A DNA stretch of 64,000 nucleotides, from NCBI GenBank assembly GCA_049997795.1, contig JBEKVT010000001.1, positions 243,751 through 307,750 of the forward strand. Reading direction: 5' to 3'. Within the stretch, counting starts at the first letter, position 1. The number at the start of each line of letters is the position of its first letter. The position numbers and the translations under genes were made by a program. Shown one piece after another: positions 1-64,000 of the stretch. The notes beneath the pieces were generated by a model that did no database searches, was not told the origin of the DNA, and was given only the letters and a program-made list of their open reading frames with translations. The DNA is from Minisyncoccia bacterium. Lineage in GTDB: Bacteria > Patescibacteriota > Minisyncoccia > Phycocordibacterales > PALSA-1337.

Positions 1-287
1 ACAGTCTCGAAGCCGGTTCGAGGTGTAAGGACCCTTCCGTGTCTGCCCGACGCGCTGTCGTCGAAGAATCTGATCGACCCTCGGATGACACGGTACGTCT
101 CGTATGTGGCGTTGTGGTGGTGAGGCTTCGATGCGCCAATGATGGCCACCGCCACACTCCATTTGCCGGCGGGGTCCTTGTCGATTTCGCAGATGACTTC
201 TGTGGGGTCCTTCTCGGGAAGACAGACGATCTTCTTGCCCGGGAACCTCTCGGCAAGCTCCCGGATCATGTGTCTCGGTATTTTCAT
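1..287 (-). CDS. cupin-domain protein (partial, continues beyond window start)
   Basis: Minus-strand ATG at 285-287 (cat on plus) gives MKIPRHMIRELAERFPGKK...ASKPHHHNATYETYRVIRGSIRFFDD; His-rich cupin-like motif; ORF runs off the window edge so it was absent from the ORF track. The overlapping plus-strand ORFs 39..392 and 139..804 look like GC artefacts. Confidence 0.45.
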   Translation of the reverse strand, partial: MKIPRHMIRELAERFPGKKIVCLPEKDPTEVICEIDKDPAGKWSVAVAIIGASKPHHHNATYETYRVIRGSIRFFDDSASGRHGRVLTPRTGFET

Positions 288-480
288 TGCATGTGCCTTT
301 CGTTCCCAAAGATATCAGCGAGAGGACAAAAATACAAGACCACGGGCAGGTACCAAAAGACAGAAAATCAATTGCCGCCCTCGGCAGATTAAAAAAGTCC
401 TAAGCTCCCGTACAAGAGGACCCAAGATTAAAAAACCGCATCGCTGCGGGACTCTTCTAGCCAGAGATCCTTGCGGGGGA

Positions 481-1104
481 CTACTTGAGCACGCTGTTCA
501 GCGAGACTATGTCGCTCACGAACACTTTTTCGAAGCAGCCGGCTTCCGCCGAGTTGCTGCCGACGCTGCTTATGATGACGGCCCGGATGAGGTCATCCTT
601 GACCTTCACATAGCCGTCCGTCCTCGAGTTGGCTCCGTCGGAGAACAATGGCTCGATGTTGAAACCCTGTACCTTGAGATCCAGGCCCCAATTGCGGCTG
701 TCCTTGAGCTCGGACAGATAATACCCGAAGAGCGTCGGCCTGTAGAAATTGACCTTGCAGGTCTGGGTCGTCCATTCCTGGCCGGGCAGGTCAACCTCTT
801 TTGAAGTGAACGAGTTGATGTTGTAGACGTACAGGGCGTCCTTTTTCACTGTGGAGGCCGTCGTCCATTGGAGTTCCGGCCTGTACAGAGGCGGAGTCTC
901 GAGCGACTGGTCCACCAGGCTCGGCGAGACATCGATGGTCTGACCGACTTGCACGGATGACAAGCTCAATGTGTTCTGTTTCGCTTGCCAAGCCACATCT
1001 TCGTACTGCATGCCGATGTAGAAGGCCCATACGGTGGCCAGGACGAACACAAGCAACGTCAGCGCCTTAGAATACCAAGTGACCTTGTTCCACACGACCG
1101 TCAT
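481..1104 (-). CDS. membrane-anchored hypothetical protein (N-terminal TM, extracytoplasmic domain)
   Basis: ORF 481..1353(-). Internal Met (MTVVWNKVTWYSKALTLLVFVLATVWAFYIGM...) precedes a single hydrophobic anchor and is the likely start; no recognisable family. Confidence 0.5.
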   Translation of the reverse strand: MTVVWNKVTWYSKALTLLVFVLATVWAFYIGMQYEDVAWQAKQNTLSLSSVQVGQTIDVSPSLVDQSLETPPLYRPELQWTTASTVKKDALYVYNINSFTSKEVDLPGQEWTTQTCKVNFYRPTLFGYYLSELKDSRNWGLDLKVQGFNIEPLFSDGANSRTDGYVKVKDDLIRAVIISSVGSNSAEAGCFEKVFVSDIVSLNSVLK

Positions 1105-1269
1105 GCCGTAAATTGTATCACAGCCGTGCCGCGATAGAACTAGCAGCTGTGCATAACCGAGTTTTTTCGAATCGCTCTCGGCCCGTTCCACGCCAAAAAT
1201 GAAGAAAACCCCATATTGAGGTACAATTCTCTTGTGGAAACGCCACCTCCAGAAAATAAGAGATTCTCC

Positions 1270-1638
1270 ATGGTCAAAAGAGCCGAGAGCTTCGCCCACG
1301 CCGGCAGGGGGGTAAAGATATTCATGAAGACAACCCATAACGCCTGGCTGCATGCCGGGATCTTCGCGGCGGCCGTTCTCGCCGGCGTATTCTTCAAGAT
1401 CTCCCCAACCGAATGGCTCGCGGTCGTGCTTGCGAGCGGCCTAGTCTTCGTCTCCGAGGCCTTCAATTCCGCCATCGAAGTCGACATCGATTTGACGTCG
1501 CCAGAGTATCATCCCCAGGCTCGCGACACCAAAGACATCGCTGCCGGAGCGGTGCTCATCTCGGCCGTCACGGCCGCGATCGTCGGCCTCCTCGTCTTCG
1601 GGCCGCACATCATAGGCAGTATCCCCCCGGGCCCTTAA
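1270..1638 (+). CDS. dgkA: diacylglycerol kinase (DgkA family)
   Basis: MVKRAESFAHAGRGVKIF... with the EAFNSAIE motif matching the bacterial DgkA ExxNSAIE signature; three TM helices; about 122 aa from the Met at 1270, as in E. coli DgkA. Confidence 0.75.
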   Translation: MVKRAESFAHAGRGVKIFMKTTHNAWLHAGIFAAAVLAGVFFKISPTEWLAVVLASGLVFVSEAFNSAIEVDIDLTSPEYHPQARDTKDIAAGAVLISAVTAAIVGLLVFGPHIIGSIPPGP

Positions 1639-1639
1639 A

Positions 1640-2680
1640 ATGTCTGACTCCGACTACAATTACATCCTGCCGAAAGGCTTCATCGCCAACGCCCCCGCCG
1701 ATCCGCGCGATGCCTCGCGGCTGTTCGTCTATAGCATCAAGACTAACGAGATCGTCCTCGATACCTTCGCCAACCTGGCCCGTTATGTCCCTGCGGGCTC
1801 GGTCCTCGTCATCAACGACACGAAGGTCGTGCCGGCGCGCCTAGAGCTCTCCAATCTATCCGGCCGCAGCCTGCGCGTCCTCATCTTGTTCAACGAGTGG
1901 GACGGCGGTCCGATGGTTAAGGGCCTTCCCGACAAGGACGTCGCCACGGGCGAGCCCTTGTTCTGGAACGAGCGGCCGTGCCTCGAGGCGGCCTCTCACG
2001 TGAGGCAGGAATTCACCTTCAGATTGCTCATGCCGGCCGCCGAGTTCGAGAGGCTGTGCGAGAAGCATGGTCAGACGCCTCTGCCGCCCTACATCCACAC
2101 CGCTCTTCCCGAGAAAGAGCTGCGGGAGAAGTATCAAACCACTTTCGCCGCCAACCCGAGCTCGGTGGCGGCGCCCACGGCCTCGCTCCACTTCACCCCC
2201 GGCGTCTTCCGGTCGCTCGACGACAAGGACGTGAAGCGCGCTGCGGTGACGCTCCATGTCGGCCGGGGCACTTTCTCGCCGGTCTCGTCGGAGATGGCGT
2301 CGACTGGCAAGCTCTATCCGGAGCCGATCCAGATCGGCGAAGAATCAGCCAGGATGGTCGCCGAGGCCAAAAGGGCCGGCAGGACCGTCGTGGCGGCCGG
2401 CACCACCTCGGTCCGGCTCCTCGAGTCGGTCCCTGAGGCTATCCTAGAAGGAAAGGGGTATCACGGCGAGACCACCCTTTTCATCCGGCCGCCATACCGA
2501 TTCGTGGTCGTTGATGCCCTGCTCACCAACTTCCACCTGCCCGGCACCTCGCTCCTCATGCTCCTCGACGCCTTTCTCCGCTTCAAGGGGGCCAAGAAGT
2601 CTTGGCGCGACCTGTACGACCGGGCCATCGAAGAGAAATTCCGGTTCTATTCGTTCGGCGATGCCATGTTGATTATATGA
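1640..2680 (+). CDS. queA: S-adenosylmethionine:tRNA ribosyltransferase-isomerase
   Basis: 346 aa; N-terminus DYNYILPKGFIANAPADPRDASRLFV and LPPYIHT motifs typical of QueA; full length. Confidence 0.85.
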   Translation: MSDSDYNYILPKGFIANAPADPRDASRLFVYSIKTNEIVLDTFANLARYVPAGSVLVINDTKVVPARLELSNLSGRSLRVLILFNEWDGGPMVKGLPDKDVATGEPLFWNERPCLEAASHVRQEFTFRLLMPAAEFERLCEKHGQTPLPPYIHTALPEKELREKYQTTFAANPSSVAAPTASLHFTPGVFRSLDDKDVKRAAVTLHVGRGTFSPVSSEMASTGKLYPEPIQIGEESARMVAEAKRAGRTVVAAGTTSVRLLESVPEAILEGKGYHGETTLFIRPPYRFVVVDALLTNFHLPGTSLLMLLDAFLRFKGAKKSWRDLYDRAIEEKFRFYSFGDAMLII

Positions 2681-2705
2681 AGGCGGCTCTATATAATCAG
2701 ACCTC

Positions 2706-3344
2706 ATGAACATTAGACGCACCCTCTTCTGGTCAGGCTTTGTCGTCGTACTCGTCCTCATCGTCTGGGGTCTCATCGCCTCCATGGGGAGGCAGGCGTC
2801 TACTCCCGTCTTTGGCACCCCGGCGCCGGTCTCGTCTGCCGACCATGTCCGCGGCCCCTCCGGCGCCCCCGTCACTGTCATCGAATACAGCGATTTCCAA
2901 TGCCCGGCCTGCGAGGCCTACTACCTTCTGATGGAACAGCTTTTATCCGGCGCCTCGACCACCATGCGTCTGGTCTACCGTCATTTTCCCCTGCCTCAAC
3001 ATCCGAACGCCGCTCTGGCGGCCCAGGCTTCCGAGGCCGCCGGCATGCAGGGCAAGTTCTGGGAAATGTACGGCCTCTTATTCCAGGATCACGCCGAATG
3101 GACGGATGTCCCTGATCCGCACCAGGCTTTCGACGGCTATGCCTTGAGGCTCGGCTTGAATGTCGGCAAGTTCAAATCGGACATGGATAGCGCAGCCGCG
3201 AAGGGGATCGTAGACGGCCAGCTTGCCGAAGGCCAGTCTATCGGCATAGATTACACTCCGACGTTCTTCGTGAACGGCAAGGTCATAAATAATCCCCAAA
3301 GCTATGAGCAGTTTAAGGCGATCATTGACGCGGCCGCTCGCTAG
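2706..3344 (+). CDS. DsbA-family thiol:disulfide oxidoreductase (membrane-anchored)
   Basis: N-terminal TM anchor, thioredoxin-fold CPAC active site (YSDFQCPACEAYY), cis-Pro region HFPLP. Confidence 0.8.
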   Translation: MNIRRTLFWSGFVVVLVLIVWGLIASMGRQASTPVFGTPAPVSSADHVRGPSGAPVTVIEYSDFQCPACEAYYLLMEQLLSGASTTMRLVYRHFPLPQHPNAALAAQASEAAGMQGKFWEMYGLLFQDHAEWTDVPDPHQAFDGYALRLGLNVGKFKSDMDSAAAKGIVDGQLAEGQSIGIDYTPTFFVNGKVINNPQSYEQFKAIIDAAAR

Positions 3345-3816
3345 GGAAGCGGCGACTCGGGCAGTCGTCTTCTTTATGATCATGGCCCTCGTCGGCTTCG
3401 CCGACTCCACCTTCCTCGCAGTGGAGCATTATCGCGGCGTCATCCCGCCGTGCTCGGCCAACGAGGGCTGCGAAAAGGTCCTCTCCAGCCAATACTCGGC
3501 GGTCTTCGGCGTCCCGACGGCGCTTTTCGGCTCGCTCTATTATCTAGCCGTCTCACTCGGCTCCTTCATATATCTGGAGTCCAGACACGGCAGAGGTTCG
3601 GTCGCGGCGCACCACGCGGCCATCCTCAAATGGACCATGCTCGCGACCGTTCTCGGCTTTGTCATGTCGCTTTGGTTCGTCTATCTGCAATTATTCATCC
3701 TGCGCTCGATCTGCATCTATTGCATGGGCTCGGCTGCCACCTCCACGGTCCTTTTCATCGCCGCCGCGACGATGCTCAAAAAGTATTCGGCCGCCGATCG
3801 GCCTCCCACGGTCTAA
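3304..3816 (+). CDS. vitamin K epoxide reductase (VKOR)-family protein, DsbB-like partner of DsbA
   Basis: Multi-TM protein with a CxxC pair (PPCSANEGCEKV ... CIYCMGS) typical of bacterial VKOR. Start uncertain (3304 overlapping dsbA by 41 nt, or Met at 3377). Confidence 0.7.
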   Translation: MSSLRRSLTRPLAREAATRAVVFFMIMALVGFADSTFLAVEHYRGVIPPCSANEGCEKVLSSQYSAVFGVPTALFGSLYYLAVSLGSFIYLESRHGRGSVAAHHAAILKWTMLATVLGFVMSLWFVYLQLFILRSICIYCMGSAATSTVLFIAAATMLKKYSAADRPPTV

Positions 3817-3820
3817 TCCG

Positions 3821-4699
3821 ATGAAAGATCTGAAGATCTCGATCACCGCCCGGAGCCGCGATTACGAGTTACTGGACTCCGGCGAAGGCGAGAAGCTCGA
3901 ACGCCTCGGGGGATTCACCCTGTCCCGGCCAGACCCGCAAGCTCTTTGGGCCAAGCGGCTGCCGGACGGCGAATGGAACAAGGCCGATGCCTATTTCACC
4001 CGCGCGAGCGACAAGGCCGAGTGGTCTTTCAGGAAAAAGTTACCGGAACAATGGCCGGTCGAGCTCGACGACCTGAAATTCTGGATAAGGCCGACAGCCT
4101 TCAAGCACACCGGCCTGTTCCCGGAGCAGGCGGTGAATTGGGATTGGTTGCGCGGATTGGTAGAAAGGGAAAAGGATATCGAGGTCCTGAATCTTTTCGG
4201 TTACACCGGCGGCGCCACGCTAGCTTGTGCCCAAGCCGGTGCCAAGGTCGTGCATATAGACGGCTCCAAGACCGCTATGGCCTGGGCCCGCGACAACGCC
4301 GAACTATCAGGACTTAAAGACAAGCCGGTGCGCTGGATCGTCGAGGACGCTCGCGTCTTCGCCCTGCGGGAGATCCGCCGCGGCCGCGCTTATGACGGCA
4401 TCATTATGGACCCGCCGGCCTTCGGCCACGGGCCGGGCAATGAATTGTGGAAGATCGAAGAGCATTTCCTGCCCCTAGTCGAGAATTGCAAGAAGCTCTT
4501 GAAGCCCAAGCCGCTCTTCTTCCTCATAAACGGCTATTCTGCGGGCTATTCTGCCATCGCCTACAAGAACAATCTGCTCCCGCTCAAAGAGAGGTTCGGC
4601 GGCGAGATAGAGCTCGGCGAGCTGGCCATTGAGGAATCGAAAAGCCAGCGGCTGCTACCTTGCGGCATATTTGCTAGGTGGTCGGCGAGACAAAACTGA
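3821..4699 (+). CDS. class I SAM-dependent RNA methyltransferase (RlmI/RlmK-like Rossmann domain, no PUA domain)
   Basis: Met at 3821 (MKDLKISITARSRDYELLDSGEGEKLER...). SAM-binding motif LNLFGYTGGATLACAQAGAKVVHIDGSK and DPPAFG catalytic motif. Confidence 0.75.
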   Translation: MKDLKISITARSRDYELLDSGEGEKLERLGGFTLSRPDPQALWAKRLPDGEWNKADAYFTRASDKAEWSFRKKLPEQWPVELDDLKFWIRPTAFKHTGLFPEQAVNWDWLRGLVEREKDIEVLNLFGYTGGATLACAQAGAKVVHIDGSKTAMAWARDNAELSGLKDKPVRWIVEDARVFALREIRRGRAYDGIIMDPPAFGHGPGNELWKIEEHFLPLVENCKKLLKPKPLFFLINGYSAGYSAIAYKNNLLPLKERFGGEIELGELAIEESKSQRLLPCGIFARWSARQN

Positions 4700-4730
4700 A
4701 CCACTGGTCGAAATGTGCTATGGTATAGCC

Positions 4731-5612
4731 ATGAGCACTCTCATCCTCGACGGCCGGGCCGTGCGTGAGGCCCGCACTCCGGAATTGATCGAACGGGTCA
4801 AGCAACTTTCACGCCAACCAACCCTGGCCATCATCCAAGTCGGCGACCTGCCAGATTCGACCGCCTTCATCAAGGCTAAAAGCGCCTTTGCCGTGAAGAT
4901 TGGCGCCAAAGTCAAACACATCCATCTGCCGGAAAGCATTTTCCGGCACGAATTAGTCGATGAGGTCCGTGAATGCAACGCTGACGCGGATATTCAAGGG
5001 ATCATCGTTCAATTGCCCCTGCCGATCGCCATCGATCAGGATGCTGTTATAGAGGCTGTCGATTCAAAAAAAGACGCCGACGGCCTTACGTCATTCAATG
5101 TGAAGCGCTGGCTCGAAGGCAGGGAAGACGCCGTCATCCCCGCCACGACGCGCGGGGTGAAAGAGCTTCTTGAATATTACAAGCTCGGCCTTTTCGGCAA
5201 GCACGTCGTCGTGGTCGGCCGTTCGATGCTCGTCGGCAAGCCGCTCGCCGCCTTCTGTCTGAATGAGAACGCCAGCGTGACAGTTTGCCACTCGAAGACG
5301 GTCGATCTCCCCGAGGAGACCAGGAAAGCCGACGTACTCATCGTGGCCGCGGGGAAGTCGAAGCTCATAACGGCCGATCATGTGAGAGAAGGCACGGTCG
5401 TCATCGATGTCGGCATCAACACGGTCAAGGGAGAAAAGCTTGAAGATGAGATCTCCGGACGGAAGCTCGTCGGCGACGTCGATTTCGAAGCGGTGAAAGA
5501 CATCGCTTCGGCCATCACGCCCGTACCTGGCGGCGTCGGCCCGATGACTGTCTTGGCCCTCTTCGAGAATCTCGCCGATTTGTGCCTTGAGCCGAAAGAC
5601 GATATCATTTAG
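4731..5612 (+). CDS. folD: bifunctional methylenetetrahydrofolate dehydrogenase / methenyl-THF cyclohydrolase
   Basis: MSTLILDGRAV... 293 aa; FolD family layout with NAD(P)-binding GRSMLVGKPLA and PGGVGPMT motifs. Confidence 0.9.
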   Translation: MSTLILDGRAVREARTPELIERVKQLSRQPTLAIIQVGDLPDSTAFIKAKSAFAVKIGAKVKHIHLPESIFRHELVDEVRECNADADIQGIIVQLPLPIAIDQDAVIEAVDSKKDADGLTSFNVKRWLEGREDAVIPATTRGVKELLEYYKLGLFGKHVVVVGRSMLVGKPLAAFCLNENASVTVCHSKTVDLPEETRKADVLIVAAGKSKLITADHVREGTVVIDVGINTVKGEKLEDEISGRKLVGDVDFEAVKDIASAITPVPGGVGPMTVLALFENLADLCLEPKDDII

Positions 5613-5648
5613 CCCTTAACCGAAAGCATTAATCATCAATAAATCATC

Positions 5649-6500
5649 ATGAACATCCCTGAAAGGTTCTGGAAGGCTGCCACGGGCGCTCTCGGCCTCC
5701 TCGCGATCTTCCTCATAGTCGTCTCCATAAAGGAGCTCAAGGCCATCGGCTATGTCGGCGTCAATCCGCAGGGACCGAACACTATTACGGTGAGCGGCAC
5801 AGGCGACGCCATGGCCGCGCCCGATGTGGCCACGTTCTCCTTCACGGTGACAGAGACGAAAACGACCGTCGCCGACGCCCAGAAAGCCGCCACCGACAAG
5901 GTCAATTCCGCTCTGAAGGCCGTGCGCGACGCCGGAGTGGCCGACAAGGACATCCAGACGGAGTCCTATTACATCAACCCTCACTATGAATATCAGGGCG
6001 AAAGCTGCGTCTATCAATCAGATTCCGGAAGCGGCACCGTTTCGGGCGGGGGGACGATGGTCCCGTCGCTGCCGTCCGTGCCCGTCTGCCGTCCCGGCAA
6101 GAACGTTTTGACCGGCTATGACGTCAGCCAGTCCATCCAGGTCAAGGTGCGCGACCTCGGCAAGGCCGGCGCCATCTTCACCACCATCGGCTCGCTCGGC
6201 GTGGAGAGCGTGAACGGCCTGGCCTTCTCTATAGATGATCCGGATTCCGTACAAGCCCAAGCCCGCACAAAGGCCATCGCCGACGCGCAGTCGAAGGCCA
6301 AGGAATTGGCCAAAGAGCTCGGCGTCAGCCTCGGCCGCATCACGAGCTTCTCGGACGACAATTATTATCCGCGGCCTGTGATGTACGCAATGGGCGCCGC
6401 CGTCGGCAATGAATCCTCTAAAAGCGCTACCCCGCCGGAGATCCCGGCTGGCGAACAGAAGACGACTGACACGGTTTCCATCACTTACGAGATAGAGTAG
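5649..6500 (+). CDS. SIMPL-domain (DUF541) periplasmic/immunogenic protein family
   Basis: N-terminal TM anchor followed by SIMPL-like repeats (ATFSFTVTETKTTVADAQKAATDKVNSALKAVRDAGV ... AQARTKAIADAQSKAKELAKELG). Confidence 0.65.
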   Translation: MNIPERFWKAATGALGLLAIFLIVVSIKELKAIGYVGVNPQGPNTITVSGTGDAMAAPDVATFSFTVTETKTTVADAQKAATDKVNSALKAVRDAGVADKDIQTESYYINPHYEYQGESCVYQSDSGSGTVSGGGTMVPSLPSVPVCRPGKNVLTGYDVSQSIQVKVRDLGKAGAIFTTIGSLGVESVNGLAFSIDDPDSVQAQARTKAIADAQSKAKELAKELGVSLGRITSFSDDNYYPRPVMYAMGAAVGNESSKSATPPEIPAGEQKTTDTVSITYEIE

Positions 6501-6518
6501 GCGCCCTTTCTGCGGCGT

Positions 6519-6547
6519 TTGACTTCGATAATCGAGAGGTATATCAT
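6519..6547 (+). promoter_or_regulatory. candidate sigma70-type promoter for secE-nusG-rplK (TTGACT-17-TATCAT)
   Basis: TTGACT at 6519-6524, 17-nt spacer, TATCAT at 6542-6547, about 40 nt upstream of secE. Confidence 0.4.
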
Positions 6548-6588
6548 GAACGGGCAATCCCGGAGCAGGGGTTTTTTAATACAAAAGC

Positions 6589-6768
6589 ATGAAGATCGGC
6601 GAATATATCAAGGCTACTCGAGCCGAAATGGCCCACGTCAACTGGCCGACCCGGACGCAGACCATCCGCTTCACCGTGGCCGTTATCGCGGTCTCCATCT
6701 GTACGGCCGTCCTCCTTGGCATCTCCGATTTCGTCTTCTCGCGCCTCCTTACCCTTCTCTTCAAATAA
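6589..6768 (+). CDS. secE: preprotein translocase subunit SecE
   Basis: 59-aa ORF MKIGEYIKATRAEMAHVNWPTRTQTIRFTVAVIAVSICTAVLLGISDFVFSRLLTLLFK. Classic single-TM SecE directly upstream of nusG; below the 60-aa cutoff of the ORF track. Confidence 0.85.
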   Translation: MKIGEYIKATRAEMAHVNWPTRTQTIRFTVAVIAVSICTAVLLGISDFVFSRLLTLLFK

Positions 6769-6769
6769 C

Positions 6770-7315
6770 ATGGCCAAACAACAGATGACAGGGGAACGCA
6801 ACTGGTATGCCATCCACACTTACGCCGGCTATGAGAACGCCGTGGCTAGGAACCTGAAGCAACGCATCGAGTCGCTCGGCATGGAGGACAAGATTTTTGC
6901 CGTGGTCGTGCCGACCGAGAAGAAGATCAAAGTGAAGAGCGGCAAGAGGGCGGAAGAAGAAGAGAAGATCTACCCCGGCTATGTCCTGGTGGATATGATC
7001 GTCACGGACGACAGCTGGTACGTGGTCAGGAACACGCCTCGGGTGACCGGCTTCGTCGGCTCCGGCGTCTATCCTGTGCCTCTCGACAAGGCCGAGGTCG
7101 AATCGCTCTTCGCCCGCATGCAGAAAGGCGAAGCCGAGCACGCCATCGACCTCGCTATAGGCGACCTGGTCAAGGTGGCCGACGGGCCCTTCAAGGATTT
7201 CGAAGGCAAGGTCAGCGAGGTGGACACCCAGCGCGGTAAGATCAAGGTCCTGGTGTCGATGTTCGGCCGGGAAACGCCGGTCGAGCTCGATTTCTTGCAA
7301 GTCAAGAAAGTTTAA
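6770..7315 (+). CDS. nusG: transcription termination/antitermination factor NusG
   Basis: NGN domain (WYAIHTYAGYENAVARNL) and C-terminal KOW (GDLVKVADGPFKDFEGKVSEVD); start at Met 6770, two nt after the secE stop. Confidence 0.9.
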   Translation: MAKQQMTGERNWYAIHTYAGYENAVARNLKQRIESLGMEDKIFAVVVPTEKKIKVKSGKRAEEEEKIYPGYVLVDMIVTDDSWYVVRNTPRVTGFVGSGVYPVPLDKAEVESLFARMQKGEAEHAIDLAIGDLVKVADGPFKDFEGKVSEVDTQRGKIKVLVSMFGRETPVELDFLQVKKV

Positions 7316-7335
7316 GGTAGGTTTCATCCATCGCC

Positions 7336-7758
7336 ATGGCCAAGAAAGTCATCAAAACGGTCAAAGTCATCGCCCCGGCCGGCAAAGCCACCCCGGCGCC
7401 GCCCTTGGGTCCCACCCTGGGCCAGGCCGGCGTCAACATCGGCGATTTCACCAAAAAGTTCAACGAAGCCACCAAGGGGATGGGCGGCGACATGATCCCG
7501 GCGGTCATCTCCATATACGAAGACCGCACCTACAGCTTTGTTTTGAAGACTCCGCCGACCTCGAGCCTGATCCTGAAAGCCCTCGGCAAGGAGAAGGGCT
7601 CCGGCAAGCCGAACACGTCGAAGGTCGGCAGTCTCACCAAGACCCAACTGAAGGAGATCGCCCTGAAGAAGATGCCGGACCTGAACGCTTCGGATATCGA
7701 GACGGCCATGAAGGTAGTGGCCGGCACGGCCAGACAGATGGGCGTGGAGGTCAAGTGA
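7336..7758 (+). CDS. rplK: 50S ribosomal protein L11
   Basis: [43 protein letters not shown]...; canonical L11. Confidence 0.95.
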
Positions 7759-7794
7759 TGCCCGGACGCCGTCTGGGCCGAAAATGAGGACAAA

Positions 7795-7826
7795 AAAGCG
7801 CCGGCGATGAGCTGGCGCTTCGTGTC
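7795..7826. terminator. bidirectional hairpin between rplK (+) and the convergent HD-domain gene (-)
   Basis: AAAAAAGCGCCGGCGATGAGCTGGCGCTTCG: GC stem with an A-run upstream (T-run on the minus strand). Confidence 0.45.
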
Positions 7827-7841
7827 ATAGACGAAAGATCC

Positions 7842-8453
7842 TCAGTGGGCTTTCTCGGCGACATGGTTCAGGTCGACGAAGCCCTTGAAATAATCCCGCA
7901 GATTCAGCGTCCACACGACCTTGTCGAACCCGGGTAGCTCCGCGGCGATCGCGTCGAGCTCGACGATCTGGTTCCTGGCGACCTCGACCAAGATCCGGAT
8001 TATGTCGTGCTCGACATAGCACTCGTAGGCGTAGTACATGTAATCGAGCCTCTGGACTCCGTCGAAGAACAAGGCTTCATTGCGCCGGTGTTCGGCGAGG
8101 TCGGTCATGACGAGCCTGGCTTCCTCGGGAAAGCAGGCCGGGTTCCTCAGGCAGAATTGTAGGAGGAAGCTGCGCTCCAGCTCCCTCCATACCGCCACGC
8201 CGAGCGGTCCGCACAATCTCCTGAAGACCAGATATTCCTTCAGGTCGTCCTCGTCCGTCTTGATGTCGGCCGGCAGATCGATGATTCTGATGCCTTCCGG
8301 TTCGTCGTGATGGCTTACGCAGCGAGAGAGCAGGAGCTCGTCCAGCCGGCAGTATGGTCGCATCCCGATCATCATATAGTCGAAGAGGAAACAGACCGAG
8401 CACCGATGCTCATGTCCGTTCTGGTGCCGCATCCGATCCCCGAATGGCTTCAT
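7842..8453 (-). CDS. HD-domain 5'-deoxynucleotidase (YfbR-like dNMP phosphohydrolase)
   Basis: HQNGHEH ... SHHDEPEGIRIIDLPADIK matches the YfbR H...HDasEvltgDLPtpvK metal-binding motifs. The ORF extends to 8582 but the Met at 8453 gives about 203 aa, the YfbR size. Confidence 0.6.
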   Translation of the reverse strand: MKPFGDRMRHQNGHEHRCSVCFLFDYMMIGMRPYCRLDELLLSRCVSHHDEPEGIRIIDLPADIKTDEDDLKEYLVFRRLCGPLGVAVWRELERSFLLQFCLRNPACFPEEARLVMTDLAEHRRNEALFFDGVQRLDYMYYAYECYVEHDIIRILVEVARNQIVELDAIAAELPGFDKVVWTLNLRDYFKGFVDLNHVAEKAH

Positions 8454-8641
8454 ATACCTGCCAAAACGGATTATCCGTTCTTGGCCGTGTTGTAGCTTCC
8501 GCCAGACGTAGAAAGGGTGGCCCAACACGCCGGACGCGCCGATCCTGCAGTGACAGTTGTTGCCGTTACTGGTGCCGTTCATAGAGCTGTTCCTTCGGTT
8601 TAAGGTTGGATTTTCGTTGAACTGTCGTCCGTTGACGAAGA

Positions 8642-9163
8642 CTAGCCCATAGCCCCGGGATTTTCAACTGCGTATGTCAACAGCAGAGACCCGCCATCCG
8701 TGCGCGTGAGCTCTGCCAGCTTTAGCTTATAGTCCAGGCCTTCCTTGAAAAGCCCGATGCCGTCGCCGAAGACGACCGGCTCGATGGTGAGATAGAGCCT
8801 GTCGACCAGGCCGGACTTCATGAACATGGTGTATATGGCAGAACCGCCGCAGATGGCGACCTCTTTGAACCCGCGCGATTCCAATTCCCGCAGAAGCTCG
8901 GCTGGCGGCTTAGCTGTGATCTCAACGCCGGCTGGTAAATCAGCGATCGGACCGGGCGAGTAAACGACATTCAAACGGTCCTTGAGCGGTTTCCCGCCGA
9001 AGGTCTGCCAGGTATTCAAACCCATCACACAGATTCCCGCGCGCTTCGAGACCTCAACGAAACGCTTCTTATCCTCCTTACTGGTCCATGTCGTCGAAGG
9101 CACGGACGGATCTTTGGCGATGTATCCGTCGGCCGACATGGCGGCGATGATGAAGCACTTCAT
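8642..9163 (-). CDS. dihydrofolate reductase (FolA / RibD-C fold)
   Basis: MKCFIIAAMSADGYIAKDPSVPSTTWTSKEDKKRFVEVSKRAGICVMGLNTWQTF parallels the FolA N-terminus (MISLIAALAVDRVIG...W...[20 protein letters not shown]); 174 aa from the Met at 9163. Confidence 0.7.
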   Translation of the reverse strand: MKCFIIAAMSADGYIAKDPSVPSTTWTSKEDKKRFVEVSKRAGICVMGLNTWQTFGGKPLKDRLNVVYSPGPIADLPAGVEITAKPPAELLRELESRGFKEVAICGGSAIYTMFMKSGLVDRLYLTIEPVVFGDGIGLFKEGLDYKLKLAELTRTDGGSLLLTYAVENPGAMG

Positions 9164-9183
9164 GGTATTTTTCTGGGACGCGC

Positions 9184-9816
9184 TTACTGGACCTTGTATT
9201 TCTCCTTCAATTGCTTGATGTCGCCCCTGATGATGAGATCGACTTCCTCTTTCTCCTCCATGAGCACCCCTTCGATTATGTCTTTCTGGTGATATTTGCT
9301 CTTGCGCGGCAGGACTTCGTTCTTCAGCTCCTCGAAAGTGACCTGGCACAGGCGCTCGCCAGGATAGAGCCGGACCGCCTGCGATCTGGTGTTGTTGCGG
9401 ATAGGGAGGACCAGCTGGCCGTCGTAGCCGGCGTCGATAAGGCCCGTGAGATCGAGCGACAGGCCCTTGCGGTTGGTCGAAGAGCGCGGATATAAGACGC
9501 CCATCAGGTTATTCGGCATCCTGATCGATTCCAAGGTCGAGACCAGGATGAATTCTCCCGGCAAAAGGTCGAAATATTGGCCCTGTTCGAGCTCCACCAC
9601 GTCGAAATACTCGTTATTGCGCTTGTCGAAATGGGTGATGTCCAGCGGTTCCCGGCCCCGCGGCGTCATGTGCCACATCTTGGGGATGAGGAAGGTGTAG
9701 CCGAGACGCAGGTCGACCGAATGTTCCTGGAGCTGGAACAGGTCGATGCCGGGCTTGAAGACCAAGGCGCCCGACCTCACTAGCTCGACGATCTGTTGTT
9801 TAGTAATGATGGCCAC
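9184..9816 (-). CDS. dcd: dCTP deaminase family protein (Dcd; possibly bifunctional dCTP deaminase/dUTPase) with C-terminal Lys/Glu-rich extension
   Basis: VDLRLG, SSTNRKGLSL and IDAGYDG motifs of the Dcd/dUTPase trimer fold; about 25 extra charged residues at the C-terminus. Confidence 0.75.
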   Translation of the reverse strand: MAIITKQQIVELVRSGALVFKPGIDLFQLQEHSVDLRLGYTFLIPKMWHMTPRGREPLDITHFDKRNNEYFDVVELEQGQYFDLLPGEFILVSTLESIRMPNNLMGVLYPRSSTNRKGLSLDLTGLIDAGYDGQLVLPIRNNTRSQAVRLYPGERLCQVTFEELKNEVLPRKSKYHQKDIIEGVLMEEKEEVDLIIRGDIKQLKEKYKVQ

Positions 9817-9838
9817 GGTCTGGTCTCGATGCCGATGG

Positions 9839-10675
9839 TTAAAGGATAAGCTTAAGCCCCTTGATGGGGTCCATAGGATTATACTGCCTCGAAAGGTTTT
9901 CCACTATCTCCTCCAAGAGTTTCGGGTCCTTATTCTCGGCACGGTCGAACGCGCCCGGCGGCAATTCGAGCCTGATCGTTGGGTGGTCGTTCTTCCGGCC
10001 CATGAGCTCCCGGGCGCCGTCGTAATGTGTGTCGTATATGTGGGCGTTCGAAATGGAATGCGAGTAGATCCCCGGTTTGACGCCGAGCTTCTGGGCCAGG
10101 AAGCATTGGAGCAGGGCGAAGCCGGCCACGTCGGCCCGACAGCCCAACATGATGTCGTTCGATCGGACGATGTTATGGAGATGCAAACGGCCGCCGACGA
10201 TGTTGACCGTGAATGTGTACGGGCACGGCACGTTCTTCTTCTTGATCGCCGATAATCCGTCGCTTCCCGGATCCCAGGTGACAACTACGGCTTGGCGCGA
10301 GCTCGGCTCGTTCTTCAAAAGCTCTATGAGGAGCCCCAGCTGGTCGCGGCCGAAATGCTTGCGCCAGCGGTAACCGTAGGCCACCGTCACGACGTCGCCC
10401 GGATTGGTGAATTCATCCCAGATATGGGTGTATTCCCGGAGGAAATCCTCTGGTTTCCGCGCCCCGGAGACGAACCACATCTGTTCGGCCACGAACATCT
10501 TGATGGGAGTCTTGATGAGAGTGAGCAGGGGAAAGCCGTCCTTCTCGAGATCGAGCTGGAAATGGACGCCGACCAGGGCCCTCGTCTCATGGCCGGTGCG
10601 TTCGGAGAATTCGACGATGCCGTTCTCCATGATGTCCTTCACCATATCGCGGTAGATCTCGTCGAACTTGGTCAT
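9839..10675 (-). CDS. thyA: thymidylate synthase-family enzyme (ThyA-like) with Asn-to-Asp substitution at the pyrimidine-specificity position
   Basis: Catalytic Cys in VPCPYTF (PCH region), RSNDIMLG (E. coli RSCDVFLG), then CRADVAGFALL where TS has PFNIASYALL: Asp182 (codon 10130-10132) replaces the invariant Asn. C-terminal HIYDTH matches THLY. Confidence 0.8.
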   Translation of the reverse strand: MTKFDEIYRDMVKDIMENGIVEFSERTGHETRALVGVHFQLDLEKDGFPLLTLIKTPIKMFVAEQMWFVSGARKPEDFLREYTHIWDEFTNPGDVVTVAYGYRWRKHFGRDQLGLLIELLKNEPSSRQAVVVTWDPGSDGLSAIKKKNVPCPYTFTVNIVGGRLHLHNIVRSNDIMLGCRADVAGFALLQCFLAQKLGVKPGIYSHSISNAHIYDTHYDGARELMGRKNDHPTIRLELPPGAFDRAENKDPKLLEEIVENLSRQYNPMDPIKGLKLIL

Positions 10676-10683
10676 GGCCGGCT

Positions 10684-10697
10684 AATTATATATAATT
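10684..10697. promoter_or_regulatory. perfect 14-bp AT palindrome AATTATATATAATT in the 37-nt divergent intergenic region (overlapping -10-like TATAAT boxes in both directions; possible operator)
   Basis: Read directly; it lies between the divergently transcribed thyA-like operon (-) and the dCMP deaminase-tmk-glyA operon (+). Confidence 0.4.
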
Positions 10698-10712
10698 GCG
10701 GAGATATTCAAA

Positions 10713-11189
10713 GTGAACAACCGTTACCCATACATCCCGGAAGGAAGGACGATCAAGTACGTGCCTGAGAGCGATCCATTCATGCGCGAAGCTAAACGGA
10801 CGCGCGACACGGATTCGACCGACCTCATCCATTCGACCGGCGCCGTCGTGGTTCTGAACGGCGAGCCCATCGGTCGGGCGGCCAATCAGTCTGCCCTTAA
10901 GAACAGGAAGCTTCTTGAGCTGCATAAAAAAGGCCTTTGCGTCAGGCGCTTGCTCGGGATCCCGTCCGGACGGAAGTACTGGCTCTGTCCAGGGTGTTCT
11001 TCGTGCAGGCATCACGCGGAATCCAGAGCCGTCAAAGATGCCGCATCACACCATCCTTCGATTGCCGGTGCTGATCTTTACCTCTATGGCCATTGGTGGT
11101 GCTGTAAGCCGTGTTGGGATGCTATGATCGAGGCAGGGATCAGGGACGTATACCTAGTCGAGGGAGCAGACGAATTATTCAAGAGATAA
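10713..11189 (+). CDS. dCMP deaminase (cytidine/deoxycytidylate deaminase zinc-binding fold)
   Basis: HAE zinc-ligand motif (CRHHAESRAV) and PCxxC (CCKPCWDAM); 158 aa. Confidence 0.8.
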   Translation: MNNRYPYIPEGRTIKYVPESDPFMREAKRTRDTDSTDLIHSTGAVVVLNGEPIGRAANQSALKNRKLLELHKKGLCVRRLLGIPSGRKYWLCPGCSSCRHHAESRAVKDAASHHPSIAGADLYLYGHWWCCKPCWDAMIEAGIRDVYLVEGADELFKR

Positions 11190-11201
11190 GCATACAAGAA
11201 C

Positions 11202-11837
11202 ATGAAACCGAAATTCATCGCCATCGAAGGAGGAGAAGGCTCCGGCAAGTCGACGCTCGTCGCCGCCCTGAAGGAAGAGCTCGGCGATTCCGTCTTCTTT
11301 ACCCGTGAGCCCGGCGGCTCGCCTTATGCCGAGGTGATACGGGAGACCACCCTGAAGAATCCGCTCGCCAAGACGGCTCCAGCCGATACTACCCTCTGTC
11401 TCATGTTCGCTGCCCGGTTCGACAACGCCGTGAATGCCATCGAGCCGGCCTTGAAGAAAGGCCTGTCTGTCATCGCCGATCGTTTCGACGGCTCGTCTTA
11501 TGCCTACAACGTTTCGGCCCAATCTGATTACGCCCTCGAGCCGCTCTTCTGGGACCTGAGGAGGCGACTTTCCATCATCCCGGACCTCTATGTTTGGATA
11601 GACGTCGATCCGAAAGAAGGGATGCGGCGAACCCGTTCCCGCAACGATTCGTCGGTCGCCAGAGGGAAGTACGACCACTTCGATGACCGGGAGATCGCAT
11701 TCCACGAGAAGGTCAGGGCGGGATATGCGAAGCTAATGGCCAAGGTCCCGCATGCCGTGATCGACGCCAACCGGCCGCTTGAAGAGGTTAAGCGCGACTT
11801 CATCGCCGAGGTCAAGAGACAGCTGGGAATGAGCTGA
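11202..11837 (+). CDS. tmk: thymidylate kinase
   Basis: MKPKFIAIEGGEGSGKST P-loop, DRF motif (VIADRFDGSSYAY), lid region; 211 aa. Confidence 0.9.
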   Translation: MKPKFIAIEGGEGSGKSTLVAALKEELGDSVFFTREPGGSPYAEVIRETTLKNPLAKTAPADTTLCLMFAARFDNAVNAIEPALKKGLSVIADRFDGSSYAYNVSAQSDYALEPLFWDLRRRLSIIPDLYVWIDVDPKEGMRRTRSRNDSSVARGKYDHFDDREIAFHEKVRAGYAKLMAKVPHAVIDANRPLEEVKRDFIAEVKRQLGMS

Positions 11838-11900
11838 TCTCGAGAGCAGATCCTTTGTCCGCCCGCATCCTCATGGGAGCAGGCGGACTTTTTTACCGGT

Positions 11901-13127
11901 ATGCTACAATTTATAACCGTGAAAGACGTCCAAATCCGAAAACTGATCGAAGCCGAGAAGAAAAGGCAGAAAAAGGTCGTCAACCTGATCGCCTCGGAGA
12001 ACTACGTCTCGAAGGACGTGCTCGAGGCCTTGGGTTCGGAGCTTACGAATAAGTATGCCGAAGGCTACCCCGGTCGGCGCTATTACGGCGGCAATGAGAT
12101 CGTCGACAAGATCGAACGCCTCTGCGCCGAGCGCGCCCTCAAGCTCTTCGGGCTCGACCGGAACGAGTGGCACGTGAACGTCCAACCGCTCTCCGGCTCG
12201 CCGGCCAACCTGGCCGTCTACGTGGCCCTTGTGCCTCAGGGCGGTAAGATCATGGGCATGTCGCTCGACCACGGCGGCCACCTGACGCACGGCCACAAGG
12301 TCTCGTTCACCGGCAAATCATGGACGCAGGTCCCTTACGGCATCGACCCGATCACGGAGACCGTGAATTACGACCAGCTCCTCGAGAAAGCCATGAACGA
12401 GAAGCCGGACATCCTGGTGGCCGGCTACACGGCTTACCCACGGGCGATTGACTGGGCCAGGCTGCGCAACGTGGCTGATGCCGCGAACGCCATCTTCATG
12501 GTGGACATGTCCCATGTCGCGGGCTTGGTGGCCGGCGGCGCATACCCGTCGCCCTTTCCGCACGCCGACATCGTCACCACTACCACGCACAAGACTCTGC
12601 GCGGTCCGCGCGCGGCCATGATCTTCGCCAAGAAAGACGCCCGCGAGCTCGACAAGAAGATAGACAAGGCCGTCTTCCCAGGCCTCCAAGGAGGGCCTCA
12701 CATGAATCAAATTGCCGCGGTAGCCGTGGCCTTGAAGGAGGCGTCCACTTCGTCGTTCCGGAGATACGCGGCCCAAGTGGTGAAGAACGCCAGAGCCTTG
12801 GCCGACGAGCTCAAGGGCCGCGGCTGGCGGCTCATATCCGGCGGCACCGATTCGCATCTCATATTGATGGACACCTGGATGAGCGACCTCGTCAACGAGA
12901 AAGGCGCTGGCGGCGTCCCCGGCAAGGAGGGGAGCGAGCGCCTAGAGAAGGAAGGCATCGTCGTCAATAAGAATGCCATACCGTTCGACAGCCGGCCGCC
13001 GGCCGATCCGTCCGGCATCAGGCTCGGCACGGCGGCGGAGACGACCCGCGGCAGGAAAGAGAAGGATTTCAGGAAGATAGCCGACAGGATTGACAAGATC
13101 TTGAAGAAGCGCAATAAGCGGTCCTGA
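11901..13127 (+). CDS. glyA: serine hydroxymethyltransferase
   Basis: LIASENYVS, YAEGYPGRRYYGG, and the PLP-lysine region TTTTHKTLRGPR; 408 aa. Confidence 0.95.
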   Translation: MLQFITVKDVQIRKLIEAEKKRQKKVVNLIASENYVSKDVLEALGSELTNKYAEGYPGRRYYGGNEIVDKIERLCAERALKLFGLDRNEWHVNVQPLSGSPANLAVYVALVPQGGKIMGMSLDHGGHLTHGHKVSFTGKSWTQVPYGIDPITETVNYDQLLEKAMNEKPDILVAGYTAYPRAIDWARLRNVADAANAIFMVDMSHVAGLVAGGAYPSPFPHADIVTTTTHKTLRGPRAAMIFAKKDARELDKKIDKAVFPGLQGGPHMNQIAAVAVALKEASTSSFRRYAAQVVKNARALADELKGRGWRLISGGTDSHLILMDTWMSDLVNEKGAGGVPGKEGSERLEKEGIVVNKNAIPFDSRPPADPSGIRLGTAAETTRGRKEKDFRKIADRIDKILKKRNKRS

Positions 13128-13157
13128 CTGGTTACTGGTTTCTCCATAAAAAAGATG

Positions 13158-13187
13158 GGCGCAGTACGCACGAGTACGTACTGCGCC
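13158..13187 (+). terminator. perfect 11-bp inverted repeat hairpin downstream of glyA (non-canonical terminator or regulatory hairpin)
   Basis: GGCGCAGTACG-cacgagta-CGTACTGCGCC, 30 nt after the glyA stop; an A-run precedes it but no U-run follows on the plus strand. Confidence 0.35.
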
Positions 13188-13423
13188 GGCCGCCCCATCC
13201 TGCGGGAAACCGCAGAGGGGCAGGGAGGAGGAGGGTTCAGAGGGATACTGCCCTGAAAAGAGCCGAGAGTTTAATCTCACAGTTCGCGCTTGGGTTGATG
13301 TCTGGCTGACAAGCGCGGGACGGCTGTCTGCTATCCCTTTTACCCGCCGGAATCAATACTAGCTTATCTTATGGAATAAGTCAAGAAAATCCTGTATCGC
13401 TATCGCGCCGCGGCTCTGTTACA

Positions 13424-15196
13424 ATGTTTTTCATGAAAGAACGATTGACCGAGAAGCTCAAGGCCGTCGCAGCGTCCGTCGGCATCAAGGAAGCCCTCGT
13501 AAGCCTCGAATACCCGACCGACCCGGCTCACGGCGATTTTTCCACGAATGTCGCTTTGGTCGGCGCCGACAAACTTAAGACCAGCCCGCGCGTTCTGGCG
13601 GAAAAGATCGTCGCTGAATTAAAAAAGGACGCACCCGATTTCATCGGTTCAATTGAGATCGCCGGTCCGGGCTTCGTCAACTTCAAGATCAAGGACAAAG
13701 CGCTCGCGGAAGCGGTTGTCGGGATCGCGGCCAACAAGGACGACCTCAAGGGGCCGAAGGCCGATCCCGCGAAAAAGGTGATGGTGGAGTACACTGACCC
13801 GAATCCGTTCAAGGTCTTCCATATCGGCCATCTCATGTCGAACGCCATCGGCGAATCACTGTCCCGGCTCATCGAACATTCCGGCGCGAAGGTCATCCGA
13901 GCGTGCTACCAAGGCGACGTCGGCCTGCATGTGGCCAAGACTATCTGGGGGATAAAATTCTTTCACCCAAACAATATAAAAGATTTCAACAGTCTGAAAA
14001 ATAAAGGCTCTCTTAATGACAGGATGCTCCTTTTAGGAAACGCTTATATAAAAGGCAGCGGGGCTTATGATGCTGCTGATTTATCAGGCTCGGTATCCGG
14101 CGGATCAGCAAAGTCAGATTTACAAAAAGAAATAGATTTAATCAACAAGAAGATTTTTGAAAAATCTGATTCAGAAATCAACGAAATCTACGAGACTGGC
14201 CGGAAATGGAGCTTGGAATATTTCGATTCCGTCTACGCGCGCCTCGGCACTAAGTTCGACAAGCTATTCTTTGAGAGCGAGGTCGGCAAGGCGGGCGTAA
14301 AGGCGGTGAACGAATTCCTCGGCAAGGGAGTCTTCGAGAAAAGCGAAGGCGCGATCGTCTTCAGGGGCGAGAATCATGGATTGCACACCAGAGTCTTCAT
14401 CACTTCGCATGGATTGCCGACCTACGAAGCCAAGGAGCTTGGTTTGAATGAGGAGAAGTTCAGGCTCTGTCCTGACTTGACTGAGTCGGTCATCGTCACC
14501 GGGAACGAGCAGGACGATTATTTCAGGGTGCTGCTCAAGGTATTGTCGTTGACTGCGCCGGAAATCGCGAAGAAGACCAGGCACCTGAGCCACGGCCTGA
14601 TGCGTTTTGCTTCAGGCAAGATGTCGTCGCGCAAAGGGAACATCATATCCGCCGAGTCGTTGATCGACGACATCAAAACCATGGTTTCTAAAAAAATGAT
14701 CGGCCGGGAATTCTCCGCTGCGGAAGCCGATAAAGTCGCCGATCAAGTGGCGATCGCCGCCATCAAATACACCATCCTGCGCCAGTCGATCGGCGGCGAT
14801 GTCATCTTCGATTCGGCCAAGTCGATCTCTTTCGAGGGCGACTCCGGGCCTTACCTCCAATATTCAGCTGTTCGCGCGCAGTCTGTCTTGAATAAGGCCG
14901 GGAAAGCCGCCGCCCCTCCCGCCCGGAAGCTTCCAGACAAAGTCGGACTGCTAGAAAGATTGATCGCCCGCTTCCCGGACGTCGCTCTGCGCGCCCGGAC
15001 CGAATACGCGCCGCAGCAGGTCGCCAGCTATCTGATCGAGCTGGCCGGGGCTTTCAACGGCTTTTACGCGCGCCAGGAGATCATCAACGAAAAAGACCCG
15101 CTCTCGTCTTATTATCTGGCGTTGACGCGGGCGTTCCTCACGACCATGACCGAGGGCCTAGGGCTCCTCGGCATCAAAGTCCCGGACAAGATGTAG
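13424..15196 (+). CDS. argS: arginyl-tRNA synthetase
   Basis: HIGH motif (FHIGHLMSNAIG), class I Rossmann fold and DALR anticodon-binding C-terminus (ends ...GIKVPDKM). Contains a low-GC patch at about 13960-14200. Confidence 0.9.
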   Translation: MFFMKERLTEKLKAVAASVGIKEALVSLEYPTDPAHGDFSTNVALVGADKLKTSPRVLAEKIVAELKKDAPDFIGSIEIAGPGFVNFKIKDKALAEAVVGIAANKDDLKGPKADPAKKVMVEYTDPNPFKVFHIGHLMSNAIGESLSRLIEHSGAKVIRACYQGDVGLHVAKTIWGIKFFHPNNIKDFNSLKNKGSLNDRMLLLGNAYIKGSGAYDAADLSGSVSGGSAKSDLQKEIDLINKKIFEKSDSEINEIYETGRKWSLEYFDSVYARLGTKFDKLFFESEVGKAGVKAVNEFLGKGVFEKSEGAIVFRGENHGLHTRVFITSHGLPTYEAKELGLNEEKFRLCPDLTESVIVTGNEQDDYFRVLLKVLSLTAPEIAKKTRHLSHGLMRFASGKMSSRKGNIISAESLIDDIKTMVSKKMIGREFSAAEADKVADQVAIAAIKYTILRQSIGGDVIFDSAKSISFEGDSGPYLQYSAVRAQSVLNKAGKAAAPPARKLPDKVGLLERLIARFPDVALRARTEYAPQQVASYLIELAGAFNGFYARQEIINEKDPLSSYYLALTRAFLTTMTEGLGLLGIKVPDKM

Positions 15197-15197
15197 C

Positions 15198-15314
15198 CTA
15201 GTGAGGCAGAGCGCTCATGAAAGCGCCGATGTAGTACGGCCAGATGATTAGAGCCAGGACCCCGTTCCAGAAGGAGAGCTGCAGGAAGCCGATGGTGAAG
15301 AGCCAGCCGATCAT
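15198..15314 (-). CDS. candidate 38-aa hydrophobic small membrane protein
   Basis: Minus strand: GGGAGG then 7-nt spacer then ATG; MIGWLFTIGFLQLSFWNGVLALIIWPYYIGAFMSALPH*. It lies in the argS-ileS intergenic gap. The alternative frame MDDRLALHH... (track ORF 15112..15318) looks non-coding. Confidence 0.3.
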   Translation of the reverse strand: MIGWLFTIGFLQLSFWNGVLALIIWPYYIGAFMSALPH

Positions 15315-15422
15315 CCATATGCCTCCCAAGAAGCTATGTTGTTCTACTTTTACGATGCTCACGCGATAAGTATATAATCAATGAGCGAAAAATGATAGAA
15401 TACCTTTGCATATCTGGAAAAT

Positions 15423-18400
15423 ATGGCCGATTCACCTGATAGTCTGAAGAAATCCTCTCACGCCGAAAGGGAAGAGCGCATCCTGAAGTTCTGGAAAGAC
15501 AAGGATATCTTCAAGAAGAGCCTCGATAAAGAAGCGCCGAAAGGCGAGTTCGTTTTCTACGAGGGTCCGCCGACGGCCAACGGCCGCCCGGGCATCCATC
15601 ACCTCGAGGCCCGCGCCTTCAAAGACGTTATCCCGCGCTTCCGGACCATGCGCGGCTATCATGTGCGCAGAAAGGGCGGCTGGGACACTCACGGCCTGCC
15701 CGTCGAGCTGCAGGTTGAGAAGGATCTTGGTTTGAAGTCCAAGAAGGAGATCGAGAGCTACGGCATCGAGAAGTTCAACGACAAGTGCAAGGAGAGCGTC
15801 TGGACCTACGTGCGCGAGTGGGAGGATTTCACCAACCGCATGGGGTACTGGGTTGACCTCAAGGACCCATATATTACCTACAAGCCGGAGTACATGGAAT
15901 CGCTCTGGAACATAGTGAAGACCGTCGACAAGAAAGGCCTGCTCTACAAGGACTACAAAGTCGTGCCCTGGTGCCCACGATGTGGTACGGCACTGTCGTC
16001 TCATGAGTTAGCCCAAGGGTATGCGGATGTGAAGGATCTGGCGGTGACGGTGAAGTTCAAATTGAAAGCCGGCCAAAAGATCGGCGATTTTACGACCGAC
16101 GATAAGACTTACATCCTAGCTTGGACGACAACGCCATGGACCTTGCCGGGAAACGTCGGATTGGCGGTCGGTAAAAATATTATCTACAACAGGATTGAAT
16201 TAAATGGCGAACAGTTAATTGCTTCACATGACGCGATAGTTAGGTTGGATATGTTTAAAACCAATCCGAGTTATAAGGTAATTGAAAAAGGAATATCAGG
16301 ATTTAAATTGGTTGGTTTGGAATACGAACCCCTCTACCCGTTCTTAAAAGACAGTATCTCCGGTGCCGAGAAGGAAAAGCTACCGAACGCTTACAAGGTC
16401 TATCTGGCCGACTTCGTCACGACAGAAGACGGCACGGGCGTCGTGCACACGGCAGTCATGTACGGCCAGGACGACTTCGAACTAGGCGTGAAGGTCGGTC
16501 TGCCGAAATATCATCTGGTGAACGAAGACGGGACATTCAAGAAGGAAGCCGGCTTCCTGGCGGGGAAGTTCGTGAAAGACGAAGCGACCGACGTCGAGAT
16601 CATCAAGGACCTGGCACACCGCGGCCTCCTGTTCCACAAAGAGAAGCACGAGCACAGCTATCCTTTCTGCTGGCGATGCCAGACGCCGCTCATCTACTTC
16701 GCCCGCGATTCTTGGTATATCGGGATGTCGAGGCTGCGCGACAAGCTGGTCAAGGAGAACGAGAGCATCCATTGGGAGCCGGAACACATCAAGGAGGGCC
16801 GCTTCGGCGAATGGCTCCGCGAGGTCAAGGACTGGGCCTTTTCCCGCGAGCGCTATTGGGGCACACCTCTCCCCGTATGGGTCTGCGACAGGTGCGGCGC
16901 GAAGAAGGTGGCCGGCTCCGTCGCCGACGTCTCGAGGAAGCCCCGCAACACCTACTATGTCATGCGCCATGGCGAGGCCGGGAATAACGCCAAGGCAGTC
17001 CTGAATTATTCTGAGAGGGACCTGCATCCCCTGACGGAGAAAGGCCGTGGGCAGGTGAGGAAGTCGGCAGAGGGGCTGAAGGGCGCCGGAATAGACGCGA
17101 TATATTGCTCGCCGTTCATCCGCGCCAGGGAGACGGCGCAGCTCGCGGCCGAGGCCATAGGACTGAAGAAGGAAGATGTCAAGATCGAAGAACGCCTGCG
17201 CGAATTCAACATGGGGGATCTCGACGGGGAGCCGATCTCCAGGCTGACGACGGAATTCCCCGACGAAGTCAGGTTCGACAGGTGGCCGGAGGGAGGGGAG
17301 AGCTACGCCGACATCAAAAAGCGCATGGGGAGCTTCCTCTATGAGATGGAAGAGAAACATCAGGGCAAGACCATCCTCATCGTCTCTCACGAGACGCCGC
17401 TCTTCCTCTTAATATCCGCGGCCGAAGGCCTGGATCGCAAGCAGACTCTCGCCATGAAGCCGCAGCACCGCTTCATCAGTAACGCCGAAGTGCGCAAGCT
17501 CGAATTCACGCTCCTGCCGCACGACGCCGAATATGAGCTGGATCTCCACCGCCCTTATATAGACGAGGTAAGGCTTCCTTGTGCCTGCGGCGGAGAGATG
17601 AGGCGCGTCAAGGAAGTCATGGACGTCTGGTTCGATTCCGGGGCGATGCCTTTTGCTCAAGATCACTACCCATTCGAAGGCAAGAGAGGCGGACTTCTCG
17701 GCCGGTTCGGCGGTCAAAAGCTCGCCTACCCGGCTGATTTCATCTCCGAGGCCATCGATCAGACGCGCGGCTGGTTCTACACCTTGCATGCGGTGGGTGT
17801 CCTTATGGGCCGCGGCAAGGCCTTCAAGAACGTCATCTGCCTCGGTCTCATCCTCGACGCCGAAGGCAAGAAGATGTCCAAGTCCGTAGGCAACGTCATA
17901 GATCCAGCGGTCATGATGGACAGATACGGCGCGGATGCCCTGCGCTTCTGGATGTATTCGATCAATCAGCCGGGTGAATCCAAGAACTTCGAAGAGAAGA
18001 CCGTGGACGAGGTCGTCAAGAAGGTCTTCAACCTGATCTCCAATACGACGGTCTTCTACAAGATGTACGCAAAAGCCGACGTTGAACCGTCTTCGGACTC
18101 TGAAAACGTCCTTGATCGCTGGATCGTCGCGCGGCTGAATCAGTTAGTCGCTGATACCACGAAAAATCTGGATGATTACATTCTGTTGGAACCGGCGCGC
18201 GCCATCAGGGATTTCGCCGCAGACCTCTCGCAGTGGTATCTGCGCCGCTCGCGCGGACGATTCAAGGGAGAGGGAAGCGACAAACAAGCCGCACTGGCCA
18301 CGACCAAATACGTCCTACTCACCCTGGCTAAGGTAATGGCACCGTTCACGCCGTTCTTCGCGGAGGAGCTTTACCGGGATGTCGGCGGCGAGAAAGAGAG

Positions 18401-18896
18401 CGTGCATCTCGAGGATTGGCCGGAGGCAGGTTTAATCGACAAAAATGTTTTGATTGGAATGAGTTTTGTCCGTTCATTCGCATCGATGGCCTTAATGCAA
18501 CGCATGGAAAATAAAATCCCAGTGCGTCAACCGCTGTTAAAAATAAAACATAAAGGTAAAATCCCTGATTTTTGGAATAAGGAATTGGAACAAATCTTGA
18601 TGGACGAGGTGAATGTCAAAGCGGTTGTCTTCGACGGTAAGATGAGCCAAGACGATCCTCCGGTTAAATTAGACACGACCATCACCCCGGAGCTCAAGGA
18701 AGAAGGTGGCCTGCGAGAGCTCCTGCGCAGGATCCAGGACTTGAGGAAAGAAAAAGGATTGTCGGTCAATGACCCGGCGATCTTGACGGCCACCGGTGAT
18801 TTGAAGGACCTCATTTCCAAGCACGAAAGAGAGATAAAGGCCGCCACTCACTTGACGGAGATAAGATTCGGCGATTCGTTCGAGCTCAAGACGTAA
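15423..18896 (+). CDS. ileS: isoleucyl-tRNA synthetase carrying an in-frame inserted histidine-phosphatase (PGAM-like) domain
   Basis: HIGH-like PPTANGRPGIHH, KMSKS (GKKMSKSVGN), editing domain, C-terminal extension. Residues about 505-715 (nt about 16935-17570) form a complete RHGE histidine phosphatase domain (YYVMRHGEAGNN ... IRARETAQ ... ILIVSHETPL) between CDRCG and CACGG. Confidence 0.9.
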   Translation: MADSPDSLKKSSHAEREERILKFWKDKDIFKKSLDKEAPKGEFVFYEGPPTANGRPGIHHLEARAFKDVIPRFRTMRGYHVRRKGGWDTHGLPVELQVEKDLGLKSKKEIESYGIEKFNDKCKESVWTYVREWEDFTNRMGYWVDLKDPYITYKPEYMESLWNIVKTVDKKGLLYKDYKVVPWCPRCGTALSSHELAQGYADVKDLAVTVKFKLKAGQKIGDFTTDDKTYILAWTTTPWTLPGNVGLAVGKNIIYNRIELNGEQLIASHDAIVRLDMFKTNPSYKVIEKGISGFKLVGLEYEPLYPFLKDSISGAEKEKLPNAYKVYLADFVTTEDGTGVVHTAVMYGQDDFELGVKVGLPKYHLVNEDGTFKKEAGFLAGKFVKDEATDVEIIKDLAHRGLLFHKEKHEHSYPFCWRCQTPLIYFARDSWYIGMSRLRDKLVKENESIHWEPEHIKEGRFGEWLREVKDWAFSRERYWGTPLPVWVCDRCGAKKVAGSVADVSRKPRNTYYVMRHGEAGNNAKAVLNYSERDLHPLTEKGRGQVRKSAEGLKGAGIDAIYCSPFIRARETAQLAAEAIGLKKEDVKIEERLREFNMGDLDGEPISRLTTEFPDEVRFDRWPEGGESYADIKKRMGSFLYEMEEKHQGKTILIVSHETPLFLLISAAEGLDRKQTLAMKPQHRFISNAEVRKLEFTLLPHDAEYELDLHRPYIDEVRLPCACGGEMRRVKEVMDVWFDSGAMPFAQDHYPFEGKRGGLLGRFGGQKLAYPADFISEAIDQTRGWFYTLHAVGVLMGRGKAFKNVICLGLILDAEGKKMSKSVGNVIDPAVMMDRYGADALRFWMYSINQPGESKNFEEKTVDEVVKKVFNLISNTTVFYKMYAKADVEPSSDSENVLDRWIVARLNQLVADTTKNLDDYILLEPARAIRDFAADLSQWYLRRSRGRFKGEGSDKQAALATTKYVLLTLAKVMAPFTPFFAEELYRDVGGEKESVHLEDWPEAGLIDKNVLIGMSFVRSFASMALMQRMENKIPVRQPLLKIKHKGKIPDFWNKELEQILMDEVNVKAVVFDGKMSQDDPPVKLDTTITPELKEEGGLRELLRRIQDLRKEKGLSVNDPAILTATGDLKDLISKHEREIKAATHLTEIRFGDSFELKT

Positions 18897-19477
18897 TGTA
18901 CGCGATCCACACCACTCCCGGCCTCGTCATCGATTCGCGCCCGTACGGCGAGGCCGGCAAGAGGCTCTCCATCTTCACCCGAGACTTCGGGCTCGTCTTG
19001 GCTACCGCCCAAGGCATCAGGCTCCAGAGGTCCAAATTGCGCTACCACGCCCAGGATTATTCTTTCGGCGAGTTCTCGCTCGTAAGAGGCAGGGAATCTT
19101 GGCGGCTGGTGAACGCGGGCGGGTCCTCGCTTGCGCTCCCGAGGCGCGCCGACCGGGAATTGATCGCCCGGGTCGCCTCCCTCCTCCGGCGGCTGCTTCC
19201 GGGCGAAGAGGCCAATCCCGAGCTGTTCGGGCGCCTGGAAGCGTGCGCCGCCTTCCTTGCCGGCGGCCCCCTGGCGGACGGGGAAAAGCTGAAGACCTTG
19301 GAGTCCATCACCGTTTTCGGCATCCTCCGCGCTCTCGGCTACATCGGCGAGGACAAGGCGCTGGCTCGATACGCCGGCCCGCTTGACCTTACGCCGGAGC
19401 TCGTCGACCTCGCTGTCCCGAAACGGGGAGCCATGAACCGCCATATCAACAAAGCCCTGAAAGAGAGCCACTTATGA
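18896..19477 (+). CDS. recO: DNA repair protein RecO
   Basis: N-terminal OB-fold (GLVIDSRPYGEAGKRLSIFTRDFGLVLATAQGIR); start overlaps the ileS stop (TAATG). Confidence 0.8.
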   Translation: MYAIHTTPGLVIDSRPYGEAGKRLSIFTRDFGLVLATAQGIRLQRSKLRYHAQDYSFGEFSLVRGRESWRLVNAGGSSLALPRRADRELIARVASLLRRLLPGEEANPELFGRLEACAAFLAGGPLADGEKLKTLESITVFGILRALGYIGEDKALARYAGPLDLTPELVDLAVPKRGAMNRHINKALKESHL

Positions 19478-19511
19478 TGAGCGAAAGCGCCGCGTAAGGT
19501 ATAATTGAGCG

Positions 19512-21452
19512 ATGCCGTCAGAGGAACGCAGCCGCATCGAAGATCTGAAGAGGTCCCTCTATTCAAGGACCGCCCCTGACGTGCGCACCCGGCGCAAACT
19601 GCGCTTCTCCGACCAGGTCTCCGGCATGAAGACGCACTGGGACGAGAAAGAAGAACCGGAGGAAGACGCCGTTCCCGCAAGCGATCGCGAGCGCCGCTCG
19701 ATGTCTTTTTTCACTAAATTGCTCATAGGCTCGCTCATCTTCTGCGTTTTGGCGGTCGGGGCCGGGGCTTACATCTTCTTTTACGGCGCCAATCTCATCT
19801 CGGCGAATAACATAGACGTCGCCATAAGCGGCCCAGTGTCCGTTCCGGGCGGATCTCCGGTCACCCTGACGATCACGGTCACTAACCGAAACAGCGTGCC
19901 CCTGAAAACGGCCGACCTGGCTGTGTCATTCCCGGCCGGTGCCACCGATCCGAACGATACCACGAAGCCGCTTACGACCTATAGGGAGCTCCTCGGCGAC
20001 CTTGCGCCCGGCGCCTCGGTCTCGGAGACCGTCCAGGCAGTCCTCTTCGGCGAGGAGAACCTGGAGAAAGAGATAACCGCCACCGTCACTTACAACATCA
20101 ATGGTTCGTCGTCCATCTTCACCAAAGAACAAAGCTACGGCGTTCTCATCAACTCTTCGCCGGTCATCCTCTCCGTCTCGTCGTTCGACGAAGTGACTTC
20201 CGGGGAGCCGTTCGATATGACCGTGGACGTCAAATCGAATTCTGAGAATATCCTGAAGAACATCATCCTCCAGGCCACATATCCGTTCGGCTATGTCTTC
20301 GGTTCTTCTTCCGTGAAGCCGACGTCCTCGGGCAATGCCGCCTGGACTCTCGGCGACATCCCCCCCGGCGCTGACCGCAAGATCGTGATCCACGGGACGC
20401 TCACTGGCGAGAATAGCGACCTTCGGGCCTTCCACTTCACGGTCGGAGCGGGAAGCCAGGACAGCCCGGACGCGATCAGCATGTCGTACATGGACGCGGA
20501 GAAGGACGTGACCATCAAGAAGCCGTTCATCTCGCTTTCCATCTCGGTTGACAACGATTCGTCCACGGCCGACCACGTCGGGCAGTTCGGCAAGCCGGCG
20601 ACCGTGGTCATCAACTGGACGAACAACGTCCCGGAGGCCCTGTCGAACGTGGAGATCGACGCGCACCTCTCCGGTTCGGCTTACGACAAAACGAGCGTCT
20701 CTTCGCCTGGCGGGTATTTCCGTTCAGCCACCGACGATATCATCTGGAATCAGCAGACCGAGCCGGATTTGGCTTCGGTCGCCGCCGGGGGAAGCGGCAG
20801 CGCCACCTTCGTGGTCACGCCTTCGGACAACGGCACCACAGAGAATCCGGCCGTCAATCCGGTAATCACGATCGCCGGCAGCGCGACCGCCGACCGGACG
20901 GCCGAATCGAACGTGCCGGAAAGCACGGCCCAAGTGGCGCGGACGATCAGGATCTCGTCCAGCATCTCGCTCTCCGGCCACGTCACCCGCTCTGGCGGAG
21001 CCTTCACGAATACCGGCCCTATCCCGCCCAAGGCCGAGCAGAAGACCACCTATACCATCGTCTGGACGGTCGACAACTCCTCGAATGCCGTGAGCAACGC
21101 CTCTGTGACGGCCACTTTGCCTCCGTATGTCTCTTGGCTTGGACAATCGAGCCCGCCAGCCGAGAACGTGACGTATGACGGGAACAGCGGGACCGTCACC
21201 TGGGACATCGGCAACATAAACGCCAATACCGCCGGCACCACGGGAAGGAGGGAAGTCCAATTCCAAGTCTCTCTCTTGCCTTCCGTGGATCAGATCGGCC
21301 AGGTGCCCATCCTGGTCAATCGGGCGCTCCTTTCGGCCACCGATAACTGGACCGGCGCCGCCCTCTCGAGCACTCAGGATTATCTCACCACCAGCTTCAG
21401 CACAGACTCATCCTTCCGTTACGGCAACGAGACCGTGATAAACGGCCAATGA
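19512..21452 (+). CDS. membrane-anchored protein with tandem beta-sandwich (CARDB/DUF11-like) repeat domains
   Basis: Charged N-terminus, single TM (FFTKLLIGSLIFCVLAVGAGAYIFF), then repeated Thr/Ser-rich Ig-like modules (PVTLTITVTNRNSVPLKTADLAVSFP ... ATFVVTPSDNG ...). Confidence 0.6.
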   Translation: MPSEERSRIEDLKRSLYSRTAPDVRTRRKLRFSDQVSGMKTHWDEKEEPEEDAVPASDRERRSMSFFTKLLIGSLIFCVLAVGAGAYIFFYGANLISANNIDVAISGPVSVPGGSPVTLTITVTNRNSVPLKTADLAVSFPAGATDPNDTTKPLTTYRELLGDLAPGASVSETVQAVLFGEENLEKEITATVTYNINGSSSIFTKEQSYGVLINSSPVILSVSSFDEVTSGEPFDMTVDVKSNSENILKNIILQATYPFGYVFGSSSVKPTSSGNAAWTLGDIPPGADRKIVIHGTLTGENSDLRAFHFTVGAGSQDSPDAISMSYMDAEKDVTIKKPFISLSISVDNDSSTADHVGQFGKPATVVINWTNNVPEALSNVEIDAHLSGSAYDKTSVSSPGGYFRSATDDIIWNQQTEPDLASVAAGGSGSATFVVTPSDNGTTENPAVNPVITIAGSATADRTAESNVPESTAQVARTIRISSSISLSGHVTRSGGAFTNTGPIPPKAEQKTTYTIVWTVDNSSNAVSNASVTATLPPYVSWLGQSSPPAENVTYDGNSGTVTWDIGNINANTAGTTGRREVQFQVSLLPSVDQIGQVPILVNRALLSATDNWTGAALSSTQDYLTTSFSTDSSFRYGNETVINGQ

Positions 21453-21476
21453 TTGTGTCGGAACGCTTTTTTTGCT

Positions 21477-22814
21477 ATGAATACACCCATGTCTAAGACT
21501 GAACAGAAGAGTGAAGACGTGATGGATGCTTTAGTGGCGCTCTGCAAGAGGCGTGGTTTCATCTTCCAAGGTTCGGAGATCTACGGCGGCCTGGCAGGGA
21601 CCTGGGATTACGGCCCGTACGGCCTCACCTTGAAGGAGAACATCAAGAAGCTCTGGTGGCAGCGCTTCGTCCTCGATCGCGAAGATATGTACGGCATGGA
21701 CGCCGCTATCCTCATGAATCAGAGGACCTGGGAAGCCAGCGGCCATGTCTCCGGATTTTCCGATCCGCTGGTCGAGTGCGCCGAATGCAAGCACCAATTC
21801 CGTGCGGATCAATTGGATGATCCTCACAAATGCCCTGATTGCGGTGGCAAGGTAGGCAAGGCCAGGCAGTTCAATATGATGTTCAAGACGCATGTCGGAG
21901 CCGGCGAAGACACCGCGTCGGTCTCCTACCTCCGTCCCGAGACCGCCCAGGGCATGTTCGTCAATTTCAAGAACATCATCGACAGCTTCCATCCGAAGCT
22001 GCCGTTCGGCCTGGCCCAGATCGGCAAGGCTTTCCGGAACGAGATCGCCCCGCGCGATTTCCTCTTCCGTATCCGCGAATTCGAGCAGATGGAAGTCGAA
22101 TACTTCATCCGGCCGGAGGAATGGGAGAAGCAGTTCGACCACTGGGAGAAGATCCGTATGGGCTGGTGCCTTGAGATAGGCCTGCCCAGGGAGAAGATCC
22201 ATATCCGCGAGCACAAGAAAGAAGAACTCTCCCACTATTCGAAGCGCACGACCGACATCGAGTTCGACTATCCGTTCGGCCGGAAAGAACTGTACGGCCT
22301 GGCCTACCGCACCGATTTCGACCTGAAACGGCATTCCGAGTGGAGCAAGGTCGATCTGTCGTATTACGACGAGGAGAAGAAGGAGCGCTTCATACCGCAT
22401 GTCATCGAGCCGTCGGTCGGCGTCGACAGGTCCGTTCTGGCCGTCCTTTCCTCGGCCTACACGGAAGACGAGATGGGCGGCGAGAAGCGGGTCTTCCTGA
22501 AGCTCGTGCCGGCCGTCGCTCCGGTTAAGGTTGCTGTCTTTCCACTCCTCAAAAACAAGCCGAAGCTCGTCAAGAAGGCCCGCGAGATTTACGCGACGCT
22601 CAAAAATGAATTCGGCGCCGTCGAGTTCGACGACAACGGCAATATCGGCAAGCGCTACCGCCGCCAGGACGAGATCGGCACGCCGTTCTGCGTCACGGTC
22701 GATTTCGAGACCATCGAGAAAGACGCCGGCGTCACCGTTCGAGACCGGGATACTGGAAAACAAGAGAGGATGGCGATCGCCAACCTTGCCAAACATTTGA
22801 AATCGAAGATATAG
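21477..22814 (+). CDS. glyQS: glycyl-tRNA synthetase (alpha2, archaeal/eukaryote-like class II form)
   Basis: CKRRGFIFQGSEIYGG, class II motifs (FRNEIAPRDFLFRIREFEQME) and C-terminal anticodon-binding domain. The track ORF begins at a TTG at 21453; the first ATGs are at 21477 and 21489. Confidence 0.85.
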   Translation: MNTPMSKTEQKSEDVMDALVALCKRRGFIFQGSEIYGGLAGTWDYGPYGLTLKENIKKLWWQRFVLDREDMYGMDAAILMNQRTWEASGHVSGFSDPLVECAECKHQFRADQLDDPHKCPDCGGKVGKARQFNMMFKTHVGAGEDTASVSYLRPETAQGMFVNFKNIIDSFHPKLPFGLAQIGKAFRNEIAPRDFLFRIREFEQMEVEYFIRPEEWEKQFDHWEKIRMGWCLEIGLPREKIHIREHKKEELSHYSKRTTDIEFDYPFGRKELYGLAYRTDFDLKRHSEWSKVDLSYYDEEKKERFIPHVIEPSVGVDRSVLAVLSSAYTEDEMGGEKRVFLKLVPAVAPVKVAVFPLLKNKPKLVKKAREIYATLKNEFGAVEFDDNGNIGKRYRRQDEIGTPFCVTVDFETIEKDAGVTVRDRDTGKQERMAIANLAKHLKSKI

Positions 22815-22831
22815 AGCGGCCGACTGATCTG

Positions 22832-22872
22832 ATTTTAAATAAAAAGCGCAGCTCCTCCGTAGGGGCTGCGCT
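22832..22872 (-). terminator. rho-independent terminator of the minus-strand Cys-rich membrane protein gene (also a hairpin after glyQS)
   Basis: The GCGCAGC...GCTGCGC stem abuts the stop at 22874 and is followed on the minus strand by TTTTTATTTAAAAT. Confidence 0.55.
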
Positions 22873-22873
22873 G

Positions 22874-23380
22874 CTAACGATCCCCCTCTTCAGGAGGCGG
22901 TTCTTCGTCAGAGACGATCGAAGAAGCTTCTGTGAATGGATCGCGAGGCGATTCGTGGCCGCTGCTTGTTTTTACCAGCTCCACGAGGGAGTCGGCGCTT
23001 TTACGCAGGCCATCCAGAGAATCGAACGTATCTTTGTTGTCTTCTTGGCATCGGAAGCAGGGATTCCGTCCCTTGTAGTCTGGACGGCATTTCGCGATCT
23101 CTTTGCCGTAGATCTTCAGTCTGTCGCAATATTCACAAACACCGGAGTCGCGAAAGAAATACCTGAAGATCCTTTTATAGGCGATTAGCCCCATGACTAG
23201 CATCAAGCACCAAGTTACCGGTCTTCTCCAATCAACTGCCAAGGCCAATGGTATCCAGAAGCCGAAGATTATCAGCGCATTGTACGCCAACTTGCGGGCC
23301 TTTCTGGGATGCTTGAAGCGGTTTCCTATGCGTACAGCCAATCTGGCCAACAGATCCCATCTGTTTGGTTCATTTTTCAT
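22874..23380 (-). CDS. hypothetical membrane protein with a CxxC...CxxC zinc-ribbon-like motif
   Basis: Two TM helices, then CEYCDRLKIYGKEIAKCRPDYKGRNPCFRCQ; acidic C-terminus. Confidence 0.5.
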   Translation of the reverse strand: MKNEPNRWDLLARLAVRIGNRFKHPRKARKLAYNALIIFGFWIPLALAVDWRRPVTWCLMLVMGLIAYKRIFRYFFRDSGVCEYCDRLKIYGKEIAKCRPDYKGRNPCFRCQEDNKDTFDSLDGLRKSADSLVELVKTSSGHESPRDPFTEASSIVSDEEPPPEEGDR

Positions 23381-23451
23381 TTTATTAAAGAGCTGAGGGT
23401 TTAAAATCGATTGGATTATATCATGCGCAGATTCTCTGCTATAATTTTCAC

Positions 23452-24057
23452 ATGCACATAAAGAAGCTCAAGCATTGTTGCATGGTGATAGACGTAAATA
23501 AACGGCGCATCGTGACCGACCCAGGATTCTACTCTATCGAAGAACACGACAAGATCCAACATGCGGACATCGTGCTTATCACCCACGAGCACGCGGACCA
23601 TTTCCATGTCGAGTCGTTGAAGGCCATGATCAAAAGGATACCGGGCCTGTCGGTGATCGCGAACGACGCCGTCGGTGAGATTCTGGCCAAGGACGGCATC
23701 GAGCATCGCGTCATGAAGCATGGCGAGGCCATCGATCTGAAAGACGTACACATCGAAGCATACGGCAAGCACCACGCGCTGTTCCATAAGTCGATTCCGC
23801 CGGTATCGAATATCGGGTTCTTTATCGAGAACAAATTATTCTACCCTGGAGACGCTTTTACTGACCCGAAGAAGCCCGTCGATGTCCTAGCCCTGCCGGT
23901 AGCCGGCCCGTGGATGAAGATCTCGGAGGCTATCGATTACGCTCTGAAGTTAAAGCCGCGCCTGGCCTTCCCGGTGCACGATGCCATGCGCATACCGTCC
24001 CAGCATCTCCTTGCCGCTTCCCCCGTCAACGCCAATCTGTTACATTTGAAGCCATGA
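23452..24057 (+). CDS. MBL-fold metallo-hydrolase
   Basis: THEHADHF motif (HxHxDH) and later His/Asp ligands; 201 aa; its stop overlaps the next start (ATGA). Confidence 0.75.
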   Translation: MHIKKLKHCCMVIDVNKRRIVTDPGFYSIEEHDKIQHADIVLITHEHADHFHVESLKAMIKRIPGLSVIANDAVGEILAKDGIEHRVMKHGEAIDLKDVHIEAYGKHHALFHKSIPPVSNIGFFIENKLFYPGDAFTDPKKPVDVLALPVAGPWMKISEAIDYALKLKPRLAFPVHDAMRIPSQHLLAASPVNANLLHLKP

Positions 24058-25322
24058 AATTCAACAAGACTGTCTTGCCGAACAGCCTGCGCATCGTCAC
24101 TGTTCCTATGCCCGACAATCCGGCCGTAGCGGTCCTCGTCATGGTGGAGGCCGGTTCAAAATATGAGACAAAGCGGACGAGCGGCATCTCGCATTTCTTG
24201 GAGCATATGACGTTTAAGGGCACGCCCAAGAGGCCGAAAGCCATAGAGATATCGCGGGAGCTCGACTCGATCGGCGCGCATTACAACGCTCTTACCTCGC
24301 ACGAATTCACCGGCTATTGGGCCAAGGCCGGGGCCAAGCACCTCGACAAAGTCCTCGACGTTGTGTCTGACATGTACCTCCACCCGCTTTTCGACGCCAA
24401 AGAGATCGAGAAGGAGAAGGGGGTGATCATCGAGGAGCTGCGGATGTACAAGGACTTGCCGCAAAGGCATGTCCACGACGTCCTTTCAGGACTCCTTTAC
24501 GGCGATCAGCCGGCCGGCCGGAACATAATCGGCACCGAAAAAACCATAAAATCGTTCGGCCGCGACGATTTCTTGGAGTATCGAGCCGCCCATTACGTCG
24601 GCTCCGCCACGACTGTCATAGTCGCCGGCTCTTTCGACGAGAAGAAAATCGTCGGGCAGATCGAGAAAGCCTTTGCCGGCATCCCTCGGACGGTGAAGAA
24701 AGAGAAGCCGGGAGTAAAAGAATCCCAAAAGAAGCCCGCCATCAAAACAGTCTTCAAGGAGACCGATCAGACGCATCTGGCCATCGCCGTCCGGACATTC
24801 TCGCTCTTCGACCCCCGCATCCCGGCCATGGATGTGCTCTCGACCATCCTCGGCGGCGGCATGAGCTCGCGCCTGTTCTCCAAGATGCGCGACGAGCTCG
24901 GCATCTGCTACTACATCGGGGCATCGCACGATCCCTATACCGACCACGGCGACCTGGCCATCTCTGCCGGCGTCGACAATTCCCGCGTCGAGGAGGCCGT
25001 CAAAGGCATCCTTAGCGAGTGCTCGCGCCTGAAGACGGAACTGGTCCCCGCCGCGGAACTGAAGAAGGCCAAAGATTCCATCGCCGGCCGCACCCTGCTC
25101 GACCTCGAGACATCAGACGCCCGGGCCGAATTCTTCGGCCTCGAAGAGACTCTGAAGCATAAACTGGAATCGCCGGAGGAGCAGATCGCCAAGATAAACG
25201 CCGTGACCGCGGCCGACGTGAGGAAGCTCGCCCGCGAGATCTTCGTGGACAAGGGCCTGAATCTAGCGCTCGTCGGCAGGACGAAGGGACAAGCCCTTTT
25301 GCCTATCCTGAAGTTCGCCTGA
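24054..25322 (+). CDS. M16-family (pitrilysin/insulinase-like) zinc peptidase
   Basis: Inverted zinc motif HFLEHMTFKGT (HxxEH) and downstream Glu; 422 aa from MKFNKTVLPNSLRIVT. Confidence 0.85.
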   Translation: MKFNKTVLPNSLRIVTVPMPDNPAVAVLVMVEAGSKYETKRTSGISHFLEHMTFKGTPKRPKAIEISRELDSIGAHYNALTSHEFTGYWAKAGAKHLDKVLDVVSDMYLHPLFDAKEIEKEKGVIIEELRMYKDLPQRHVHDVLSGLLYGDQPAGRNIIGTEKTIKSFGRDDFLEYRAAHYVGSATTVIVAGSFDEKKIVGQIEKAFAGIPRTVKKEKPGVKESQKKPAIKTVFKETDQTHLAIAVRTFSLFDPRIPAMDVLSTILGGGMSSRLFSKMRDELGICYYIGASHDPYTDHGDLAISAGVDNSRVEEAVKGILSECSRLKTELVPAAELKKAKDSIAGRTLLDLETSDARAEFFGLEETLKHKLESPEEQIAKINAVTAADVRKLAREIFVDKGLNLALVGRTKGQALLPILKFA

Positions 25323-25345
25323 GGAGCGTGTTATAATGTCTTTGC

Positions 25346-26431
25346 ATGCCCGAACCCTCTCACAATCCGTCTTCATACATCACGACAGGCGCCATCCTAC
25401 GGTTCTTCTTCATAGGCATCCTCCTTTTCGTCCTCTACTACATCTCCGACATCCTGCTCCTGGTGGTGGCCGCCATCATCTTCGCCTCCGCCATAGAGCC
25501 CGTGATCCGGCGGCTTGGGCGGTATCGGGTCCACCGTGTCATCGCCGTCATACTCATCTATCTCACGATCGCCGTCGCTCTGACGGTCCTCTTGATCTTC
25601 TTCATGCCGGCCGTAGTCAACGACATGATATCTTTCCTGGCCAACATGCCGCAGACGATCTCCCTCCAGTATCTGTGGGGCCCGGTCCAGTCCGCAGGCG
25701 TCCATATCGGCTCGACCACTCTGGCCCCCGGCACGATCTCCCTCTCCGACCTCATGGACGGCCTGCGGTCGTTCATCGTGGGGAGCCCAGCGGGCTTTTT
25801 CCAGACCGCCGGCTTCCTCTTCGGCGGCGTCCTCGGCTTCATCCTGATCGTCATCCTGTCGTTCTATCTGGCGGTGCAGGAAGAGGGGGTGTCCGATTTC
25901 CTGCGGATCGTCTCGCCGGTCAAGCACCATGACTACATCATCGACCTGTGGAAGCGGTCGCAGAGGAAGATCGGCTACTGGCTGCAGGGCCAGCTCCTCC
26001 TCGGAGTGGTGGTCGGCGTCCTGGTCTACCTGATCCTCATGATCGTCGGTATACCGCACGCCCTGGTCCTCGCGCTCCTCGCGGCCATCTTCGAGATCAT
26101 CCCGGTCTTCGGGCCGATCATCTCTTCCGTGCCGGCCATCCTGCTCGCCTTCGCCTATGGCGGCATCGGCACCGGTCTCCTCCTGGTCGGCCTTTACATC
26201 ATCATCTACCAGTTCGAGAGCCAGCTGTTCTACCCGCTGGTGGTCAAGAAGATCGTGGGAATCTCCCCGATCGTGGTCATCCTGGCTCTGGTGATCGGCG
26301 CCAAGCTCGCCGGCGTCCTCGGAGCCCTGATCGCCGTGCCCTTGTCGGCGGCCCTCATGGAATACGTCCATGACATCGAGAAGTATAAGAAGCAGGAAGT
26401 GGCGGAGCGGATGACGGTAGGGAAGCCATGA
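25346..26431 (+). CDS. AI-2E family transporter (UPF0118/PerM-like permease)
   Basis: About 8 TM helices; layout and conserved C-terminal segment (LVIGAKLAGVLGALIAVPL) typical of the AI-2E family. Confidence 0.7.
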   Translation: MPEPSHNPSSYITTGAILRFFFIGILLFVLYYISDILLLVVAAIIFASAIEPVIRRLGRYRVHRVIAVILIYLTIAVALTVLLIFFMPAVVNDMISFLANMPQTISLQYLWGPVQSAGVHIGSTTLAPGTISLSDLMDGLRSFIVGSPAGFFQTAGFLFGGVLGFILIVILSFYLAVQEEGVSDFLRIVSPVKHHDYIIDLWKRSQRKIGYWLQGQLLLGVVVGVLVYLILMIVGIPHALVLALLAAIFEIIPVFGPIISSVPAILLAFAYGGIGTGLLLVGLYIIIYQFESQLFYPLVVKKIVGISPIVVILALVIGAKLAGVLGALIAVPLSAALMEYVHDIEKYKKQEVAERMTVGKP

Positions 26432-27918
26432 AGAAAAAGCCTTTCTACATCACCACCACTCTGCCGTACGTGAACGCGGAGCCGCATATCGGCCATGCGA
26501 TGGAATTCATCCGCGCCGATATCATCGCCAGATCTAAGAAGCTCGCCGGTTTCGACGTGTTTTTCAATACCGGCGCCGATGAGCACGGCATAAAGATCTA
26601 TCAAAAAGCCAAGCAAGCCGGAATGGAGCCGCAAGCTCTTGTCGATCAGAACACGGCCAAGTTCAAAGAGATACTCCCGCTCCTCGGCATCATGTCGGAA
26701 GCAAATTTTGTCCGCACCACCGATCCGCACCACATAAGAGCGGCGCAAGAATTCTGGCGGATAGTGGACAAGAACGGTTTTATCTACAAAAAGGATTATT
26801 CGGTCAAGTACTGCGTCGGCTGCGAGCAAGAAAAGACCGAATCGGAGCTCGTGAACGGCCGTTGTTCCCTCCATCCATTGCAGGAGCTTGAGATCATCCA
26901 AGAGAAGAATTATTTCTTCAAGTTCAGTGCTTTTCAGACCAAGTTGCTAGAATTATACGCATCTCGTTCCGATTTCGTTGTGCCGGACTTCCGGTTCAAC
27001 GAGATAAAGGCCTTCGTCAGGCGCGGCCTGGAAGACTTCAGCATCTCACGATTGAAATCGAAGATGCCCTGGGGCATAGGAGTGCCCGGTGACCCGGAAC
27101 AGGTCATGTATGTCTGGTTCGATGCCCTGGTGAATTATATTTCCGCCGTCGGCTGGCCCGATGATGAGATTCAAGGCAAGAAAGAAGCCGGGTCATTCAA
27201 TAAATGGTGGGTTGAGACCGGCGGAGTGGTGCAATATTGCGGCAAGGATAATCTGCGCTATCAGAGCGCCATGTGGCAAGCCATGCTCCTGGCCGCCGGT
27301 TTGCCGCCGTCCAAGACCATCGTAATCAATGGCTGGATCACGGGCAAAGGCGGCGTCAAGATGTCGAAATCGCTCGGGAACGCCGTCGACCCGCTAGAGA
27401 TCGTCAAAGGATACGGCACCGACGCCCTGCGCTATTACGTCTCTCGCGAATTGAGCCCGTTCGAAGACAGCCCCTTTACCATGGAAAAATTCAAGGAGGC
27501 TTACAACGCCGGCCTGGCTAACGGTCTGGGGAATCTCGTATCCAGAGTGATGAAGATGGCGGCCGACAATTCCGTCTCCTATGAAGACTATGATGGCGTT
27601 GGGGAAGATACTAATATCGGAAAGAACTTCTATTCTTTCAGCCATGCTAGAAATTACGACAGCTTCAACATCAAGGAAGAAACTGATGATGTATGGAAAA
27701 CAATTGCCGCATTGGATGTGTTCATACAACGCGAACAACCGTTCAAGAAAATTAAATCAGATCCTGTGAGCGGCAAGAAGGACATAGCATATTTGCTTAG
27801 CCATCTTTTACGCATTGCAGTGAGACTTGAACCAATAATGCCTCAAACATCTTTGGCTATTCAAGACCTCGTCAAGAGGCGCCAGATGCCCACAGCTCCG
27901 CTTTTTGCTAGAAAATGA
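26428..27918 (+). CDS. metG: methionyl-tRNA synthetase
   Basis: HIGH (PHIGHAMEF), zinc knuckle CVGCEQE ... C, KMSKS (VKMSKSLGN). Low-GC patch in the C-terminal anticodon-binding region (about 27560-27900). Confidence 0.9.
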   Translation: MKKKPFYITTTLPYVNAEPHIGHAMEFIRADIIARSKKLAGFDVFFNTGADEHGIKIYQKAKQAGMEPQALVDQNTAKFKEILPLLGIMSEANFVRTTDPHHIRAAQEFWRIVDKNGFIYKKDYSVKYCVGCEQEKTESELVNGRCSLHPLQELEIIQEKNYFFKFSAFQTKLLELYASRSDFVVPDFRFNEIKAFVRRGLEDFSISRLKSKMPWGIGVPGDPEQVMYVWFDALVNYISAVGWPDDEIQGKKEAGSFNKWWVETGGVVQYCGKDNLRYQSAMWQAMLLAAGLPPSKTIVINGWITGKGGVKMSKSLGNAVDPLEIVKGYGTDALRYYVSRELSPFEDSPFTMEKFKEAYNAGLANGLGNLVSRVMKMAADNSVSYEDYDGVGEDTNIGKNFYSFSHARNYDSFNIKEETDDVWKTIAALDVFIQREQPFKKIKSDPVSGKKDIAYLLSHLLRIAVRLEPIMPQTSLAIQDLVKRRQMPTAPLFARK

Positions 27919-28172
27919 CAGTCTCCGAGTTTAGGAAGTTTCTTCACGGAGATTTGAACAAAAATTCACTGGAATTTGAGCCTTTTTTGAAGCGGATTTT
28001 AACCGCTTCGTGATACTTTAACGGGGCCTCTCCAAGCGCTCTTGCGCCGGGAGACGGCCCGTGTTAGTCTCGGTAGGCACTATCAATAATCGCAGTAAGT
28101 CCCCGGCCGCCACGGCGTGTCTGGCGAACGGGGTTCCCGAGGACATCCGAGGGATCACTGACTGCATCATCC

Positions 28173-28700
28173 ATGGATGAGCCAAATCGAGACGACCAAG
28201 CGTGCGTGTATGAGATAGGGTATCTCCTCGCCGGCGTGCCGGAGGAGCGAGTTCCCGCCGAGGCCGACAGCCTCCGCGGCGCCATAACCGCTGCCGGAGC
28301 CTCTGTCCTTGCCGAAGAGGCGCCGCACCACGAGCGCCTGGCGTACACCATCCGCAAGAAGACGGTAGCCGGCTCGTACGAGAAATACGACGCCGCCTAT
28401 TTCGGCTGGATAAAGTTCGAGGCGGGATCGGACAAGGTCGAAGGCCTGAAGAAGACCATCGAGGCCATCCCCGCGGTCCTTCGCATGCTCCTCATCTCCA
28501 CGGTGCGCGAGAATACGTACCTCGGCAAGCGCGCCTCCGCCATCGCCGCCTCCTTCGTCAGAAGGCCGTTCTCGACCGGGCTAGGCGACGCTCATGCCGC
28601 TCCAGCGGCGAGGAAAGAGACCGTCCCGACCGCTCCGGCCACTCCCGCCTCTATCGAAGAGATGGACAAATCCATCGAAGAGATGGTCAAAGAAGTCTAA
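28173..28700 (+). CDS. rpsF: 30S ribosomal protein S6 with an Ala/Pro-rich C-terminal extension
   Basis: YEIGYLLAG ... ERLAYTIRKK ... core of S6; first gene of the conserved rpsF-ssb-rpsR cluster. Confidence 0.8.
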   Translation: MDEPNRDDQACVYEIGYLLAGVPEERVPAEADSLRGAITAAGASVLAEEAPHHERLAYTIRKKTVAGSYEKYDAAYFGWIKFEAGSDKVEGLKKTIEAIPAVLRMLLISTVRENTYLGKRASAIAASFVRRPFSTGLGDAHAAPAARKETVPTAPATPASIEEMDKSIEEMVKEV

Positions 28701-28718
28701 TCCTAGTACACTAGTATC

Positions 28719-29177
28719 ATGTATCTCAACAAAACATTCATCATCGGCAACCTGACCCGCGATCCTGAGCTCAAGGCTCTGCCTTCCGGATCTAAAGTCG
28801 CCAGTTTCGGCCTGGCCACCAACCGCGTCTATAAGGACAAGGAAGGCAATCGCCAGGAATCCGCCGAGTTCCATAACATCGTGGCTTTCGGCCGCCTGGG
28901 CGAGCTCTGCGCCCAGTACCTGAAGAAGGGCGCCCAAGCCTTCGTCGAAGGCCGGCTCCAGACCCGTTCATGGGATGCCCCGGACGGCTCCAAGAAATAT
29001 CGCACCGAAGTTATCGCCGAAAACGTCCAATTCGGTTCCAGGTCCGGCGGAGGCAAGGGAAGCTCGGCTGAGCCCTCTTCGCCGAAAAGCGAGGCCCCGG
29101 CCAAAGACGAGCCGGCCGGCGCCGAAACGATTGAATATCCGCAGGAAGAGATAAATCCGGACGACATCCCATTCTAA
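28719..29177 (+). CDS. ssb: single-stranded DNA-binding protein
   Basis: OB-fold N-terminus (MYLNKTFIIGNLTRDPELKALPSGSKVASFGLATNR...), Gly-rich linker, acidic C-terminal tail ending DDIPF. Confidence 0.9.
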   Translation: MYLNKTFIIGNLTRDPELKALPSGSKVASFGLATNRVYKDKEGNRQESAEFHNIVAFGRLGELCAQYLKKGAQAFVEGRLQTRSWDAPDGSKKYRTEVIAENVQFGSRSGGGKGSSAEPSSPKSEAPAKDEPAGAETIEYPQEEINPDDIPF

Positions 29178-29182
29178 CCGTC

Positions 29183-29386
29183 ATGAAAAGACAGTGTTAT
29201 TTCAGCCAGCATAATATCAAGCACATCGATTACAAGGACACGGAGATCCTGCGCCGGTTCCTCAATCCGCACGGCCGGCTCATAAGCCGCAAGCGTTCGG
29301 GCATATCAGCCAAATACCAGCGCCAGCTGGCCACGGCTGTGAAGCGCGCCCGCTTCATGGGGCTTCTGCCGTACGTAGCCAAGTAA
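29183..29386 (+). CDS. rpsR: 30S ribosomal protein S18
   Basis: 67 aa; DYKDTEILRRFLNPHGRLISRKRSGISAKYQRQLATAVKRARFMGLLPY. Confidence 0.9.
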   Translation: MKRQCYFSQHNIKHIDYKDTEILRRFLNPHGRLISRKRSGISAKYQRQLATAVKRARFMGLLPYVAK

Positions 29387-29398
29387 TCGGACAATCTT

Positions 29399-30487
29399 AT
29401 GCCTATAAAGAAGACAAAGACCGCCGCGAAGCACGAAGAGACGGCGGCTTCGGCTCCCACGCATCCCGCACCCGTCCACATCTCAGCGCTCGAGGCCCGC
29501 AAAGCAAAATCCGCGAACGACATCAGGAGCGCCCTTGACGCCATCCGAGTCAAATTCGGCGAGGAAGCCATCATGCGCCTGGGCGACAGGCCGAAAGTGA
29601 GCGTCGGGGCCATCTCTACAGGCTCGATCGGCCTCGATGCCGCTCTGGGGATAGGCGGCCTGCCACGCGGCCGGGTTATCGAGATCTTCGGCCCGGAATC
29701 CTCCGGCAAGACTACCCTGGCTCTCCATGTCGTGGCCGAAGCCCAGAAAAAGGGCGGCACCTGCGCCTACATCGACGCCGAGCACGCCTTGGACCCCGAT
29801 TACGCCAAGCGCCTCGGGGTGAAAGTCGAAGACCTGCTCATCTCCCAGCCTGATACCGGCGAACAAGCTCTGGAGATCGTCGACAGTCTCGTCCGGACCG
29901 GCAACATGGACGTGGTCGTCATCGATTCCGTGGCGGCTCTGACGCCCAAGGCCGAGATCGAAGGCGACATGGGCGCTGTCCACGTCGGCATCCAGGCCCG
30001 GCTCATGTCCCAGGCCTTGCGCAAGCTGACCGCCATCGTCGCCAAGTCCAAGACTACCGTCATCTTCATCAATCAGATCCGCATGCAGATTGGCGTGATG
30101 TTCGGCAACCCGGAGACCACGCCCGGCGGCAAGGCTCTGAAATTCTATTCCTCCGTGCGTCTCGACATCCGCCGCATCGCCCAGATCAAGAAAGGCGAGG
30201 AAGTCATGGGCGGCCGGGTGCGCGTCAAGGTCGTGAAGAATAAAGTGGCGGCGCCCTTCCGACAGACCGAGTTCGACCTGATGTACAACGAAGGCATATC
30301 CCAAGAAGGAGAGATCATCGCCTTGGGCGAGAAGTACGGCCTCATCGAGCATTCCGGCGCCTCGTACAAATACGGCGGCGAGTCCCTCGGCCGCGGCTAT
30401 GACGCTACCCGCCAGTTCCTGAAAGAGAACGCGAAAGTGAAGGACGAGATCCTCGCGAAGATCAAGGCGAAGCTCGACGAGCAGTAA
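29399..30487 (+). CDS. recA: recombinase RecA
   Basis: Walker [11 protein letters not shown]1/L2 loop motifs; 362 aa. Confidence 0.95.
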
Positions 30488-30514
30488 AAACTGCTCGAGA
30501 TGACACATCAGCGC

Positions 30515-30547
30515 AAAACCCCGCTCCGACGGGGTTTTGCTTTTTGA
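30515..30547 (+). terminator. rho-independent terminator after recA
   Basis: AAAACCCCGCTCCGACGGGGTTTTGCTTTTTG. Confidence 0.7.
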
Positions 30548-30602
30548 GAGAAACCGTGTAGAATGGCTCAATTATTCGATTTTCAATCATTTTTATAACC
30601 TC

Positions 30603-31175
30603 ATGTCTCTCCTCGAATACAACGAAGTCACCGAAAAGAAGTTCATCGTCATGGGCGGCATGCCCTACGAAGTGCTGTCTTCGCACGTCTTCCGCAAACA
30701 GCAGAGGAAGCCGGTGAACGCCGCCAAGCTGAAGAACCTCTTGACCGGCAAGGTCACCGAGTACTCTTTCCATCAGTCAGAGAAAGTCGAGGAGGCGGAG
30801 ATCGAGACGCGCGAGGTCAAATACCTGTACAACAACCGCGGCGAATGGTGGTTCTCCGAGACGAGTGACCCGTCGAAGCGCTTCAAGGTCTCTCTGGAGG
30901 CTGTAGGGCCCCAGGGCAGATTCCTGAAGCCGGATACGATCGTCGAACAACTGCTCTTCAAAGGCCAGCCGATGAGCTTCAAATTCCCGGTCATTGTCGA
31001 GCTTAAGGTCACGGAAGCTCCGCCGAACGTAAGAGGCGACACGGCGACAGGCGGCCAGAAAATAGTCACCTTGGAGACCGGCGCAACCATCAACGTGCCT
31101 CTGTTCGTCAATGCCGGGGATGTCATAAAGATCAACACCGAGAACGGCGAGTACCGGGAACGCGCCGGCAAATAG
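30603..31175 (+). CDS. efp: elongation factor P
   Basis: KPVNAAKLKNLLTGKVTEYSF (KOW-like domain I) and OB domains II/III; 190 aa from the Met at 30603. Confidence 0.85.
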   Translation: MSLLEYNEVTEKKFIVMGGMPYEVLSSHVFRKQQRKPVNAAKLKNLLTGKVTEYSFHQSEKVEEAEIETREVKYLYNNRGEWWFSETSDPSKRFKVSLEAVGPQGRFLKPDTIVEQLLFKGQPMSFKFPVIVELKVTEAPPNVRGDTATGGQKIVTLETGATINVPLFVNAGDVIKINTENGEYRERAGK

Positions 31176-31184
31176 GCCGGGGCC

Positions 31185-31577
31185 CTATCGCCCGGTCGTG
31201 GTGGACGCCGTCGGGAGCGGCGTCGTCCCGAATATCTCGAGTCTGGCTTCCGTGCCGCGGCCGAACTGGTCGGCGGCGCGGAGAGTCAAGGTGTTCACGC
31301 CGGGGAAGACGATGAGAGTCTCCTTGAAACTACCCTGCTCGTTCACGGAAATGGGGGAACCGTTCAGGGTGAGCGAAACGACGCGCTCAGCCTGGCCGAC
31401 CACGTCGATCGTCGGACCGGCGACGGCGGAGCCGTCGACCGGTTCGAAGACGTCTATGCGCGGCCCTTGCGCGTACGGCAGCGACCGCCAGGATATGTAT
31501 CCGATGATGACGGCGCAGATAAGGACGGCGCCCGATACCCGGATGGTGCGGAGCAATCTTGTGCGCGTCAAAGGCAT
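31185..31577 (-). CDS. hypothetical membrane-anchored protein (Ig-like ectodomain)
   Basis: N-terminal TM (VSGAVLICAVIIGYISW) then a beta-rich domain; no recognisable family. Confidence 0.45.
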   Translation of the reverse strand: MPLTRTRLLRTIRVSGAVLICAVIIGYISWRSLPYAQGPRIDVFEPVDGSAVAGPTIDVVGQAERVVSLTLNGSPISVNEQGSFKETLIVFPGVNTLTLRAADQFGRGTEARLEIFGTTPLPTASTTTGR

Positions 31578-31590
31578 CTTGGCGTGGCGG

Positions 31591-33837
31591 TCATCCGTCT
31601 TTCTCGTCCCCGGCGCCTTCCTTCTCGATCCCAGCGCCCGCGCCGATGACCTCGCGAGGCTTCGAGCCGTTAGCCGGGCCTATCACCCCGCGCTCTTCGA
31701 GCATGTCCATCAATTTAGCGGCCCGGGAATATCCGACCCCGAGCTTCCTTTGGATGTATGAAGTCGAGGCCTTGCCGGCGGTGAGGACCGCTTCGCGAGC
31801 CGGTTCGTACATCTCGTCTTCTTCGTCGAACGAATCGCCGTCGAGCGCCCCGGAGAGGCCGTTCATGGAGTCGAAAGCGGCGCCAGAGCCCGCTTCCGGC
31901 ATCGTCAGGCTGATCTCGCCCATGACCTCGTCTTTGTACTGATCGGCCAGATATTTGACCACCCGCTTGACTTCCGATTCGGAGATGAAGGCCGACTGCA
32001 ATCTGACGGGCTTCGACATCTCGGCTCCGAGATAGAGCATATCGCCGGCACCGAGGAGCTTCTCCGCGCCGCTCTGGTCCAGGATGGTCCTCGAATCTAT
32101 CTGCGAGGCCACCTGGAGAGCCACGCGCGACGGGATGTTGACCTTGATGAGGCCGGTGATGATGTTGACCGACGGCCTCTGGGTGGAGATGACGAGATGG
32201 ATGCCGACGGCCCGGCTCATCTGAGCCAAGCGGACCACGGCCGACTCGAGCTCGCGCGGGTAGGTCTGCATGATATCGGCCAGCTCGTCTATGACTATGA
32301 CGATATAAGGCAGGGTCTCGGGCAATCCGCCGGAAGCGCCGCTGCGGCCCTTTTTGAGCTTGGCCAGAGCTGGCGACAAGACATTCTTATGGTACGACTC
32401 GACGTCCCTGGCCGCGCTCTTCTCCAGGACGTCGTAGCGGCGGCTCATCTCTTTGGCGGCCCACTTCAGAGCCAATATGGCCTTTTTCGGATCGGTGATG
32501 ACCGGCGTCAAGAGATGCGGCGTCCTGTTGTACAAAGTAAGTTCGACGCGCTTCGGGTCGATCATGATGAATTTCAGGTTCTCCGGCGAGTTGCGGTAGA
32601 GGAGGGAAGCGATGAAGGCGTGGATGGTCACGGACTTGCCCGAGCCGGTGGCGCCGGCGATCAGGATGTGCGGGGCCTTGCCGAGGTTGGCGAAGTGGGC
32701 CCGGCCGGCTATGTCCTTGCCTAGAGAGACCAGCAAGGGCTTCTCGGATTCCTGATAGTCGGCCGAAGCCAAGAGAGTGGCCAGGCCCACTGTCGTCTTG
32801 GCCGTGTTCGGTACTTCGATGCCGACCAGCGATTTCCCGGGAATCGGCGCCTCGATCCTGATCGGATGAGCGGCCAGAGCCAAGGAAAGATTGTTGTTCA
32901 GGGCGACGATGCGGGAGAGCTTCACGCCCTCGGCCGGTTTCAGGGCGTACCGCGTCACCGAAGGGCCGATGGAGACCTCGTCCATCTCCACAGTGATGCC
33001 GAAGTTCTGCAGAGTGCGCTTGATGATGTTGGCGTTCCCTTTGATGTCGCCCGTCTCGGGTTTGCCTCGGTCTCTCTCGAGGAGCGAGAGGGGAGGAGGC
33101 GTGAAGGGCGCGAGATGCGGGACGATGACCGATGAAGCGAAGTTCTCTTCCTCGTCGTCTGTGAAGTCTAGCTTCTTTTGCTTGGCTTTCTTTTTCGCTT
33201 CCCCTCCCAGTTTCTTCCCGTCCAATTCGGCCGCCGCCACCGCTTCTTCCACCGTCGCCTCTTCGTCCTCGTCCATTTCCATGGCCGGCTCCTTATCCTT
33301 TTCGCGCTTATCTTTCTTCCTGAAGGTCAGGCCCTCCCAAGCGATGCGCCATTCGAACATGACCACCAGAGACGTGATGAACAGCGCCAAGAGGACGAGA
33401 GCCGTAGCCCAGACATCCATGACCTTGACTAGCGGAGCGCCGATCCATCTGCCGATGACGCCGCCCAGATGATTGGGGACGTTCGTGGGTATGAGATATA
33501 TGAGCCCGAGACCAGACAGGAAGAAGACGAAGGCCCCAATGGCCTTTGTCTTGTCGAAGCGCCTTTCCACCCCGCGCAAGAAAGCGATGCCTAGGACGGC
33601 GAAGACGATGGGTATCAGGAAATATCCTATGCCGAAGGCCCTGTTCAGGAAGTCGAAGCCGTATCCGCCGATCAGTCCTGCCAGATCGCTCCCATCGCTA
33701 TGATGGAAAGAGGCCAAGAGGGAGATCAGGGCTACCAGGAAGGAGAATATCGACAGGATCGCCTGGATAGTCTCGTCGCGCAGATTGTCCCAAAAGTGGA
33801 ATTTCTTGCCGAGATCGCCCGTTTTCTTTTTTGCCAT
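31591..33837 (-). CDS. ftsK: DNA translocase FtsK/SpoIIIE
   Basis: N-terminal TM helices, motor domain with Walker A GATGSGKS and Walker B region, C-terminal gamma wHTH; start at Met 33837 (MAKKKTGDLGKKFHFW). Confidence 0.9.
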   Translation of the reverse strand: MAKKKTGDLGKKFHFWDNLRDETIQAILSIFSFLVALISLLASFHHSDGSDLAGLIGGYGFDFLNRAFGIGYFLIPIVFAVLGIAFLRGVERRFDKTKAIGAFVFFLSGLGLIYLIPTNVPNHLGGVIGRWIGAPLVKVMDVWATALVLLALFITSLVVMFEWRIAWEGLTFRKKDKREKDKEPAMEMDEDEEATVEEAVAAAELDGKKLGGEAKKKAKQKKLDFTDDEEENFASSVIVPHLAPFTPPPLSLLERDRGKPETGDIKGNANIIKRTLQNFGITVEMDEVSIGPSVTRYALKPAEGVKLSRIVALNNNLSLALAAHPIRIEAPIPGKSLVGIEVPNTAKTTVGLATLLASADYQESEKPLLVSLGKDIAGRAHFANLGKAPHILIAGATGSGKSVTIHAFIASLLYRNSPENLKFIMIDPKRVELTLYNRTPHLLTPVITDPKKAILALKWAAKEMSRRYDVLEKSAARDVESYHKNVLSPALAKLKKGRSGASGGLPETLPYIVIVIDELADIMQTYPRELESAVVRLAQMSRAVGIHLVISTQRPSVNIITGLIKVNIPSRVALQVASQIDSRTILDQSGAEKLLGAGDMLYLGAEMSKPVRLQSAFISESEVKRVVKYLADQYKDEVMGEISLTMPEAGSGAAFDSMNGLSGALDGDSFDEEDEMYEPAREAVLTAGKASTSYIQRKLGVGYSRAAKLMDMLEERGVIGPANGSKPREVIGAGAGIEKEGAGDEKDG

Positions 33838-33979
33838 GGGAATAATGATACCACAAACCATGGAACCGCCGAAATGAGCCCCTTGCATTATTTCTGGCGG
33901 CTCTTATATAATGGCGATGTCCGATATGCCCACTTGCGTCTTTTAATAAAAGACGTAGGATTGAACCTTAAGGACACCG

Positions 33980-34756
33980 ATGGAAAACAAAGACAACAAC
34001 AATCTTCCGGCGTTCAATGACCCTATAAACTGGAAAACCCTTGGTTTTTTCTCGGCCGAGGACTACCTCCTGTATATCTTCAAAAAGACGGAGAAGATCA
34101 CAGCGGGCCTTTATCTGGTTTCCGGCCTTCTAAAGGACGACGAACCGCTGAAATGGGAGCTGCGTAACCGAGGCATGGACCTGATATCGTCCTCTTTCAC
34201 TGTTTCGAGCTCGATGCCAGGCGACAAGAACGTCGTCATCCAGTCGCTTTTCACGGCGGCTCTCGAAACCATCTCGCTTCTCAATGTGGCCAGGATCTCC
34301 AACCTTATTTCCGACATGAATCACGCTCTTCTGGTGAAAGAGATCGACAATATCGTCAGTCTGCTGAGCGACCGCCTGGTCCAGAACGCCGAGAACGCCG
34401 GTTACGTCCTTTCCGAAGCCTTCTTTAAGACACCGAGCCTGTTCGCTTCCGGGTTAAGGACTGAGGTCGGCAGCCGCAGCCAAAATGATAAAGGACAAAA
34501 AGGGCCAGAGCGCGAATCCAGACGCGGCAGTGACGGGTTTAAAGGACACGAGGATATGCTGGAAAAAAAGAATCAAAGACAGGAAAACATTGTAGGCCTT
34601 CTTAAAGGACAGTCGAATCTGACCATCAAGGATTTTTCCCGGGTGATTAAAGATTGCAGCGAAAAGACCATCCAGCGCGAATTGCTGGAATTGGTAGCCA
34701 GGGGCGTCATAAAAAAAGAAGGAGAACGCCGTTGGAGCCGTTACTCTCTGAAATAG
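33980..34756 (+). CDS. hypothetical protein with C-terminal winged-helix DNA-binding domain
   Basis: C-terminal TIKDFSRVIKDCSEKTIQRELLELVARGVIKKEGERRWSRYSL resembles DeoR/MarR-type wHTH; N-terminal 180 aa of unknown function. Confidence 0.5.
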   Translation: MENKDNNNLPAFNDPINWKTLGFFSAEDYLLYIFKKTEKITAGLYLVSGLLKDDEPLKWELRNRGMDLISSSFTVSSSMPGDKNVVIQSLFTAALETISLLNVARISNLISDMNHALLVKEIDNIVSLLSDRLVQNAENAGYVLSEAFFKTPSLFASGLRTEVGSRSQNDKGQKGPERESRRGSDGFKGHEDMLEKKNQRQENIVGLLKGQSNLTIKDFSRVIKDCSEKTIQRELLELVARGVIKKEGERRWSRYSLK

Positions 34757-35204
34757 GGCCAAATAAGGCGAAATATGGCAAGATGCGCCATTCCTGCGCC
34801 GTTTTTCGTATTTTTCATTGGATCCTTTGACTTTTGTGGCTTAACGGCTTATAGAGTTATCCACATTGAGCCGTTTTGCGCCGATACCCCATTAGGCGTT
34901 ATAATGCTTTGCAACGAGCGCCAAATCAGTCGTTTGGTTCGGCGTTCGTCCCAAGGCGTAAAAGCTTGGGGTGAGCGGACTTTGACAACTTAAGAAGTCT
35001 GTCACAAGTTCGTTTTGTGTCAGCCACTAAATTCCCGGCCTGGATGTCGATAGTACGGGCGGGGAAATGTGGAATTGTGCGCGTGCGGTCGACCCGTTTT
35101 GTTACGGAACGCACGCTCATTATCAGTTTACCAGACGACGTTTCTCCGAATATAAACTTAAAAGTAATCTCGGGAAAGCGTTGTTAATTATCAAAATCAT
35201 AGCT

Positions 35205-37196
35205 ATGAAAAGAATTATCTTCGCAACCGGCGTCGCCGTCCTGGCGCTTGCTTTGGTTGCCGGAGCTCAGGGCCAGGTCTTCAACGTCAACTTGACGGTT
35301 GGTTCGACCGGCTCTGACGTTGTGGCCTTACAGACGGCTCTCATGTCTGCCGGCTACAACATCCCGTGGATCGCTTCCGGCGCTGCCGCCAAGGGCTACT
35401 TCGGTTCGCAGACAAAGGCCGCAGTCATGCAGTATCAGGCTGCTCACGGCGTGCCGAACACGGGCTTCGTCGGCCCTCTGACCCGTGCCGCTCTTAACGG
35501 CGGCGCAATGACCGTTGGAGGCACCACCTGCCCGGCCGGCTACACCTGCACCCTGACGGGCTCGCCCGTCACCGGAGGCTCGTCCGCTGGTGGCATCACC
35601 ACCCCCGGCGTCCCCGGCATCATGACATCTACGGCTGGCCCGCTCTCTAGCGCCGTCTTGAACGTCGGCGCTCAGCAGGTCCCGGTCATCACTGTCCGCG
35701 TCCAGGCTCAGTACTCTGACTTGGATGTCCAGTCCTTGACTCTCGACCTAGGCAACAACACGTCCGCCTTCAACAAGCTCTTCAACACGGTCTACGTGAC
35801 CGACGGAACGAACGTTCTGTCTTCACAGGCCCTGAACGGCTCGACGGTCGTCCAGAGCGGCAGCGAGTACATCCTCGGCCTTGCCGGCTTCCACTTCTTC
35901 GTCCCGAGGGGCACGTATAAGGATCTGGTCATCAAGGGTTCTCTGAACACCTCGATCGACACCGCCTATCTTGCCGGAGGCGCGCACTTCCCGGATGGCG
36001 TCCATGCTGCTCTCAACAGCATCAACGGAATCGCAGTCACCGGATGGGGCATCGGCGTCGTCGCCAACGGCGTCCGCGCCGTGGACGGCGCAGGTTTGAA
36101 CCTGTACGGTCCGACCACTGGCTTCAACCAGGTCTTGACCATCAACGCAAGCTTGGTTGACAACGCTCAGGCCAACGTCTCGCTTGACGCAGCCTCTCCG
36201 CTTGTCGCCTCCGTTCCTGTGAGCGACACAACCAACGGCAATTACCTCGGCCTTCCGGTCTTGATCTTCGACGTCAACGCCCAGAACGACACCCTCCACC
36301 TCCATGAAGTGAAGGTGCAGATCGGCACTGTCGGCGCCGTCGGTTCAGTTGGAGCTGCCTACCTCTATAACGGCAGCACCATGATCACTTCGGCCTCGGT
36401 CTCCGGAGGCATCGCCGACTTCAACAACATCGTCGACGGTACCAGCGGCGCGACCATCCCGGTCAACACCACCGTGCCGTTCACCGTCAAGGTTGACGTC
36501 ACTGGCGTGACTGGTGCCGGCGTTGCTCTGTCCGTCGTCGCCTCGACGACCGGCAGCGTCGGTGCGGCTCCCCTGTCGATCTACAACTCGATCGACAGCA
36601 CTGCGGCCATTAGCGGTTCTGCCGTCGGCAACACCCAGACGGTGGCTGCGGCCGGTCCTCTGTTCCAGCTCTCAGGCACTCCGACTATCGTCAAGTCTGT
36701 CTTGAGCAGCGACCAGAACGGTAATGCCACCGATTCGTACACCGCGACCTTCAATGTCCAGGTCACGTCGATCGGCCAGAACATCAACTTCGCTCTGCCG
36801 GCCTCGACGACAGGCGCGATGTTCCTGGTTGCGAATGCCGCCAACAACGCCTATGCGACTACCTCGCTTAGCGTATACAAGAACGGCTCGATGGATTGGG
36901 CTGGTATCGGTGGAAACACCAACGGCTTGGGTAACTACTGGACCAATGGTGCTAGCGTAGTCGCCAACTACTCTCAGCCGACGAATACCACGATCTCGAG
37001 CAACGGACTGTACTTCACCCTCGCACAGAACCAGACTGTGACCATTCCGGTCACCCTCACCTGGCTCGTGAAGAACCCGGGTGCAAACACCTACGCTGCT
37101 CAGCTTCAGGGTATCAACTGGCTGACGAACGCGCTTGCTCCGAACAGCTCTATCTTCATGGCCAATCAAACGGCCTGGAGGAGCCCTGCGATCTAA
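35205..37196 (+). CDS. secreted cell-surface protein: signal peptide, N-terminal peptidoglycan-binding (PG_binding_1-like) domain, long Thr/Ser/Gly/Ala-rich beta-repeat region
   Basis: MKRIIFATGVAVLALALVAGAQG signal; GSTGSDVVALQTALMSAGY ... GYFGSQTKAAVMQYQAAHGVPNTGFVGPLTRAAL PG-binding fold; the rest is low-complexity beta-rich repeats. Confidence 0.65.
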   Translation: MKRIIFATGVAVLALALVAGAQGQVFNVNLTVGSTGSDVVALQTALMSAGYNIPWIASGAAAKGYFGSQTKAAVMQYQAAHGVPNTGFVGPLTRAALNGGAMTVGGTTCPAGYTCTLTGSPVTGGSSAGGITTPGVPGIMTSTAGPLSSAVLNVGAQQVPVITVRVQAQYSDLDVQSLTLDLGNNTSAFNKLFNTVYVTDGTNVLSSQALNGSTVVQSGSEYILGLAGFHFFVPRGTYKDLVIKGSLNTSIDTAYLAGGAHFPDGVHAALNSINGIAVTGWGIGVVANGVRAVDGAGLNLYGPTTGFNQVLTINASLVDNAQANVSLDAASPLVASVPVSDTTNGNYLGLPVLIFDVNAQNDTLHLHEVKVQIGTVGAVGSVGAAYLYNGSTMITSASVSGGIADFNNIVDGTSGATIPVNTTVPFTVKVDVTGVTGAGVALSVVASTTGSVGAAPLSIYNSIDSTAAISGSAVGNTQTVAAAGPLFQLSGTPTIVKSVLSSDQNGNATDSYTATFNVQVTSIGQNINFALPASTTGAMFLVANAANNAYATTSLSVYKNGSMDWAGIGGNTNGLGNYWTNGASVVANYSQPTNTTISSNGLYFTLAQNQTVTIPVTLTWLVKNPGANTYAAQLQGINWLTNALAPNSSIFMANQTAWRSPAI

Positions 37197-37235
37197 CCTC
37201 TCTTTGGTTTAGCGCCAAATCGAGTTAAATCACAC

Positions 37236-37277
37236 AAAAACCGCCTTCCGTCAGATGACGGAGGCGGTTTTGTGTTG
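37236..37277 (+). terminator. rho-independent terminator
   Basis: CCGCCTTCCGTCA-gat-GACGGAGGCGG followed by TTTTGTGTT. Confidence 0.7.
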
Positions 37278-37373
37278 CAAGTCTTTTAAATTTATCCGCC
37301 CGGACCAGTCTCGCACCACCAGAGCTCTTCCAGGTGTATAATTATGGCATACTACTAGCAGCTATAAATAATC

Positions 37374-39098
37374 ATGAAAATCAACAATAAATGCTTTATT
37401 AACGTTATAGCTGTGGCTGTTCTGTCCATGGCCCCCATCATCCTGTCGGCCGGTGCCGCTTCCGCCGCTCTGACTCCGATGATGCAACAATTGACGGCGC
37501 CTTCAGCAGGTTCAAGTGTCGTCACGGTCACGGTCTATGGCGCCGATCCGAACGCATCCGTCTTGCTGTATTATCCCTCCTCCTCTTCGCTCGCCTCGAC
37601 GAACATAGGCACGACCAACGCCAGCGGCTATCTGTTGACTACAGTCAATTCCACGACCTACGGCATCGCCGCCGGTTCCTCGGTCTATGTCATAGTAGAC
37701 GGAGCACAGTCTCAAGCCCAGGCCTGGCCAAGCTACAATTCTTCCGGAGGCTTGCCGCTGAACCAGACGAACGTCACTCTGCAGGCGGGGCAATCAATAG
37801 CGGTCTCGGCGTCGGTCTCCGCAACCCTATCCATCTCCAATAACAGCAACTCGTCTGTGGCCGGCGCTTACATAAACGGCAATCAGATAATCGTCACGGC
37901 CGGTAATCCCGGCACGACGAACATCACGGTCTGTGCCGCGAACATCGGCTGCTCGACCATATATGTCACCGTCCAATCTTCCTCGTCTTCCGCTCCCGCT
38001 TCCATATCGCTCAGCCAGTCCAATGTGACCATCACCGCCGGGAATAGCCAGGCGGTCACCTTGTCCGGTTCCGGCTCGTATTACGTCTCCAGCAATTCCA
38101 ATCCGTCCGTCGCCTCGTTCAGCCTCTCCGGTTCGACCTTGACCGTGAGCGGCACGAATGCCGGCACCACCGCTCTTTCCGTATGTTCTTCCGGCGGCAA
38201 CAGCGCTAGTTGTGGCACATTGAACGTCACCGTCGTCGCCTCGGGCACGACCAACTCCTCGACGAATTCGGCCGCGCCGACCTTCTCGCCATCTAACGTG
38301 ACCTTGACTGTAGGCGGCAGGCAGTCAGTGACTGTCTACGGCACCGGCACGTATTACATCTTGGCCAATTCCAGTCCAAGCACGGTCACAGCCAACGTGA
38401 ACGGCACCAACATAGACCTGACTGGACTCGCCGTCGGCGGAGCCAACGTCACGGTCTGCCAGATGACCGGCGAATGCAGCAATCTATACGCTTATGTCGC
38501 GGCGGGGAGCGGGACCACAGCCGCATCTTCGGTCCAGTCCCTTGGAACGCCAGCCCTGACCTCGTTCAGCGTCTCCTCGAACGGCATTAACGGCTTCATG
38601 GGCGCCGGCTCTGTCCTGACCTTCACCATGATCGCCAATCAGTCCATCAACACGCCGTCGGTCAAGATCGCCGGCTCGCCGCTCTCGGTCTCCGGCGGCG
38701 GCAACGGCCCCTATACCGCGTCTTATACCGTGACTGGGAACGAGGGTCAGCCGATGTCGGTGGTCATGGCATTCACTAACTCGGTCGGCACCGGCGGCCA
38801 AGCTTATGTCTCGCTCGGCGCTCTCTCCCCGAGCATCTCCACAACCCCGACGTCGGGGAGCCAGTCTTCGGGCAACGCGGCGGCCTTCACCCAATATCTC
38901 ATCGTCGGTTCGAGCGGCTCGGAAGTATCGGCTCTTCAGCGGCGCCTGGCCCAAGATGGCCTCTTCTCCGGCTCGGTCACGGGCTACTTCGGCGCCGCGA
39001 CCAAGGCCGCCGTCAAGGCGTATCAGACCAAGAACGATCTCACTCCGCTCGGCGTAGTCGGCCCGTCGACGAGGGCCCTCTTAAATCAGGGCATATAG
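37374..39098 (+). CDS. secreted cell-surface protein: signal peptide, tandem Big_2-like Ig domains, C-terminal peptidoglycan-binding domain
   Basis: Signal peptide; repeated modules ending ...GTTNITVCAANIGCSTIYVTV / GTTALSVCSSGGNSASCGTLNVTVV (Cys pairs); C-terminal YLIVGSSGSEVSALQRRLAQDGLFSGSVTGYFGAATKAAVKAYQTKNDLTPLGVVGPSTRALL. Confidence 0.65.
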   Translation: MKINNKCFINVIAVAVLSMAPIILSAGAASAALTPMMQQLTAPSAGSSVVTVTVYGADPNASVLLYYPSSSSLASTNIGTTNASGYLLTTVNSTTYGIAAGSSVYVIVDGAQSQAQAWPSYNSSGGLPLNQTNVTLQAGQSIAVSASVSATLSISNNSNSSVAGAYINGNQIIVTAGNPGTTNITVCAANIGCSTIYVTVQSSSSSAPASISLSQSNVTITAGNSQAVTLSGSGSYYVSSNSNPSVASFSLSGSTLTVSGTNAGTTALSVCSSGGNSASCGTLNVTVVASGTTNSSTNSAAPTFSPSNVTLTVGGRQSVTVYGTGTYYILANSSPSTVTANVNGTNIDLTGLAVGGANVTVCQMTGECSNLYAYVAAGSGTTAASSVQSLGTPALTSFSVSSNGINGFMGAGSVLTFTMIANQSINTPSVKIAGSPLSVSGGGNGPYTASYTVTGNEGQPMSVVMAFTNSVGTGGQAYVSLGALSPSISTTPTSGSQSSGNAAAFTQYLIVGSSGSEVSALQRRLAQDGLFSGSVTGYFGAATKAAVKAYQTKNDLTPLGVVGPSTRALLNQGI

Positions 39099-39353
39099 AA
39101 TGGCGGTCGGCCGGCTTCCAGGTCTCATCAGCCGGCAGAATGCAGGCAAGTGACGGTTCGGCTATAATAAATGCATGGTCAATCCGTTCGATCGAAGCTT
39201 CCTGAAATTCCTCATAGGCTTCGCCTGCATCCTTCTCTTGAGCTTCGCTCTGCTCTACTTCGTCGGCGCTTACCTTCATTGAGCTTTTAATGTTTCTTCA
39301 CTGAAAATTGAACCTTTTTTGAAGGTTCTTTGAACCTGCTGTTGCTATGCTTC

Positions 39354-39383
39354 GCGCATTACGAAGAGTAATGCGCTTTTTGG
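39354..39383 (+). terminator. rho-independent terminator
   Basis: GCGCATTACGAAGAGTAATGCGC followed by TTTTTGG; a second hairpin GAACCTTTTTTGAAGGTTC lies just upstream (39310-39328). Confidence 0.65.
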
Positions 39384-39396
39384 CGCTTCCATTTTC

Positions 39397-42354
39397 ATGG
39401 GCAAGATAAGGAAAGTGCTTTTGATCATCAGTCTGGGCATCATCGAATTATTCGCGGTCGTCAGCCTGTCTCCGGTCGCCGCGAGAGCCGAGACCAGGGT
39501 CGGCGGCGTCATCTCGACCGATACCGTCTGGTCTGCCGATAAGAGCCCGTATCTTTTGACAGCTGACCTCACCGTCCCTGACGGCGTCGCCTTGACGATA
39601 GGCCATGGTGTGTCCGTCGGCTTGGCCCCCGGAGCAGATGCCGGTGACATCGATTCCGACCCGGCGCTCTACGTTTCCGGAGGCCGCCTGTTGATCGAGG
39701 GCACCGGCAAAGATCGGGTTTCGATCTCAGACATCGGAGGCGTGATCGTCGCCGGCGGTTCCACTGATAACGGATCAGCCGACATAGCCGACGCCGATCT
39801 TTCCGGCGGTACGGGGATCTCTTTCAGGGATTCGCGCGGTTCCTTGGCTACCACCACTATCTCCGGCGCATTCCAAGGGATCTATATGAAAGACAGCATC
39901 GTCTCCGTCTGGGGCAGCCGGATCAAAGGCAATGAGACGGGCATATTCGTCCAGCCGCACCGGGTCTTTCTGGTCGTGAATGATCAAGATTCGAGACGGA
40001 GGACAGAGCTTAGTGACCGCTTCGGCACGGGCGGCATAGGCAACGCTCTGGCGGACGCCCCGGATCTATATGCTTCGTCGTCTCTCACTATCCGCGGGAC
40101 GAGCTTCGGCGGCAACGCCAGCCGTTCCATATATAACGGCGCCGACTTCACCGTCGACGCGGTCGGCAACTGGTGGGGAAGCCCGACCGGTCCCACCGCG
40201 GCCGGCGCCGATTCTGTCCGTGGTCCGGTAAGCTACTCACCGTGGCTGACGGCCGAACCGCCGCTAGACACCGGCCCGGATGATGCGCCATGTTGCTCGA
40301 GCATCCTTTTCATCCCAGGGCTCGAGAGCACTAGATTATATAGACCGGAATCGCGTCCGTTCGGTCTCGGCACGGCCGTTAACCGCTTATGGGAACCGAA
40401 CGATAATGCCGACGTGACCAAGCTCTATCTCAACCGGTATGGCTCTTCGACCGACGCCTCTATATATTCTGGCGGTCCGATCGACAAGGCTCTCGGTCTC
40501 TTCGGGATATATGGAAGATTCATGGGCTTTCTTGATGATCTTGTCCGAAAAGGCACCGTAAACGAATGGCAAGCCTTCGGCTATGACTGGCGCAAGCCGG
40601 TGTCAGAAGTGGTCGCAGGAAAAGAAAAGAAGGCCACGACGACCGAGTCGCTCGTCGAGACCGTCGCCAAGCTTGCCTCGCGCTCGAAGACAGGCAAGGT
40701 GAGCATCGTCGCCCATTCGAACGGCGGCCTGGTGGCGGAATATCTGGTGAAGACCCTGGCCGATCTCGGCAAGGCCGGCCTCATAGATTCGGTCATATCC
40801 GTCGGCGTGCCGTATCTCGGCACGCCCGCCGCCATCCCGGCCCTGCTTCACGGCGACGGTGAGTCTGTTGGATACGGCCTCATCATGGCCCAGGCGAACG
40901 CCCGCGGCTTGGGCGCCAACATGCCGAGCGCTTATTCGCTCCTGCCCTCGCGTGAGTTCTTCTCGAAAGTCTTCAGCCCGACGATTGTATTCGCCTCGAC
41001 CACTGTTCCCGACCTGAACGACGGTTCGTATCCGCAATCTATCGGTTCATTCGAAGCCCAGTCGGCCTTTATCTCCGGTACGGCCAATTCCCGCAAGGCC
41101 CCTGCAGCCTCGAATACAGCTACGCCTATTAAAGGCAATCAGTTACTCATGGCCACGGCCGACGCGCTCCATGGTCTGCTCGACCCGTTCGCGTGGCCCA
41201 CTTCGATCGCCCGCTGGGCGATAGTGGGATGGAACGACAAGAACACGCCCGTGGGGATCGGATATTCGAACAAGGGTTACAGAGTCATCAGAGATCCTTA
41301 TGGTGACGGGACGGTCATGGCGCAAAGCGCCGAGTTCAATAGCGGCCGAGTCATACCGGTCGATCTTGCCGCGGCCTCGCACCTGGATGGTAAAAATATC
41401 AATCATTCGAACATCTTGGAGGCATCCAACACGGAGACCGCCATAGGCTCGATGATCAGCAATCCCTCCAGGAGCGGCGATCGGATTTACAATGACAACC
41501 CGGCCGAGCACAATACGAAAGTCCTTAACGAGCTGTCAAAGATCCCAGGCGTCAGCGTGAATGACATGGATTGGAACCATCTGGCCGCCGAATATGAAGC
41601 CTCCAGGAAAGAATTACGGGTGAGCACCCATTCGCCGGTCAAGTTGAACGTTTACGACAGCCACGGCAATCATACCGGCGAAGTACCTTTGCCGCCGGAA
41701 GTGGCGTCGCAGGTCGAGGAAGGCCTTTATACCATGAAAGAAGAGAAGATACCTGGCAGCAGTTACGACGTGCTCGGTTGTGGTAGCGATAACGATTGCA
41801 ATACTTCGATCGCAGTCCCGGATGACGGCGAGAAGTACACGGTGACGCTCGACGGCGTCGGCACGGGCTCTTTCACCCTCGATATAGAGCGCGTGAGAGC
41901 CACCACGACCGTCGAAACGGTTGAGTGGAACGGCGTACCGGTAACACAGCTGTCTGCGGCGACCACGACTATCGTAAGCTACGCCGGATTCAACGCCCCT
42001 AAGGCCGGTCTGGCTTCCTCGACCGCTCCGCTTTCGCTCGACATAGACGGCGACGGGACTATCGACGCTACCTCAAGCCCCGGCCCTTCATTTGACCAGG
42101 ACAAGGCTCTGGATCTCCTGAAAAAATCCTGCGATGCCGCGGGACACGGCTCGCAGCGTTGTAAAGATATCTCCAGCCGCATCGATCGCATACGAGAATC
42201 GATGAAGTCTCTAAGATTCCTCTCGGCGCATGCCTCAGATTGGCGCTTGCCGCTTGCCGGTTCCGGGCACCTTAGATTCAAAATGCTCACTCCATCCGAC
42301 CGAAACCACCTCTTAGACAGCCTCGACGACTTCCTGAAGCGATTCGAGCATTGA
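39397..42354 (+). CDS. large secreted protein: N-terminal right-handed parallel beta-helix, central alpha/beta-hydrolase (LCAT/PGAP1-like lipase-esterase) domain, C-terminal beta-rich domain
   Basis: Signal/TM MGKIRKVLLIISLGIIELFAVVSL; beta-helix-like repeats; nucleophile elbow IVAHSNGGLVAEYL (GxSxG-like) in a region resembling LCAT/lipase class 2. Confidence 0.6.
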   Translation: MGKIRKVLLIISLGIIELFAVVSLSPVAARAETRVGGVISTDTVWSADKSPYLLTADLTVPDGVALTIGHGVSVGLAPGADAGDIDSDPALYVSGGRLLIEGTGKDRVSISDIGGVIVAGGSTDNGSADIADADLSGGTGISFRDSRGSLATTTISGAFQGIYMKDSIVSVWGSRIKGNETGIFVQPHRVFLVVNDQDSRRRTELSDRFGTGGIGNALADAPDLYASSSLTIRGTSFGGNASRSIYNGADFTVDAVGNWWGSPTGPTAAGADSVRGPVSYSPWLTAEPPLDTGPDDAPCCSSILFIPGLESTRLYRPESRPFGLGTAVNRLWEPNDNADVTKLYLNRYGSSTDASIYSGGPIDKALGLFGIYGRFMGFLDDLVRKGTVNEWQAFGYDWRKPVSEVVAGKEKKATTTESLVETVAKLASRSKTGKVSIVAHSNGGLVAEYLVKTLADLGKAGLIDSVISVGVPYLGTPAAIPALLHGDGESVGYGLIMAQANARGLGANMPSAYSLLPSREFFSKVFSPTIVFASTTVPDLNDGSYPQSIGSFEAQSAFISGTANSRKAPAASNTATPIKGNQLLMATADALHGLLDPFAWPTSIARWAIVGWNDKNTPVGIGYSNKGYRVIRDPYGDGTVMAQSAEFNSGRVIPVDLAAASHLDGKNINHSNILEASNTETAIGSMISNPSRSGDRIYNDNPAEHNTKVLNELSKIPGVSVNDMDWNHLAAEYEASRKELRVSTHSPVKLNVYDSHGNHTGEVPLPPEVASQVEEGLYTMKEEKIPGSSYDVLGCGSDNDCNTSIAVPDDGEKYTVTLDGVGTGSFTLDIERVRATTTVETVEWNGVPVTQLSAATTTIVSYAGFNAPKAGLASSTAPLSLDIDGDGTIDATSSPGPSFDQDKALDLLKKSCDAAGHGSQRCKDISSRIDRIRESMKSLRFLSAHASDWRLPLAGSGHLRFKMLTPSDRNHLLDSLDDFLKRFEH

Positions 42355-42419
42355 TCCGGCCGACCTCTTGCAAAACGGTTGCGCTCCAGAGCCGCCCATG
42401 CTAATCTAGCCGTCAAGGC

Positions 42420-42554
42420 CAAAGACAGAAGGCGACCGCTTAGAGCGGGTTAAGACCTTCCGAGGTATATCATCTCCTTTGTTTGGCCTCACAAAGGTCG
42501 AACCTGCCCCCTGCACGCAAGGGGCAGGATATAAGATTCATAACCGATCATCAT
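42420..42554 (+). promoter_or_regulatory. putative rplJ leader (L10 autoregulatory region) with GC hairpin
   Basis: Structured 5' region CTGCCCCCTGCACGCAAGGGGCAG immediately upstream of rplJ; family assignment by position only. Confidence 0.3.
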
Positions 42555-43046
42555 ATGGCTCGCACAAAAGAACAGAAGAAGGCCGTGGTGGAGAAGCTCC
42601 AGACGATCATGGACGGAGCGAAGTCCTTGGTCTTCGTCAACATCCACGGCCTCAAGGTCGCCGACGCCACGGCCATGCGCCGCAAGCTGAAGGCGGACCA
42701 GACCGGCTTCTTCGTGGCCAAGAAGACCCTGACCGGGAAGGCCCTCGAGGCCAAGAAGTACAAAGGCACCGAGCCGGTGCTTCCCGGCGAATTCGCCATG
42801 GCCTACGGCGCCGATCTGGTCGCCCCGGCCCGCGGCGTGTACGAATTCCAGAACAAGTTGAAAGACAGGATCTCCATCGTGGGAGGCGTCTTCGAAGGGA
42901 AGTACATGTCGAAAGACGAGATGACGGCGATCGCCGCCATCCCGCCACTCTCGGTCCTTCGCGGCATGTTCGTCAATGTTATTAATTCGCCCATCCAAGG
43001 CCTTGTTTCGGCCTTGGACGAGATTAGCAAGCAAAAGACTGCTTAA
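42555..43046 (+). CDS. rplJ: 50S ribosomal protein L10
   Basis: MARTKEQKKAVVEKLQTIMDGAKSLVFVNIHGLKVADATAMRRKLK...; start at Met 42555 within the longer track ORF. Confidence 0.9.
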   Translation: MARTKEQKKAVVEKLQTIMDGAKSLVFVNIHGLKVADATAMRRKLKADQTGFFVAKKTLTGKALEAKKYKGTEPVLPGEFAMAYGADLVAPARGVYEFQNKLKDRISIVGGVFEGKYMSKDEMTAIAAIPPLSVLRGMFVNVINSPIQGLVSALDEISKQKTA

Positions 43047-43055
43047 TTAAAAATC

Positions 43056-43466
43056 ATGGAAACCAACAACACCCCCAATAATAATGTCCTCCTAGAGATC
43101 CCGGCGAAGTTCAAATCCATCGTCGAGACCATCGAGAAGATGTCCGTCATCGACCTTTCCGAGCTCGTCAAGCTCCTGGAGAAGAAGTTCGGCGTCTCGG
43201 CTAAGGCCGCGGTCCAGGCGGCTGCCCCGGTCGCCGCTCCGGCCGGCGAAGAGAAGAGCATCATGGCCGTCCACCTTACCTCGGCCGGCGCTCAGAAGAT
43301 CGCCGTCATCAAGGCCGTCAAGGAAGCCCTCATCCTCGGCTTGAAAGAAGCCAAAGACCTCGTCGACAGCGCCCCGGCCCTCTTGAAAGACGGCATGAAG
43401 AAAGAGGATGCCGAGAACCTGAAGAAACAGATCGAAGCCGCCGGCGGCAAGGTCGAGTTCAAATAA
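43056..43466 (+). CDS. rplL: 50S ribosomal protein L7/L12
   Basis: Ala-rich hinge and CTD ...[56 protein letters not shown]. Confidence 0.95.
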
Positions 43467-43494
43467 GCCCCGGACTGGTCCCGAATCGGGTATA

Positions 43495-44133
43495 ATGTCA
43501 TATACCATGGACGCTCTCGACGCCATCTTCGGCAACCGCGCCAAGGTTAAGATTCTGCGCCTTTTCCTATTCAATCCGGAGACGGCCTTCTTTCTGCGCG
43601 AGGTGTCGCGCCGGACGCGGGTCTCGCCGAACACGGTGAGAAAGGAGCTCTCTAACCTCACGGAGGCCGGCATCCTGAAGAAACGGCCGATCGTGAAGAA
43701 CGTCGAGACCTTCCGCGGCAAGAAAGCGGTCGTCAAAAAAGCCCGCGGGGAAGGATACGTCCTGTACGGGAAGTTCGCTTACCTCGAGCCCTTGAAGAAT
43801 CTCCTGGTCATCTCCAGCGTTTCCGCCGACGAGTCGCTCGTCAGGCGTTTCGCCGGGGTCGGCCGCCTCAAATTCGTCCTGGCCGCCGGCATCTTCATCC
43901 AGAATTGGGATTCGCGGGTCGACATTCTCATCGTCGGCGACGGCCTCTCCCTCCGCAAGATCGAGACCGCGATCAGGGGGATCGAAGCCGACATAGGCAA
44001 GGAGATAACCTATTCCGCTTTCGAGACGCAGGATTTCGAATATCGCTTGGGCATCCATGACCGCCTGGTCAGGGATATCCTCGACTACCCGCACGTGACT
44101 CTCCTGGACCGGCTCGGGGTCGAACCGCGGTAA
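43495..44133 (+). CDS. hypothetical protein with N-terminal winged HTH (transcriptional regulator-like)
   Basis: KILRLFLFNPETAFFLREVSRRTRVSPNTVRKELSNLTEAGIL resembles ArsR/MarR-type wHTH; C-terminal 120 aa unassigned. It sits where rpoB would normally follow rplL. Confidence 0.5.
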   Translation: MSYTMDALDAIFGNRAKVKILRLFLFNPETAFFLREVSRRTRVSPNTVRKELSNLTEAGILKKRPIVKNVETFRGKKAVVKKARGEGYVLYGKFAYLEPLKNLLVISSVSADESLVRRFAGVGRLKFVLAAGIFIQNWDSRVDILIVGDGLSLRKIETAIRGIEADIGKEITYSAFETQDFEYRLGIHDRLVRDILDYPHVTLLDRLGVEPR

Positions 44134-44255
44134 TCCAGGCCGGACCAGCGCCTCCATTCGGTATCCACAGGCCTTTCCGAGGCCTGTTTCGGCGTTAAGT
44201 GGTATAATCAAACGACCATTACAAGGCGTAATTATCAGTTAAAAGCCATAAATAT

Positions 44256-44945
44256 ATGATGTTCATCCAAACCTGGGGCGATGTCTTCACTCAATCGCTT
44301 CAGAGCGTCTGGTACGGCGTGGCCAACTTCGTGCCGAGCCTTATCGTCGCCCTTATCATCTTCGCCATCGGCTGGGTCCTGGCTTCTCTCGTCGAGAAGC
44401 TCGTAGAGGGGATATTCAAGGTCCTGAAAGTCGACGCCGGACTCCGGTCCGCCGGCATGGAAGACGTGGTCAAGCGCGCCGGCCATAACCTCAACTCCGG
44501 TATGTTCGTCGGCGCCCTCTGTAGGTGGTTTGTCATCGTGGTCTTCCTGATGGCCTCGTTCGACGTCCTCGGCCTCCAGCAGGTCAATCAATTCCTCCGC
44601 GAGGTCGTCTTCTATCTGCCGCAGGTCATCGTGGCCGTCCTCATCCTGATGATCGCCGCGGTAGTGGCCAACGCCATGCAGAAGCTCGTGGTGGCGAGCG
44701 CCAAAGCCGGTCATCTGCACGTAGCCGAGCTCGGCGGGCGCGTCACCAAGTGGTCCATCTGGATCTTCGCTCTCTTGACGGCCCTCTACACCTTGGGCGT
44801 GGCCCCGAGCATCATCCAGACCGTTTTGACGGCCGTCTTTGCCGGCGGCGCCCTGGCCTTCGGTTTGGCCTTCGGTTTGGGCGGCAAGGAAGAAGCGCAG
44901 AAGATCATCGACAGCACTTCCCGCGCCCTGCTCCGCAGGGATTAG
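44256..44945 (+). CDS. membrane protein with conserved TM-helix repeats (MscS N-terminal-like)
   Basis: Three repeats of a basic-flanked TM helix plus short linker; 229 aa. Confidence 0.5.
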   Translation: MMFIQTWGDVFTQSLQSVWYGVANFVPSLIVALIIFAIGWVLASLVEKLVEGIFKVLKVDAGLRSAGMEDVVKRAGHNLNSGMFVGALCRWFVIVVFLMASFDVLGLQQVNQFLREVVFYLPQVIVAVLILMIAAVVANAMQKLVVASAKAGHLHVAELGGRVTKWSIWIFALLTALYTLGVAPSIIQTVLTAVFAGGALAFGLAFGLGGKEEAQKIIDSTSRALLRRD

Positions 44946-44965
44946 CCTTTATCCATTATGGACGC

Positions 44966-44996
44966 GAAGCGGCCCCGGCTGGGGCCGCTTTTGTTC
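44966..44996 (+). terminator. rho-independent terminator
   Basis: GCGGCCCCGGCTGGGGCCGC followed by TTTTGTT. Confidence 0.7.
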
Positions 44997-45046
44997 TCCA
45001 ACGCTCTATCCCCACTATTCACAAACCGCCTGCCGGCTCCCGGGTA

Positions 45047-45074
45047 TTGACTTAAAAACGGCCGTAAGTATACT
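45047..45074 (+). promoter_or_regulatory. strong sigma70-type promoter for the 23S-5S rRNA unit (TTGACT-16-TATACT)
   Basis: TTGACT 45047-45052, 16-nt spacer, TATACT 45069-45074, about 230 nt upstream of the 23S 5' end. Confidence 0.55.
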
Positions 45075-45851
45075 TATAGGCACATCGGAATGATTACAAA
45101 CATTAATCGCCAACATACGCGGCCGTAGCCACACCCCTTTTAACTAGAGGCGTGATGCGGAGCCGCCCAATGAAGCGGTTTTTCGTTTTTACGGGACGAC
45201 TGAAGCTTGAAAATCTCATACCTCAAACAAGTATGTAAGGTCCGTCGGGCTCGGGTCGAGCCGGGCGGACAAAGCAATGTAGGTAATTAACACAAGCGGT
45301 TTTTAGAGTTCCCGACGGGAATTCTAAGGGCGTATGGTGGATGCCTTGGCTTCATGGAGGCGATGAAGGACGCGGCGTGGCGGCGATATGCTTCGGGGAG
45401 GTGCCGAGCAACCTTTGATCCGAAGATTTCCGAATGGGGAAACCCCGTGATGTGAACCATCATGACCTATGTAGTTACTCTATATAGGAGCGTACCCTGG
45501 GAAGTAAAACATTTCAGTACCAGGAGGAATAAAAACAAACTATGCATTCCGTCAGTAGCGGCGAGCGAACGCGGAGGAGACTAAACTCAACCTAAATCGT
45601 ACGGAGCCAGCCGAAAGGCTCGTGCCGTGCGATTTAGGTTGGGAGTTGCAAGGCGGAGACGTGCCGTTTATCGGCAGAGAAGTTACAAAATCTTTCGTTA
45701 GTCGAATCATCTGGAAAGATGAGCCCCAGCAGGTGACAGCCCTGTAGATGAAAATAAAAGATCTTCTTTGTTTCCGTTCTTAAGTACCCCGGGACACGAG
45801 AAGCTCGGGGGAATCCGCCGGAACTAACCGGCAAGTCTAAATACTCCAGAA

Positions 45852-45891
<40 letters not shown>

Positions 45892-46626
45892 CAGCCCGGA
45901 AGGGCGGTGAAATAGACCTGAAACCATATGCCTACAAGGAGTCGGAGCGGGCAGGACTTCGCGTCCGGAAAGTCGGAAGCGGGGCCCTGTCCGTCACGGC
46001 GTGCCTATTGAAGAATGAGCCAACGAGTTCAAGCAAGCAGCTCTGCTAAGGGCGAGAGCCCGGAGCAACAGGGAAACCGAGTCTGAATAGGGCGTTCGTT
46101 GTTTGCTTGAGACCCGAAGCCGGATGAGCTTGCCACGCGCAGGGTGAACCTTTCCGAAAGGAAAGGGGAAGCCCGAACCGGTGAGCCGTGCAAAACTCTC
46201 GGATGACGTGTGGTAAGGAGTGATAAGCTAATCGAATTCGGTAATAGCTGGTTCTCTCCGAAAGAACTTTTGGGTTCGCGTCGCGTTTACCCTTGCGGGG
46301 TAGAGCACTGGAAGATCTCGACAGGCCGAAAGGCCGCGAGACCTATCAAACTCCGAATACGCAAGGTCACTGCGCGGCAGTTAGACTGTGGGGGCTAAGC
46401 TCCATTGGTCAAAAGGGAAACAGCCCATGATCTCAATTTAAGGTCCCTAAATCGACGTTAAGTGCGCTTAAGGTGGTGATATCTCTCCGACAATGAGGAT
46501 GTAGGCTTAGAAGCAGCCATCATTCAAAAAAAGCGTAACAGCTTACTCATCGAGAGGTGTCGCGCCGCAGATAATCGGGGCTCAAACGTCGTACCGAAAC
46601 TGAGGGCTTGTGAACTTCATTGAGGA

Positions 46627-47073
46627 AAATTTTGTTCTTTTAGCCGGTTCCCGCGTAACTAGTCGGCATGGGCGTGCCCGCTGTCTCCCAAGTCAGCAAC
46701 GCTGATCGCTGAATAACGGGAACCGGTGTCGATTTCGCGTCGGAAGGCGGCTCGAATGCGTCGAGCGCTCGAAAGCGGTGGATTAACCTAATCCCAGGTA
46801 AGGAGCCTGGACTAGCTCACTATATCTCTGTGAACCACTGCTTTAAAGCATCGTTCGTTTTCGAGTCTGCCTTCCGACCGGATTTGGTGTCGGGGTGTGG
46901 CGTAGCCCGGTAGCGCGCTCGCTTTGTGGGGCAACAACGTATACCGTGTGTTAAGCACGGCGTGCTAGTGATGATGAGCCATAGATAGTAATCCCCATCT
47001 TGCGAGAAGTCGTCGGTTCAAATCCGACCACCCCGACCAAACTTTTTCTGGCATTTTTCAGGTAAAAATGCCT
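46627..47073 (+). other. intervening sequence (IVS) in 23S helix 45, closed by a 19-bp stem
   Basis: CTTGTGAACTTCATTGAGG (46608-46626) pairs with CCTCAATGAAGTTCGCAAG (47074-47092), one G-U. Flanking sequence aligns to E. coli 23S on either side of helix 45 (about nt 1170), the site of known Salmonella/Yersinia IVSs. Confidence 0.7.
46891..47039 (+). tRNA. tRNA-like element inside the 23S IVS, with a 72-nt insertion in the anticodon loop (possible anticodon UGU)
   Basis: Acceptor CGGGGTG/CACCCCG (7 Watson-Crick bp), U8, D-arm GCGT-AGCCCGGTA-GCGC (G18G19 present), anticodon stem CTCGC/GCGAG, 5-nt variable loop, T-arm GTCGG-TTCAAAT-CCGAC, discriminator A plus encoded CCA. Confidence 0.5.
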
Positions 47074-47786
47074 CCTCAATGAAGTTCGCAAGCGGTAGGA
47101 GAGTATTCGCATCGCCTTGAAGGTGAAGGGGTGACCCGCACTGGAGCGTTGCGAAGTAAGAATGTTGGCACAAGTAACCGCAATGCGGGCGAGAATCCCG
47201 CACGCCGAAAGACCAAGGTTTCCTTGGCAATGTATATCAGCCAAGGGTTAGTCGGTCCTAAGGGGATGGCGAACGCCGCACCCGATGGACACACGGTTAA
47301 TATTCCGTGACTTTCGCGAAGATCGATGGAGCGACGAGGGGCAGTATGCTGCGCGTATTATCGGATTTAACGTTCATGCTGTAAGGATGGGTCCCGGCAA
47401 ATCCGGATCCTGCTTTCGATGGCGAACCCGAGCGGAGTGAAAATGCCGCAAGGCAAATACAGCAAAGCGCCCCTTCAAGAAAAACTTCTAAGATCATCTT
47501 CGCGAGAACCGTACCGCAAACCGACACAGGTGGTCAGGTCGAGTAGACCAAGGCGAACGAGTGAGAGGTCTCCAAGGAACTCGGCAAAAAAGCAGCCGTA
47601 ACTTCGGAATAAGGCTTGCCCTTCGTTCAATCGAGGGGCCGCAGCTAAAGTATCTCTGGCAACTGTTTAACAAAAACACAGCTCCCTGCGAACTCGAAAG
47701 AGGATGTATAGGGGGTGACACTTGACCAATGCGAGAAGGTCAAATAACGACGGTGCGATCACATCAAGCTGATTGTTATAAGCCCT

Positions 47787-47826
<40 letters not shown>

Positions 47827-48452
47827 CAATTCCTTGTCGGGTAAGTTCCGACGCGTTGAATAGTGCAATGACTGGAGAACTGTCTCGGAGACTCGCTCGG
47901 TGAAAATACAATACCGGTGAAGATGCCGGTTACCTGCAGTTAGACGAAAAGACCCTAGAAGCTTTACTGTAACTTGATATTGACCATACGTGCTCCATGC
48001 GTAGCGTAGATGGGAGGATTTGAGGCGTTCCTTTCGGGGGGCGCTGATCCGTCGATGAAACACCATTCTTGGATTATGTATGTTCTAACCTCGGCGGCAT
48101 AAACGCCGGGAGACAGTATCTGGTGGACAGTTTTAGTGGGGCGCTATCCTCCTAAAAAGTAACGGAGGAGCCTATTAAGTTCAGCTAGGCGCGAATGGAA
48201 ACCGTGCCGATAGTGTATGGGCACAAGCTGGATTGACTGCGAGACGTACGTGTCGAGCAGATGCGAAAGCAGAGCCAAGTGAACCGACCGTGGGCGTTAG
48301 ACGCCGCGGAAGATTATCGGACAAAAGCTACTCTAGGGATAACAGGCTAGTTCCGCCTAAGAGTTCATATCGACGGCGGAGTTCGGCACCTCGATGTCGG
48401 CTCACCACATCCTGGGGGCGGAGAAGCTCCCAAAGGTTTGGCTGTTCGCCAA

Positions 48453-48496
<44 letters not shown>

Positions 48497-48826
48497 TGGT
48501 CTCCTATCTACTGCAGGCGTTGATGCTTGAGGGGAATTGACTCTAGTACGAGAGGACCGAGTTGAACGGACCGCTGGTCTACCTGCTGTCGTGCCAACGG
48601 CACCGCAGGGCAGCTATGTCCGGATCGGATAATCGCTGAAAGCATATAAGCGAGAAGCCGGCCCCAAGATGAGGCATCGTCAAGACCCGTGAGAGATGAT
48701 CACGTTGATAGGCGTTAGGTGTACGCGCCGCAAGGCGTTGAGCCGGGACGTACTAATCCGTCGATCTCGTCGGGAACCCTGAAAATCGCTGTGATAATCA
48801 CCACATTGCTATGATCAAACTTGTTT

Positions 48827-48947
48827 GGACTGGAACGGTATGTGTTGCTTTCATTGAAAATGATCTTCACCGGACTTCGTGGTGACGCAATACATGTCTT
48901 GCCCAGCGGGTCATTTTCAATTCAAACAACACATACCGTTCCAGTCC
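48827..48947 (+). repeat. extended inverted repeat (21-bp perfect stem plus extension) in the 23S-5S spacer
   Basis: GGACTGGAACGGTATGTGTTG (48827-48847) vs CAACACATACCGTTCCAGTCC (48927-48947); arms extend a further 11 nt imperfectly; the loop carries its own hairpin. Confidence 0.6.
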
Positions 48948-48979
48948 AGAGGCATGAGCATATCGCATTGAATCTTGCG

Positions 48980-49090
48980 TTCTGGTGGTTCAGCGCTGTG
49001 GCACCACCCGTTCTCATTCCGAACACGGCAGTGAAACGCAGTTGCGGCGATGATAGTCCCATTGGGGCGAAAGTAGCTTGCCGCCAGAAC
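48980..49090 (+). rRNA. rrf: 5S ribosomal RNA
   Basis: TTCTGGTGGTTCAGC ... CCGAACACGGCAGTGAAACG ... CTTGCCGCCAGAAC; helix I pairing of the termini; conserved loop C/helix III. Confidence 0.8.
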
Positions 49091-49118
49091 AGAGGATTCA
49101 ATGATATAATGTCTGCCG

Positions 49119-49874
49119 ATGGCCTCATGGTCTCGGCAAAGAAGGCTAAAATACGCGGCGACCATCATTGCCGTGCTTGTCGTCGCCGCGGGCGTGCCGG
49201 CCTTTTTCTTTTTCTACAAAGCGCCGTCTTGCTCCGACGGCATTAAGAACGGCGACGAGCAGGGCGTGGACTGCGGCGGCTCCTGCGAGAAGCTCTGTCC
49301 CGTCGCCTTTTTGGCCCCGTCCGTTTCCTGGGCTAGATTCAAGGAGGTCGCCCCCGGCCTTTACAACATGGCCGCTTACGTCATCAATCCCAACAGGAAC
49401 GCCGAAGCCACGGGCACGCCATATCAAATGTCTCTCTTGAACGATCAGGGCATACCGCTCGCCGAGATCGACGACGTCATGACCATCCCCCCCGGCCGGG
49501 ACACCCTCGTCTTCCAGGGAGCCGTGAGCGCCGGCAAACAGACGCCAGCCAGGACCTTTTTCCAGTTCACCGCGCCGCCCCGATGGTTCGTCCGCTCCGA
49601 CCCGCTCTCGTCTCTTTCAGTCTCCGACAAGAACTACAACGAAACCGCGTCCAGCTCGTCGCTCTTCGTCGCCATCTCTAACAGCAGCGTGAACCCGGTG
49701 AAAGACGTCATAATCTATGCCGTGCTCCTCGACAAGGACGGCAATGTCCTGGACTTCTCGAAGACCGCCGTCGACTTGATCCCGCCCTCCGGCACGGCCC
49801 ACGCCCCGTTCACTTGGCCGATAAGCCACGGCGGAGCCGTCGTTTCCATCGAAGTCCTGCTTATGGCAAAATAA
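49119..49874 (+). CDS. hypothetical membrane-anchored protein with Cys-rich segment
   Basis: Single N-terminal TM; CSDGIKNGDEQGVDCGGSCEKLC; upstream of ftsW. Confidence 0.5.
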   Translation: MASWSRQRRLKYAATIIAVLVVAAGVPAFFFFYKAPSCSDGIKNGDEQGVDCGGSCEKLCPVAFLAPSVSWARFKEVAPGLYNMAAYVINPNRNAEATGTPYQMSLLNDQGIPLAEIDDVMTIPPGRDTLVFQGAVSAGKQTPARTFFQFTAPPRWFVRSDPLSSLSVSDKNYNETASSSSLFVAISNSSVNPVKDVIIYAVLLDKDGNVLDFSKTAVDLIPPSGTAHAPFTWPISHGGAVVSIEVLLMAK

Positions 49875-49881
49875 GGGGCGC

Positions 49882-51003
49882 ATGGACAAATCGAGCCCGA
49901 ACATCGATTGGTGGCTCGTTGGAGCGATCGTTCCGATCCTCGCGGCTGGTCTGGCGACGATGTATTCGTTCACCGGCGACAATTCCTTCGCCGTACATCA
50001 GCTCGTCTGGATATCCCTTTCTCTCGCGGCCTTCTTCGCCATGAGCCGGGTCGACGTGCGTTTCCTCCGGACCACCACGGCTTCCGTAGCCCTCTTCGCC
50101 GTCTCGGCGCTCCTTCTCGGCTCCCTCTTCGTCTTGGGCAGAGTGTCCCACGGCGCCGAAAGCTGGCTCTCGTTCGGCGCTTTTTCCTTCCAGCCGTCCG
50201 ATCTCGCCAAGATCTCCCTCATCGTCGTCCTGGCGAAATATTTTTCCAGGCGTCACATCGAGATAGCCAACATAAGGCATATCCTCGTCTCCGGCGCTTA
50301 TGCCCTCGCCCTGTTCATCCTCGTCATTCTCCACCCGGACCTCGGCTCGGCCGTGACGATCGCCCTGGTCTGGCTCGGCATGGTCATGGTTTCCGGCATT
50401 TCGAAGAAGCATCTCTTCGCTCTTCTCGGCGTCGGCCTTCTCGCCGCGGCCCTGCTCTGGAATTTCGGCTTCAAGAGCTACCAAAAGGACCGCATCCTCA
50501 ACTTCATCGAGCCGCTGTCGAACGTCCATTCGACCGGCTATAACGCCTATCAATCGACTATCGCCGTCGGCTCCGGCGGGCTCTTCGGCAAGGGCCTGGG
50601 CTACGGCACCCAATCGCGCCTGAAATTCCTGCCGGAATACCAGACGGACTTCATCTTCGCGGCCTTCGCCGAGGAATGGGGCCTTGTCGGCATCTTCATC
50701 CTGCTTGGTCTCTACGGCGTCGTCATCTGGCGGGTCATAAGGGCGGCTCAACGTGGTGCCACGAATTTCGAGATCCTGTACGGGGCCGGCGTGGCGGTCT
50801 ATCTGATCGTCCATATCGGCATCAATGTAGGCATGAACCTGCACCTATTGCCCGTGACCGGCACGCCTCTGCCATTCATGAGCTACGGCGGCACGCACAT
50901 GATGAGCGAGTTCCTACTTCTCGGCGTTCTCATGGCCATGATGCGCTACGCCCGGCCGGCCCACAAAGACGCGGTCAAGAACGAGTTCCTAGGACCGAGA
51001 TAG
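49882..51003 (+). CDS. ftsW: SEDS-family peptidoglycan glycosyltransferase (FtsW/RodA)
   Basis: About 10 TM helices; conserved SEDS motifs (QPSDLAKISLIV, NFIEPLSN ... GYNAYQSTIAVGSGGLFGKGLG, PLPFMSYGGT). Confidence 0.85.
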   Translation: MDKSSPNIDWWLVGAIVPILAAGLATMYSFTGDNSFAVHQLVWISLSLAAFFAMSRVDVRFLRTTTASVALFAVSALLLGSLFVLGRVSHGAESWLSFGAFSFQPSDLAKISLIVVLAKYFSRRHIEIANIRHILVSGAYALALFILVILHPDLGSAVTIALVWLGMVMVSGISKKHLFALLGVGLLAAALLWNFGFKSYQKDRILNFIEPLSNVHSTGYNAYQSTIAVGSGGLFGKGLGYGTQSRLKFLPEYQTDFIFAAFAEEWGLVGIFILLGLYGVVIWRVIRAAQRGATNFEILYGAGVAVYLIVHIGINVGMNLHLLPVTGTPLPFMSYGGTHMMSEFLLLGVLMAMMRYARPAHKDAVKNEFLGPR

Positions 51004-51030
51004 TGCGTTGGTCCGACGATTACGCGTCTT

Positions 51031-52170
51031 CTATTCACTCATATAGACCTCCTCAGTCTCCTTGATCATCCTCTCCAGGGAGAAATCTTTCAGGACTTTT
51101 TCCCGCAGGGCCCTGCCGTAGCCGCGGCGCTCTTCCGGATGTTCGATCATGAACGAGATGGCGTGCGAGAGCTCGCAGGCGTTCTTCGGCTGGACCAGGA
51201 TGCCGGATTCCATGTCATCCACGACTTCCGGGATGCCGCCCACCGTCGTGGCCACGACCGGGAGCGACGCGGCGCCGGCCTCGAGGAGGACGTACGGCAG
51301 GCCTTCCTTGACCGAGGACATGGCGAACATAGTGAAGGCCTTCATGTATTCCGAGGCGTTCGGGACGTATCCGGGGAGGAACGTCTGTCTTTCCAGCTTC
51401 TTTTCCTTGATGAGCATATGGAGGCGGGCTTTTTCTTGGCCGTCGCCTATGATCACCGAGATCGTGTCGGGATGCTGCCGGACGACCAGGGCGACGGCCT
51501 CGACGAGATAGGAAAGGCCCTTGTTCGGATGCGGTTCAGCGATGGTGCCGATGACGTTCTTCTTGCCGTTGAATGCGGCCGGATCCAGGCCGATCTGCCT
51601 GGCCATGAATCGCTTCGCGCCGTCCACCGAGACGAGCGCCGCCGGGCCGATGCCCGGCCGGATCAATACGAGTCTTTCCCTCAGTCCGGGGAACCGGACG
51701 CCCTGCTCGTAATCCCGTTTGGAGACGACGATCACCTTGTGGCACAGGATGGCCGTGAGCCACGAGAAGAGGGCGATCAGTGCCCGCTCGTGGAAAGGCC
51801 GACCCTCGTTGAATGTCCAGCCGTGCACTGTCGAGATGATCTTTTTGACGCCGAGGATCCGGCCGGCCACGGCGCCGAGGCCCGCCGCCTTGGGGCTGTG
51901 CAGATGGAGGATGTCGGGCCGCTGGCGCCTGATGACGGAGAATAATTCCCTGAACGAGCCGGCGTCCTCGAAGACCGAGACGTCCCTCCTCAGAGAATCT
52001 ATCGGGTAAGTGAATACGCCGGCCGCCTCCAGACGGGTCTTCAGGGCTCCCTCGCCGCCAAGGGCCGCCTTGACCTCATGGCCGCTCTTTTTCATGGCTG
52101 TGGCCAGATCGAAGACGTGTCTTTGAGCGCCGCCCCAGTTGGATTTGGTGATGACGTAGAGTATCTTCAT
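51031..52170 (-). CDS. GT4-family glycosyltransferase
   Basis: MKILYVITKSNWGGAQRHVFDLA ... C-terminal EGLPYVLLEAGAASLPVVATTVGGIPEVV (EX7E-type GT-B motif). Confidence 0.8.
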   Translation of the reverse strand: MKILYVITKSNWGGAQRHVFDLATAMKKSGHEVKAALGGEGALKTRLEAAGVFTYPIDSLRRDVSVFEDAGSFRELFSVIRRQRPDILHLHSPKAAGLGAVAGRILGVKKIISTVHGWTFNEGRPFHERALIALFSWLTAILCHKVIVVSKRDYEQGVRFPGLRERLVLIRPGIGPAALVSVDGAKRFMARQIGLDPAAFNGKKNVIGTIAEPHPNKGLSYLVEAVALVVRQHPDTISVIIGDGQEKARLHMLIKEKKLERQTFLPGYVPNASEYMKAFTMFAMSSVKEGLPYVLLEAGAASLPVVATTVGGIPEVVDDMESGILVQPKNACELSHAISFMIEHPEERRGYGRALREKVLKDFSLERMIKETEEVYMSE

Positions 52171-52233
52171 CCGTTTTAAAGTAACATTTACTCGTCCTTG
52201 AAACAAGCGCTTATCCGTGGTAGCGTGATTTCC

Positions 52234-53592
52234 ATGGCCAGGATCTCAAGCCTCCGCAACACCGCGCTGCTCATCGTCGGGGACCTCGTCGCGTACACCT
52301 TTTCGCTGGTCATGACCTTGGTCGTGCGCTACGGCGCCATCCCCGGACGATACCTGCTCTTCCTCAACTTCCCGCCGTTCCTCATCCTGTTCGCCGTCTC
52401 CATCATAGTCAATTTCAGCGCCGGGCTCTACGACAAGCAGCTGGCCTTCGTCCGCCGCCGCACCAGGGGCCTCATCGTCCGCTCCCAGATCGTAAGCGCC
52501 ATCCTCGGCGTGCTCTTCTTCTATTTCGCCCCGGTCGCCATCACCCCGAAGGCCAACCTGTTCATCTATTTCGTCATATCCACCCTCTGCCTGTTCCTCT
52601 GGCGGATGGTCATGCTCCCGGTCATGAGCGTCTCCAAGAAACAGACGGCGATCTTGGTCGGCGCGGGGAACGACATCCAGGACATCTTCGATGAGATCAA
52701 CGGGAGCGCCCGGTATGGCATCGTGTTCAAAGACCGCGTCGAGCCGTCGAAGTCCGCGAGCGAGACGACCGCCGCCATCACGGCCGCGGTCAAGAGCTCC
52801 GGAGCCTCAATGATCGTGGCGGATCTCCACGACAAGACCGTGGAGGCCGCGATGTCCTTCCTGTATTCGCTCATCTTCTCCGGGGTCCAGGTCGTCGACG
52901 GAAGCAGGCTCTACGAGACGCTCTTCGACCGCATCCCGCTCTCGATGGTGGGCGAGAGATGGCTCGTCGAGAATTCCTCCGCGGCTCTCGGCAATCGCCG
53001 TGTCTACGATACCCTGAAACGCGCCATGGATATCATCATCTCCTCCGTCCTGGGGGCGATTTCACTCGTCGCCTATCCCTTCGTCTACGCGGCCGTGAAG
53101 CTCGATGACGGCGGGCCGATCTTCATCACCCAAGAGCGCGTAGGCAAGAACGGCAGGACGATCAGGATCGTCAAATTCCGCAGCATGTCGGGTGACGATC
53201 ACGGCGATTACGGAGCGGACGGCGTCACCAAGAACAAGGTCACTCGAGTGGGCCGCTTCCTGCGCGCCTCGCGCATCGACGAGCTGCCTCAGCTCTGGAA
53301 TGTGCTCCTGGGCGACCTCTCGCTCATCGGTCCGCGGCCGGAACTGCCGTCGCTCTCCGGCATATACAGGAAAGAGATCCCGTACTACAATGTTCGCCAT
53401 CTCGTCACGCCCGGCCTGTCCGGCTGGGCCCAGATATATCACGAGGCCCATCCGCATCATGCGGTGGCGACGGAAGAGACGCGCGACAAGCTGTCTTATG
53501 ACCTGTATTACATCCGGAACCGCTCGCTCATCCTGGATCTCAAGATTGCTCTTAGGACGCTCCAGGTGCTGCTCCGGAAGACGGGGAAGTGA
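52234..53592 (+). CDS. polyprenyl-phosphate sugar-1-phosphate transferase (WbaP/bacterial sugar transferase family), initiating enzyme
   Basis: N-terminal TM block and C-terminal catalytic domain KRAMDIIISSVLGAISLVAYPFVYAAVKLDDGGPIFITQERVGKNGRTIRIVKFRSM ... DELPQLWNVLLGDLSLIGPRP. Confidence 0.8.
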   Translation: MARISSLRNTALLIVGDLVAYTFSLVMTLVVRYGAIPGRYLLFLNFPPFLILFAVSIIVNFSAGLYDKQLAFVRRRTRGLIVRSQIVSAILGVLFFYFAPVAITPKANLFIYFVISTLCLFLWRMVMLPVMSVSKKQTAILVGAGNDIQDIFDEINGSARYGIVFKDRVEPSKSASETTAAITAAVKSSGASMIVADLHDKTVEAAMSFLYSLIFSGVQVVDGSRLYETLFDRIPLSMVGERWLVENSSAALGNRRVYDTLKRAMDIIISSVLGAISLVAYPFVYAAVKLDDGGPIFITQERVGKNGRTIRIVKFRSMSGDDHGDYGADGVTKNKVTRVGRFLRASRIDELPQLWNVLLGDLSLIGPRPELPSLSGIYRKEIPYYNVRHLVTPGLSGWAQIYHEAHPHHAVATEETRDKLSYDLYYIRNRSLILDLKIALRTLQVLLRKTGK

Positions 53593-53654
53593 CGCGAAGG
53601 AGACCTATCGAGTTATAGCCGAAGAAGGCCTGTCAGAAGCGATACGATCAAATC

Positions 53655-54587
53655 ATGAAAAAGACCCGTAGAAGCAAAACAAGGAAAACAGGCAAAAAAC
53701 CCGACAAGGTAGTCGTCACCGGCGGCGCCGGCTTCATCGGCAGCAACCTGGTCGAAGCTCTTATAGAAGAGGGCTATGACGTCCACGTCGTCGACAACCT
53801 CTCCGCCGGCAAGCGCGAGCACGTCCATCCGAGAGCGACGCTCCACATCGTCGACATCCGGCATAAGGAAGACCTGCTGCCCATCTTCGGAGGCAGCAGA
53901 TACGTCTTCCATCTGGCGGCTCTGCCTCGGGTCCAGTATTCCATCGAAAACCCGGTCGAGACCCATGAAGTCAACATCACCGGCACCCTGAACGTCCTCG
54001 AGGCCGCCAGGGAAGCGGGAGTGGAGCGTCTCATCTATTCCGCGTCAAGCTCGGCGTACGGAGACCAGCCGAAGATGCCGCTTCGGGAAGACATGCCGGC
54101 CCTGCCGAAGAGCCCGTACGGCATGCAGAAGCACGCCGGCGAGCTCTATTGCCGCGTCTGGTCCGAAGTCCACGGCCTCGAGACCGTCTCACTCCGATAT
54201 TTCAACGTCTACGGTCCGCGCCAGAGCGAAGAAGGCGCGTACGCTCTCGTCATAGCCAAGTTCATCAAACAGAAGCGGGAAGGCAAGCCCATGACCATCA
54301 CCGGAGACGGCACTCAGACGCGAGACTTCACCCACGTCGTCGACGTGGTCCGCGCCAACATCCTGGCGGCCAAGAGCAAGAAAGTCGGCAGAGGGGAAGT
54401 CATAAACATAGGCGGCGGCAGGAACATCTCGGTCAAGCGCATCGCCGAGCTCCTCGGCGGGCCGTTCGTCCATATCGAGCCCCGTCTTGAGCCTCACGAT
54501 ACTCTCGCCGATTATACCAAGGCGAAAGAATTGCTCGGCTGGGAACCGACCATCGTCATCGAAGAGGGGATCAAAGGGCTCATGTGA
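53655..54587 (+). CDS. NAD-dependent nucleotide-sugar epimerase/dehydratase (UDP-hexose 4-epimerase-like)
   Basis: VVVTGGAGFIGSNLV Rossmann motif, YSASSSAYG with YxxxK (PYGMQK). Confidence 0.8.
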   Translation: MKKTRRSKTRKTGKKPDKVVVTGGAGFIGSNLVEALIEEGYDVHVVDNLSAGKREHVHPRATLHIVDIRHKEDLLPIFGGSRYVFHLAALPRVQYSIENPVETHEVNITGTLNVLEAAREAGVERLIYSASSSAYGDQPKMPLREDMPALPKSPYGMQKHAGELYCRVWSEVHGLETVSLRYFNVYGPRQSEEGAYALVIAKFIKQKREGKPMTITGDGTQTRDFTHVVDVVRANILAAKSKKVGRGEVINIGGGRNISVKRIAELLGGPFVHIEPRLEPHDTLADYTKAKELLGWEPTIVIEEGIKGLM

Positions 54588-54704
54588 GTTGCGGAATCTC
54601 CCGGAACCAATATATTCGCTTCGCTCATATAACGACTGCGCTCGGATCATGTAAATACCTAAAAGGCATTTACAAATCCTCGCTTGTCGTTATAATAGGC
54701 CGAT

Positions 54705-56081
54705 ATGCTTAAGCACCGGGCCAAGGCCTTCTATATCGTCGTCATCGCCGCTTTGGTCGGCTATTTTGTTTACGCCACCAACGCCCCGGGCGCCAGATTC
54801 CCGTTCAAGCTGGGCCTGGACCTCTCCGGCGGCACCCACCTCGTCTATCAGGCCGACGTCTCGAAGCTCGCCCCGGCCGACATCTCCGCTTCCATGGCGG
54901 CCTTGAAAGACGACGTCGAACGGCGCATCAACATCTTCGGCGTCTCCGAGCCTCTGATCCAGACCGAACAGGCCGCCGCCCTTTCCTCGAAAGAAGCCGC
55001 CTACAAGCTCATCGTCGAGCTTCCGGGCGTCACCAACGTCGACGAGGCTGTGAAGGCCATCGGCGCCACTCCGAACCTGGAATTTCGCGTGGCCACGGCC
55101 AATGACCTGAAGACCTTCTCGAGCTCGAAGGAAGCGACAGCCACGACCGCTCCCGAGACCAAGAATGCCGCCTATCTGGCTCTCTTCAAGCCGACGGGCC
55201 TTACAGGCGCCATGGTGGGCAAGGCCAGCCTGCAGTTCAATCCGACCACTAACCAGCCTGTCGTGGGTCTCACCATGAACAACGATGGCCGCGTCCTTTT
55301 CGATACCCTCACCAAAAATCACACCGGCGACTACATCGGCATCTTCCTTGACGGCGTCCTCATCGAGGCCCCGGTCGTCCGGGAAGAGATCCCCAACGGC
55401 CAGGCCCAGATCACGGGCGGCTTCACCGTCGAGACGGCTCAGACCCTGGTGCGCAACATCAACTTCGGTGCCCTGCCCATTCCCGTCACCCTTATCTCCA
55501 CCCAAACGATCGGTCCGACCCTGGGAGCAGAAGCCGTGAAGGGCGGCATCGAGACGGGCGTTATCGCCTTCATCCTGATCGGTCTCTTCCTCGTCCTTTG
55601 GTACAGGTTGCCCGGCCTGGTGGCGACCGTCGCCTTGGCCATATACGCCGCCATCATGCTGGCCCTCTTCAAGCTCATCCCGGTCACCCTGACCGCCGCT
55701 GGCATCGCCGGCTTCATCATAACGATAGGCATGGCCGTCGACGCCAACATCCTCATCTTCGAGCGCATGAAGGAGGAGCTCCTCCGCGGCCGGGGCATCT
55801 GGGACGCCATGCATGAAGGCTTCGCCAGGGCCTGGCCTTCCATCCGCGACTCGAACGTCTCCTCGATCATCACCGGCTTCATCCTGTACAAGTTCGGCTC
55901 GACCTCCATCGTGACGGGCTTCGCCCTGGTCTTCGTGATCGGCGTCCTGGTGTCCCTCTTCACGGCCATCACCGTCTCGCGCCTCTTCCTTTATTCCGTG
56001 GCGCCGTCAAAGACGACCAAGCTCTCGCAATTCCTCATCAGCAACGGCTTTCGCAGACATAAACCGCCGACCAACGTTTAA
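54705..56081 (+). CDS. secD: protein translocase subunit SecD
   Basis: N-terminal TM, periplasmic domain, and C-terminal 6-TM block with ...GIAGFIITIGMAVDANILIFERMKEEL. Confidence 0.9.
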   Translation: MLKHRAKAFYIVVIAALVGYFVYATNAPGARFPFKLGLDLSGGTHLVYQADVSKLAPADISASMAALKDDVERRINIFGVSEPLIQTEQAAALSSKEAAYKLIVELPGVTNVDEAVKAIGATPNLEFRVATANDLKTFSSSKEATATTAPETKNAAYLALFKPTGLTGAMVGKASLQFNPTTNQPVVGLTMNNDGRVLFDTLTKNHTGDYIGIFLDGVLIEAPVVREEIPNGQAQITGGFTVETAQTLVRNINFGALPIPVTLISTQTIGPTLGAEAVKGGIETGVIAFILIGLFLVLWYRLPGLVATVALAIYAAIMLALFKLIPVTLTAAGIAGFIITIGMAVDANILIFERMKEELLRGRGIWDAMHEGFARAWPSIRDSNVSSIITGFILYKFGSTSIVTGFALVFVIGVLVSLFTAITVSRLFLYSVAPSKTTKLSQFLISNGFRRHKPPTNV

Positions 56082-56093
56082 ATCGATACCACC

Positions 56094-56987
56094 ATGTGGA
56101 TAGTCAATAACAGAAAGATCTTCTATAGCATCTCCATCGCCTTGGTGGTCATCTCCATTCTGGCTCTCAGCGTCTGGAAGCTCGTTCCCTCGATCGACTT
56201 CACCGGCGGCACCCTGATCGACGTCTCATATTCGAGCGGCAATCCCGACCAATCGGCCGTAGCCAAGGCACTCTCGACCGTCGACCCGGCCGTTTCCGTC
56301 CGCCCGTCCGGCACCGGCGGATTCATCGTGCGCATGAAGGCCGTCGACCAGAATGAGAAAGCCGCCGTGGTGAGCGCCCTGTCCTTGAACAGCACCGCCT
56401 CCTCGACCATCGCCTCTTTCGATTCCGTCGGTCCGGTCCTTGGCCTCGAAGCCGTCAAGCGCTCCATAGTCTCGGTCCTCCTCGTCATCCTCGGCATCAT
56501 CATCTACATCACCTGGGCCTTCCGCAAGGTCTCCCAGCCGGTCTCTTCCTGGAAGTACGGCCTGGTGGCCGTCGTCTCGCTCGTCCACGATGTCATCATC
56601 CCCATGGGCGCCTTCTCCATCCTGGGGCACCTCTTCGGCTATGAAGTCGACACCCTCTTCGTCACGGCCGTCCTCGTCATCCTCGGCTTCTCCGTCCACA
56701 ACACCATCGTCGTCTTCGACCGCGTCCGCGAGAACCTTAGGACCTCCTCCGGCAAGAAGCCGTTCCTCGAGATCGTGGGGGAGAGCATCAGCCAGACCTT
56801 CACCCGCTCCATGAACACTTCCGCCACCGTCGTCCTGGCCCTCGTCGTCCTCTACATCCTCGGCGGCTCCGCCACCGCCCACTTCACCCTGGCCCTCATC
56901 ATCGGCATCGTGGCCGGCACCTTCTCGTCCGTCTTCATCGGCTCGCCGCTCCTCGTCACTATCGAGAGGTGGCAGGGGAAGAGATAG
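56094..56987 (+). CDS. secF: protein translocase subunit SecF
   Basis: SIDFTGGTLIDV and ...LGFSVHNTIVVFDRVRENL motifs; 297 aa. Confidence 0.9.
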   Translation: MWIVNNRKIFYSISIALVVISILALSVWKLVPSIDFTGGTLIDVSYSSGNPDQSAVAKALSTVDPAVSVRPSGTGGFIVRMKAVDQNEKAAVVSALSLNSTASSTIASFDSVGPVLGLEAVKRSIVSVLLVILGIIIYITWAFRKVSQPVSSWKYGLVAVVSLVHDVIIPMGAFSILGHLFGYEVDTLFVTAVLVILGFSVHNTIVVFDRVRENLRTSSGKKPFLEIVGESISQTFTRSMNTSATVVLALVVLYILGGSATAHFTLALIIGIVAGTFSSVFIGSPLLVTIERWQGKR

Positions 56988-57137
56988 TTCTAATTCTTGC
57001 TGTTCGAGTACAAGCCTATACTAGTAGCAACGTTGAAATCGGAACGTTTTTAGGTGTTTTTGCCAGCATCGACTATAGATTGTAGTTTAATACCACACTA
57101 GCAAAATAGTAAAACCTGAGTAACATAAAGATAATCA

Positions 57138-58946
57138 ATGGTTATTAGCAAACTCTACATTCAGAATTATCGTTGCTTTGGCGAGGAGCCCGCTGTTATT
57201 GATTTTGCAAAAACGAGCTTGATGGCATTTGTGGGTAGCAACAATGCCGGTAAGAGTACTGCATTAAGGGTAATAGAGATTTTACTTGGTGATAAATGGC
57301 CGTCGAGTCAGTTTTCAGAAGATGACTTTTACAAGAAAGACTTTGGGAGAAAAATTGTAATGGCATGTGAATTCTCAGAGAACATAGTTATTCCAGAATC
57401 ACGATCAGCAGGTGGACGTACAAAAAGCATTAAAGGTCTTATTATTGAAGTTGCATATCTATCTAGTGGGCATGGTCAAAATTCCACCGAGGTGGAATTT
57501 CATCTGATTGAAACAATAAATGACTTCAGTGTTGCTGATTGGCAGATTGCATGTTATGGAACATCCGATAAGAAAATATATGTATCACAAGAAATTAGAA
57601 ATCATCTCCCGATTGCTATCACTATCCCTTTGATCAAGCTCCAATCAGAGCAGCCATCGAACAAATGGAGTGTTATTGGTAAGATGCTTCAGAAAGTCGA
57701 AAATGCCTTTAGTAATGATCAATCAAAGAAAACACGATTTGAAAGAGGTATTAGAAGGGTAATGAGTATACTCCGTGAGCCAGCTGAATTTGCAACACTT
57801 GAAAGAGATGTAACTACGTTCTGGAACGAGGTAAAACCCAACAATCTTTCAGGGACTGCTCTGCAGTTTTTGGATTATGATCCATGGCATTATTATCGGC
57901 AATTCCATCTAGCTATTACAAAGAATAAAGAAGACGTTCCACTAGAAACACTAGGAGAAGGAATTCAGCGTTTGGCTATCATCTCTCTTTATCGCGCATA
58001 CTTGAAAGCGCATAGCCGAAATCAAAGAGCCATCCTTCTTATTGAAGAACCGGAGAGTTATCTACATCCTCAGGCTCGAAGTATTGTTTACAAGATACTT
58101 AGAAAAGCAGTGGAAGGAACAGATATTGAAGGTCAGATTATTTATACTACTCACTCATCAGATTTTCTGAGTTGTGAATTCTTTCAAGAAATTGTTGTAT
58201 TCACTGAAACTTCAGATGGGTCTATAACAAGACAGGTAAATAAACTGAGAATGCAGAGCCAAACTGCTGCTCTAACCGGAATCGACCCGGCTACGCAAAT
58301 TGACCCCATGATTTATTATAGGCTTACGGAAATTGATACCTATGGCTTAAAAGATGCACTGTTTTCCGGACTTGCAGTTATAGTCGAAGGTCCAACTGAT
58401 TTTGAATTTTTAAAGGCCTTTGGAGGAACTGAAGAAAAACAAACTTCAATTGTGATTGCTGCAGGTAAGGCTGTTATACCTGCAATATATTCATTTCTAA
58501 CAGCATTCGGTGTCAGAACTGCCGTCTGTATAGATCAGGATAATGCAAACCCCGGTGAATCGAACGCTACCCTTGCATCGTTGATAAACGAACGCAGGAT
58601 TAATAACCTTTCCTTACGTACACGAGTATTTACCGAAGCAGAAATCAACTCTGTTCCTGCCGGGTCACTAACTGTTTTCAGAAACTTACTAGTTTTCGCA
58701 AGAGATATTGAGAATGTTTTAGATTCCAGAATCCCGAATTATCATACACTTACTACTTCTCTAAAATCACGTCTAAATTTAGGCAACAGCAAACCAAAAC
58801 TCATGTTCGCTCTGAAACTGTGTGCCGAAGGAAGAATTCCTTCCCTGACTTTATCTACTGAACAAAGAGCAGCCTTAGAAACTCTTACTGCGGAAATCAA
58901 TACTTTTTTGAACCAACGGATTTTACAGCCCGTGCTTATAGTTTAA
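57138..58946 (+). CDS. OLD-family ATP-dependent endonuclease (N-terminal ABC-type ATPase + C-terminal Toprim), class 1 stand-alone architecture
   Basis: Walker A GSNNAGKST (aa 33-41), ABC signature-like LGEGIQRLAII, Walker B/H-loop ILLIEEPESYLHPQ, Toprim Glu in LAVIVEGPTDFEFL and DxD in CIDQDNANPGE; 602 aa (P2 Old is 586 aa). Confidence 0.8.
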   Translation: MVISKLYIQNYRCFGEEPAVIDFAKTSLMAFVGSNNAGKSTALRVIEILLGDKWPSSQFSEDDFYKKDFGRKIVMACEFSENIVIPESRSAGGRTKSIKGLIIEVAYLSSGHGQNSTEVEFHLIETINDFSVADWQIACYGTSDKKIYVSQEIRNHLPIAITIPLIKLQSEQPSNKWSVIGKMLQKVENAFSNDQSKKTRFERGIRRVMSILREPAEFATLERDVTTFWNEVKPNNLSGTALQFLDYDPWHYYRQFHLAITKNKEDVPLETLGEGIQRLAIISLYRAYLKAHSRNQRAILLIEEPESYLHPQARSIVYKILRKAVEGTDIEGQIIYTTHSSDFLSCEFFQEIVVFTETSDGSITRQVNKLRMQSQTAALTGIDPATQIDPMIYYRLTEIDTYGLKDALFSGLAVIVEGPTDFEFLKAFGGTEEKQTSIVIAAGKAVIPAIYSFLTAFGVRTAVCIDQDNANPGESNATLASLINERRINNLSLRTRVFTEAEINSVPAGSLTVFRNLLVFARDIENVLDSRIPNYHTLTTSLKSRLNLGNSKPKLMFALKLCAEGRIPSLTLSTEQRAALETLTAEINTFLNQRILQPVLIV

Positions 58947-59096
58947 TAAAGTGGCTGTCGATATTCTTCCAATTCTCGTTGCACGAGGGCTCACCCCCGT
59001 ACCAGACAGCCAGTCTGAATCAACGTAGTATCGAAGTTATGCCGAAGAGTTCCTAGACTTCGTTTATTGCAGATTAGTCCTGTATGACTAATCCCA

Positions 59097-59525
59097 TTAT
59101 TTAAATTTCTTCTTCCAGTCTATTCCAAAGGCGAGAAGCATAATGAGAAGGGCTACTGGAATTGAGACCATTAGCCACATTGAAATAAAAATTAATCCCA
59201 TCAATGTATATCCTTGCCATATCGGCACACTGCTTGCTTGGGTCGATGTGGCTATTGACGCAAGCGGAATCACATATGATCCGATTCCTATAAGTATCGT
59301 GTTATTTAGCCATTTTAAATGCCTCTCATCAATCTTGTCACCAAGAGCCGTGAAGAAAATGTAGTCGATGATATAAGCTGCTACAAGTATACATCCTGCC
59401 AGCTGCACACCAGAGAAAATAGTGAGAAAAAAGACTAGCATTATGACCACGAATTGTAGGCGGATCTCGATTTTGTTAGTCAATCTTTCTTTCATATCTT
59501 GCATGGCATAAGTATACATCATCAC
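59097..59525 (-). CDS. hypothetical 4-TM small membrane protein
   Basis: About 140 aa, four hydrophobic helices, AT-rich codon usage like its neighbours; convergent with the OLD gene. Start ambiguous (MMMYTYAMQDMKERL...). Confidence 0.5.
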   Translation of the reverse strand: MMMYTYAMQDMKERLTNKIEIRLQFVVIMLVFFLTIFSGVQLAGCILVAAYIIDYIFFTALGDKIDERHLKWLNNTILIGIGSYVIPLASIATSTQASSVPIWQGYTLMGLIFISMWLMVSIPVALLIMLLAFGIDWKKKFK

Positions 59526-59633
59526 AAATGATGTTTTTAATCTTGTAATTTCGATGTAGAATTAACTAGAGTCCTGAAATGTTACTTCGCTAGTTAAAAA
59601 GGTCCCAACGACACACCTCGCAGCTACAAGAAT

Positions 59634-60377
59634 ATGCAAAATGAAATAATCAATTCATTTAAAGAGGAGATAAAGAAAAGATTAACCACCTCTTTTTATG
59701 GCACATATATTATATTCTGGCTCATCTTTCATCATGAGTTTGTTCTCTCGTTATTCTTTGCAGATGGTGACAAAATATGGTCTACAACAGGACTTCTGAA
59801 GAGTCAGTATCTAAGCAAAGAATTTTTTAACTCCCAAGATTGGCACTCCTATTTGGGGTGGATGGTACCAATTATTTTGACCTGGCTATTTATTGAATAT
59901 TTCCAGAAGTACGTTGCTATTTACTTTTTTAGACTTGAACAGTTATATGATACTGAAAAGAAAATTATCCAAATTTCTGAACAAAGAAAAATAGAGGTTG
60001 CACAAAAGAGTCTTGAAAAAGCAAGTGTTGAAAAACTAGAAGTTGTAGAAAAGAAAACACAAAAAGAAAAACAAATACGATCCATTGACCCAACAATAGA
60101 GTGGCAAAAGGAACTCGAGTACATTTCTTCTAACCAGTCTGCATTGATGGCTATTAGGGACGCGGTTCTTATTATCTATAGAAGTGGTGGCGAATTCACA
60201 GGTGACGTTGGACTTTCAAATTCTATCGCTCAACCATACCTAAACCCAGATTCATTGTCACGCCTTGATACTATGGATATAGTCAGTATTTCTAAAGGAA
60301 TTTATGGCAATAAAATAGCATTTACCAGTAAAGGTAAGTATTTAGTGAGAAGACTACAAGAACAAGGAAAGGTTTAG
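59634..60377 (+). CDS. hypothetical membrane protein with two TM helices, Lys/Glu-rich coiled coil, and C-terminal winged-helix-like domain
   Basis: TSFYGTYIIFWLIFHHEFVLSLFF and LGWMVPIILTWLFIEYF helices; EQRKIEVAQKSLEKASVEKLEVVEKKTQKEKQIR coiled coil; C-terminal ...IAFTSKGKYLVRRLQE. Confidence 0.5.
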   Translation: MQNEIINSFKEEIKKRLTTSFYGTYIIFWLIFHHEFVLSLFFADGDKIWSTTGLLKSQYLSKEFFNSQDWHSYLGWMVPIILTWLFIEYFQKYVAIYFFRLEQLYDTEKKIIQISEQRKIEVAQKSLEKASVEKLEVVEKKTQKEKQIRSIDPTIEWQKELEYISSNQSALMAIRDAVLIIYRSGGEFTGDVGLSNSIAQPYLNPDSLSRLDTMDIVSISKGIYGNKIAFTSKGKYLVRRLQEQGKV

Positions 60378-60530
60378 GGATAACGATTACTTGCTTAAGT
60401 AGCAGTCCTAACTTCATCCTGCAAGTCCGGTAAAATTAATTCGTATTAAAGATCATTTAACGGTCTAAATCCGTCAAAAAGGTTCCAACATCGTCCGTGC
60501 CAGCCGATTTAAGACGCTTTCAGGCTCCCC

Positions 60531-60558
60531 TTGACTTCCTTTTTCCTTCAGGTAAACT
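60531..60558 (+). promoter_or_regulatory. candidate sigma70-type promoter for the 16S rRNA gene (TTGACT-16-TAAACT)
   Basis: TTGACT 60531-60536, TAAACT 60553-60558, about 250 nt upstream of the 16S 5' end. Confidence 0.4.
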
Positions 60559-60809
60559 AGCTCTTACCTCTCATAACAAGCAAAACGCCTTGTTACCCGA
60601 GGCGGAACTTTGAAAGTCACATAAAGAGAATGTATTAAGCTTCTTCGAGGTCCTGCTAACCCGGGACGACGAGGAAAGTGCAAGTACACATATATTCAAA
60701 CAATGATTACGATGGATTCCGTAGATTCAACGGATCCGACCGAGCAGAGGATGGCGAAATTAAGATAGACGGTTAGCGCCTTCTATTTTGTTCCGTTCGC
60801 TTATAGTTA

Positions 60810-62300
<1,491 letters not shown>

Positions 62301-62473
62301 CAACGTTCTTCCGAAAGGAAGGACTTATGTCGATCTCATCCCAGAAGGATGAGGGGTGATCGCTCTCCGACCGTAAACGGGAGCGCTTAGTCCCCGAAGA
62401 GAGGGGACACCACATGGACAGCCTCAATTGAGCTGTTCATGGGCGAACGGGACAAAATAGAGCGCGCTACGAA

Positions 62474-62501
62474 AAGACCGCCCAACAGGGCGGTTTTTTC
62501 G
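62474..62501 (+). terminator. rho-independent terminator after the 16S rRNA
   Basis: ACCGCCCAACAGGGCGGTTTTTTC. Confidence 0.7.
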
Positions 62502-62505
62502 TGTA

Positions 62506-62533
62506 TTGACAAATATACAATTTCTGTTATACT
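62506..62533 (+). promoter_or_regulatory. consensus-like sigma70 promoter (TTGACA-16-TATACT)
   Basis: TTGACA 62506-62511, TATACT 62528-62533; drives the small ORF at 62543. Confidence 0.5.
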
Positions 62534-62542
62534 TTTAAGCGA

Positions 62543-62764
62543 ATGAACATTAAACCTTTTCCGTTAGATCGGCGCAGTCCGCTCGAGCGCAAGCTTGATG
62601 GACTGCCTCGTTGGAAACAAGCACTGATCTCCATTCCAACCTGGGTCGTGACCATATATATCGGTTTAGGATTGCTCCGTGCATTCGCCGCTCTGGCGTT
62701 TAGACACGCACCGATGTACTGGCCGTGGCTTGACTGGTGGTGGGTGTGGTTGTTCCATCCGTAG
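62543..62764 (+). CDS. candidate 73-aa small membrane protein with Trp-rich C-terminus
   Basis: [73 protein letters not shown]; self-contained unit between a strong promoter and a terminator. Could instead be a non-coding leader. Confidence 0.4.
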
Positions 62765-62774
62765 GATTCTTTCG

Positions 62775-62810
62775 GGGCGCCGGACCAGATTCGGCGCCCT
62801 TTCTCTTTTC
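62775..62810 (+). terminator. rho-independent terminator
   Basis: GGGCGCCGGACCAGATTCGGCGCCC followed by TTTCTCTTTT. Confidence 0.65.
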
Positions 62811-62839
62811 CGGCAATTGCTTTATAGTGAGTGCCGAAC

Positions 62840-62921
62840 GGGCACGTGGCGGAACTGGTATACGCGTACGCCTCAGAAGCGTATGGAGCAATCCTTGGGA
62901 GTTCGAGTCTCCCCGTGCCCA
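62840..62921 (+). tRNA. tRNA-Leu (anticodon CAG), type II with long variable arm
   Basis: Acceptor GGGCACG/CGTGCCC, 3-bp D-stem GCG/CGC, anticodon stem TACGC/GCGTA with loop CTCAGAA, 13-nt variable arm, T-arm GGGAG-TTCGAGT-CTCCC, discriminator A; CCA not encoded. Confidence 0.8.
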
Positions 62922-62951
62922 CAAGCGTTCGAGATGCTATCATAAGCCCCA

Positions 62952-64000
62952 ATGTCAAAACGGCAGGCCTATTTCGACAACGCTTCCACGACGCCCTTAG
63001 ACCCGCGCGTCTTGAAAGCCATGATGCCGTATCTTGAAGGAGAATATGGCAATCCTTCCAATCTCTATGCCATGGGCCGTCATGCCAGGGCGGCCATCGC
63101 CGAAGCCGGCATGACCATCGCCAAGCTTCTCGGCTGTCGGCCGGACGAGTTCATCTTCACCGGTTCGGCCACAGAGGCTGATAATTTGGCTGTTGTCGGC
63201 GCGGCCAGGGCCCACAGAGCCGCCGGCAACCGCATCATCATCTCAAGCCTCGAGCATAAGGGAATCATGGCTGCCTGCGACGCCCTGGAGAAAGAAGGCT
63301 TCGAGATTATAAAACTACCCGTCGGCAAGGATGGCATAGTAAGCTCTGACGAGGTCAAAAAGGCTTTGAATGAAAAGACGATCATCGTTTCGGTGACCAT
63401 GGCCGACAGCGAGACGGGGACTTTGCAGCCGATCGAGAAGATCTCGGCGGTCGTTAAGTCATTCCGCGGAGACAAGCCGTTGCCATACTTCCACACCGAC
63501 GCCAGCCAAGCCGCCGCCTACGCCGACGTGAATGTTGAAAAGCTGGGAGTAGACATGATGACGCTGTCTGCGCACAAGCTCCGCGGCCCGAAGGGGATCG
63601 GCGGCCTTTTCGTCCGCCGCGGCGTCAAGTTGAGTCCGGTCGTGTACGGCGGCGGCCAACAGGGGCGCCTGCGCTCCGGGACTGAGAACGTGCCAGGCAT
63701 CGTCGGCTTCGGCGTGGCTATGGGATTGAACGAGAAGAGCAAGAGAGCCGAAGGCGCCAAGGTCAAGAAGATGCGCGACGCTCTAGAGAAAGGCATATTC
63801 AAGTCCATAGACAAAGTCGTCCTGAACGGCCATCCGACCGAGCGCCTGCCGAACTTCCTGAACATCTCCATCCTGGACGTCGAAGGCGAGTCGCTGCTCC
63901 TCGAGCTCGACGAGCACGGCATCATGATAAACACCGGCTCGGCCTGCAATTCCGAGAGTTTGGAGCCGTCGTATGTCTTGACGGCCCTCGGCAACCCATA
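62952..64000 (+). CDS. iscS: cysteine desulfurase (IscS/NifS family), 3'-partial at window end
   Basis: [53 protein letters not shown]... PLP-lysine [19 protein letters not shown], active-site [16 protein letters not shown]. Absent from the ORF track because it runs off the edge; the antisense ORFs there are artefacts. Confidence 0.85.

What the first reader, a model, noticed from the sequence alone, without database searches (positions are those of the whole stretch)
7842..13127. Dedicated deoxypyrimidine/folate supercluster whose thymidylate-synthase-family enzyme carries Asn-to-Asp at the base-specificity position
Two divergent operons sit across a 37-nt spacer:
- Minus strand: thyA-like, dcd, DHFR, YfbR-like HD 5'-deoxynucleotidase.
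- Plus strand: dCMP deaminase, tmk, glyA.
- folD lies 5 kb upstream.

Together they assemble essentially the whole dTMP cycle plus dNMP turnover.

The TS-family enzyme aligns convincingly to ThyA (PC catalytic Cys, RSxD, LG...ALL). Where all canonical TS have PFNIASY it reads RADVAGF, i.e. Asp182 (codon 10130-10132) in place of the Asn that hydrogen-bonds O4/N3 of dUMP. In E. coli and L. casei TS the N-to-D change switches preference toward dCMP, and T4 dCMP hydroxymethylase naturally has Asp here. The His of the PCH triad is also replaced (PCP).

The enzyme could therefore act on cytosine nucleotides (5-methyl- or 5-hydroxymethyl-dCMP synthesis) rather than, or in addition to, dUMP. The adjacent Dcd homolog with an unusual Lys/Glu tail and the dNMP phosphohydrolase would fit a modified-nucleotide pathway.

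The co-located dCMP deaminase argues for ordinary dTMP synthesis, so the specificity is unresolved.
Basis: partly seen in the sequence, partly recalled or inferred. Interest (0 to 1): 0.55.

Follow-up and report, generated by a model that had tools for sequence, protein, structure and literature searches.

The report
Phage-type dCMP methylase in thymidylate cluster
The "thymidylate synthase" of this Parcubacteria genome, and of at least 80 related species, has the active-site signature of the phage enzymes that methylate dCMP rather than dUMP, and it always sits beside an unusual deaminase, so these bacteria probably make thymidylate by methylating cytosine first and deaminating afterwards.

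Summary
The ThyA-family gene (9839-10675, minus strand) has Asp182 (GAC, 10130-10132) where ThyA has Asn177. It also has Pro for His147, Asn for Leu143 and Phe for Trp83.

This is a clade trait, not an error. Asp is present in 120/120 closest homologues and in 80/80 GTDB species loci across Parcubacteria.

The four changes are the signature of a large Asp177 clade. Its phage member Xp12 is the best phage hit (35% identity) and has been shown to make 5-methyl-dCMP.

Published signatures point the same way:
- Ser167 and Arg126 indicate a deoxyribose substrate.
- The hydroxymethylase marks are absent (no Asp at Cys-3, no Ser at Tyr-2), so a methylase is predicted.
- The ThyA-like C-terminus and the DHFR neighbour fit a methylase that releases dihydrofolate.

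Two neighbours are also unusual. The "Dcd" has Pro in place of its catalytic Glu (76/76 orthologues). The deaminase is a divergent dCMP-deaminase relative paired with this enzyme in 79/80 genomes and in phage-like contigs.

Best reading (about 0.5): dCMP is methylated to 5-methyl-dCMP, deaminated to dTMP, then phosphorylated by Tmk.

The ordinary dUMP route remains possible (about 0.25). The HD/YfbR assignment is unverified. Whether another thymidylate synthase exists elsewhere in the genome could not be tested.

The parts
9839..10675 (-). ThyA-family enzyme, 278 aa, predicted dCMP C5-methyltransferase (Xp12 type). Residues, with E. coli ThyA numbering in brackets: Cys151 (C146), Pro152 (H147), Asn148 (L143), Phe89 (W83), Asp182 (N177), Ser172 (S167), Arg127/Gln128 (R126/R127), Asn210 (D205), His212/Tyr214 (H207/Y209). 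The C-terminus YNPMDPIKGLKLIL is ThyA-like.
   Evidence: PF00303 at 178 bits; PDB alignments; residue map; conservation; 35% identity and E=4e-53 to the Xp12 enzyme.
10130..10132 (-). Codon GAC for Asp182, at the position of Asn177 in E. coli ThyA (the base-specificity residue).
   Evidence: Asp in 120/120 close homologues and 80/80 GTDB loci.
10220..10234 (-). Codons for N148-V149-P150-C151-P152: the catalytic Cys within an NVPCP motif. Xp12 has the same motif, E. coli ThyA has LAPCH and T4 dCMP hydroxymethylase has DFMCT.
   Evidence: T4 sequence verified; hydroxymethylase signature from PMC6400193.
9184..9816 (-). Dcd-fold protein, 210 aa, with Pro138 (codon 9403-9405) where dCTP deaminases have the catalytic Glu (E. 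coli E138). Ser111, Arg115 and Asp128 equivalents are kept. It has a conserved Lys/Glu-rich C-terminal tail of about 35 aa. The inferred function is a non-deaminating dCTP-binding enzyme, most likely a dCTP-to-dCMP pyrophosphatase.
   Evidence: TIGR02274 at 110 bits; alignments to solved Dcd structures; orthologue alignments; Pro in 76/76 orthologues; phage-like homologue with the same Pro and tail (L091, E=2e-24).
8642..9163 (-). Dihydrofolate reductase-like protein, 173 aa (DHFR_1/RibD_C). It would recycle the dihydrofolate released by a reductive methylase.
   Evidence: PF00186 at 52 bits and PF01872 at 57 bits; within 8 kb of the TS gene in 52/80 species; CPR folA genes complement E. coli delta-folA (PMC11974145).
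7842..8582 (-). 246-aa ORF with an H-x-H...HD...D motif. It is an accessory gene. The HD phosphohydrolase (YfbR-like) assignment is unverified.
   Evidence: No family hit; BLAST against YfbR E=1.9; profile search of the PDB gives chance hits only; one 52%-identical homologue at the same position in L073, and none in the other 79 loci.
10676..10712 (.). 37-nt divergent intergenic spacer. It holds a perfect 14-nt palindrome, AATTATATATAATT (10684-10697), which reads TATAAT on both strands, and a GGAG ribosome-binding site ahead of the GTG start at 10713.
   Evidence: Sequence; one sigma-70-like site on the plus strand, TGGTCA-16-TATAAT at 10669-10696.
10713..11189 (+). Divergent dCMP-deaminase-family enzyme, 158 aa. 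The catalytic H101-x-E103 and C131-x-x-C134 are invariant, and a second invariant Cys cluster (C76, C92, C95) is present. The proposed substrate is a 5-methyl-dC nucleotide, giving a thymidine nucleotide.
   Evidence: PF00383 at 37.6 bits; orthologue alignment A1; the profile's best PDB hits are dCMP deaminases 4p9c (1.2e-8), 2hvv, 2w4l and 1vq2; divergent from the TS gene in 79/80 species; the same family lies next to Asp-TS genes in phage-like contigs L005, L086 and L091.
11202..11837 (+). dTMP kinase (Tmk), 211 aa.
   Evidence: TIGR00041 at 128 bits, cut-off 83; in the module in 39/80 species.
11901..13127 (+). Serine hydroxymethyltransferase (GlyA), 408 aa. It regenerates 5,10-methylene-THF.
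   Evidence: PF00464 at 527 bits; in the module in 66/80 species.
4731..5612 (+). FolD (methylene-THF dehydrogenase/cyclohydrolase), loosely linked to the module.
   Evidence: PF02882 and PF00763; within 8 kb of the TS gene in 36/80 species.

Best explanation
The ThyA-family protein is a deoxycytidylate C5-methyltransferase of the Xp12 phage type, recruited as the housekeeping thymidylate enzyme of Parcubacteria.

Proposed pathway:
1. The enzyme takes dCMP and 5,10-methylene-THF and makes 5-methyl-dCMP plus dihydrofolate.
2. The divergently transcribed dCMP-deaminase-family enzyme deaminates the 5-methyl-dC nucleotide to the thymidine nucleotide (5-methyl-dCMP to dTMP).
3. Tmk phosphorylates dTMP.
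4. DHFR, GlyA and FolD recycle the folate.
5. The Dcd-fold protein that has lost its deaminase Glu most likely feeds the pathway by hydrolysing dCTP to dCMP. It would be the counterpart of the MazG-like dCTPases found beside phage Asp177 enzymes.

What is shown:
- the active-site signature and its conservation;
- membership of the Asp177 clade;
- the loss of Glu in the Dcd-like protein;
- the conserved gene module;
- the phage-like relatives of that module.

What is inferred:
- the substrate and product of each enzyme;
- the order of methylation and deamination;
- the phosphorylation level at which deamination occurs;
- the dCTPase role of the Dcd-like protein (the weakest step).
For: (1) Conservation. 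Asp182 aligns with Asn177 in ungapped alignments to solved thymidylate synthases. It is invariant in 120/120 close homologues and 80/80 GTDB species loci, together with Asn143 (100%), Phe83 (100%) and Pro147 (114/120).

(2) Clade. Of the 150 nearest 50%-identity clusters, 120 have Asp177 and 26 have Asn177. The first Asn177 cluster ranks 65th. The positions that best separate the two groups are 177, 143, 83 and 147. MetaGPA independently found 177 and 147 to be the top two positions separating TS homologues of cytosine-modified from unmodified phage contigs (PMC8670742).

(3) Closest characterised relative. The best phage hit is the Xp12 enzyme (35% identity, 4e-53, same NVPCP motif). That enzyme produced 5-methyl-dC in an in vivo assay (bioRxiv 10.1101/2024.12.05.627091). 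Asn-to-Asp mutants of E. coli and L. casei TS become dCMP methylases (Hardy & Nalivaika 1992; Liu & Santi 1992, as cited).

(4) Sugar. Ser167 and Arg126 mark deoxyribose-specific enzymes (PMC5175136). The query has both.

(5) Chemistry. The T4 hydroxymethylase signature is Asp at Cys-3 and Ser at Tyr-2 (PMC6400193). The query has Asn and Val there. The ThyA-type C-terminal tail is kept, and a DHFR lies in the module in 52/80 species.

(6) Gene module. The deaminase is divergent from the TS gene in 79/80 species, and the one exception is cut by a contig end. The Dcd-like gene is present in 77/80.

(7) Phage relatives and fusions. The same deaminase family lies beside Asp-TS genes in phage-like contigs L005, L086 and L091, and L091 also carries the Pro-type Dcd-like protein. 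Xp12 itself encodes TS, dCMP deaminase and DHFR in a row. Fusion proteins exist that join a deaminase to an Asp-TS (P0138) and a MazG-like PRA-PH domain to an Asp-TS (P0164). Ten of the 11 best IMG/VR relatives have a deaminase within 6 kb.

(8) Dcd-like protein. Pro replaces the catalytic Glu in 76/76 orthologues. A separate Dut lies in the same module in about 35-40 of 80 genomes, so the Dcd-like protein is unlikely to be the dUTPase.

(9) Precedent. For phages the route has been proposed: in-cis deaminases make thymidine nucleotides from 5-methyl-dC nucleotides and bypass a dUMP-dependent TS.
Against: - No enzyme of this Parcubacteria clade has been assayed. Specificity is inferred from residues and from a relative only 35% identical.
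- NCBIfam TIGR03284 (thymidylate synthase) is passed, 122 bits against a cut-off of 108. Most catalytic and folate-binding residues are ThyA-like.
- A Dut (dUTP to dUMP) sits in the module in many genomes. A dCMP-deaminase-family enzyme could equally supply dUMP. Both fit the ordinary route.
- The deaminase is only distantly related to the Xp12 deaminase (E=0.03).
- The one characterised 5mC-selective phage deaminase works on triphosphates, not monophosphates.
- The dCTPase role of the Dcd-like protein has no direct precedent that I could find.
- I could not check whether these genomes hold a thyX or an Asn177 thyA elsewhere.
Confidence: 0.5

Rival explanations
1. Ordinary thymidylate synthesis. 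Despite Asp182, the enzyme methylates dUMP to dTMP, for example with the Asp protonated. The deaminase is a plain dCMP deaminase supplying dUMP, Dut supplies dUMP from dUTP, and the cluster is a compact canonical dTMP cycle.
For: - Every other gene in the module (tmk, glyA, DHFR, folD, and dut in many genomes) is what a canonical pathway needs.
- TIGR03284 is passed.
- The catalytic Cys, Glu58, Tyr94, Arg166, Asp169, His207 and Tyr209 equivalents and the C-terminal tail are all ThyA-like.
- The CPR literature treats this gene as thyA.
Against: - Four active-site positions (177, 147, 143, 83) have changed together to the state of the cytosine-specific clade and are invariant or nearly so across the lineage.
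- I know of no natural Asp177 enzyme that is a dUMP methylase, and my searches found none. The Asn-to-Asp mutation switches ThyA towards dCMP.
- The route from dCTP through Dcd is broken by the Glu-to-Pro change in 76/76 orthologues.
- This reading does not explain why the deaminase family is shared with phage-like Asp-TS contigs.
Confidence: 0.25
2. Genomic 5-methylcytosine. As in phage Xp12, 5-methyl-dCMP is also phosphorylated to 5-methyl-dCTP and incorporated, while the Dcd-like protein depletes dCTP. Cytosine in Parcubacteria DNA would then be largely or wholly replaced by 5mC, and part of the pool would be deaminated to give thymidine nucleotides.
For: - The module mirrors the Xp12 and phage toolkit: Asp-TS, deaminase, DHFR and a putative dCTPase.
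- The characterised phage deaminase of this kind acts at the triphosphate level.
- A dCTP-hydrolysing enzyme is the classic exclusion step for full replacement of cytosine.
Against: - The kinase in the module is an equivalog-level dTMP kinase, which suggests dTMP is the product handed on.
- The window has 57% G+C. Related MAG names give 43-58%. That is not what sustained, unrepaired 5mC-to-T decay would favour, although this is weak evidence.
- No report of such DNA in CPR bacteria was found.
- A cellular genome fully substituted with 5mC has no precedent.
Confidence: 0.08
3. dCMP hydroxymethylase. The enzyme makes 5-hydroxymethyl-dCMP, as T4 gp42 does, for a modified-nucleotide pathway.
For: It shares Asp at the 177 position and the RSND motif with T4 gp42.
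Against: - The published hydroxymethylase signature (Asp at Cys-3, Ser or Thr at Tyr-2) is absent. The query has Asn148 and Val98.
- The ThyA-like C-terminal tail, which gp42 lacks, is present.
- A DHFR is co-located, but hydroxymethylases release THF rather than DHF.
- The nearest characterised relative, Xp12, is a methylase with the same NVPCP motif.
Confidence: 0.03

Closest known systems
Deoxycytidylate C5-methyltransferase of Xanthomonas phage Xp12 (annotated 'thymidylate synthase', QNN97214.1) and its neighbouring dCMP deaminase and DHFR
   Same: - Asp at 177, Pro at 147, Asn at 143, Phe at 83, and the NVPCP motif.
- ThyA-like length and C-terminus.
- The TS, deaminase and DHFR genes are neighbours.
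- A route from 5-methyl-dC nucleotides to thymidine nucleotides has been proposed for this system.
   Different: - Only 35% identical.
- Position 127 is Gln or His here and Arg in Xp12. Position 205 is Asn here and His in Xp12.
- The deaminase belongs to a different, divergent subfamily (E=0.03).
- The putative dCTPase is Dcd-fold rather than MazG or HAD type.
- The host is a cellular lineage in which the gene is a conserved chromosomal core gene beside L11, NusG, ArgRS and IleRS, not a phage.
- IMG/VR holds no relative above 39% identity.
Canonical ThyA (EC 2.1.1.45) and its N177D (E. coli) and N229D (L. casei) mutants
   Same: - Same fold; PF00303 at 178 bits.
- The Cys nucleophile, Glu58, Tyr94, Arg166, Ser167, Asp169, His207 and Tyr209 equivalents and the C-terminal lid are kept.
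- DHFR coupling is kept.
- Like the mutants, it has Asp at the base-specificity position. PDB entry 1njc, which reads Asp (d) at the N177-equivalent position in the printed alignment, ranked third, ahead of the other L. casei thymidylate synthase entries; that 1njc is the L. casei N229D mutant is from my own knowledge.
   Different: The natural enzyme also carries L143N, H147P, W83F and R127Q/H, and these are fixed across a whole lineage.
T4 gp42 dCMP hydroxymethylase (PDB 1B5E, 6A9A)
   Same: Asp at the 177-equivalent position (D179) and the RSND motif; a cytosine deoxynucleotide substrate is predicted for both.
   Different: - gp42 has Asp145 at Cys-3, Ser94 at Tyr-2, Val for Trp83 and no ThyA C-terminal tail, and it releases THF.
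- The query has Asn, Val, Phe and a full tail, with a DHFR neighbour.
MilA and BcmA CMP hydroxymethylases
   Same: Asp at the base-specificity position.
   Different: MilA and BcmA have Ala for Ser167 and Lys for Arg126, which gives ribose preference. The query keeps Ser and Arg.
dCTP deaminase (Dcd) and bifunctional DCD-DUT, compared with the 9184-9816 protein
   Same: - Full-length match to the DCD fold (PF22769, TIGR02274).
- Ser111, Arg115 and Asp128 equivalents are kept.
   Different: - The catalytic Glu138 is Pro in all 76 orthologues.
- There is an extra Lys/Glu-rich C-terminal tail.
- It lacks the dUTPase motif-5 C-terminus.
5mC-selective phage deaminases (mSCD-B5 type) and classical dCMP deaminases (T4 Cd, S. 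mutans, human DCTD)
   Same: - HxE and CxxC zinc site.
- The profile's best PDB hits are dCMP deaminases.
- Encoded in cis with an Asp177 TS.
   Different: - Very divergent: the single sequence finds nothing in the PDB at E below 0.85.
- It has its own WCCKPCW motif and an extra invariant Cys cluster.
- The substrate and its phosphorylation level are unknown.

Membership tests
Thymidylate synthase / dCMP hydroxymethylase superfamily (PF00303) | Significant full-length match to the family profile | tested here: met
   PF00303 at 177.9 bits, residues 7-250; 124 PDB TS chains with E<=1e-3.
Thymidylate synthase / dCMP hydroxymethylase superfamily (PF00303) | Catalytic Cys nucleophile, Glu58, Arg166 and Asp169 equivalents | tested here: met
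   Cys151, Glu64, Arg171 and Asp174; invariant in 120 homologues.
Canonical dUMP-methylating ThyA (EC 2.1.1.45) | Asn at position 177, which hydrogen-bonds O4 and N3-H of uracil | tested here: not met
   Asp182; 0 of 200 clade members have Asn.
Canonical dUMP-methylating ThyA (EC 2.1.1.45) | His147, Leu143 and Trp83 active-site environment | tested here: not met
   Pro152, Asn148 and Phe89. These are the most discriminating positions after 177.
Canonical dUMP-methylating ThyA (EC 2.1.1.45) | NCBIfam equivalog score cut-offs | tested here: inconclusive
   TIGR03284 gives 122.3 bits against a cut-off of 108.35 (passed). NF002497 gives 142 against 327, and the other PRK01827 models also fail.
Canonical dUMP-methylating ThyA (EC 2.1.1.45) | dUMP to dTMP activity | not testable with these tools
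   Needs an enzyme assay or thyA complementation.
Xp12-type dCMP C5-methyltransferase (Asp177 clade of PF00303) | Asp at 177 together with Pro at 147 (the MetaGPA discriminators) | tested here: met
Xp12-type dCMP C5-methyltransferase (Asp177 clade of PF00303) | Closer in sequence to Asp177 enzymes than to Asn177 ThyA | tested here: met
   The 64 best-scoring representative clusters include no Asn177 sequence; the full-length ones all have Asp177 and a few are fragments that do not cover the position. The first Asn177 cluster ranks 65th at 145 bits. The best phage hit is Xp12. A crude NJ tree places the query among Asp177 sequences, with weak bootstrap support.
Xp12-type dCMP C5-methyltransferase (Asp177 clade of PF00303) | Deoxyribose signature (Ser167 and Arg126) | tested here: met
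   Ser172 and Arg127.
Xp12-type dCMP C5-methyltransferase (Asp177 clade of PF00303) | Reductive methylation, indicated by a DHFR partner, a ThyA C-terminal lid and no hydroxymethylase signature | tested here: met
   DHFR in 52/80 modules; tail YNPMDPIKGLKLIL; Asn148 and Val98.
Xp12-type dCMP C5-methyltransferase (Asp177 clade of PF00303) | dCMP to 5-methyl-dCMP activity | not testable with these tools
   Shown only for Xp12 and five metagenomic phage enzymes.
T4-type dCMP hydroxymethylase | Asp three residues before the catalytic Cys and Ser or Thr two residues before the catalytic Tyr | tested here: not met
   Asn148 and Val98; Asn143-equivalent in 120/120 homologues.
MilA/BcmA CMP hydroxymethylase | Ala at position 167 and Lys at position 126 | tested here: not met
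   Ser172 and Arg127.
dCTP deaminase (Dcd, TIGR02274), for the 9184-9816 protein | Family profile match above the cut-off | tested here: met
   110.5 bits against 92.8.
dCTP deaminase (Dcd, TIGR02274), for the 9184-9816 protein | Catalytic Glu (E. coli Glu138) | tested here: not met
   Pro138 in the window and in 76/76 orthologues.
dCMP deaminase family (PF00383), for the 10713-11189 protein | HxE and CxxC zinc-binding catalytic motifs and a profile match | tested here: met
   H101, E103, C131 and C134 are invariant; PF00383 at 37.6 bits; profile against PDB dCMP deaminases gives 1.2e-8.
YfbR-like HD 5'-deoxynucleotidase, for the 7842-8582 ORF | Significant match to an HD-domain or YfbR family profile or structure | tested here: not met
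   No Pfam or NCBIfam hit at E<=10; BLAST E=1.9; profile search of the PDB gives chance hits only. Only the H..HD..D motif is present.

The most novel reading that the evidence does not exclude
Parcubacteria carrying this module do not merely pass through 5-methyl-dCMP on the way to dTMP. Like phage Xp12, they deplete dCTP with the Glu-less Dcd-like enzyme and build their chromosomal DNA with 5-methylcytosine in place of most or all cytosine. They would be the first cellular organisms with a pre-replicatively, globally substituted base.
Probability: 0.07. Interest if true: 0.97.

Novelty: new variant of a known kind. Interest (0 to 1): 0.72.

Why it matters
De novo thymidylate in cells is currently attributed to two enzymes, ThyA and ThyX, and both methylate dUMP. 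If the prediction holds, a large bacterial radiation makes dTMP by a third logic: methylate dCMP, then deaminate. Until now that logic has only been proposed for phages that replace C with 5mC.

The consequences would be:
- Automatic 'thyA', 'dcd' and 'dCMP deaminase' annotations, and metabolic reconstructions, would need changing for hundreds of Parcubacteria (Paceibacterota) species at the least (228 species-level GTDB genomes matched).
- The widespread folA, glyA and folD genes of CPR genomes, recently read as a folate 'public good' (PMC11974145), would have an internal explanation.
- It would show a phage-type nucleotide-modification module working as a cellular housekeeping pathway. The direction of transfer is unknown.
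- It would raise the testable question of whether 5-methyl-dC nucleotides reach the DNA of these organisms.
- It would define a new functional class of Dcd-fold proteins that have lost deamination.

Tried and rejected
- **Sequencing error or pseudogene.** Rejected. Asp is invariant in 200 clade members, and the gene is intact and highly conserved.
- **Wrong alignment register.** Rejected. Alignments to solved thymidylate synthases are ungapped around RSND...RADVAGF.
- **Prophage or island.** Rejected for this locus. G+C equals the window average. The flanks are L11, NusG, ArgRS and IleRS. The same synteny is seen in other species. IMG/VR has no relative above 39% identity.
- **HD/YfbR assignment.** Tested with Pfam and NCBIfam at E<=10, BLAST, and a profile search of the PDB. 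No support was found.
- **Second TS or Dut in the 64-kb window.** tblastn with T. maritima ThyX, E. coli ThyA and E. coli Dut found only the genes already known. There was no thyX hit in the flanks of 80 loci. The rest of the genome (a 657-kb contig) was out of reach.
- **Viral scans with the Dcd-like and deaminase profiles.** These returned mostly ordinary dUTPases or Dcd (one with Glu), and two deaminase relatives without a nearby TS. Uninformative.
- **NJ tree and bootstrap.** Crude, and the distance correction failed for the most divergent pairs. The Parcubacteria group was recovered in 43/60 replicates. Strict monophyly of the Asn177 sequences was never recovered, because two Asp177 sequences nest among them. 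I rely on score ranking and signature positions instead.
- **Literature.** Six full-text searches found no report of an Asp177 TS in CPR bacteria, of 5mC-substituted CPR DNA, or of a trimeric-fold dCTPase.
- **MazG-like ORF in L002.** It is present in only 3/80 loci and is not part of the module.
- **Searches not run.** I did not run further large protein searches on the Dcd-like or HD-like proteins. The top-120 lists would have been filled with close orthologues.

Full report
**1. What is in the window**

The window comes from a Parcubacteria (Paceibacterota) genome. Close homologues of its genes come from MAGs named Candidatus Taylorbacteria, Paceibacterota and similar. The exact TS protein is encoded on a 657-kb JGI metagenome contig.

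Two divergent gene strings meet at a 37-nt spacer (10676-10712).
- Minus strand: a ThyA-family gene (9839-10675), a Dcd-fold gene (9184-9816), a DHFR-like gene (8642-9163) and a 246-aa ORF (7842-8582).
- Plus strand: a dCMP-deaminase-family gene (10713-11189, GTG start), tmk (11202-11837) and glyA (11901-13127).
- folD lies at about 4731-5612.

The flanks are housekeeping genes: NusG, L11, ArgRS and IleRS. G+C here equals the window average.

**2. The reported substitution is real and is a clade trait**

Ungapped HMMER alignments to solved thymidylate synthases put RADVAGF on PFNIASY and PCP on PCH. Residue 182 is Asp, codon GAC at 10130-10132 on the minus strand.

All 120 nearest homologues (69-97% identity) and all 80 GTDB species loci have Asp there. 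They also have Asn at the Leu143 position (100%), Phe at the Trp83 position (100%) and Pro at the His147 position (114/120). Sequencing error and pseudogenisation are therefore excluded.

**3. Family placement**

A search of 1.84 billion representative proteins gave 150 nearest clusters. Of these, 120 have Asp177 and 26 have Asn177. The first Asn177 cluster ranks only 65th.

The positions that best separate the two groups are 177, 143, 83 and 147, followed by 144, 249, 138 and 97. The MetaGPA study independently found 177 and 147 to be the two positions that best separate TS homologues on cytosine-modified phage contigs from those on unmodified contigs (PMC8670742).

Against 50,697 phage records, the best hit is the 'thymidylate synthase' of Xanthomonas phage Xp12. 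It is 35% identical (E=4e-53) and has the same NVPCP motif around the nucleophile. Xp12 replaces all C with 5mC. Its TS homologue, like five metagenomic phage homologues, produced 5-methyl-dC in an in vivo assay (bioRxiv 10.1101/2024.12.05.627091).

**4. Published specificity signatures applied to this protein**

| Property | Published signature | This protein | Reading |
|---|---|---|---|
| Base | Asp for cytosine, Asn for uracil | Asp182 | cytosine |
| Sugar | Ser167 + Arg126 for deoxyribose; Ala + Lys in the CMP enzymes MilA and BcmA (PMC5175136) | Ser172, Arg127 | deoxyribose |
| Chemistry | Hydroxymethylases have Asp at Cys-3 and Ser/Thr at Tyr-2 (PMC6400193; T4 sequence verified) | Asn148, Val98 | not a hydroxymethylase |

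The protein also keeps the ThyA C-terminal segment: YNPMDPIKGLKLIL compared with YDPHPGIKAPVAI in E. coli. From my own knowledge, this segment closes over the folate for hydride transfer.

A DHFR lies in the module in 52/80 species. CPR folA genes have been shown to be functional (PMC11974145).

Together these predict a reductive dCMP methylase that makes 5-methyl-dCMP and dihydrofolate.

**5. The neighbours are unusual too**

*Dcd-fold protein.* It passes the NCBIfam dCTP-deaminase cut-off. Where every solved Dcd has the catalytic Glu (…LE…), it reads …VLPIRN…. Pro is found in 76/76 orthologues, while the Ser111, Arg115 and Asp128 equivalents are kept. From my own knowledge, Glu138 is essential for deamination; the alignment printed for the chain set 1xs4/1xs6/2j4q reads Ala at this position, and that these (and 2j4h) are E138 mutants is my own knowledge. 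I therefore predict that the protein binds a dCTP-like nucleotide but cannot deaminate it.

A separate canonical Dut lies in the same module in about 35-40 of 80 genomes. The Dcd-like protein is therefore unlikely to be the dUTPase.

*Deaminase.* It is very divergent. The single sequence finds nothing in the PDB at E below 0.85. A profile of 39 orthologues finds dCMP deaminases first: 4p9c at 1.2e-8, then 2hvv among the top hits, with 2w4l and 1vq2 further down the list. The HxE and CxxC catalytic motifs are invariant, and a second invariant Cys cluster is present.

*246-aa ORF.* It has an H..HD..D motif and one homologue in the same position in L073. It has no family or structure match and is absent from the other 79 loci. 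The YfbR label is unverified and the gene is accessory.

**6. The module is conserved and has phage-like relatives**

A scan of GTDB species genomes found 228 relatives. The 80 loci fetched span lineages labelled Taylor-, Adler-, Kaiser-, Nomura-, Vogel-, Colwell- and Liptonbacteria.

| Gene | Loci within 8 kb of the TS gene (of 80) |
|---|---|
| Deaminase, divergent from TS | 79 (the exception is cut by a contig end) |
| Dcd-like | 77 |
| glyA | 66 |
| DHFR | 52 |
| tmk | 39 |
| folD | 36 |
| dut | about 35 |

The nearest relatives outside the Parcubacteria clade (41-53% identity) sit on short contigs. Some of these contain a weak ('faint') terminase-family match, HNH and helicase genes and many small ORFs.
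- L005, L086 and L091 carry the same deaminase family (E=1e-9 to 1e-13).
- L091 also carries a Dcd-like protein with the same Pro and the same Lys/Glu tail (E=2e-24).

Xp12 encodes HAD, TS, dCMP deaminase and DHFR in a row. Fusions exist that join a deaminase to an Asp-TS and a MazG-like PRA-PH domain to an Asp-TS. Ten of the 11 best IMG/VR relatives have a deaminase within 6 kb, but none exceeds 39% identity. The Parcubacteria enzyme is therefore a distinct, cellular branch of the clade.

**7. Most likely mechanism**

1. dCTP is hydrolysed to dCMP by the Dcd-like protein. This step is inferred and is the weakest.
2. dCMP and CH2-THF give 5-methyl-dCMP and DHF (Asp-TS). This is inferred from the signature and from the Xp12 relative.
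3. 5-methyl-dCMP is deaminated to dTMP by the deaminase. This is inferred from the obligate pairing and the phage precedent. The phosphorylation level is uncertain, because the one characterised phage enzyme prefers triphosphates.
4. dTMP is phosphorylated to dTDP by Tmk.
5. DHF is returned to THF and then CH2-THF by DHFR and GlyA.

I put the core of this (steps 2 and 3) at about 0.5.

**8. Rivals**

- *Ordinary dUMP methylation, about 0.25.* This fits the presence of dut, tmk and a deaminase, and the passed TIGR03284 cut-off. It leaves three things unexplained: the coordinated four-position change, the loss of Glu in the Dcd-like protein, and the deaminase family shared with phage-like contigs.
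- *5mC incorporated into DNA, about 0.07-0.08.* This is the boldest reading that the evidence does not exclude. The equivalog-level dTMP kinase in the module and the 57% G+C argue weakly against it.
- *Hydroxymethylation, about 0.03.* The signature, the C-terminal tail and the DHFR neighbour all argue against it.

**9. Novelty**

Asp177 enzymes and the methylate-then-deaminate idea are known for phages. I found no report that a cellular lineage uses such an enzyme as its 'thyA', that CPR 'dcd' genes lack the catalytic Glu, or that CPR DNA carries unusual 5mC. CPR papers treat the gene as an ordinary thyA. I therefore rate this a new variant of a known kind.

**10. Limits**

- No enzyme of this clade has been assayed.
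- I could not test whether these genomes encode thyX, an Asn177 thyA or tdk elsewhere.
- The NJ tree is crude.
- The dCTPase role of the Dcd-like protein has no precedent that I could find.

Noticed in passing
window 15423-18896 (+): The isoleucyl-tRNA synthetase (1157 aa) carries an internal histidine-phosphatase (phosphoglycerate-mutase-like) domain with an RHG motif. The same insertion (PF00300) is called in the orthologue on L002.
   Followed up: partly
window 45311-49089 and 60803-62297: The 23S rRNA match spans 3466 nt against a 2925-nt model, so about 540 nt are extra, and a tRNA-model match lies inside it (46891-47036). 5S follows the 23S gene. The 16S gene is unlinked, about 12 kb downstream on the same strand.
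   Followed up: no
window 56000-62000, ORF 57138-58946 (+): A low-G+C stretch (38-49% against 57% for the window) holds an OLD-family nuclease (AAA_15/AAA_21 ATPase plus TOPRIM). It looks like a small defence island just upstream of the 16S gene.
   Followed up: no
window 10684-10697: A perfect 14-nt palindrome, AATTATATATAATT, lies in the 37-nt divergent spacer and reads TATAAT on both strands. One sigma-70-like site (TGGTCA-16-TATAAT) was found for the plus-strand operon. The palindrome may serve as a shared -10 element or operator for both operons.
   Followed up: partly
It recurs in the phage-like homologue on L091. Its function is unknown.
   Followed up: partly
protein P0251 (504 aa) from the representative search: Its TS domain has Lys126, Ala167 and Asp177, the MilA/BcmA CMP-hydroxymethylase signature. 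It is fused to a LOG/'Lysine_decarbox' (SLOG) domain, possibly for nucleoside-antibiotic-type or base-releasing chemistry. P0241 shares the Lys/Ala/Asp signature.
   Followed up: no
L002 8230-8970 (-): A 246-aa ORF lies between tmk and dut in a related genome. It has no Pfam hit but looks MazG-like by eye (EEGAELLEA...ELVDVIANL) and has CxxC pairs. It is present in only 3/80 loci.
   Followed up: partly
L087 and L088 (contigs carrying P0124): In a 46%-identical Asp177 relative (Gln at position 147, Ala at position 167), the gene upstream overlaps the TS gene and encodes a HIT/DcpS_C nucleotide hydrolase. This is another nucleotide-hydrolase partner for an Asp-TS.
   Followed up: no

Follow-up and report, generated by a model that had tools for sequence, protein, structure and literature searches.

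A histidine phosphatase domain nested in the CP3 zinc knuckle of isoleucyl-tRNA synthetase in Patescibacteria

The window analysed here, a 64,000-nucleotide stretch of a Minisyncoccia genome, encodes an isoleucyl-tRNA synthetase (IleRS) that contains a complete branch-1 histidine phosphatase (HP), placed in frame between the Cys pairs of one CP3 zinc knuckle. This had been proposed in the initial annotation and was borne out by the present analysis. The nested HP-IleRS is standard equipment of a large Patescibacteria clade (Parcubacteria/Paceibacteria), with Taylor-, Nomura-, Zambryski-, Yanofsky- and Tagabacteria among its members, besides others. HP appears to be a separable, probably active small-molecule phosphomonoesterase riding on IleRS.

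The ileS gene, coding for a type-2 IleRS with the nested phosphatase, is a single unbroken ORF (15423..18896, + strand, as are all features given below) of 1157 aa plus stop, and the continuous reading frame described earlier was thus found again. It passed the NCBIfam ileS equivalog TIGR00392 over its full length (870.8 bits, for a cutoff of 621.4), and the Pfam domains of the product were tRNA-synt_1, His_Phos_1, Anticodon_1 and DUF5915. The last of these, at aa 1080-1152, corresponds to the type-2 C-terminal region; the protein has the type-2 tRNA-binding region and not the type-1 zinc-binding domain, and its structural match covers the 8C8V C-terminus. With phmmer, the top matches in the PDB were IleRS2 8C8W (E=5.6e-241) and 1ILE. 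The AF2 model of the product had a pLDDT of 88.8 and a pTM of 0.80, with Foldseek TM scores, normalised to the target, of 0.80 to 8C8V and 0.90 to 1ILE.

The class I signature is present in the non-canonical form G-I-H-H (aa 57-60, 15591..15602). H60 was invariant among 118 orthologues, and G57, I58 and H59 were at least 90% conserved. Mupirocin hyper-resistance has been linked to this IleRS2 variant, G/AXHH (PMC10485003). The CP1 editing-domain core (16119..16478) comprises WTTTPWT (aa 234-240) and GTGVVHTAVMYGQDD (aa 337-351); residues T235-T240, G337-G339, H342 and D351 were invariant in the same orthologues, and the sequence indicates a CP1 editing domain with its Thr-rich peptide and conserved His and Asp. 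Also invariant were K817, M818 and K820 of the KMSKS loop (K817-M818-S819-K820-S821, aa 817-821, 17871..17885). The motifs of an IleRS are therefore all intact, from the GXHH signature, the KMSKS loop and the editing domain to the two Zn sites and the C-terminus of type 2, and this part of the protein would charge tRNA-Ile normally. Membership of two special IleRS families was rejected: the product scored 781 against a cutoff of 1900 for the MupA/MupB mupirocin-resistance enzymes (NF000257/8), and 299 bits, for a cutoff of 1999, with ileS_w_GNAT (NF040702).

Alignment to the Priestia megaterium IleRS2 8C8W paired query residues 11-504 with chain residues 8-475, and 700-1113 with 480-892, which means that ~195 residues (505-699, nt 16935..17519) stand in for a loop of ~4 residues. 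The CP3 zinc knuckle is built of a first Cys pair, C488-D-R-C491 (16884..16895), and a second one, C720-A-C722 (17580..17588), all four Cys being 99% conserved; Yanofskybacteria-like orthologues have CxxC at the second position. In Thermus thermophilus IleRS, CP3 also carries a Zn motif (PMC7191050). The insert lies 13 residues past the CxxC and 20 ahead of the CxC, in the distal loop of the knuckle. The description of the Cys pairs as split by the insert is thus right as to its place between them, but the knuckle itself is undisturbed. GC content, called normal before, was 0.595 in the insert and 0.539 in the remaining gene, inside the gene's own range, and GC3 was slightly higher (0.795 versus 0.704). 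A Pfam search of the product detected no Hint, intein or homing-endonuclease domain, in keeping with the reported lack of intein signatures. The same 1157-aa protein was found, identical, in two independent assemblies (JGI 3300018057 and ENA ERZ27250177), which together with the continuous ORF rules out an assembly chimera or a frameshift at the junctions.

The domain itself (aa 505-699) matched His_Phos_1 (PF00300) at residues 512-695, between the two tRNA-synt_1 halves, with E=1.8e-38 and 132.6 bits for a cutoff of 21.7, over profile positions 2-181 of 194. Its RHG motif (16965..16973) consists of R515, the nucleophile H516 (nt 16968-16970) and G517; among 121 orthologues the first two were 100% and the third 99% conserved, and two distant orthologues had RHS in place of RHG. 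Invariant as well were N522 (16986..16988), the phosphate-pocket Asn and counterpart of N15 of the A. aeolicus HFP (PMC12051542); R567 (17121..17123), the second phosphate-pocket Arg, in IRARETAQ; E594 (17202..17204), the probable general acid/base, which in the alignment falls on the Glu that donates the proton in PhoE and HFP; H656 (17388..17390), the second catalytic His, in IVSHETP; and also E626 and R634. The coordinates first assigned to the two His and to the Arg of IRARETAQ were all correct. Roles of the RHG His, second Arg, second His, pocket Asn and acid/base Glu are described in PMC12051542. The same active-site residues were invariant in 80 sequences of the free HP family (see below). 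The insert evolves faster than the IleRS core (mean pairwise identity of 45% versus 70%), yet its active site is under purifying selection.

The insert has the alpha/beta fold of the superfamily, and its top structural neighbours, phosphoserine phosphatase, GpgP and PhoE, belong to the capped class. The SixA-like label that it had first received was accordingly replaced by capped PhoE/PspA/GpgP-like. None of the equivalogs tried was reached: scores were 85 for CobC (cutoff 163), 87 for dPGM_arch (cutoff 225), 61 for PspA (cutoff 350) and 37 for SixA (cutoff 74.5), and GpmB was likewise under its cutoff. In PHROGs, HP matched solely a generic HP family of unknown function. The PADLOC defence-protein models gave no match to the insert or to its free homologue at E<=0.01, and a role in anti-phage defence was set aside. 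The 64-kb window holds no second HP paralogue.

All of the best 120 full-length homologues (59-71% identity) carried PF00300 in the same architecture. At 77 of 79 genome loci the match fell within the IleS reading frame, which was ~1120-1250 aa long if neither interrupted nor truncated at the end of a contig; the nested architecture is common to 77 species-representative Parcubacteria/Paceibacteria loci. The survey of orthologues suggested at the outset thus recovered the same insertion throughout; its junctions are common to more than 120 orthologues, and the insert co-diverges with its host gene across species-level genomes. The gene neighbourhood is conserved too. In the window, argS (13424..15196; Pfam Arg_tRNA_synt_N, tRNA-synt_1d and DALR_1) lies upstream, and a recO-like gene (18896..19477; Pfam RecO_N), whose start overlaps the ileS stop, lies downstream. 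Among the fused-type loci, 51 of 55 had argS upstream and 56 of 62 had recO downstream; in the split type, where HP is a gene of its own, argS was upstream at all 5 loci. With argS-ileS-recO synteny kept over the 77 species-level loci, the fusion is old and vertically inherited, as the initial annotation had supposed in calling it ancient. We also observed glyA upstream of argS, in the window and at 20 other loci.

In sister lineages, the same HP is a separate gene of ~190 aa directly upstream of an insert-less ileS. The five free HPs sampled all lay between argS and such an ileS, and ten further free-HP loci were found starting from the IleRS side. Termini of the free HP equal the insert boundaries, and in one locus (L080) its gene shares an ATGA overlap with ileS; translation of the two would be coupled. 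Free and inserted forms were never seen together within +/-6 kb. One locus, L059, had been considered as an intermediate with both, and was discarded, its extra gene being a different HP paralogue of ~270 aa, 26% identical. Inserted copies were mapped to sites A, A2, B and C and to tandem arrangements, some IleRSs holding 2-4 copies in differing surface loops; site C is remote from the acceptor end and adjoins the anticodon-binding domain. In the set of 150 sequences most closely related to the insert, all host proteins of at least 700 aa were IleRSs. An IleRS-anchored metagenome scan returned 19 loci with at least 51% identity and room upstream, 10 of which had no HP within 4 kb (IleRS identities of 51-56% for these HP-less relatives), and this rules out an obligatory HP-IleRS partnership. 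The NJ tree of HP domains was star-like and did not resolve the number of insertion events. The IleRS core tree, by NJ only, suggests that the split form derived from the fused one.

How do the two activities relate? We consider it probable, though far from certain, that the protein is a genuine two-enzyme polypeptide, with a separable HP that cleaves a small diffusible phosphomonoester and a fusion that mainly ties its expression and location to IleRS. The HP would be globular and capped, and stick out of the CP3 zinc knuckle at its distal loop. Following the family mechanism, R515, R567, H656 and N522 would hold the terminal phosphate, H516 would attack it to form phospho-His, and E594 would protonate the leaving group, then activate water. 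We infer that the domain is catalytically competent, and that it is a module whose cycle runs independently of aminoacylation and not a geometrically coupled third site of the synthetase. Its substrate is likely to be a small diffusible phosphomonoester, because HP is found free, at varying sites, in 1 to 4 copies, or not at all. By the fusion, HP would be held 1:1, in expression and location, to an essential, constitutively made enzyme. The expression welded into the synthetase, used in the initial annotation, is correct in that the domain is fused in frame, but it overstates the coupling, since the module is a free gene beside ileS in sister lineages and is missing near some close IleRS relatives.

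The main alternative, which we find less plausible and yet worth serious attention, is that HP forms a third active site of the synthetase, mechanistically coupled to IleRS or to tRNA-Ile. In its stronger version, which is unlikely, HP would be a dedicated IleRS partner whose site conditions aminoacylation in cis, or in trans in split lineages. A coupled site might act ahead of charging and free the tRNA 3' end of a 2'/3'-(pyro)phosphate; it might hydrolyse, at the synthetic site, the AMP product or a phosphorylated inhibitor; or it might reverse phosphorylation of IleRS. A dedicated partner might clear the tRNA-Ile CCA end of a blocking 2'/3'-(pyro)phosphate, break down AMP product or a phosphorylated antimetabolite directed at IleRS, or undo an inhibitory phosphorylation of the synthetase. 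The repeated use of IleRS as host, which a pure expression-level rationale does not explain, hints at a real functional tie, and high pLDDT through both linkers of the model suggests a fixed, not floppy, orientation of HP that would fit a geometric role. If such a partnership were true, a class I aminoacyl-tRNA synthetase (aaRS) would contain a quality-control or repair activity of a kind not known before, and the recurrent gain of as many as four such domains by IleRS alone would be accounted for. A required geometry is argued against by the varying insertion place, including site C, by the varying copy number, by the free form and by the absence of the module near some close relatives. In addition, the capped fold resembles small-molecule enzymes, unlike the capless protein phosphatase SixA, no PADLOC match was obtained, and the IleRS core tree leads us to infer that adjacency could be a by-product of duplication followed by degeneration.

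A non-catalytic HP, serving as a structural, oligomerisation or ligand-sensing module that might for instance hold IleRS as a dimer or adjust charging in response to a phospho-metabolite, seems improbable. Close structural relatives such as iPSP1 and HFP are dimers (PMC12051542), the predicted orientation is rigid, and a pocket can be conserved for binding alone. Against this, the nucleophile His, both Arg, the second His, Asn and Glu do not vary over 80 free and more than 120 fused sequences, whereas identity in the remainder of the domain falls to ~45%, a pattern typical of active enzymes, and the acid/base Glu would be needless for a pure sensor. Finally, an artefact or selfish insertion (a chimera, a frameshifted gene pair, an intein or a recent mobile element), for which nothing specific speaks beyond the slightly higher GC3, is refuted in practice by the continuous ORF, the two assemblies, the shared junctions, the lack of a Hint domain, the kept synteny and co-divergence with the host, and by an insert that is a metabolic enzyme fold occupying the same site in all of the best 120 homologues.

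As for the substrate of a separable phosphomonoesterase, a small acidic phosphoester of the phosphoserine or phosphoglycerate type is our tentative proposal, and a nucleotide-type monoester such as AMP is a more doubtful one. By analogy, the activity of the top structural neighbours on phosphoserine and phosphoglycerate-type esters hints weakly at the former. The proposal stays a guess, since near-identical HP folds have unrelated substrates (PMC12051542). Adjacency of glyA (SHMT), considered as support for a phosphoserine phosphatase, was dropped as such and kept as a weak hint because glyA linkage is absent from split-type loci. The initial annotation assigned no activity from sequence, a caution that we find appropriate.

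Few known enzymes are as conserved as the aminoacyl-tRNA synthetases, whose acquired accessory domains each proved meaningful, whether in editing, tRNA binding or signalling. Here a complete second enzyme is nested in the IleRS zinc knuckle and fixed throughout a major class of the Candidate Phyla Radiation (CPR), and offers a clean natural experiment of domain insertion and fission inside an essential gene. Full-text literature searches returned no description of an HP-containing aaRS, and neither a phosphatase nor the CPR comes up in a 2026 preprint on how IleRS domains evolved. HP-IleRS sequences are already in public databases, as 'class I tRNA ligase family protein' or 'isoleucyl-tRNA synthetase', names that hide the nested phosphatase. 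HP would mark a phosphatase activity evidently needed by organisms with minimal genomes, and the identity of its substrate would fill a gap in the sparse CPR metabolic map (lower glycolysis or the supply of serine, for example) or bring to light a new auxiliary reaction of tRNA charging. The GXHH signature, for its part, bears on how widespread intrinsic mupirocin resistance is in uncultured bacteria.

Compared with known systems, the window protein is of the same family and domain order as P. megaterium IleRS2 (8C8U/V/W) and T. thermophilus IleRS (1ILE), and shares with these type-2 enzymes the CP-core and CP3 Cys motifs, KMSKS and the DUF5915 region. With hyper-resistant IleRS2 it shares the non-canonical GXHH signature (PMC10485003). 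Unlike solved IleRS2, it has a 195-aa HP domain in place of the ~4-residue loop at the tip of the CP3 knuckle. To our knowledge, no solved or described IleRS carries an HP domain at this knuckle. The capped branch-1 HPs compared, i.e. H. thermophilus phosphoserine phosphatase iPSP1 (4IJ5), mycobacterial glucosyl-3-phosphoglycerate phosphatase (6S2Q), Bacillus PhoE (1H2E), A. aeolicus HFP (9MMH) and CobC, are only 24-29% identical to the insert and are free-standing, whereas the insert is nested in another enzyme. HP domains do occur in other fusions, such as the M. tuberculosis RNase H/acid phosphatase Rv2228c (NF005567; the window protein scored 96 for a cutoff of 326), the Nudix-HP protein MutT1 and TFIIIC tau55, but these are end-to-end, not nested, and none involves an aminoacyl-tRNA synthetase. 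Another IleRS lineage, ileS_w_GNAT (NF040702), hosts an accessory catalytic domain, an N-acetyltransferase, and a multi-domain relative (P0369) has HP at the same CP3 site and a GNAT domain further on; the window protein differs from both in having no GNAT domain. The nearest counterpart is the free HP family of sister Parcubacteria (P0066, 484 members at E<=1e-10), 34-44% identical to the insert, which has the same invariant residues and the same argS-(HP)-ileS-recO neighbourhood as the fused form, but is made as a separate polypeptide, next to a partner IleRS with a short knuckle loop.

The window IleS is encoded by a single unbroken ORF of 1157 aa (15423..18896, +), which scores 870.8 bits against TIGR00392, the NCBIfam equivalog for isoleucine-tRNA ligase (cutoff 621.4). 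Pfam matches were obtained with tRNA-synt_1, Anticodon_1, DUF5915 and His_Phos_1, the last (PF00300, E=1.8e-38) covering residues 512-695, between both halves of the catalytic domain. The histidine phosphatase (HP) domain announced by the initial annotation is therefore recovered by profile search, and the residues and nucleotide coordinates proposed for it are exact: R515-H516-G517 (16965-16973, +), R567, H656, C488xxC491 and C720xC722. Compared to the type-2 enzyme (IleRS2) of P. megaterium (8C8W), residues 11-504 align with chain positions 8-475, and residues 700-1113 with 480-892. Because the alignment breaks there, some 195 residues (505-699; nt 16935-17519, +), hereafter the insert, stand where IleRS2 has about 4, in a loop. 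The region, the CP3 subdomain of IleRS, carries a zinc motif in T. thermophilus and differs in topology among IleRS lineages (PMC7191050). The insert starts 13 residues past CxxC and ends 20 residues ahead of CxC. The Cys pairs flank it and the domain protrudes, as had been proposed, here from the distal loop of a zinc knuckle that itself remains intact. In the AlphaFold2 model (118 orthologues; mean pLDDT 88.8, pTM 0.80), pLDDT is 94-98 in the insert, in its two linkers and in the strands of the knuckle, and comparison with IleRS2 structures gives TM values, normalised to the target, of 0.80 (8C8V) and 0.90 (1ILE). Antisense ORFs of up to 302 aa, including 16482-17390 (-), overlap ileS; they look like the usual consequence of third codon positions rich in GC (GC3 0.70-0.80).

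The survey of IleS orthologues suggested in the initial annotation found the domain widely. In a scan of one genome per species, 79 loci had matches, and in 77 of them the match lay within the IleS reading frame (~1120-1250 aa long at loci without an interruption or a truncation at a contig end). PF00300 was likewise present in 120 of the 120 best full-length homologues (1115-1242 aa, 59-71% identity). The genome records of the scan bear the names Candidatus Taylor-, Nomura-, Zambryski-, Yanofsky- and Tagabacteria, Paceibacterota and Parcubacteria. Synteny with the window is conserved, argS preceding ileS at 51 of 55 loci and recO following it at 56 of 62. An identical 1157-aa protein was independently assembled in one JGI and one ENA metagenome, which, together with the 120 homologues and the conserved synteny, excludes an artefact. 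As no intein-type domain was detected in the window IleS by Pfam, and insert composition is unremarkable, the earlier reading of an ancient, non-mobile, in-frame fusion stands. We conclude that an intact IleRS2 with a complete HP nested in its CP3 knuckle is lineage-wide and vertically inherited.

A few records were irregular. In one long-read MAG, HP and IleS pieces are spread over two contigs (L014, CAVYBN010000001.1, and L008), with a second HP match on the opposite strand (L014, 7798-8363, -) just past a truncated IleS; interrupted frames were also seen in loci L002 and L065. Errors in assembly or reading frame, not biology, are the probable cause. Many TPA metagenome bins with a fused IleRS bear the title 'uncultured Candidatus Saccharibacteria', although their gene order is of the Parcubacteria type, so that the title looks generic; the only true stand-alone Saccharibacteria matches (L078 and L079; 222 aa, 33% identity) lie away from ileS.

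Little or no variation was seen, over 118-121 orthologues, in the signature motifs of IleRS: G57-I58-H59-H60, KMSKS (817-821), the editing motifs WTTTPWT and GTG..H..D, the CP-core CPRC/CWRC pair and the CP3 cysteines. At aa 57-60 (15591-15602, +), G-I-H-H takes the place of the class I 'HIGH' signature, with H60 invariant and the three other residues at least 90% conserved; such a non-canonical G/AXHH gives IleRS2 mupirocin hyper-resistance (Brkic et al., PMC10485003). The second class I signature varies in the clade with nested HP, since about half of these orthologues (e.g. L010, L013, L016-L018) miss the strict pattern KMS[KR]S. Over the 118-121 orthologues, the insert has R515, H516, N522, R567, E594, E626, R634 and H656 invariant, although this domain diverges more quickly than the synthetase core (45% vs 70% mean pairwise identity); two distant orthologues have RHS in place of RHG, the Arg-His pair being kept. 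R515, H516, N522, R567, E594 and H656 correspond to R8, H9, N15, R58, E82 and H149 of a recently solved family member, which make up the phosphate pocket, with the His nucleophile and the Glu proton donor (PMC12051542). Judged from these motifs and residues, both enzymes look functional.

An exhaustive HMMER search with the insert yielded 19,455 matches at E<=1e-3 and 1,837 at E<=1e-10, which were then mapped with Pfam and HMMs. The 150 sequences closest to the insert included no host protein of 700 aa or longer other than IleRSs, and HP domains were found at several IleRS positions (core-HMM coordinates). Most matches occupy the CP3 site of the window, in tandem in P0358 (two copies) and P0243 (three, plus one at ~430-443). 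Other sites lie just past the second Cys pair (P0339), after DxWFxSG at ~556 (site B; P0262, P0339, P0355) and at ~682, ahead of the anticodon-binding domain (site C; P0262, P0334, P0355). These six IleRSs carry two to four HPs in different surface loops. RH[G/A] is kept in every copy that could be checked. P0243, with four, lacks the knuckle cysteines and is on a short contig. The B+C type is robust: P0262 (1419 aa, two HPs) has six cluster members on contigs of up to 1.06 Mb, with purA, DAHP synthase and an SLH protein as neighbours instead of argS and recO. A singleton cluster, the 1066-aa IleRS relative P0369 (JGI contig of 11,293 bp), has three foreign in-frame domains: inside CP1 an IS200-like Y1_Tnp transposase domain (aa 340-461), at the CP3 site His_Phos_1 (680-854) and, past DxWFxS, a GNAT acetyltransferase (935-1063). 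As a singleton it may be a gene-calling or assembly artefact. It may relate to NCBIfam NF040702 'ileS_w_GNAT'.

The phosphatase also exists as a free gene. P0066, a 190-aa HP 41% identical to the insert and with termini at the insert boundaries, is encoded between argS and a 957-aa ileS devoid of PF00300, with recO next in order; the P0066 stop and the ileS start overlap in ATGA, and the partner IleRS retains CKEC...CEC around a short loop. The arrangement recurs for four further members of the family, each from a different assembly. The family, with 484 members at E<=1e-10, has the same invariant residues as the insert. Free and nested copies were never found together within +/-6 kb. In one of the four further split loci (L085, 5652-6819), an RHH antitoxin, a ParE/YafQ-like toxin and an HD_3 protein (YfbR-like nucleotidase family) lie between the free HP and ileS. 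Another locus (L059, 3395-3943; JAHFNC010000005.1) has a second, distant branch-1 HP gene (~270 aa, 26% identical to the insert), outside the P0066 family, between argS and an ileS that itself has a nested HP. In a neighbour-joining tree of the IleRS core without HP (no support values), split-type enzymes are nested inside the fused-type radiation, which suggests that the nested state is the older one here. The tree is compatible with our proposal that ileS[HP] was duplicated in tandem and that the two copies then degenerated reciprocally, which would leave a free HP gene directly upstream of ileS. In a scan of 80 metagenomic loci from the IleRS side, 10 had an HP directly upstream of ileS. 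Among loci with at least 51% identity and enough upstream sequence, 9 had an HP and 10, including two with argS upstream, did not; IleRS therefore has no need of an HP nearby.

The closest structural neighbours of the insert are the phosphoserine phosphatase iPSP1 (22.4), glucosyl-3-phosphoglycerate phosphatase (21.9), PhoE (21.0), a riboflavin-pathway HFP (20.8) and CobC (19.7), with the capless SixA at 15.8 (136 residues aligned). Sequence searches agree (PhoE, E=1.2e-14; PSP, E=1.4e-13), and the window IleS reached no specific NCBIfam HP equivalog cutoff. In the window, glyA (serine hydroxymethyltransferase; 11838-13124, +) is directly upstream of argS, and a thymidylate synthase gene (9842-10681, -) is near it; the order glyA-argS-ileS[HP]-recO is kept in 20 fetched loci and absent from split-type loci. 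The top structural neighbours and the position of glyA in the window and 20 other loci hint weakly at small acidic phosphoesters as the substrate class. A specific substrate is not assignable from the fold, since near-identical HP folds act on unrelated substrates (PMC12051542).

A free form exists, the copy number varies, and the insertion sites differ, one being remote from the acceptor end. The HP therefore probably hydrolyses a small, diffusible phosphomonoester, instead of working in strict geometric coupling to the synthetic or editing sites. The main alternative is a mechanistic tie to tRNA-Ile or IleRS chemistry, for which the host specificity is striking and the linkers are predicted to be rigid. 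A non-catalytic domain is unlikely, and the insert would be active by the standard phospho-His mechanism. With a diffusible substrate, the fusion would mainly tie HP dosage and location to IleRS.

Despite the Pfam matches, public records give the fused proteins no other name than 'class I tRNA ligase family protein' or 'isoleucyl-tRNA synthetase'. We found no published description of an HP-containing aaRS in open-access full text, so that a mention elsewhere is possible, and a 2026 preprint on IleRS domain evolution does not mention HP-bearing IleRS. The window IleS joins the aaRSs with an accessory catalytic domain, one that is here nested, multiplied and also found split.

Follow-up and report, generated by a model that had tools for sequence, protein, structure and literature searches.

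Non-decoding tRNA-like modules in helix-45 intervening sequences of patescibacterial 23S rRNA genes and their possible role as processing signals

Why should a 23S rRNA gene carry, at the tip of one of its helices, a sequence that folds as a tRNA? The question is raised by a window of 64,000 nucleotides from a Minisyncoccia bacterium (assembly GCA_049997795.1, contig JBEKVT010000001.1; positions given below are those of the window and all features lie on its forward strand), in which the 23S rRNA gene occupies positions 45311–48776. With 3466 nt against the 2925 positions of the Rfam model (LSU_rRNA_bacteria, 2360.8 bits, model positions 1–2925), the gene is overlong by about 540 nt, in agreement with the roughly 550 nt estimated in the first-pass annotation. 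When the window 23S, with the insert taken out, was aligned to that of E. coli, the helix closing the extra sequence fell on E. coli 1164–1185 with its loop near 1173–1177, placing the insertion in helix 45. Among relatives whose 23S gene is complete, the closest (L013, RodA 77% identical) has at this site only a short hairpin, cttgtgattttc-TTCG-gaatgatgcag, and comparison with its positions 5143–5170 delimits an inserted block of 462 nt (46619–47080) that replaces the helix-45 tetraloop. Both comparisons uphold the site that had first been proposed, where the extra sequence had been put at 447 nt.

In the minimum-energy fold, helix 45 and the ends of the insert pair over 21 contiguous bp (46606–46626 with 47073–47093), the 5′ strand mapping to E. 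coli 1164 onward. The long closing stem noted earlier is thus present, yet it exceeds the 19 bp then counted and its 5′ strand had been placed one or two bases off, at 46608–46626. This strand is composed of the native part of helix 45 (~46607–46618) and a conserved extension, ATTGAGGA (46619–46626), and the 3′ strand, UCCUCAAUGAAGUUCGCAAGC, carries the conserved motif TCCTCNrTGAA and is followed by the flank GGTAGGAGAGTATTC. By its form, so long a duplex is a suitable RNase III substrate. The comparison made at the outset with the RNase III-excised intervening sequences of Salmonella, Yersinia and Campylobacter was well founded, since these inserts, like those of Leptospira and Coxiella, occupy the same site at the apex of helix 45 (E. 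coli ~1170) and share with ours a long complementary closing stem and a sporadic presence; in our case the insert is absent from L013 and present in scattered Paceibacteria lineages. By analogy, removal without religation, leaving a split 23S rRNA, may be presumed for the window insert as well. Even the size is similar to that of the Coxiella insert, given as 428 nt in the available text of the source (PMC4990558). The cargo of the known helix-45 inserts is an S23p-type ORF where any can be recognised, and no tRNA-like cargo is known from them, whereas the family reported here combines a sequence-conserved chassis with one to five tRNA-shaped modules.

The tRNA-like module of the window insert extends from 46891 to 47039 and scores 51.7 bits with the Rfam tRNA model (RF00005 at 46891–47036; gathering score 29, E = 3.4e-8 over the whole 64-kb window) and 57.6 bits with our family model R1. 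All the parts of a complete tRNA fold that the first-pass annotation had listed were found, namely a fully paired (7/7) acceptor stem CGGGGTG/CACCCCG (46891–46897 with 47029–47035), T8, a D-arm with GG in its loop (46900–46916), an anticodon stem CTCGC/GCGAG (46918–46922 with 47002–47006), a variable loop (47007–47011), a T-arm GTCGG-TTCAAAT-CCGAC (47012–47028), the discriminator A47036 and an encoded CCA (47037–47039). The cloverleaf is also recovered by an unconstrained minimum-energy fold of 46600–47100 (z = −9.8 against shuffled sequences). Directly upstream, the leader bases 46887–46890 prolong the acceptor helix by pairing with A73, C74 and C75 (U46890-A47036, G46889-C47037 and G46887-C47038). 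ARAGORN misses the module with default settings and, when introns are allowed, calls a tRNA-Thr(tgt) with a 72-nt intron (39,72). What had been termed a near-canonical tRNA-like element is best regarded as a non-decoding tRNA derivative. In the family, 40 of the 59 modules have non-canonical anticodon loops; in the window, a decoding loop (7 nt, U33, purine at 37) appears only if 72 nt are removed.

These 72 nt (46929–47000 by ARAGORN) belong to an anticodon “loop” of 79 nt (46923–47001), the largest among the 11 family modules whose anticodon loops have at least 14 nt. They had been read as an insertion at the canonical 37/38 intron position, of which the large insertion in the anticodon loop stands, while neither a recognisable intron nor the exact placement does. 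The 79 nt fold as a plain extension of the anticodon arm, with a 3×3 internal loop, a helix GUGGGG/CCCCAU and two small hairpins, and for this reason an exact 37/38 position is not assignable. In resemblance to the introns of tRNA genes, the insertion lies in the anticodon loop, where ARAGORN calls it at 37/38; unlike them, related modules have insertions of many sizes, in the D-loop too. The 72 nt are too short for a group I tRNA intron, and the Rfam scan of 46560–47140 gave no match to group I or any other non-tRNA family at E ≤ 1. A bulge-helix-bulge intron of the archaeal and eukaryal type was considered and rejected, because the two 3-nt loops face each other and are not staggered across a 4-bp helix. 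Nor did BLAST find a homolog of the 72 nt in the other inserts, matching only flanks, T-arm and terminal hairpin.

The remainder of the insert was suspected to be a structured RNA, and 46643–46886 is indeed strongly structured, in an idiosyncratic manner. Following a U-rich linker that is unpaired in the fold (AAATTTTGTTCTTTTA, 46627–46642), domain 1 (46643–46727) forms a hairpin on an 11-bp basal stem, GCCGGUUCCCG/CGGGAACCGGU, and has no Rfam match; the inverted repeats reported before are those of this stem, although they lie at 46643–46653 and 46717–46727 and not at 46723. Domain 2 (46730–46886) is a long irregular hairpin of ~157 nt that is not tRNA-like by the family covariance model. With filters off, this model detected no further module at E < 0.1 in either domain or in the rest of the window 23S gene, and the BLAST comparison with other inserts returned no homolog of the two domains. 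The module is followed by a second U-rich linker, AACTTTTTCT (47040–47049), equally unpaired, which has a similar ..TTTTCT-GGCA junction in relatives, and by a terminal hairpin, GGCAUUUUU-CAGGU-AAAAAUGCC (47050–47072), that adjoins the closing stem in the minimum-energy fold. Two other identities were tried for parts of the insert and discarded. Inspected by eye, GUGAUGAUGAGC lacks the box D partner and the asymmetric bulge that a C/D-box or K-turn reading would call for. The bacterial Y-RNA-like YrlA has a permuted topology, with the RNA termini placed in the Rsr-binding stem and a loop capping the acceptor-like stem; our module instead has open acceptor ends and a closed anticodon arm, and the Rfam scan gave only tRNA at E ≤ 1.

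The window insert is not a unique case. Searching for a T-loop 45–75 nt upstream of the helix-45 3′ flank yielded 40 metagenome and 23 genome loci, the latter being assessed by the family model and by BLAST to the window 23S gene, whose alignments were interrupted at the helix-45 site in all named genome loci. Together they represent ~47 distinct helix-45 inserts, mostly from Paceibacteria, each with one to five tRNA-like modules, and the family model delineates 59 distinct modules, up to five per insert; T-loop pattern and covariance model are both biased to elements with an intact T-arm. Of 24 representative loci, 19 have Rfam tRNA matches above the gathering score within the LSU gene (24 matches, 31–70 bits). 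Three pattern matches, L068 (Lachnospiraceae), L074 (Thermoplasmata) and L046, were set aside as chance for want of a 23S context, the T-stems of the first two being weak too, and so was L040, whose T-loop is part of a tmRNA gene.

The chassis of the insert, that is the closing stem, the U-rich linkers and the 3′ terminal hairpin, is conserved and its cargo turns over. The closing-stem motif TTTCAyNGAGGA is shared by the family, with covariation at its middle positions, the GTTCTTT motif of the 5′ linker in the window marks a sub-family, being found next to the inner end of the closing stem in ~13 of 40 members, and a hairpin occupies the terminal position in nearly all of them, often as GGCA...TGCC, with a compensatory change between L051 and L073. 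Each module, in turn, keeps its acceptor stem (7 bp) and T-arm (5 bp), the D/T elbow and usually NCCA (encoded in 41 of the 59), and has a leader-trailer helix of its own. Standard pairs fill 94.6% of 1341 stem cells, compared with 61.0 ± 1.0% after shuffling and no more than 53.8% after sliding; the stems are 92–99% paired and double-sided changes occur at 20 of 21 pairs. Among 49 elements selected by the T-loop only, the acceptor stem is paired 7/7 in 35 and at least 6/7 in 47. The pairing of leader and trailer is likewise a family-wide property, with a duplex energy of −7.47 for cognate partners versus −4.50 ± 0.28 for permuted ones, a value that none of 200 permutations reached; leader, trailer and positions 74–76 covary, and in L045 the tail ACTA is paired with the leader TAGT. 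Only 19 of the 59 modules retain a 7-nt anticodon loop with U33 and R37, three of these reading stop codons, and the loops of the 11 enlarged modules range from 14 to 79 nt. From this pattern of conservation it follows that the parts read by RNase P (acceptor stem, T-arm, elbow and CCA) are kept, while the decoding part is not.

The explanation that we favour, with about even confidence, is that the window holds a helix-45 intervening sequence of patescibacterial (Minisyncoccia/Paceibacteria) 23S rRNA in which non-decoding, tRNA-derived modules act as processing “punctuation”, leaving a split 23S rRNA. What we observe is the anatomy and site of the insert, its family and the pattern of conservation; that cleavage occurs, and through which enzymes, we infer. 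The insert would be transcribed within the pre-23S rRNA and would fold into closed modules, such that helix 45 can still form. RNase III would cut the long duplexes (the closing stem and perhaps also the leader-trailer helices), RNase P would be recruited by the tRNA shape at 46890/46891, a 3′-end activity would act near 47036–47039, and exonucleases would trim back to the closing stem and terminal hairpin. With the insert removed and its ends not religated, the 23S rRNA would remain as two fragments, of ~1.3 kb and ~1.7 kb, that helix 45 would keep joined. The entry of RNase P or RNase Z at the module, as first suggested, is plausible. Nevertheless, an encoded CCA is an anti-determinant for RNase Z, and bacterial RNase P needs a free RCCA, so that pairing of the leader with N73-CCA disfavours cleavage in model bacteria; since in the window the leader pairs A73-C74-C75 and a CCA is encoded, the simple picture of RNase P cutting at 5′ and RNase Z at 3′ is uncertain. 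Moreover, the 21-bp closing stem alone could support an ordinary RNase III route, for which the tRNA shape may be dispensable, and an array of up to five modules, more than would be needed to mark a cut, speaks against the processing reading. RNase P RNA is present in CPR genomes (PMC8172020), and insertions in CPR rRNA genes were reported to be removed from the transcripts, according to the available text of PMC11270868, which cites Brown 2015. As a separate observation, locus L060 carries a module of this kind in the spacer between the 23S and 5S genes, where the precursor has to be cut as well, and we count it for the processing reading.

Several known systems show what such punctuation could look like. 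In Haloferax volcanii, a tRNA-like structure upstream of the 5S rRNA is cut by tRNase Z, and the t-elements of plant mitochondria and the mascRNA of MALAT1 are tRNA-like processing signals as well. All of these resemble the helix-45 modules in placing a non-decoding tRNA shape at the point where a transcript is to be cut, and in keeping the acceptor stem and T-arm (12 bp) with the D/T elbow, the anticodon region being free. They differ in that they are single and stand at transcript ends or between genes, whereas the helix-45 modules lie inside an rRNA helix and in arrays; furthermore, cleavage by RNase P or Z was experimentally shown for them, whereas for the helix-45 modules it is predicted. 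A second likeness is with tRNA units that are transcribed together with rRNA and show where it is to be cleaved, such as the tRNAs of rRNA spacers, the mitochondrial “tRNA punctuation” and the mitochondrial LSU rRNA of Tetrahymena, which is split in two with a tRNA-Leu gene between the parts. Those, however, are working tRNA genes, while the modules at helix 45 are mostly non-decoding and sit in an insert at a helix tip of a bacterial 23S that is otherwise colinear.

An unlikely reading is that the modules are copies or pseudogenes of tRNA genes that landed in a helix-45 intervening sequence as passengers, kept only because their compact, self-closing fold leaves 50S assembly undisturbed; excision would be the work of RNase III alone and the tRNA shape would be without function. 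The resemblance of the closing stem to classical RNase III substrates would suit it, as would the sporadic distribution of the insert and the wide range in module quality, from 84 down to 22 bits, with L021 below detection; domains 1 and 2 of the window could then be fully decayed modules. The cargo differs between closely related 23S genes, and such fast turnover means that intact cloverleaves could in part reflect recent arrival and not selection. On the other hand, passengers would not be expected to retain acceptor stems (a mutational target of 14 nt) far better than anticodon loops in elements chosen by their T-loop, nor to concentrate indels in the anticodon loop. The many compensatory stem changes, the retention of NCCA in most modules and the covariation of leader, trailer and positions 74–76 argue against them too.

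It is quite improbable, in our estimate, that the modules are instead tRNA mimics, whether released as abundant CCA-ended small RNAs or retained on the ribosome as an expansion of helix 45, and acting in trans or in cis, for example on the CCA-adding enzyme, synthetases, EF-Tu, tRNA-targeting toxins or host factors. The conservation of the L-shape and NCCA in elements without a decoding loop would suit this, the leader-CCA pairing is compatible with a stable stalk, and where as many as five modules stand in a row on separate stalks, the array resembles a set of products more than a single signal. In addition, 14 of the 65 rows aligned show G3-U70, the identity pair of AlaRS. The sequences vary widely, though, and offer no obvious single ligand, and the reported removal of CPR rRNA insertions from transcripts, in as much of the source as is available (PMC11270868), also counts against this reading. 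Equally small is the chance we give to the broader claim that these would be rRNA-borne tRNA mimics of a class not seen before, retained at helix 45 or released in amounts matching those of rRNA and acting on the tRNA machinery; if it were true, an action on charging, on CCA addition or as a decoy of tRNA-targeting factors would be possible. An origin by copying mature tRNAs would fit the contrast between modules with an encoded CCA and the tRNA-Leu gene of the window, which encodes none and is the sole clear ordinary tRNA available as a control: the 6-kb extension of the contig contains no more tRNA genes, and the “tRNA-Val” of L058, with C33 and just after the 23S gene, may itself be a module.

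Could the window module be a true tRNA gene of the rRNA operon, the insert being an internal transcribed spacer that delivers tRNA Thr-UGU once the 72-nt intron is removed? Its high tRNA model score and the ARAGORN call, with the intron at the usual place, point in this direction. tRNA genes are normal in bacterial rRNA spacers, and of the fully canonical modules in some relatives (Trp-CCA four times, Lys-CUU three times, others Ala, Cys, Asp, Ile, Glu and Thr) a part could be working genes. Yet we hold this very unlikely, because 40 of the 59 family modules cannot decode and the 79-nt loop has neither a group I nor a bulge-helix-bulge fold, without which we know of no way for bacteria to splice such an insert. 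G37 would also be unusual for a Thr tRNA, and the body of the module (C1-G72, A73 and D-arm; cf. E. coli tRNA-Pro) is like that of tRNA-Pro and not of tRNA-Thr. Finally, the difficulty of assembling rRNA regions from metagenomes and implausible taxon labels (L072 Bacillota, L073 a proteobacterium, L075 Rhodospirillales) might suggest an artefact of assembly or binning, with tRNA and rRNA reads fused into a chimera. This is effectively refuted by the 100% identity of the window region in seven independent assemblies, one of them a 657-kb contig, by CP174360.1 and OZ253947.1, genomes of complete or chromosome level that have the same architecture, and by the colinear 23S sequence on both flanks of the insert.

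The absence of a known precedent, remarked on in the first-pass annotation, is in line with our own search of the available literature, which found no published description of tRNA-like modules in helix-45 inserts. Helix 45 is one of the known intervening-sequence sites of 23S rRNA. Insertion sequences were reported from rRNA genes of the same organisms (Brown 2015; Tsurumaki 2024, PMC11270868). Those at the sites 23IS2 and 23IS4 that are short, ORF-less and not introns are stated to match known 23S intervening-sequence sites and were assumed to be of the RNase III type (Tsurumaki 2024). In the available text of that survey tRNA is mentioned 0 times, and tRNA-like content, arrays and chassis are not described.

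The occurrence of tRNA-like modules at helix 45 in dozens of related bacteria suggests that tRNA-processing enzymes help to cut their 23S rRNA. If the modules do direct this cutting, a large bacterial branch would use the tRNA-processing machinery for ribosome biogenesis, whereas such a use of this machinery had until now been known solely in organelles and for a single archaeal 5S rRNA. The short insertions of CPR rRNA genes that have been reported but not characterised would thereby find an explanation as well. Moreover, default tRNA finders miss the modules or call them tRNA genes, apparent suppressor tRNAs included, and such miscalled modules can distort the tRNA inventories of CPR bacteria and the inferences drawn on their genetic code.

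The 23S rRNA gene of the window (45311-48776) is 3466 nt long against a model of 2925 positions, in agreement with the first-pass annotation, which had found it over-long. When 46619-47080 is taken out and the remainder aligned to the E. coli 23S rRNA, the helix closing this 462-nt block corresponds to E. coli 1164-1185, that is helix 45, with the helix-45 loop near 1173-1177. In L013, the nearest relative with a retrievable complete 23S gene (77% RodA identity), a short hairpin alone is found at this site (cttgtgattttc-TTCG-gaatgatgcag). Thus, the block has truly been inserted into the tip of the helix and is not fixed in the lineage, and the helix-45 placement with a long closing stem proposed at first stands. 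The extra length of the gene is accounted for by this insert together with three lesser expansions relative to the Rfam model, at about 45595-45630 (36 nt), 45662-45681 (20 nt) and 45952-45983 (32 nt). The 5 kb 23S gene of L013 has a LAGLIDADG endonuclease ORF within it at 6114-6626, so this relative, insert-less at helix 45, has intron-type insertions elsewhere.

The source organism is an uncultured member of Minisyncoccia (Paceibacteria/Parcubacteria, CPR) from peat metagenomes. Its rRNA genes are not linked, and their order is unusual: the 23S and the 5S following it (45311-49089) are separated by nine protein-coding genes, among them RodA, glycosyltransferases and SecDF, from a 16S gene 11.7 kb further on (60803-62297); the relatives L013 and L014 have the same synteny. 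Between secF and 16S, within 56000-60000, lies a low-GC island (38% vs ~57%) around an OLD/AriA/GajA-like ATPase-nuclease gene (57138-58946, plus strand; PADLOC Old, E = 7e-38), and two small adjoining ORFs gave no defence-family match.

The minimum-energy fold of 46600-47100, whose stability lies far above that of shuffled sequences (z = -9.8), is closed by a stem in which 46606-46626 pairs without interruption with 47073-47093 (21 bp). Enclosed by this stem are, in order, hairpin domains at 46643-46727 and 46730-46886, the cloverleaf at 46891-47039 and, last, a terminal hairpin at 47050-47072. The tRNA-like fold claimed in the first-pass annotation is borne out, as all the features it listed are present and 46891-47036 scores 51.7 bits with the Rfam tRNA model (gathering score 29; E = 3.4e-8, whole window). 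Yet this module, although above the covariance threshold for a tRNA, does not qualify as a decoder; its anticodon loop of 79 nt is the largest in the family described below. ARAGORN missed it at default settings and, with introns allowed, called a tRNA-Thr(tgt) with a 72-nt intron. The intron reading was rejected, although the first-pass annotation had placed the insertion at the canonical 37/38 intron position, since the 79-nt loop shows no group I fold and no bulge-helix-bulge geometry. The module body is like tRNA-Pro (C1-G72, A73, UG at 8-9, D-arm GCGYAGCCYGGUAGCGC), as are those in L031, L034/L053 and L077, judged against E. coli tRNA-Pro. In the minimum-energy fold, the leader and the 3' end of the module form the pairs U46890-A47036, G46889-C47037 and G46887-C47038. 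For the two hairpin domains and the 72-nt insertion, neither a homolog in the other inserts nor an Rfam match could be detected.

The arrangement is not unique to the window. Public contigs were scanned for a consensus T-loop, GGTTCRANTCC, at a distance of 45-75 nt upstream of GGTAGGRGAGYRTTC, the conserved 23S strand that comes after helix 45, which yielded 40 metagenome loci and 23 loci of species-representative genomes, or 51 distinct sequences once duplicates were dropped. Four of these were chance matches: L046, L068 and L074 were without 23S context, and the T-loop of L040 is part of a tmRNA gene. The remaining loci, about 47, are distinct 23S genes broken at the same helix-45 site with tRNA-like modules in them. 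The first interpretation holds in part: site and tRNA-likeness stand, the element has many counterparts, its insertion is no intron, and a processing role is only putative. The named genomes are nearly all Patescibacteria (Kaiserbacteria, Yanofskybacteria, "Paceibacterota", Parcubacteria and one Saccharibacteria), including the complete genome CP174360.1; labels of Bacillota, a proteobacterium and Rhodospirillales look like binning errors, given the CPR-type flanks. In the rejected L040 (human gut contig OYNU01000432.1, 2123 nt), the tmRNA gene (747-1146, minus strand) lies amid 23S segments in permuted order, positions 2501-3368 of the window 23S preceding it on that strand and about 1760-2433 following, an order that probably reflects chimeric assembly or rearrangement.

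The Rfam tRNA model gave 24 matches above gathering score (31-70 bits) in 19 of 24 representative loci, every one inside an LSU match, and a family covariance model built on 36 embedded elements identified 59 distinct helix-45 modules. Several inserts hold two modules, those of L034 and L053 hold three, and a single insert of more than 800 nt in L067 (Parcubacteria group bacterium LiPW_15) houses five in tandem (7281-7800). All five end in NCCA; several show C33 or an irregular loop size, and one combines a canonical loop with a CUA anticodon. Only one base distinguishes the 448-nt helix-45 regions of L034 and L053, and it lies in the first module's "anticodon" (AAG vs AAC). Moreover, a like module was found at 7206-7337 of L060 (Paceibacterota MAG LejiaB_42_15) in the 23S-5S spacer (23S end 7106, 5S start 7442); it ends in GCCA, stands on a leader-trailer helix, has 67 nt inserted in its anticodon loop and lies within an outer 16-bp stem (about 7173-7188 with 7396-7411).

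In the model-fitted alignment of the modules, standard pairs make up 94.6% of 1341 stem cells, against 61.0 +/- 1.0% with shuffled columns and at most 53.8% with structures slid by 1-3 columns, and both-sided changes occur at 20 of 21 stem pairs; since the fitting and the covariation of tRNA types through ancestry both bear on these figures, 49 elements picked by T-loop alone were inspected separately. Acceptor pairing is 7/7 in 35 of these and at least 6/7 in 47, with CCA exactly at 74-76 in 33. The anticodon loop is of 7 nt, with U33 and purine 37, in no more than 19 of the 59 modules, three of these having CUA or UUA anticodons; in the others it measures 3-12 nt, does not have U at 33, or contains 14-79 inserted nt. 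NCCA is encoded in 41 of the 59, whereas the sole ordinary tRNA gene of the window, tRNA-Leu(CAG) at 62840-62922, 540 nt downstream of 16S, is without it (A-CAA), a contrast that is only a lead with one ordinary gene compared. The retention of acceptor stem, T-arm, elbow and CCA with loss of decoding is the hallmark of tRNA-like structures that enzymes read by their tRNA shape.

Every module stands on its own leader-trailer helix, often taking in N73-CCA. The mean duplex energy is -7.47 kcal/mol for cognate pairs vs -4.50 +/- 0.28 for permuted ones (attained in none of 200 permutations), and L045 shows a compensatory change, with a TAG leader opposite its CTA tail. The surrounding chassis consists of a conserved closing stem (TTTCAyNGAGGA / TCCTCNrTGAA) with covarying middle positions, U-rich linkers and a hairpin, often GGCA...TGCC, flush against the 3' stem strand. 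The cargo differs even between closely related 23S genes: L051 and L073 have chassis and hairpin in common, with a compensatory change, and different tRNA bodies, and L045, L056, L064, L076 and L077, all with Kaiserbacteria-type flanks, carry differing cargo.

Given the established rules of RNase P recognition, this enzyme is the most economical candidate for reading the tRNA shape. We see an even chance that the modules serve as processing "punctuation", with predicted cleavages, in an excised intervening sequence, because the insertion site is classical and the closing stem long, because a like module sits in the L060 23S-5S spacer, and because CPR rRNA insertions are reported to be removed from transcripts (PMC11270868). 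RNase III would open the long duplexes, RNase P would cut at 46890/46891, and a 3'-end activity with exonucleases would remove the remainder as far as the closing stem and terminal hairpin, leaving two 23S pieces joined through helix 45. Against a need for the tRNA shape weighs that RNase III would suffice with the closing stem alone, and that five-module arrays are more than a signal requires. In model bacteria, leader-CCA pairing and an encoded CCA disfavour RNase P and RNase Z, which also speaks against a necessary role of the shape, as does the fast cargo turnover, given which some intact cloverleaves may just be young. That the modules are tolerated passengers seems rather unlikely. A released or retained tRNA mimic with an independent function seems more doubtful. 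A real tRNA-Thr gene is very improbable and, for the window, practically excluded by the 79-nt loop without either intron fold. An artefact can be dismissed, as seven independent assemblies, one a 657-kb contig, carry the identical insert region.

As putative processing punctuation, the module would work like tRNA-like processing elements such as plant mitochondrial t-elements, mascRNA and the site upstream of Haloferax 5S that tRNase Z cuts. The arrangement is similar to that of organellar rRNAs split by tRNA punctuation, for example the LSU rRNA of Tetrahymena mitochondria with a tRNA-Leu between its two parts, and the insert matches helix-45 intervening sequences in site, closing stem and sporadic distribution. 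A 2024 survey of insertions in 348 CPR 23S genes (PMC11270868) takes the short insertions at these sites that are not introns to be probably of the RNase III type, and the word "tRNA" does not appear in it; a 2026 study of tRNA introns in Patescibacteria makes no mention of tRNA-like elements in 23S intervening sequences. The first-pass annotation knew of no precedent, and the literature searched, largely outside subscription journals, likewise gave no report of tRNA or tRNA-like elements within a 23S intervening sequence. This suggests a new family of rRNA intervening sequences with tRNA-shaped modules, although an earlier report is possible. With ARAGORN, many of the modules in L015-L077 pass for suppressor tRNAs or ordinary ones (Leu-taa, Pyl-cta, SeC-tca, Trp-cca and others), so annotations of CPR genomes may count too many tRNA genes within 23S rRNA or count them wrongly.
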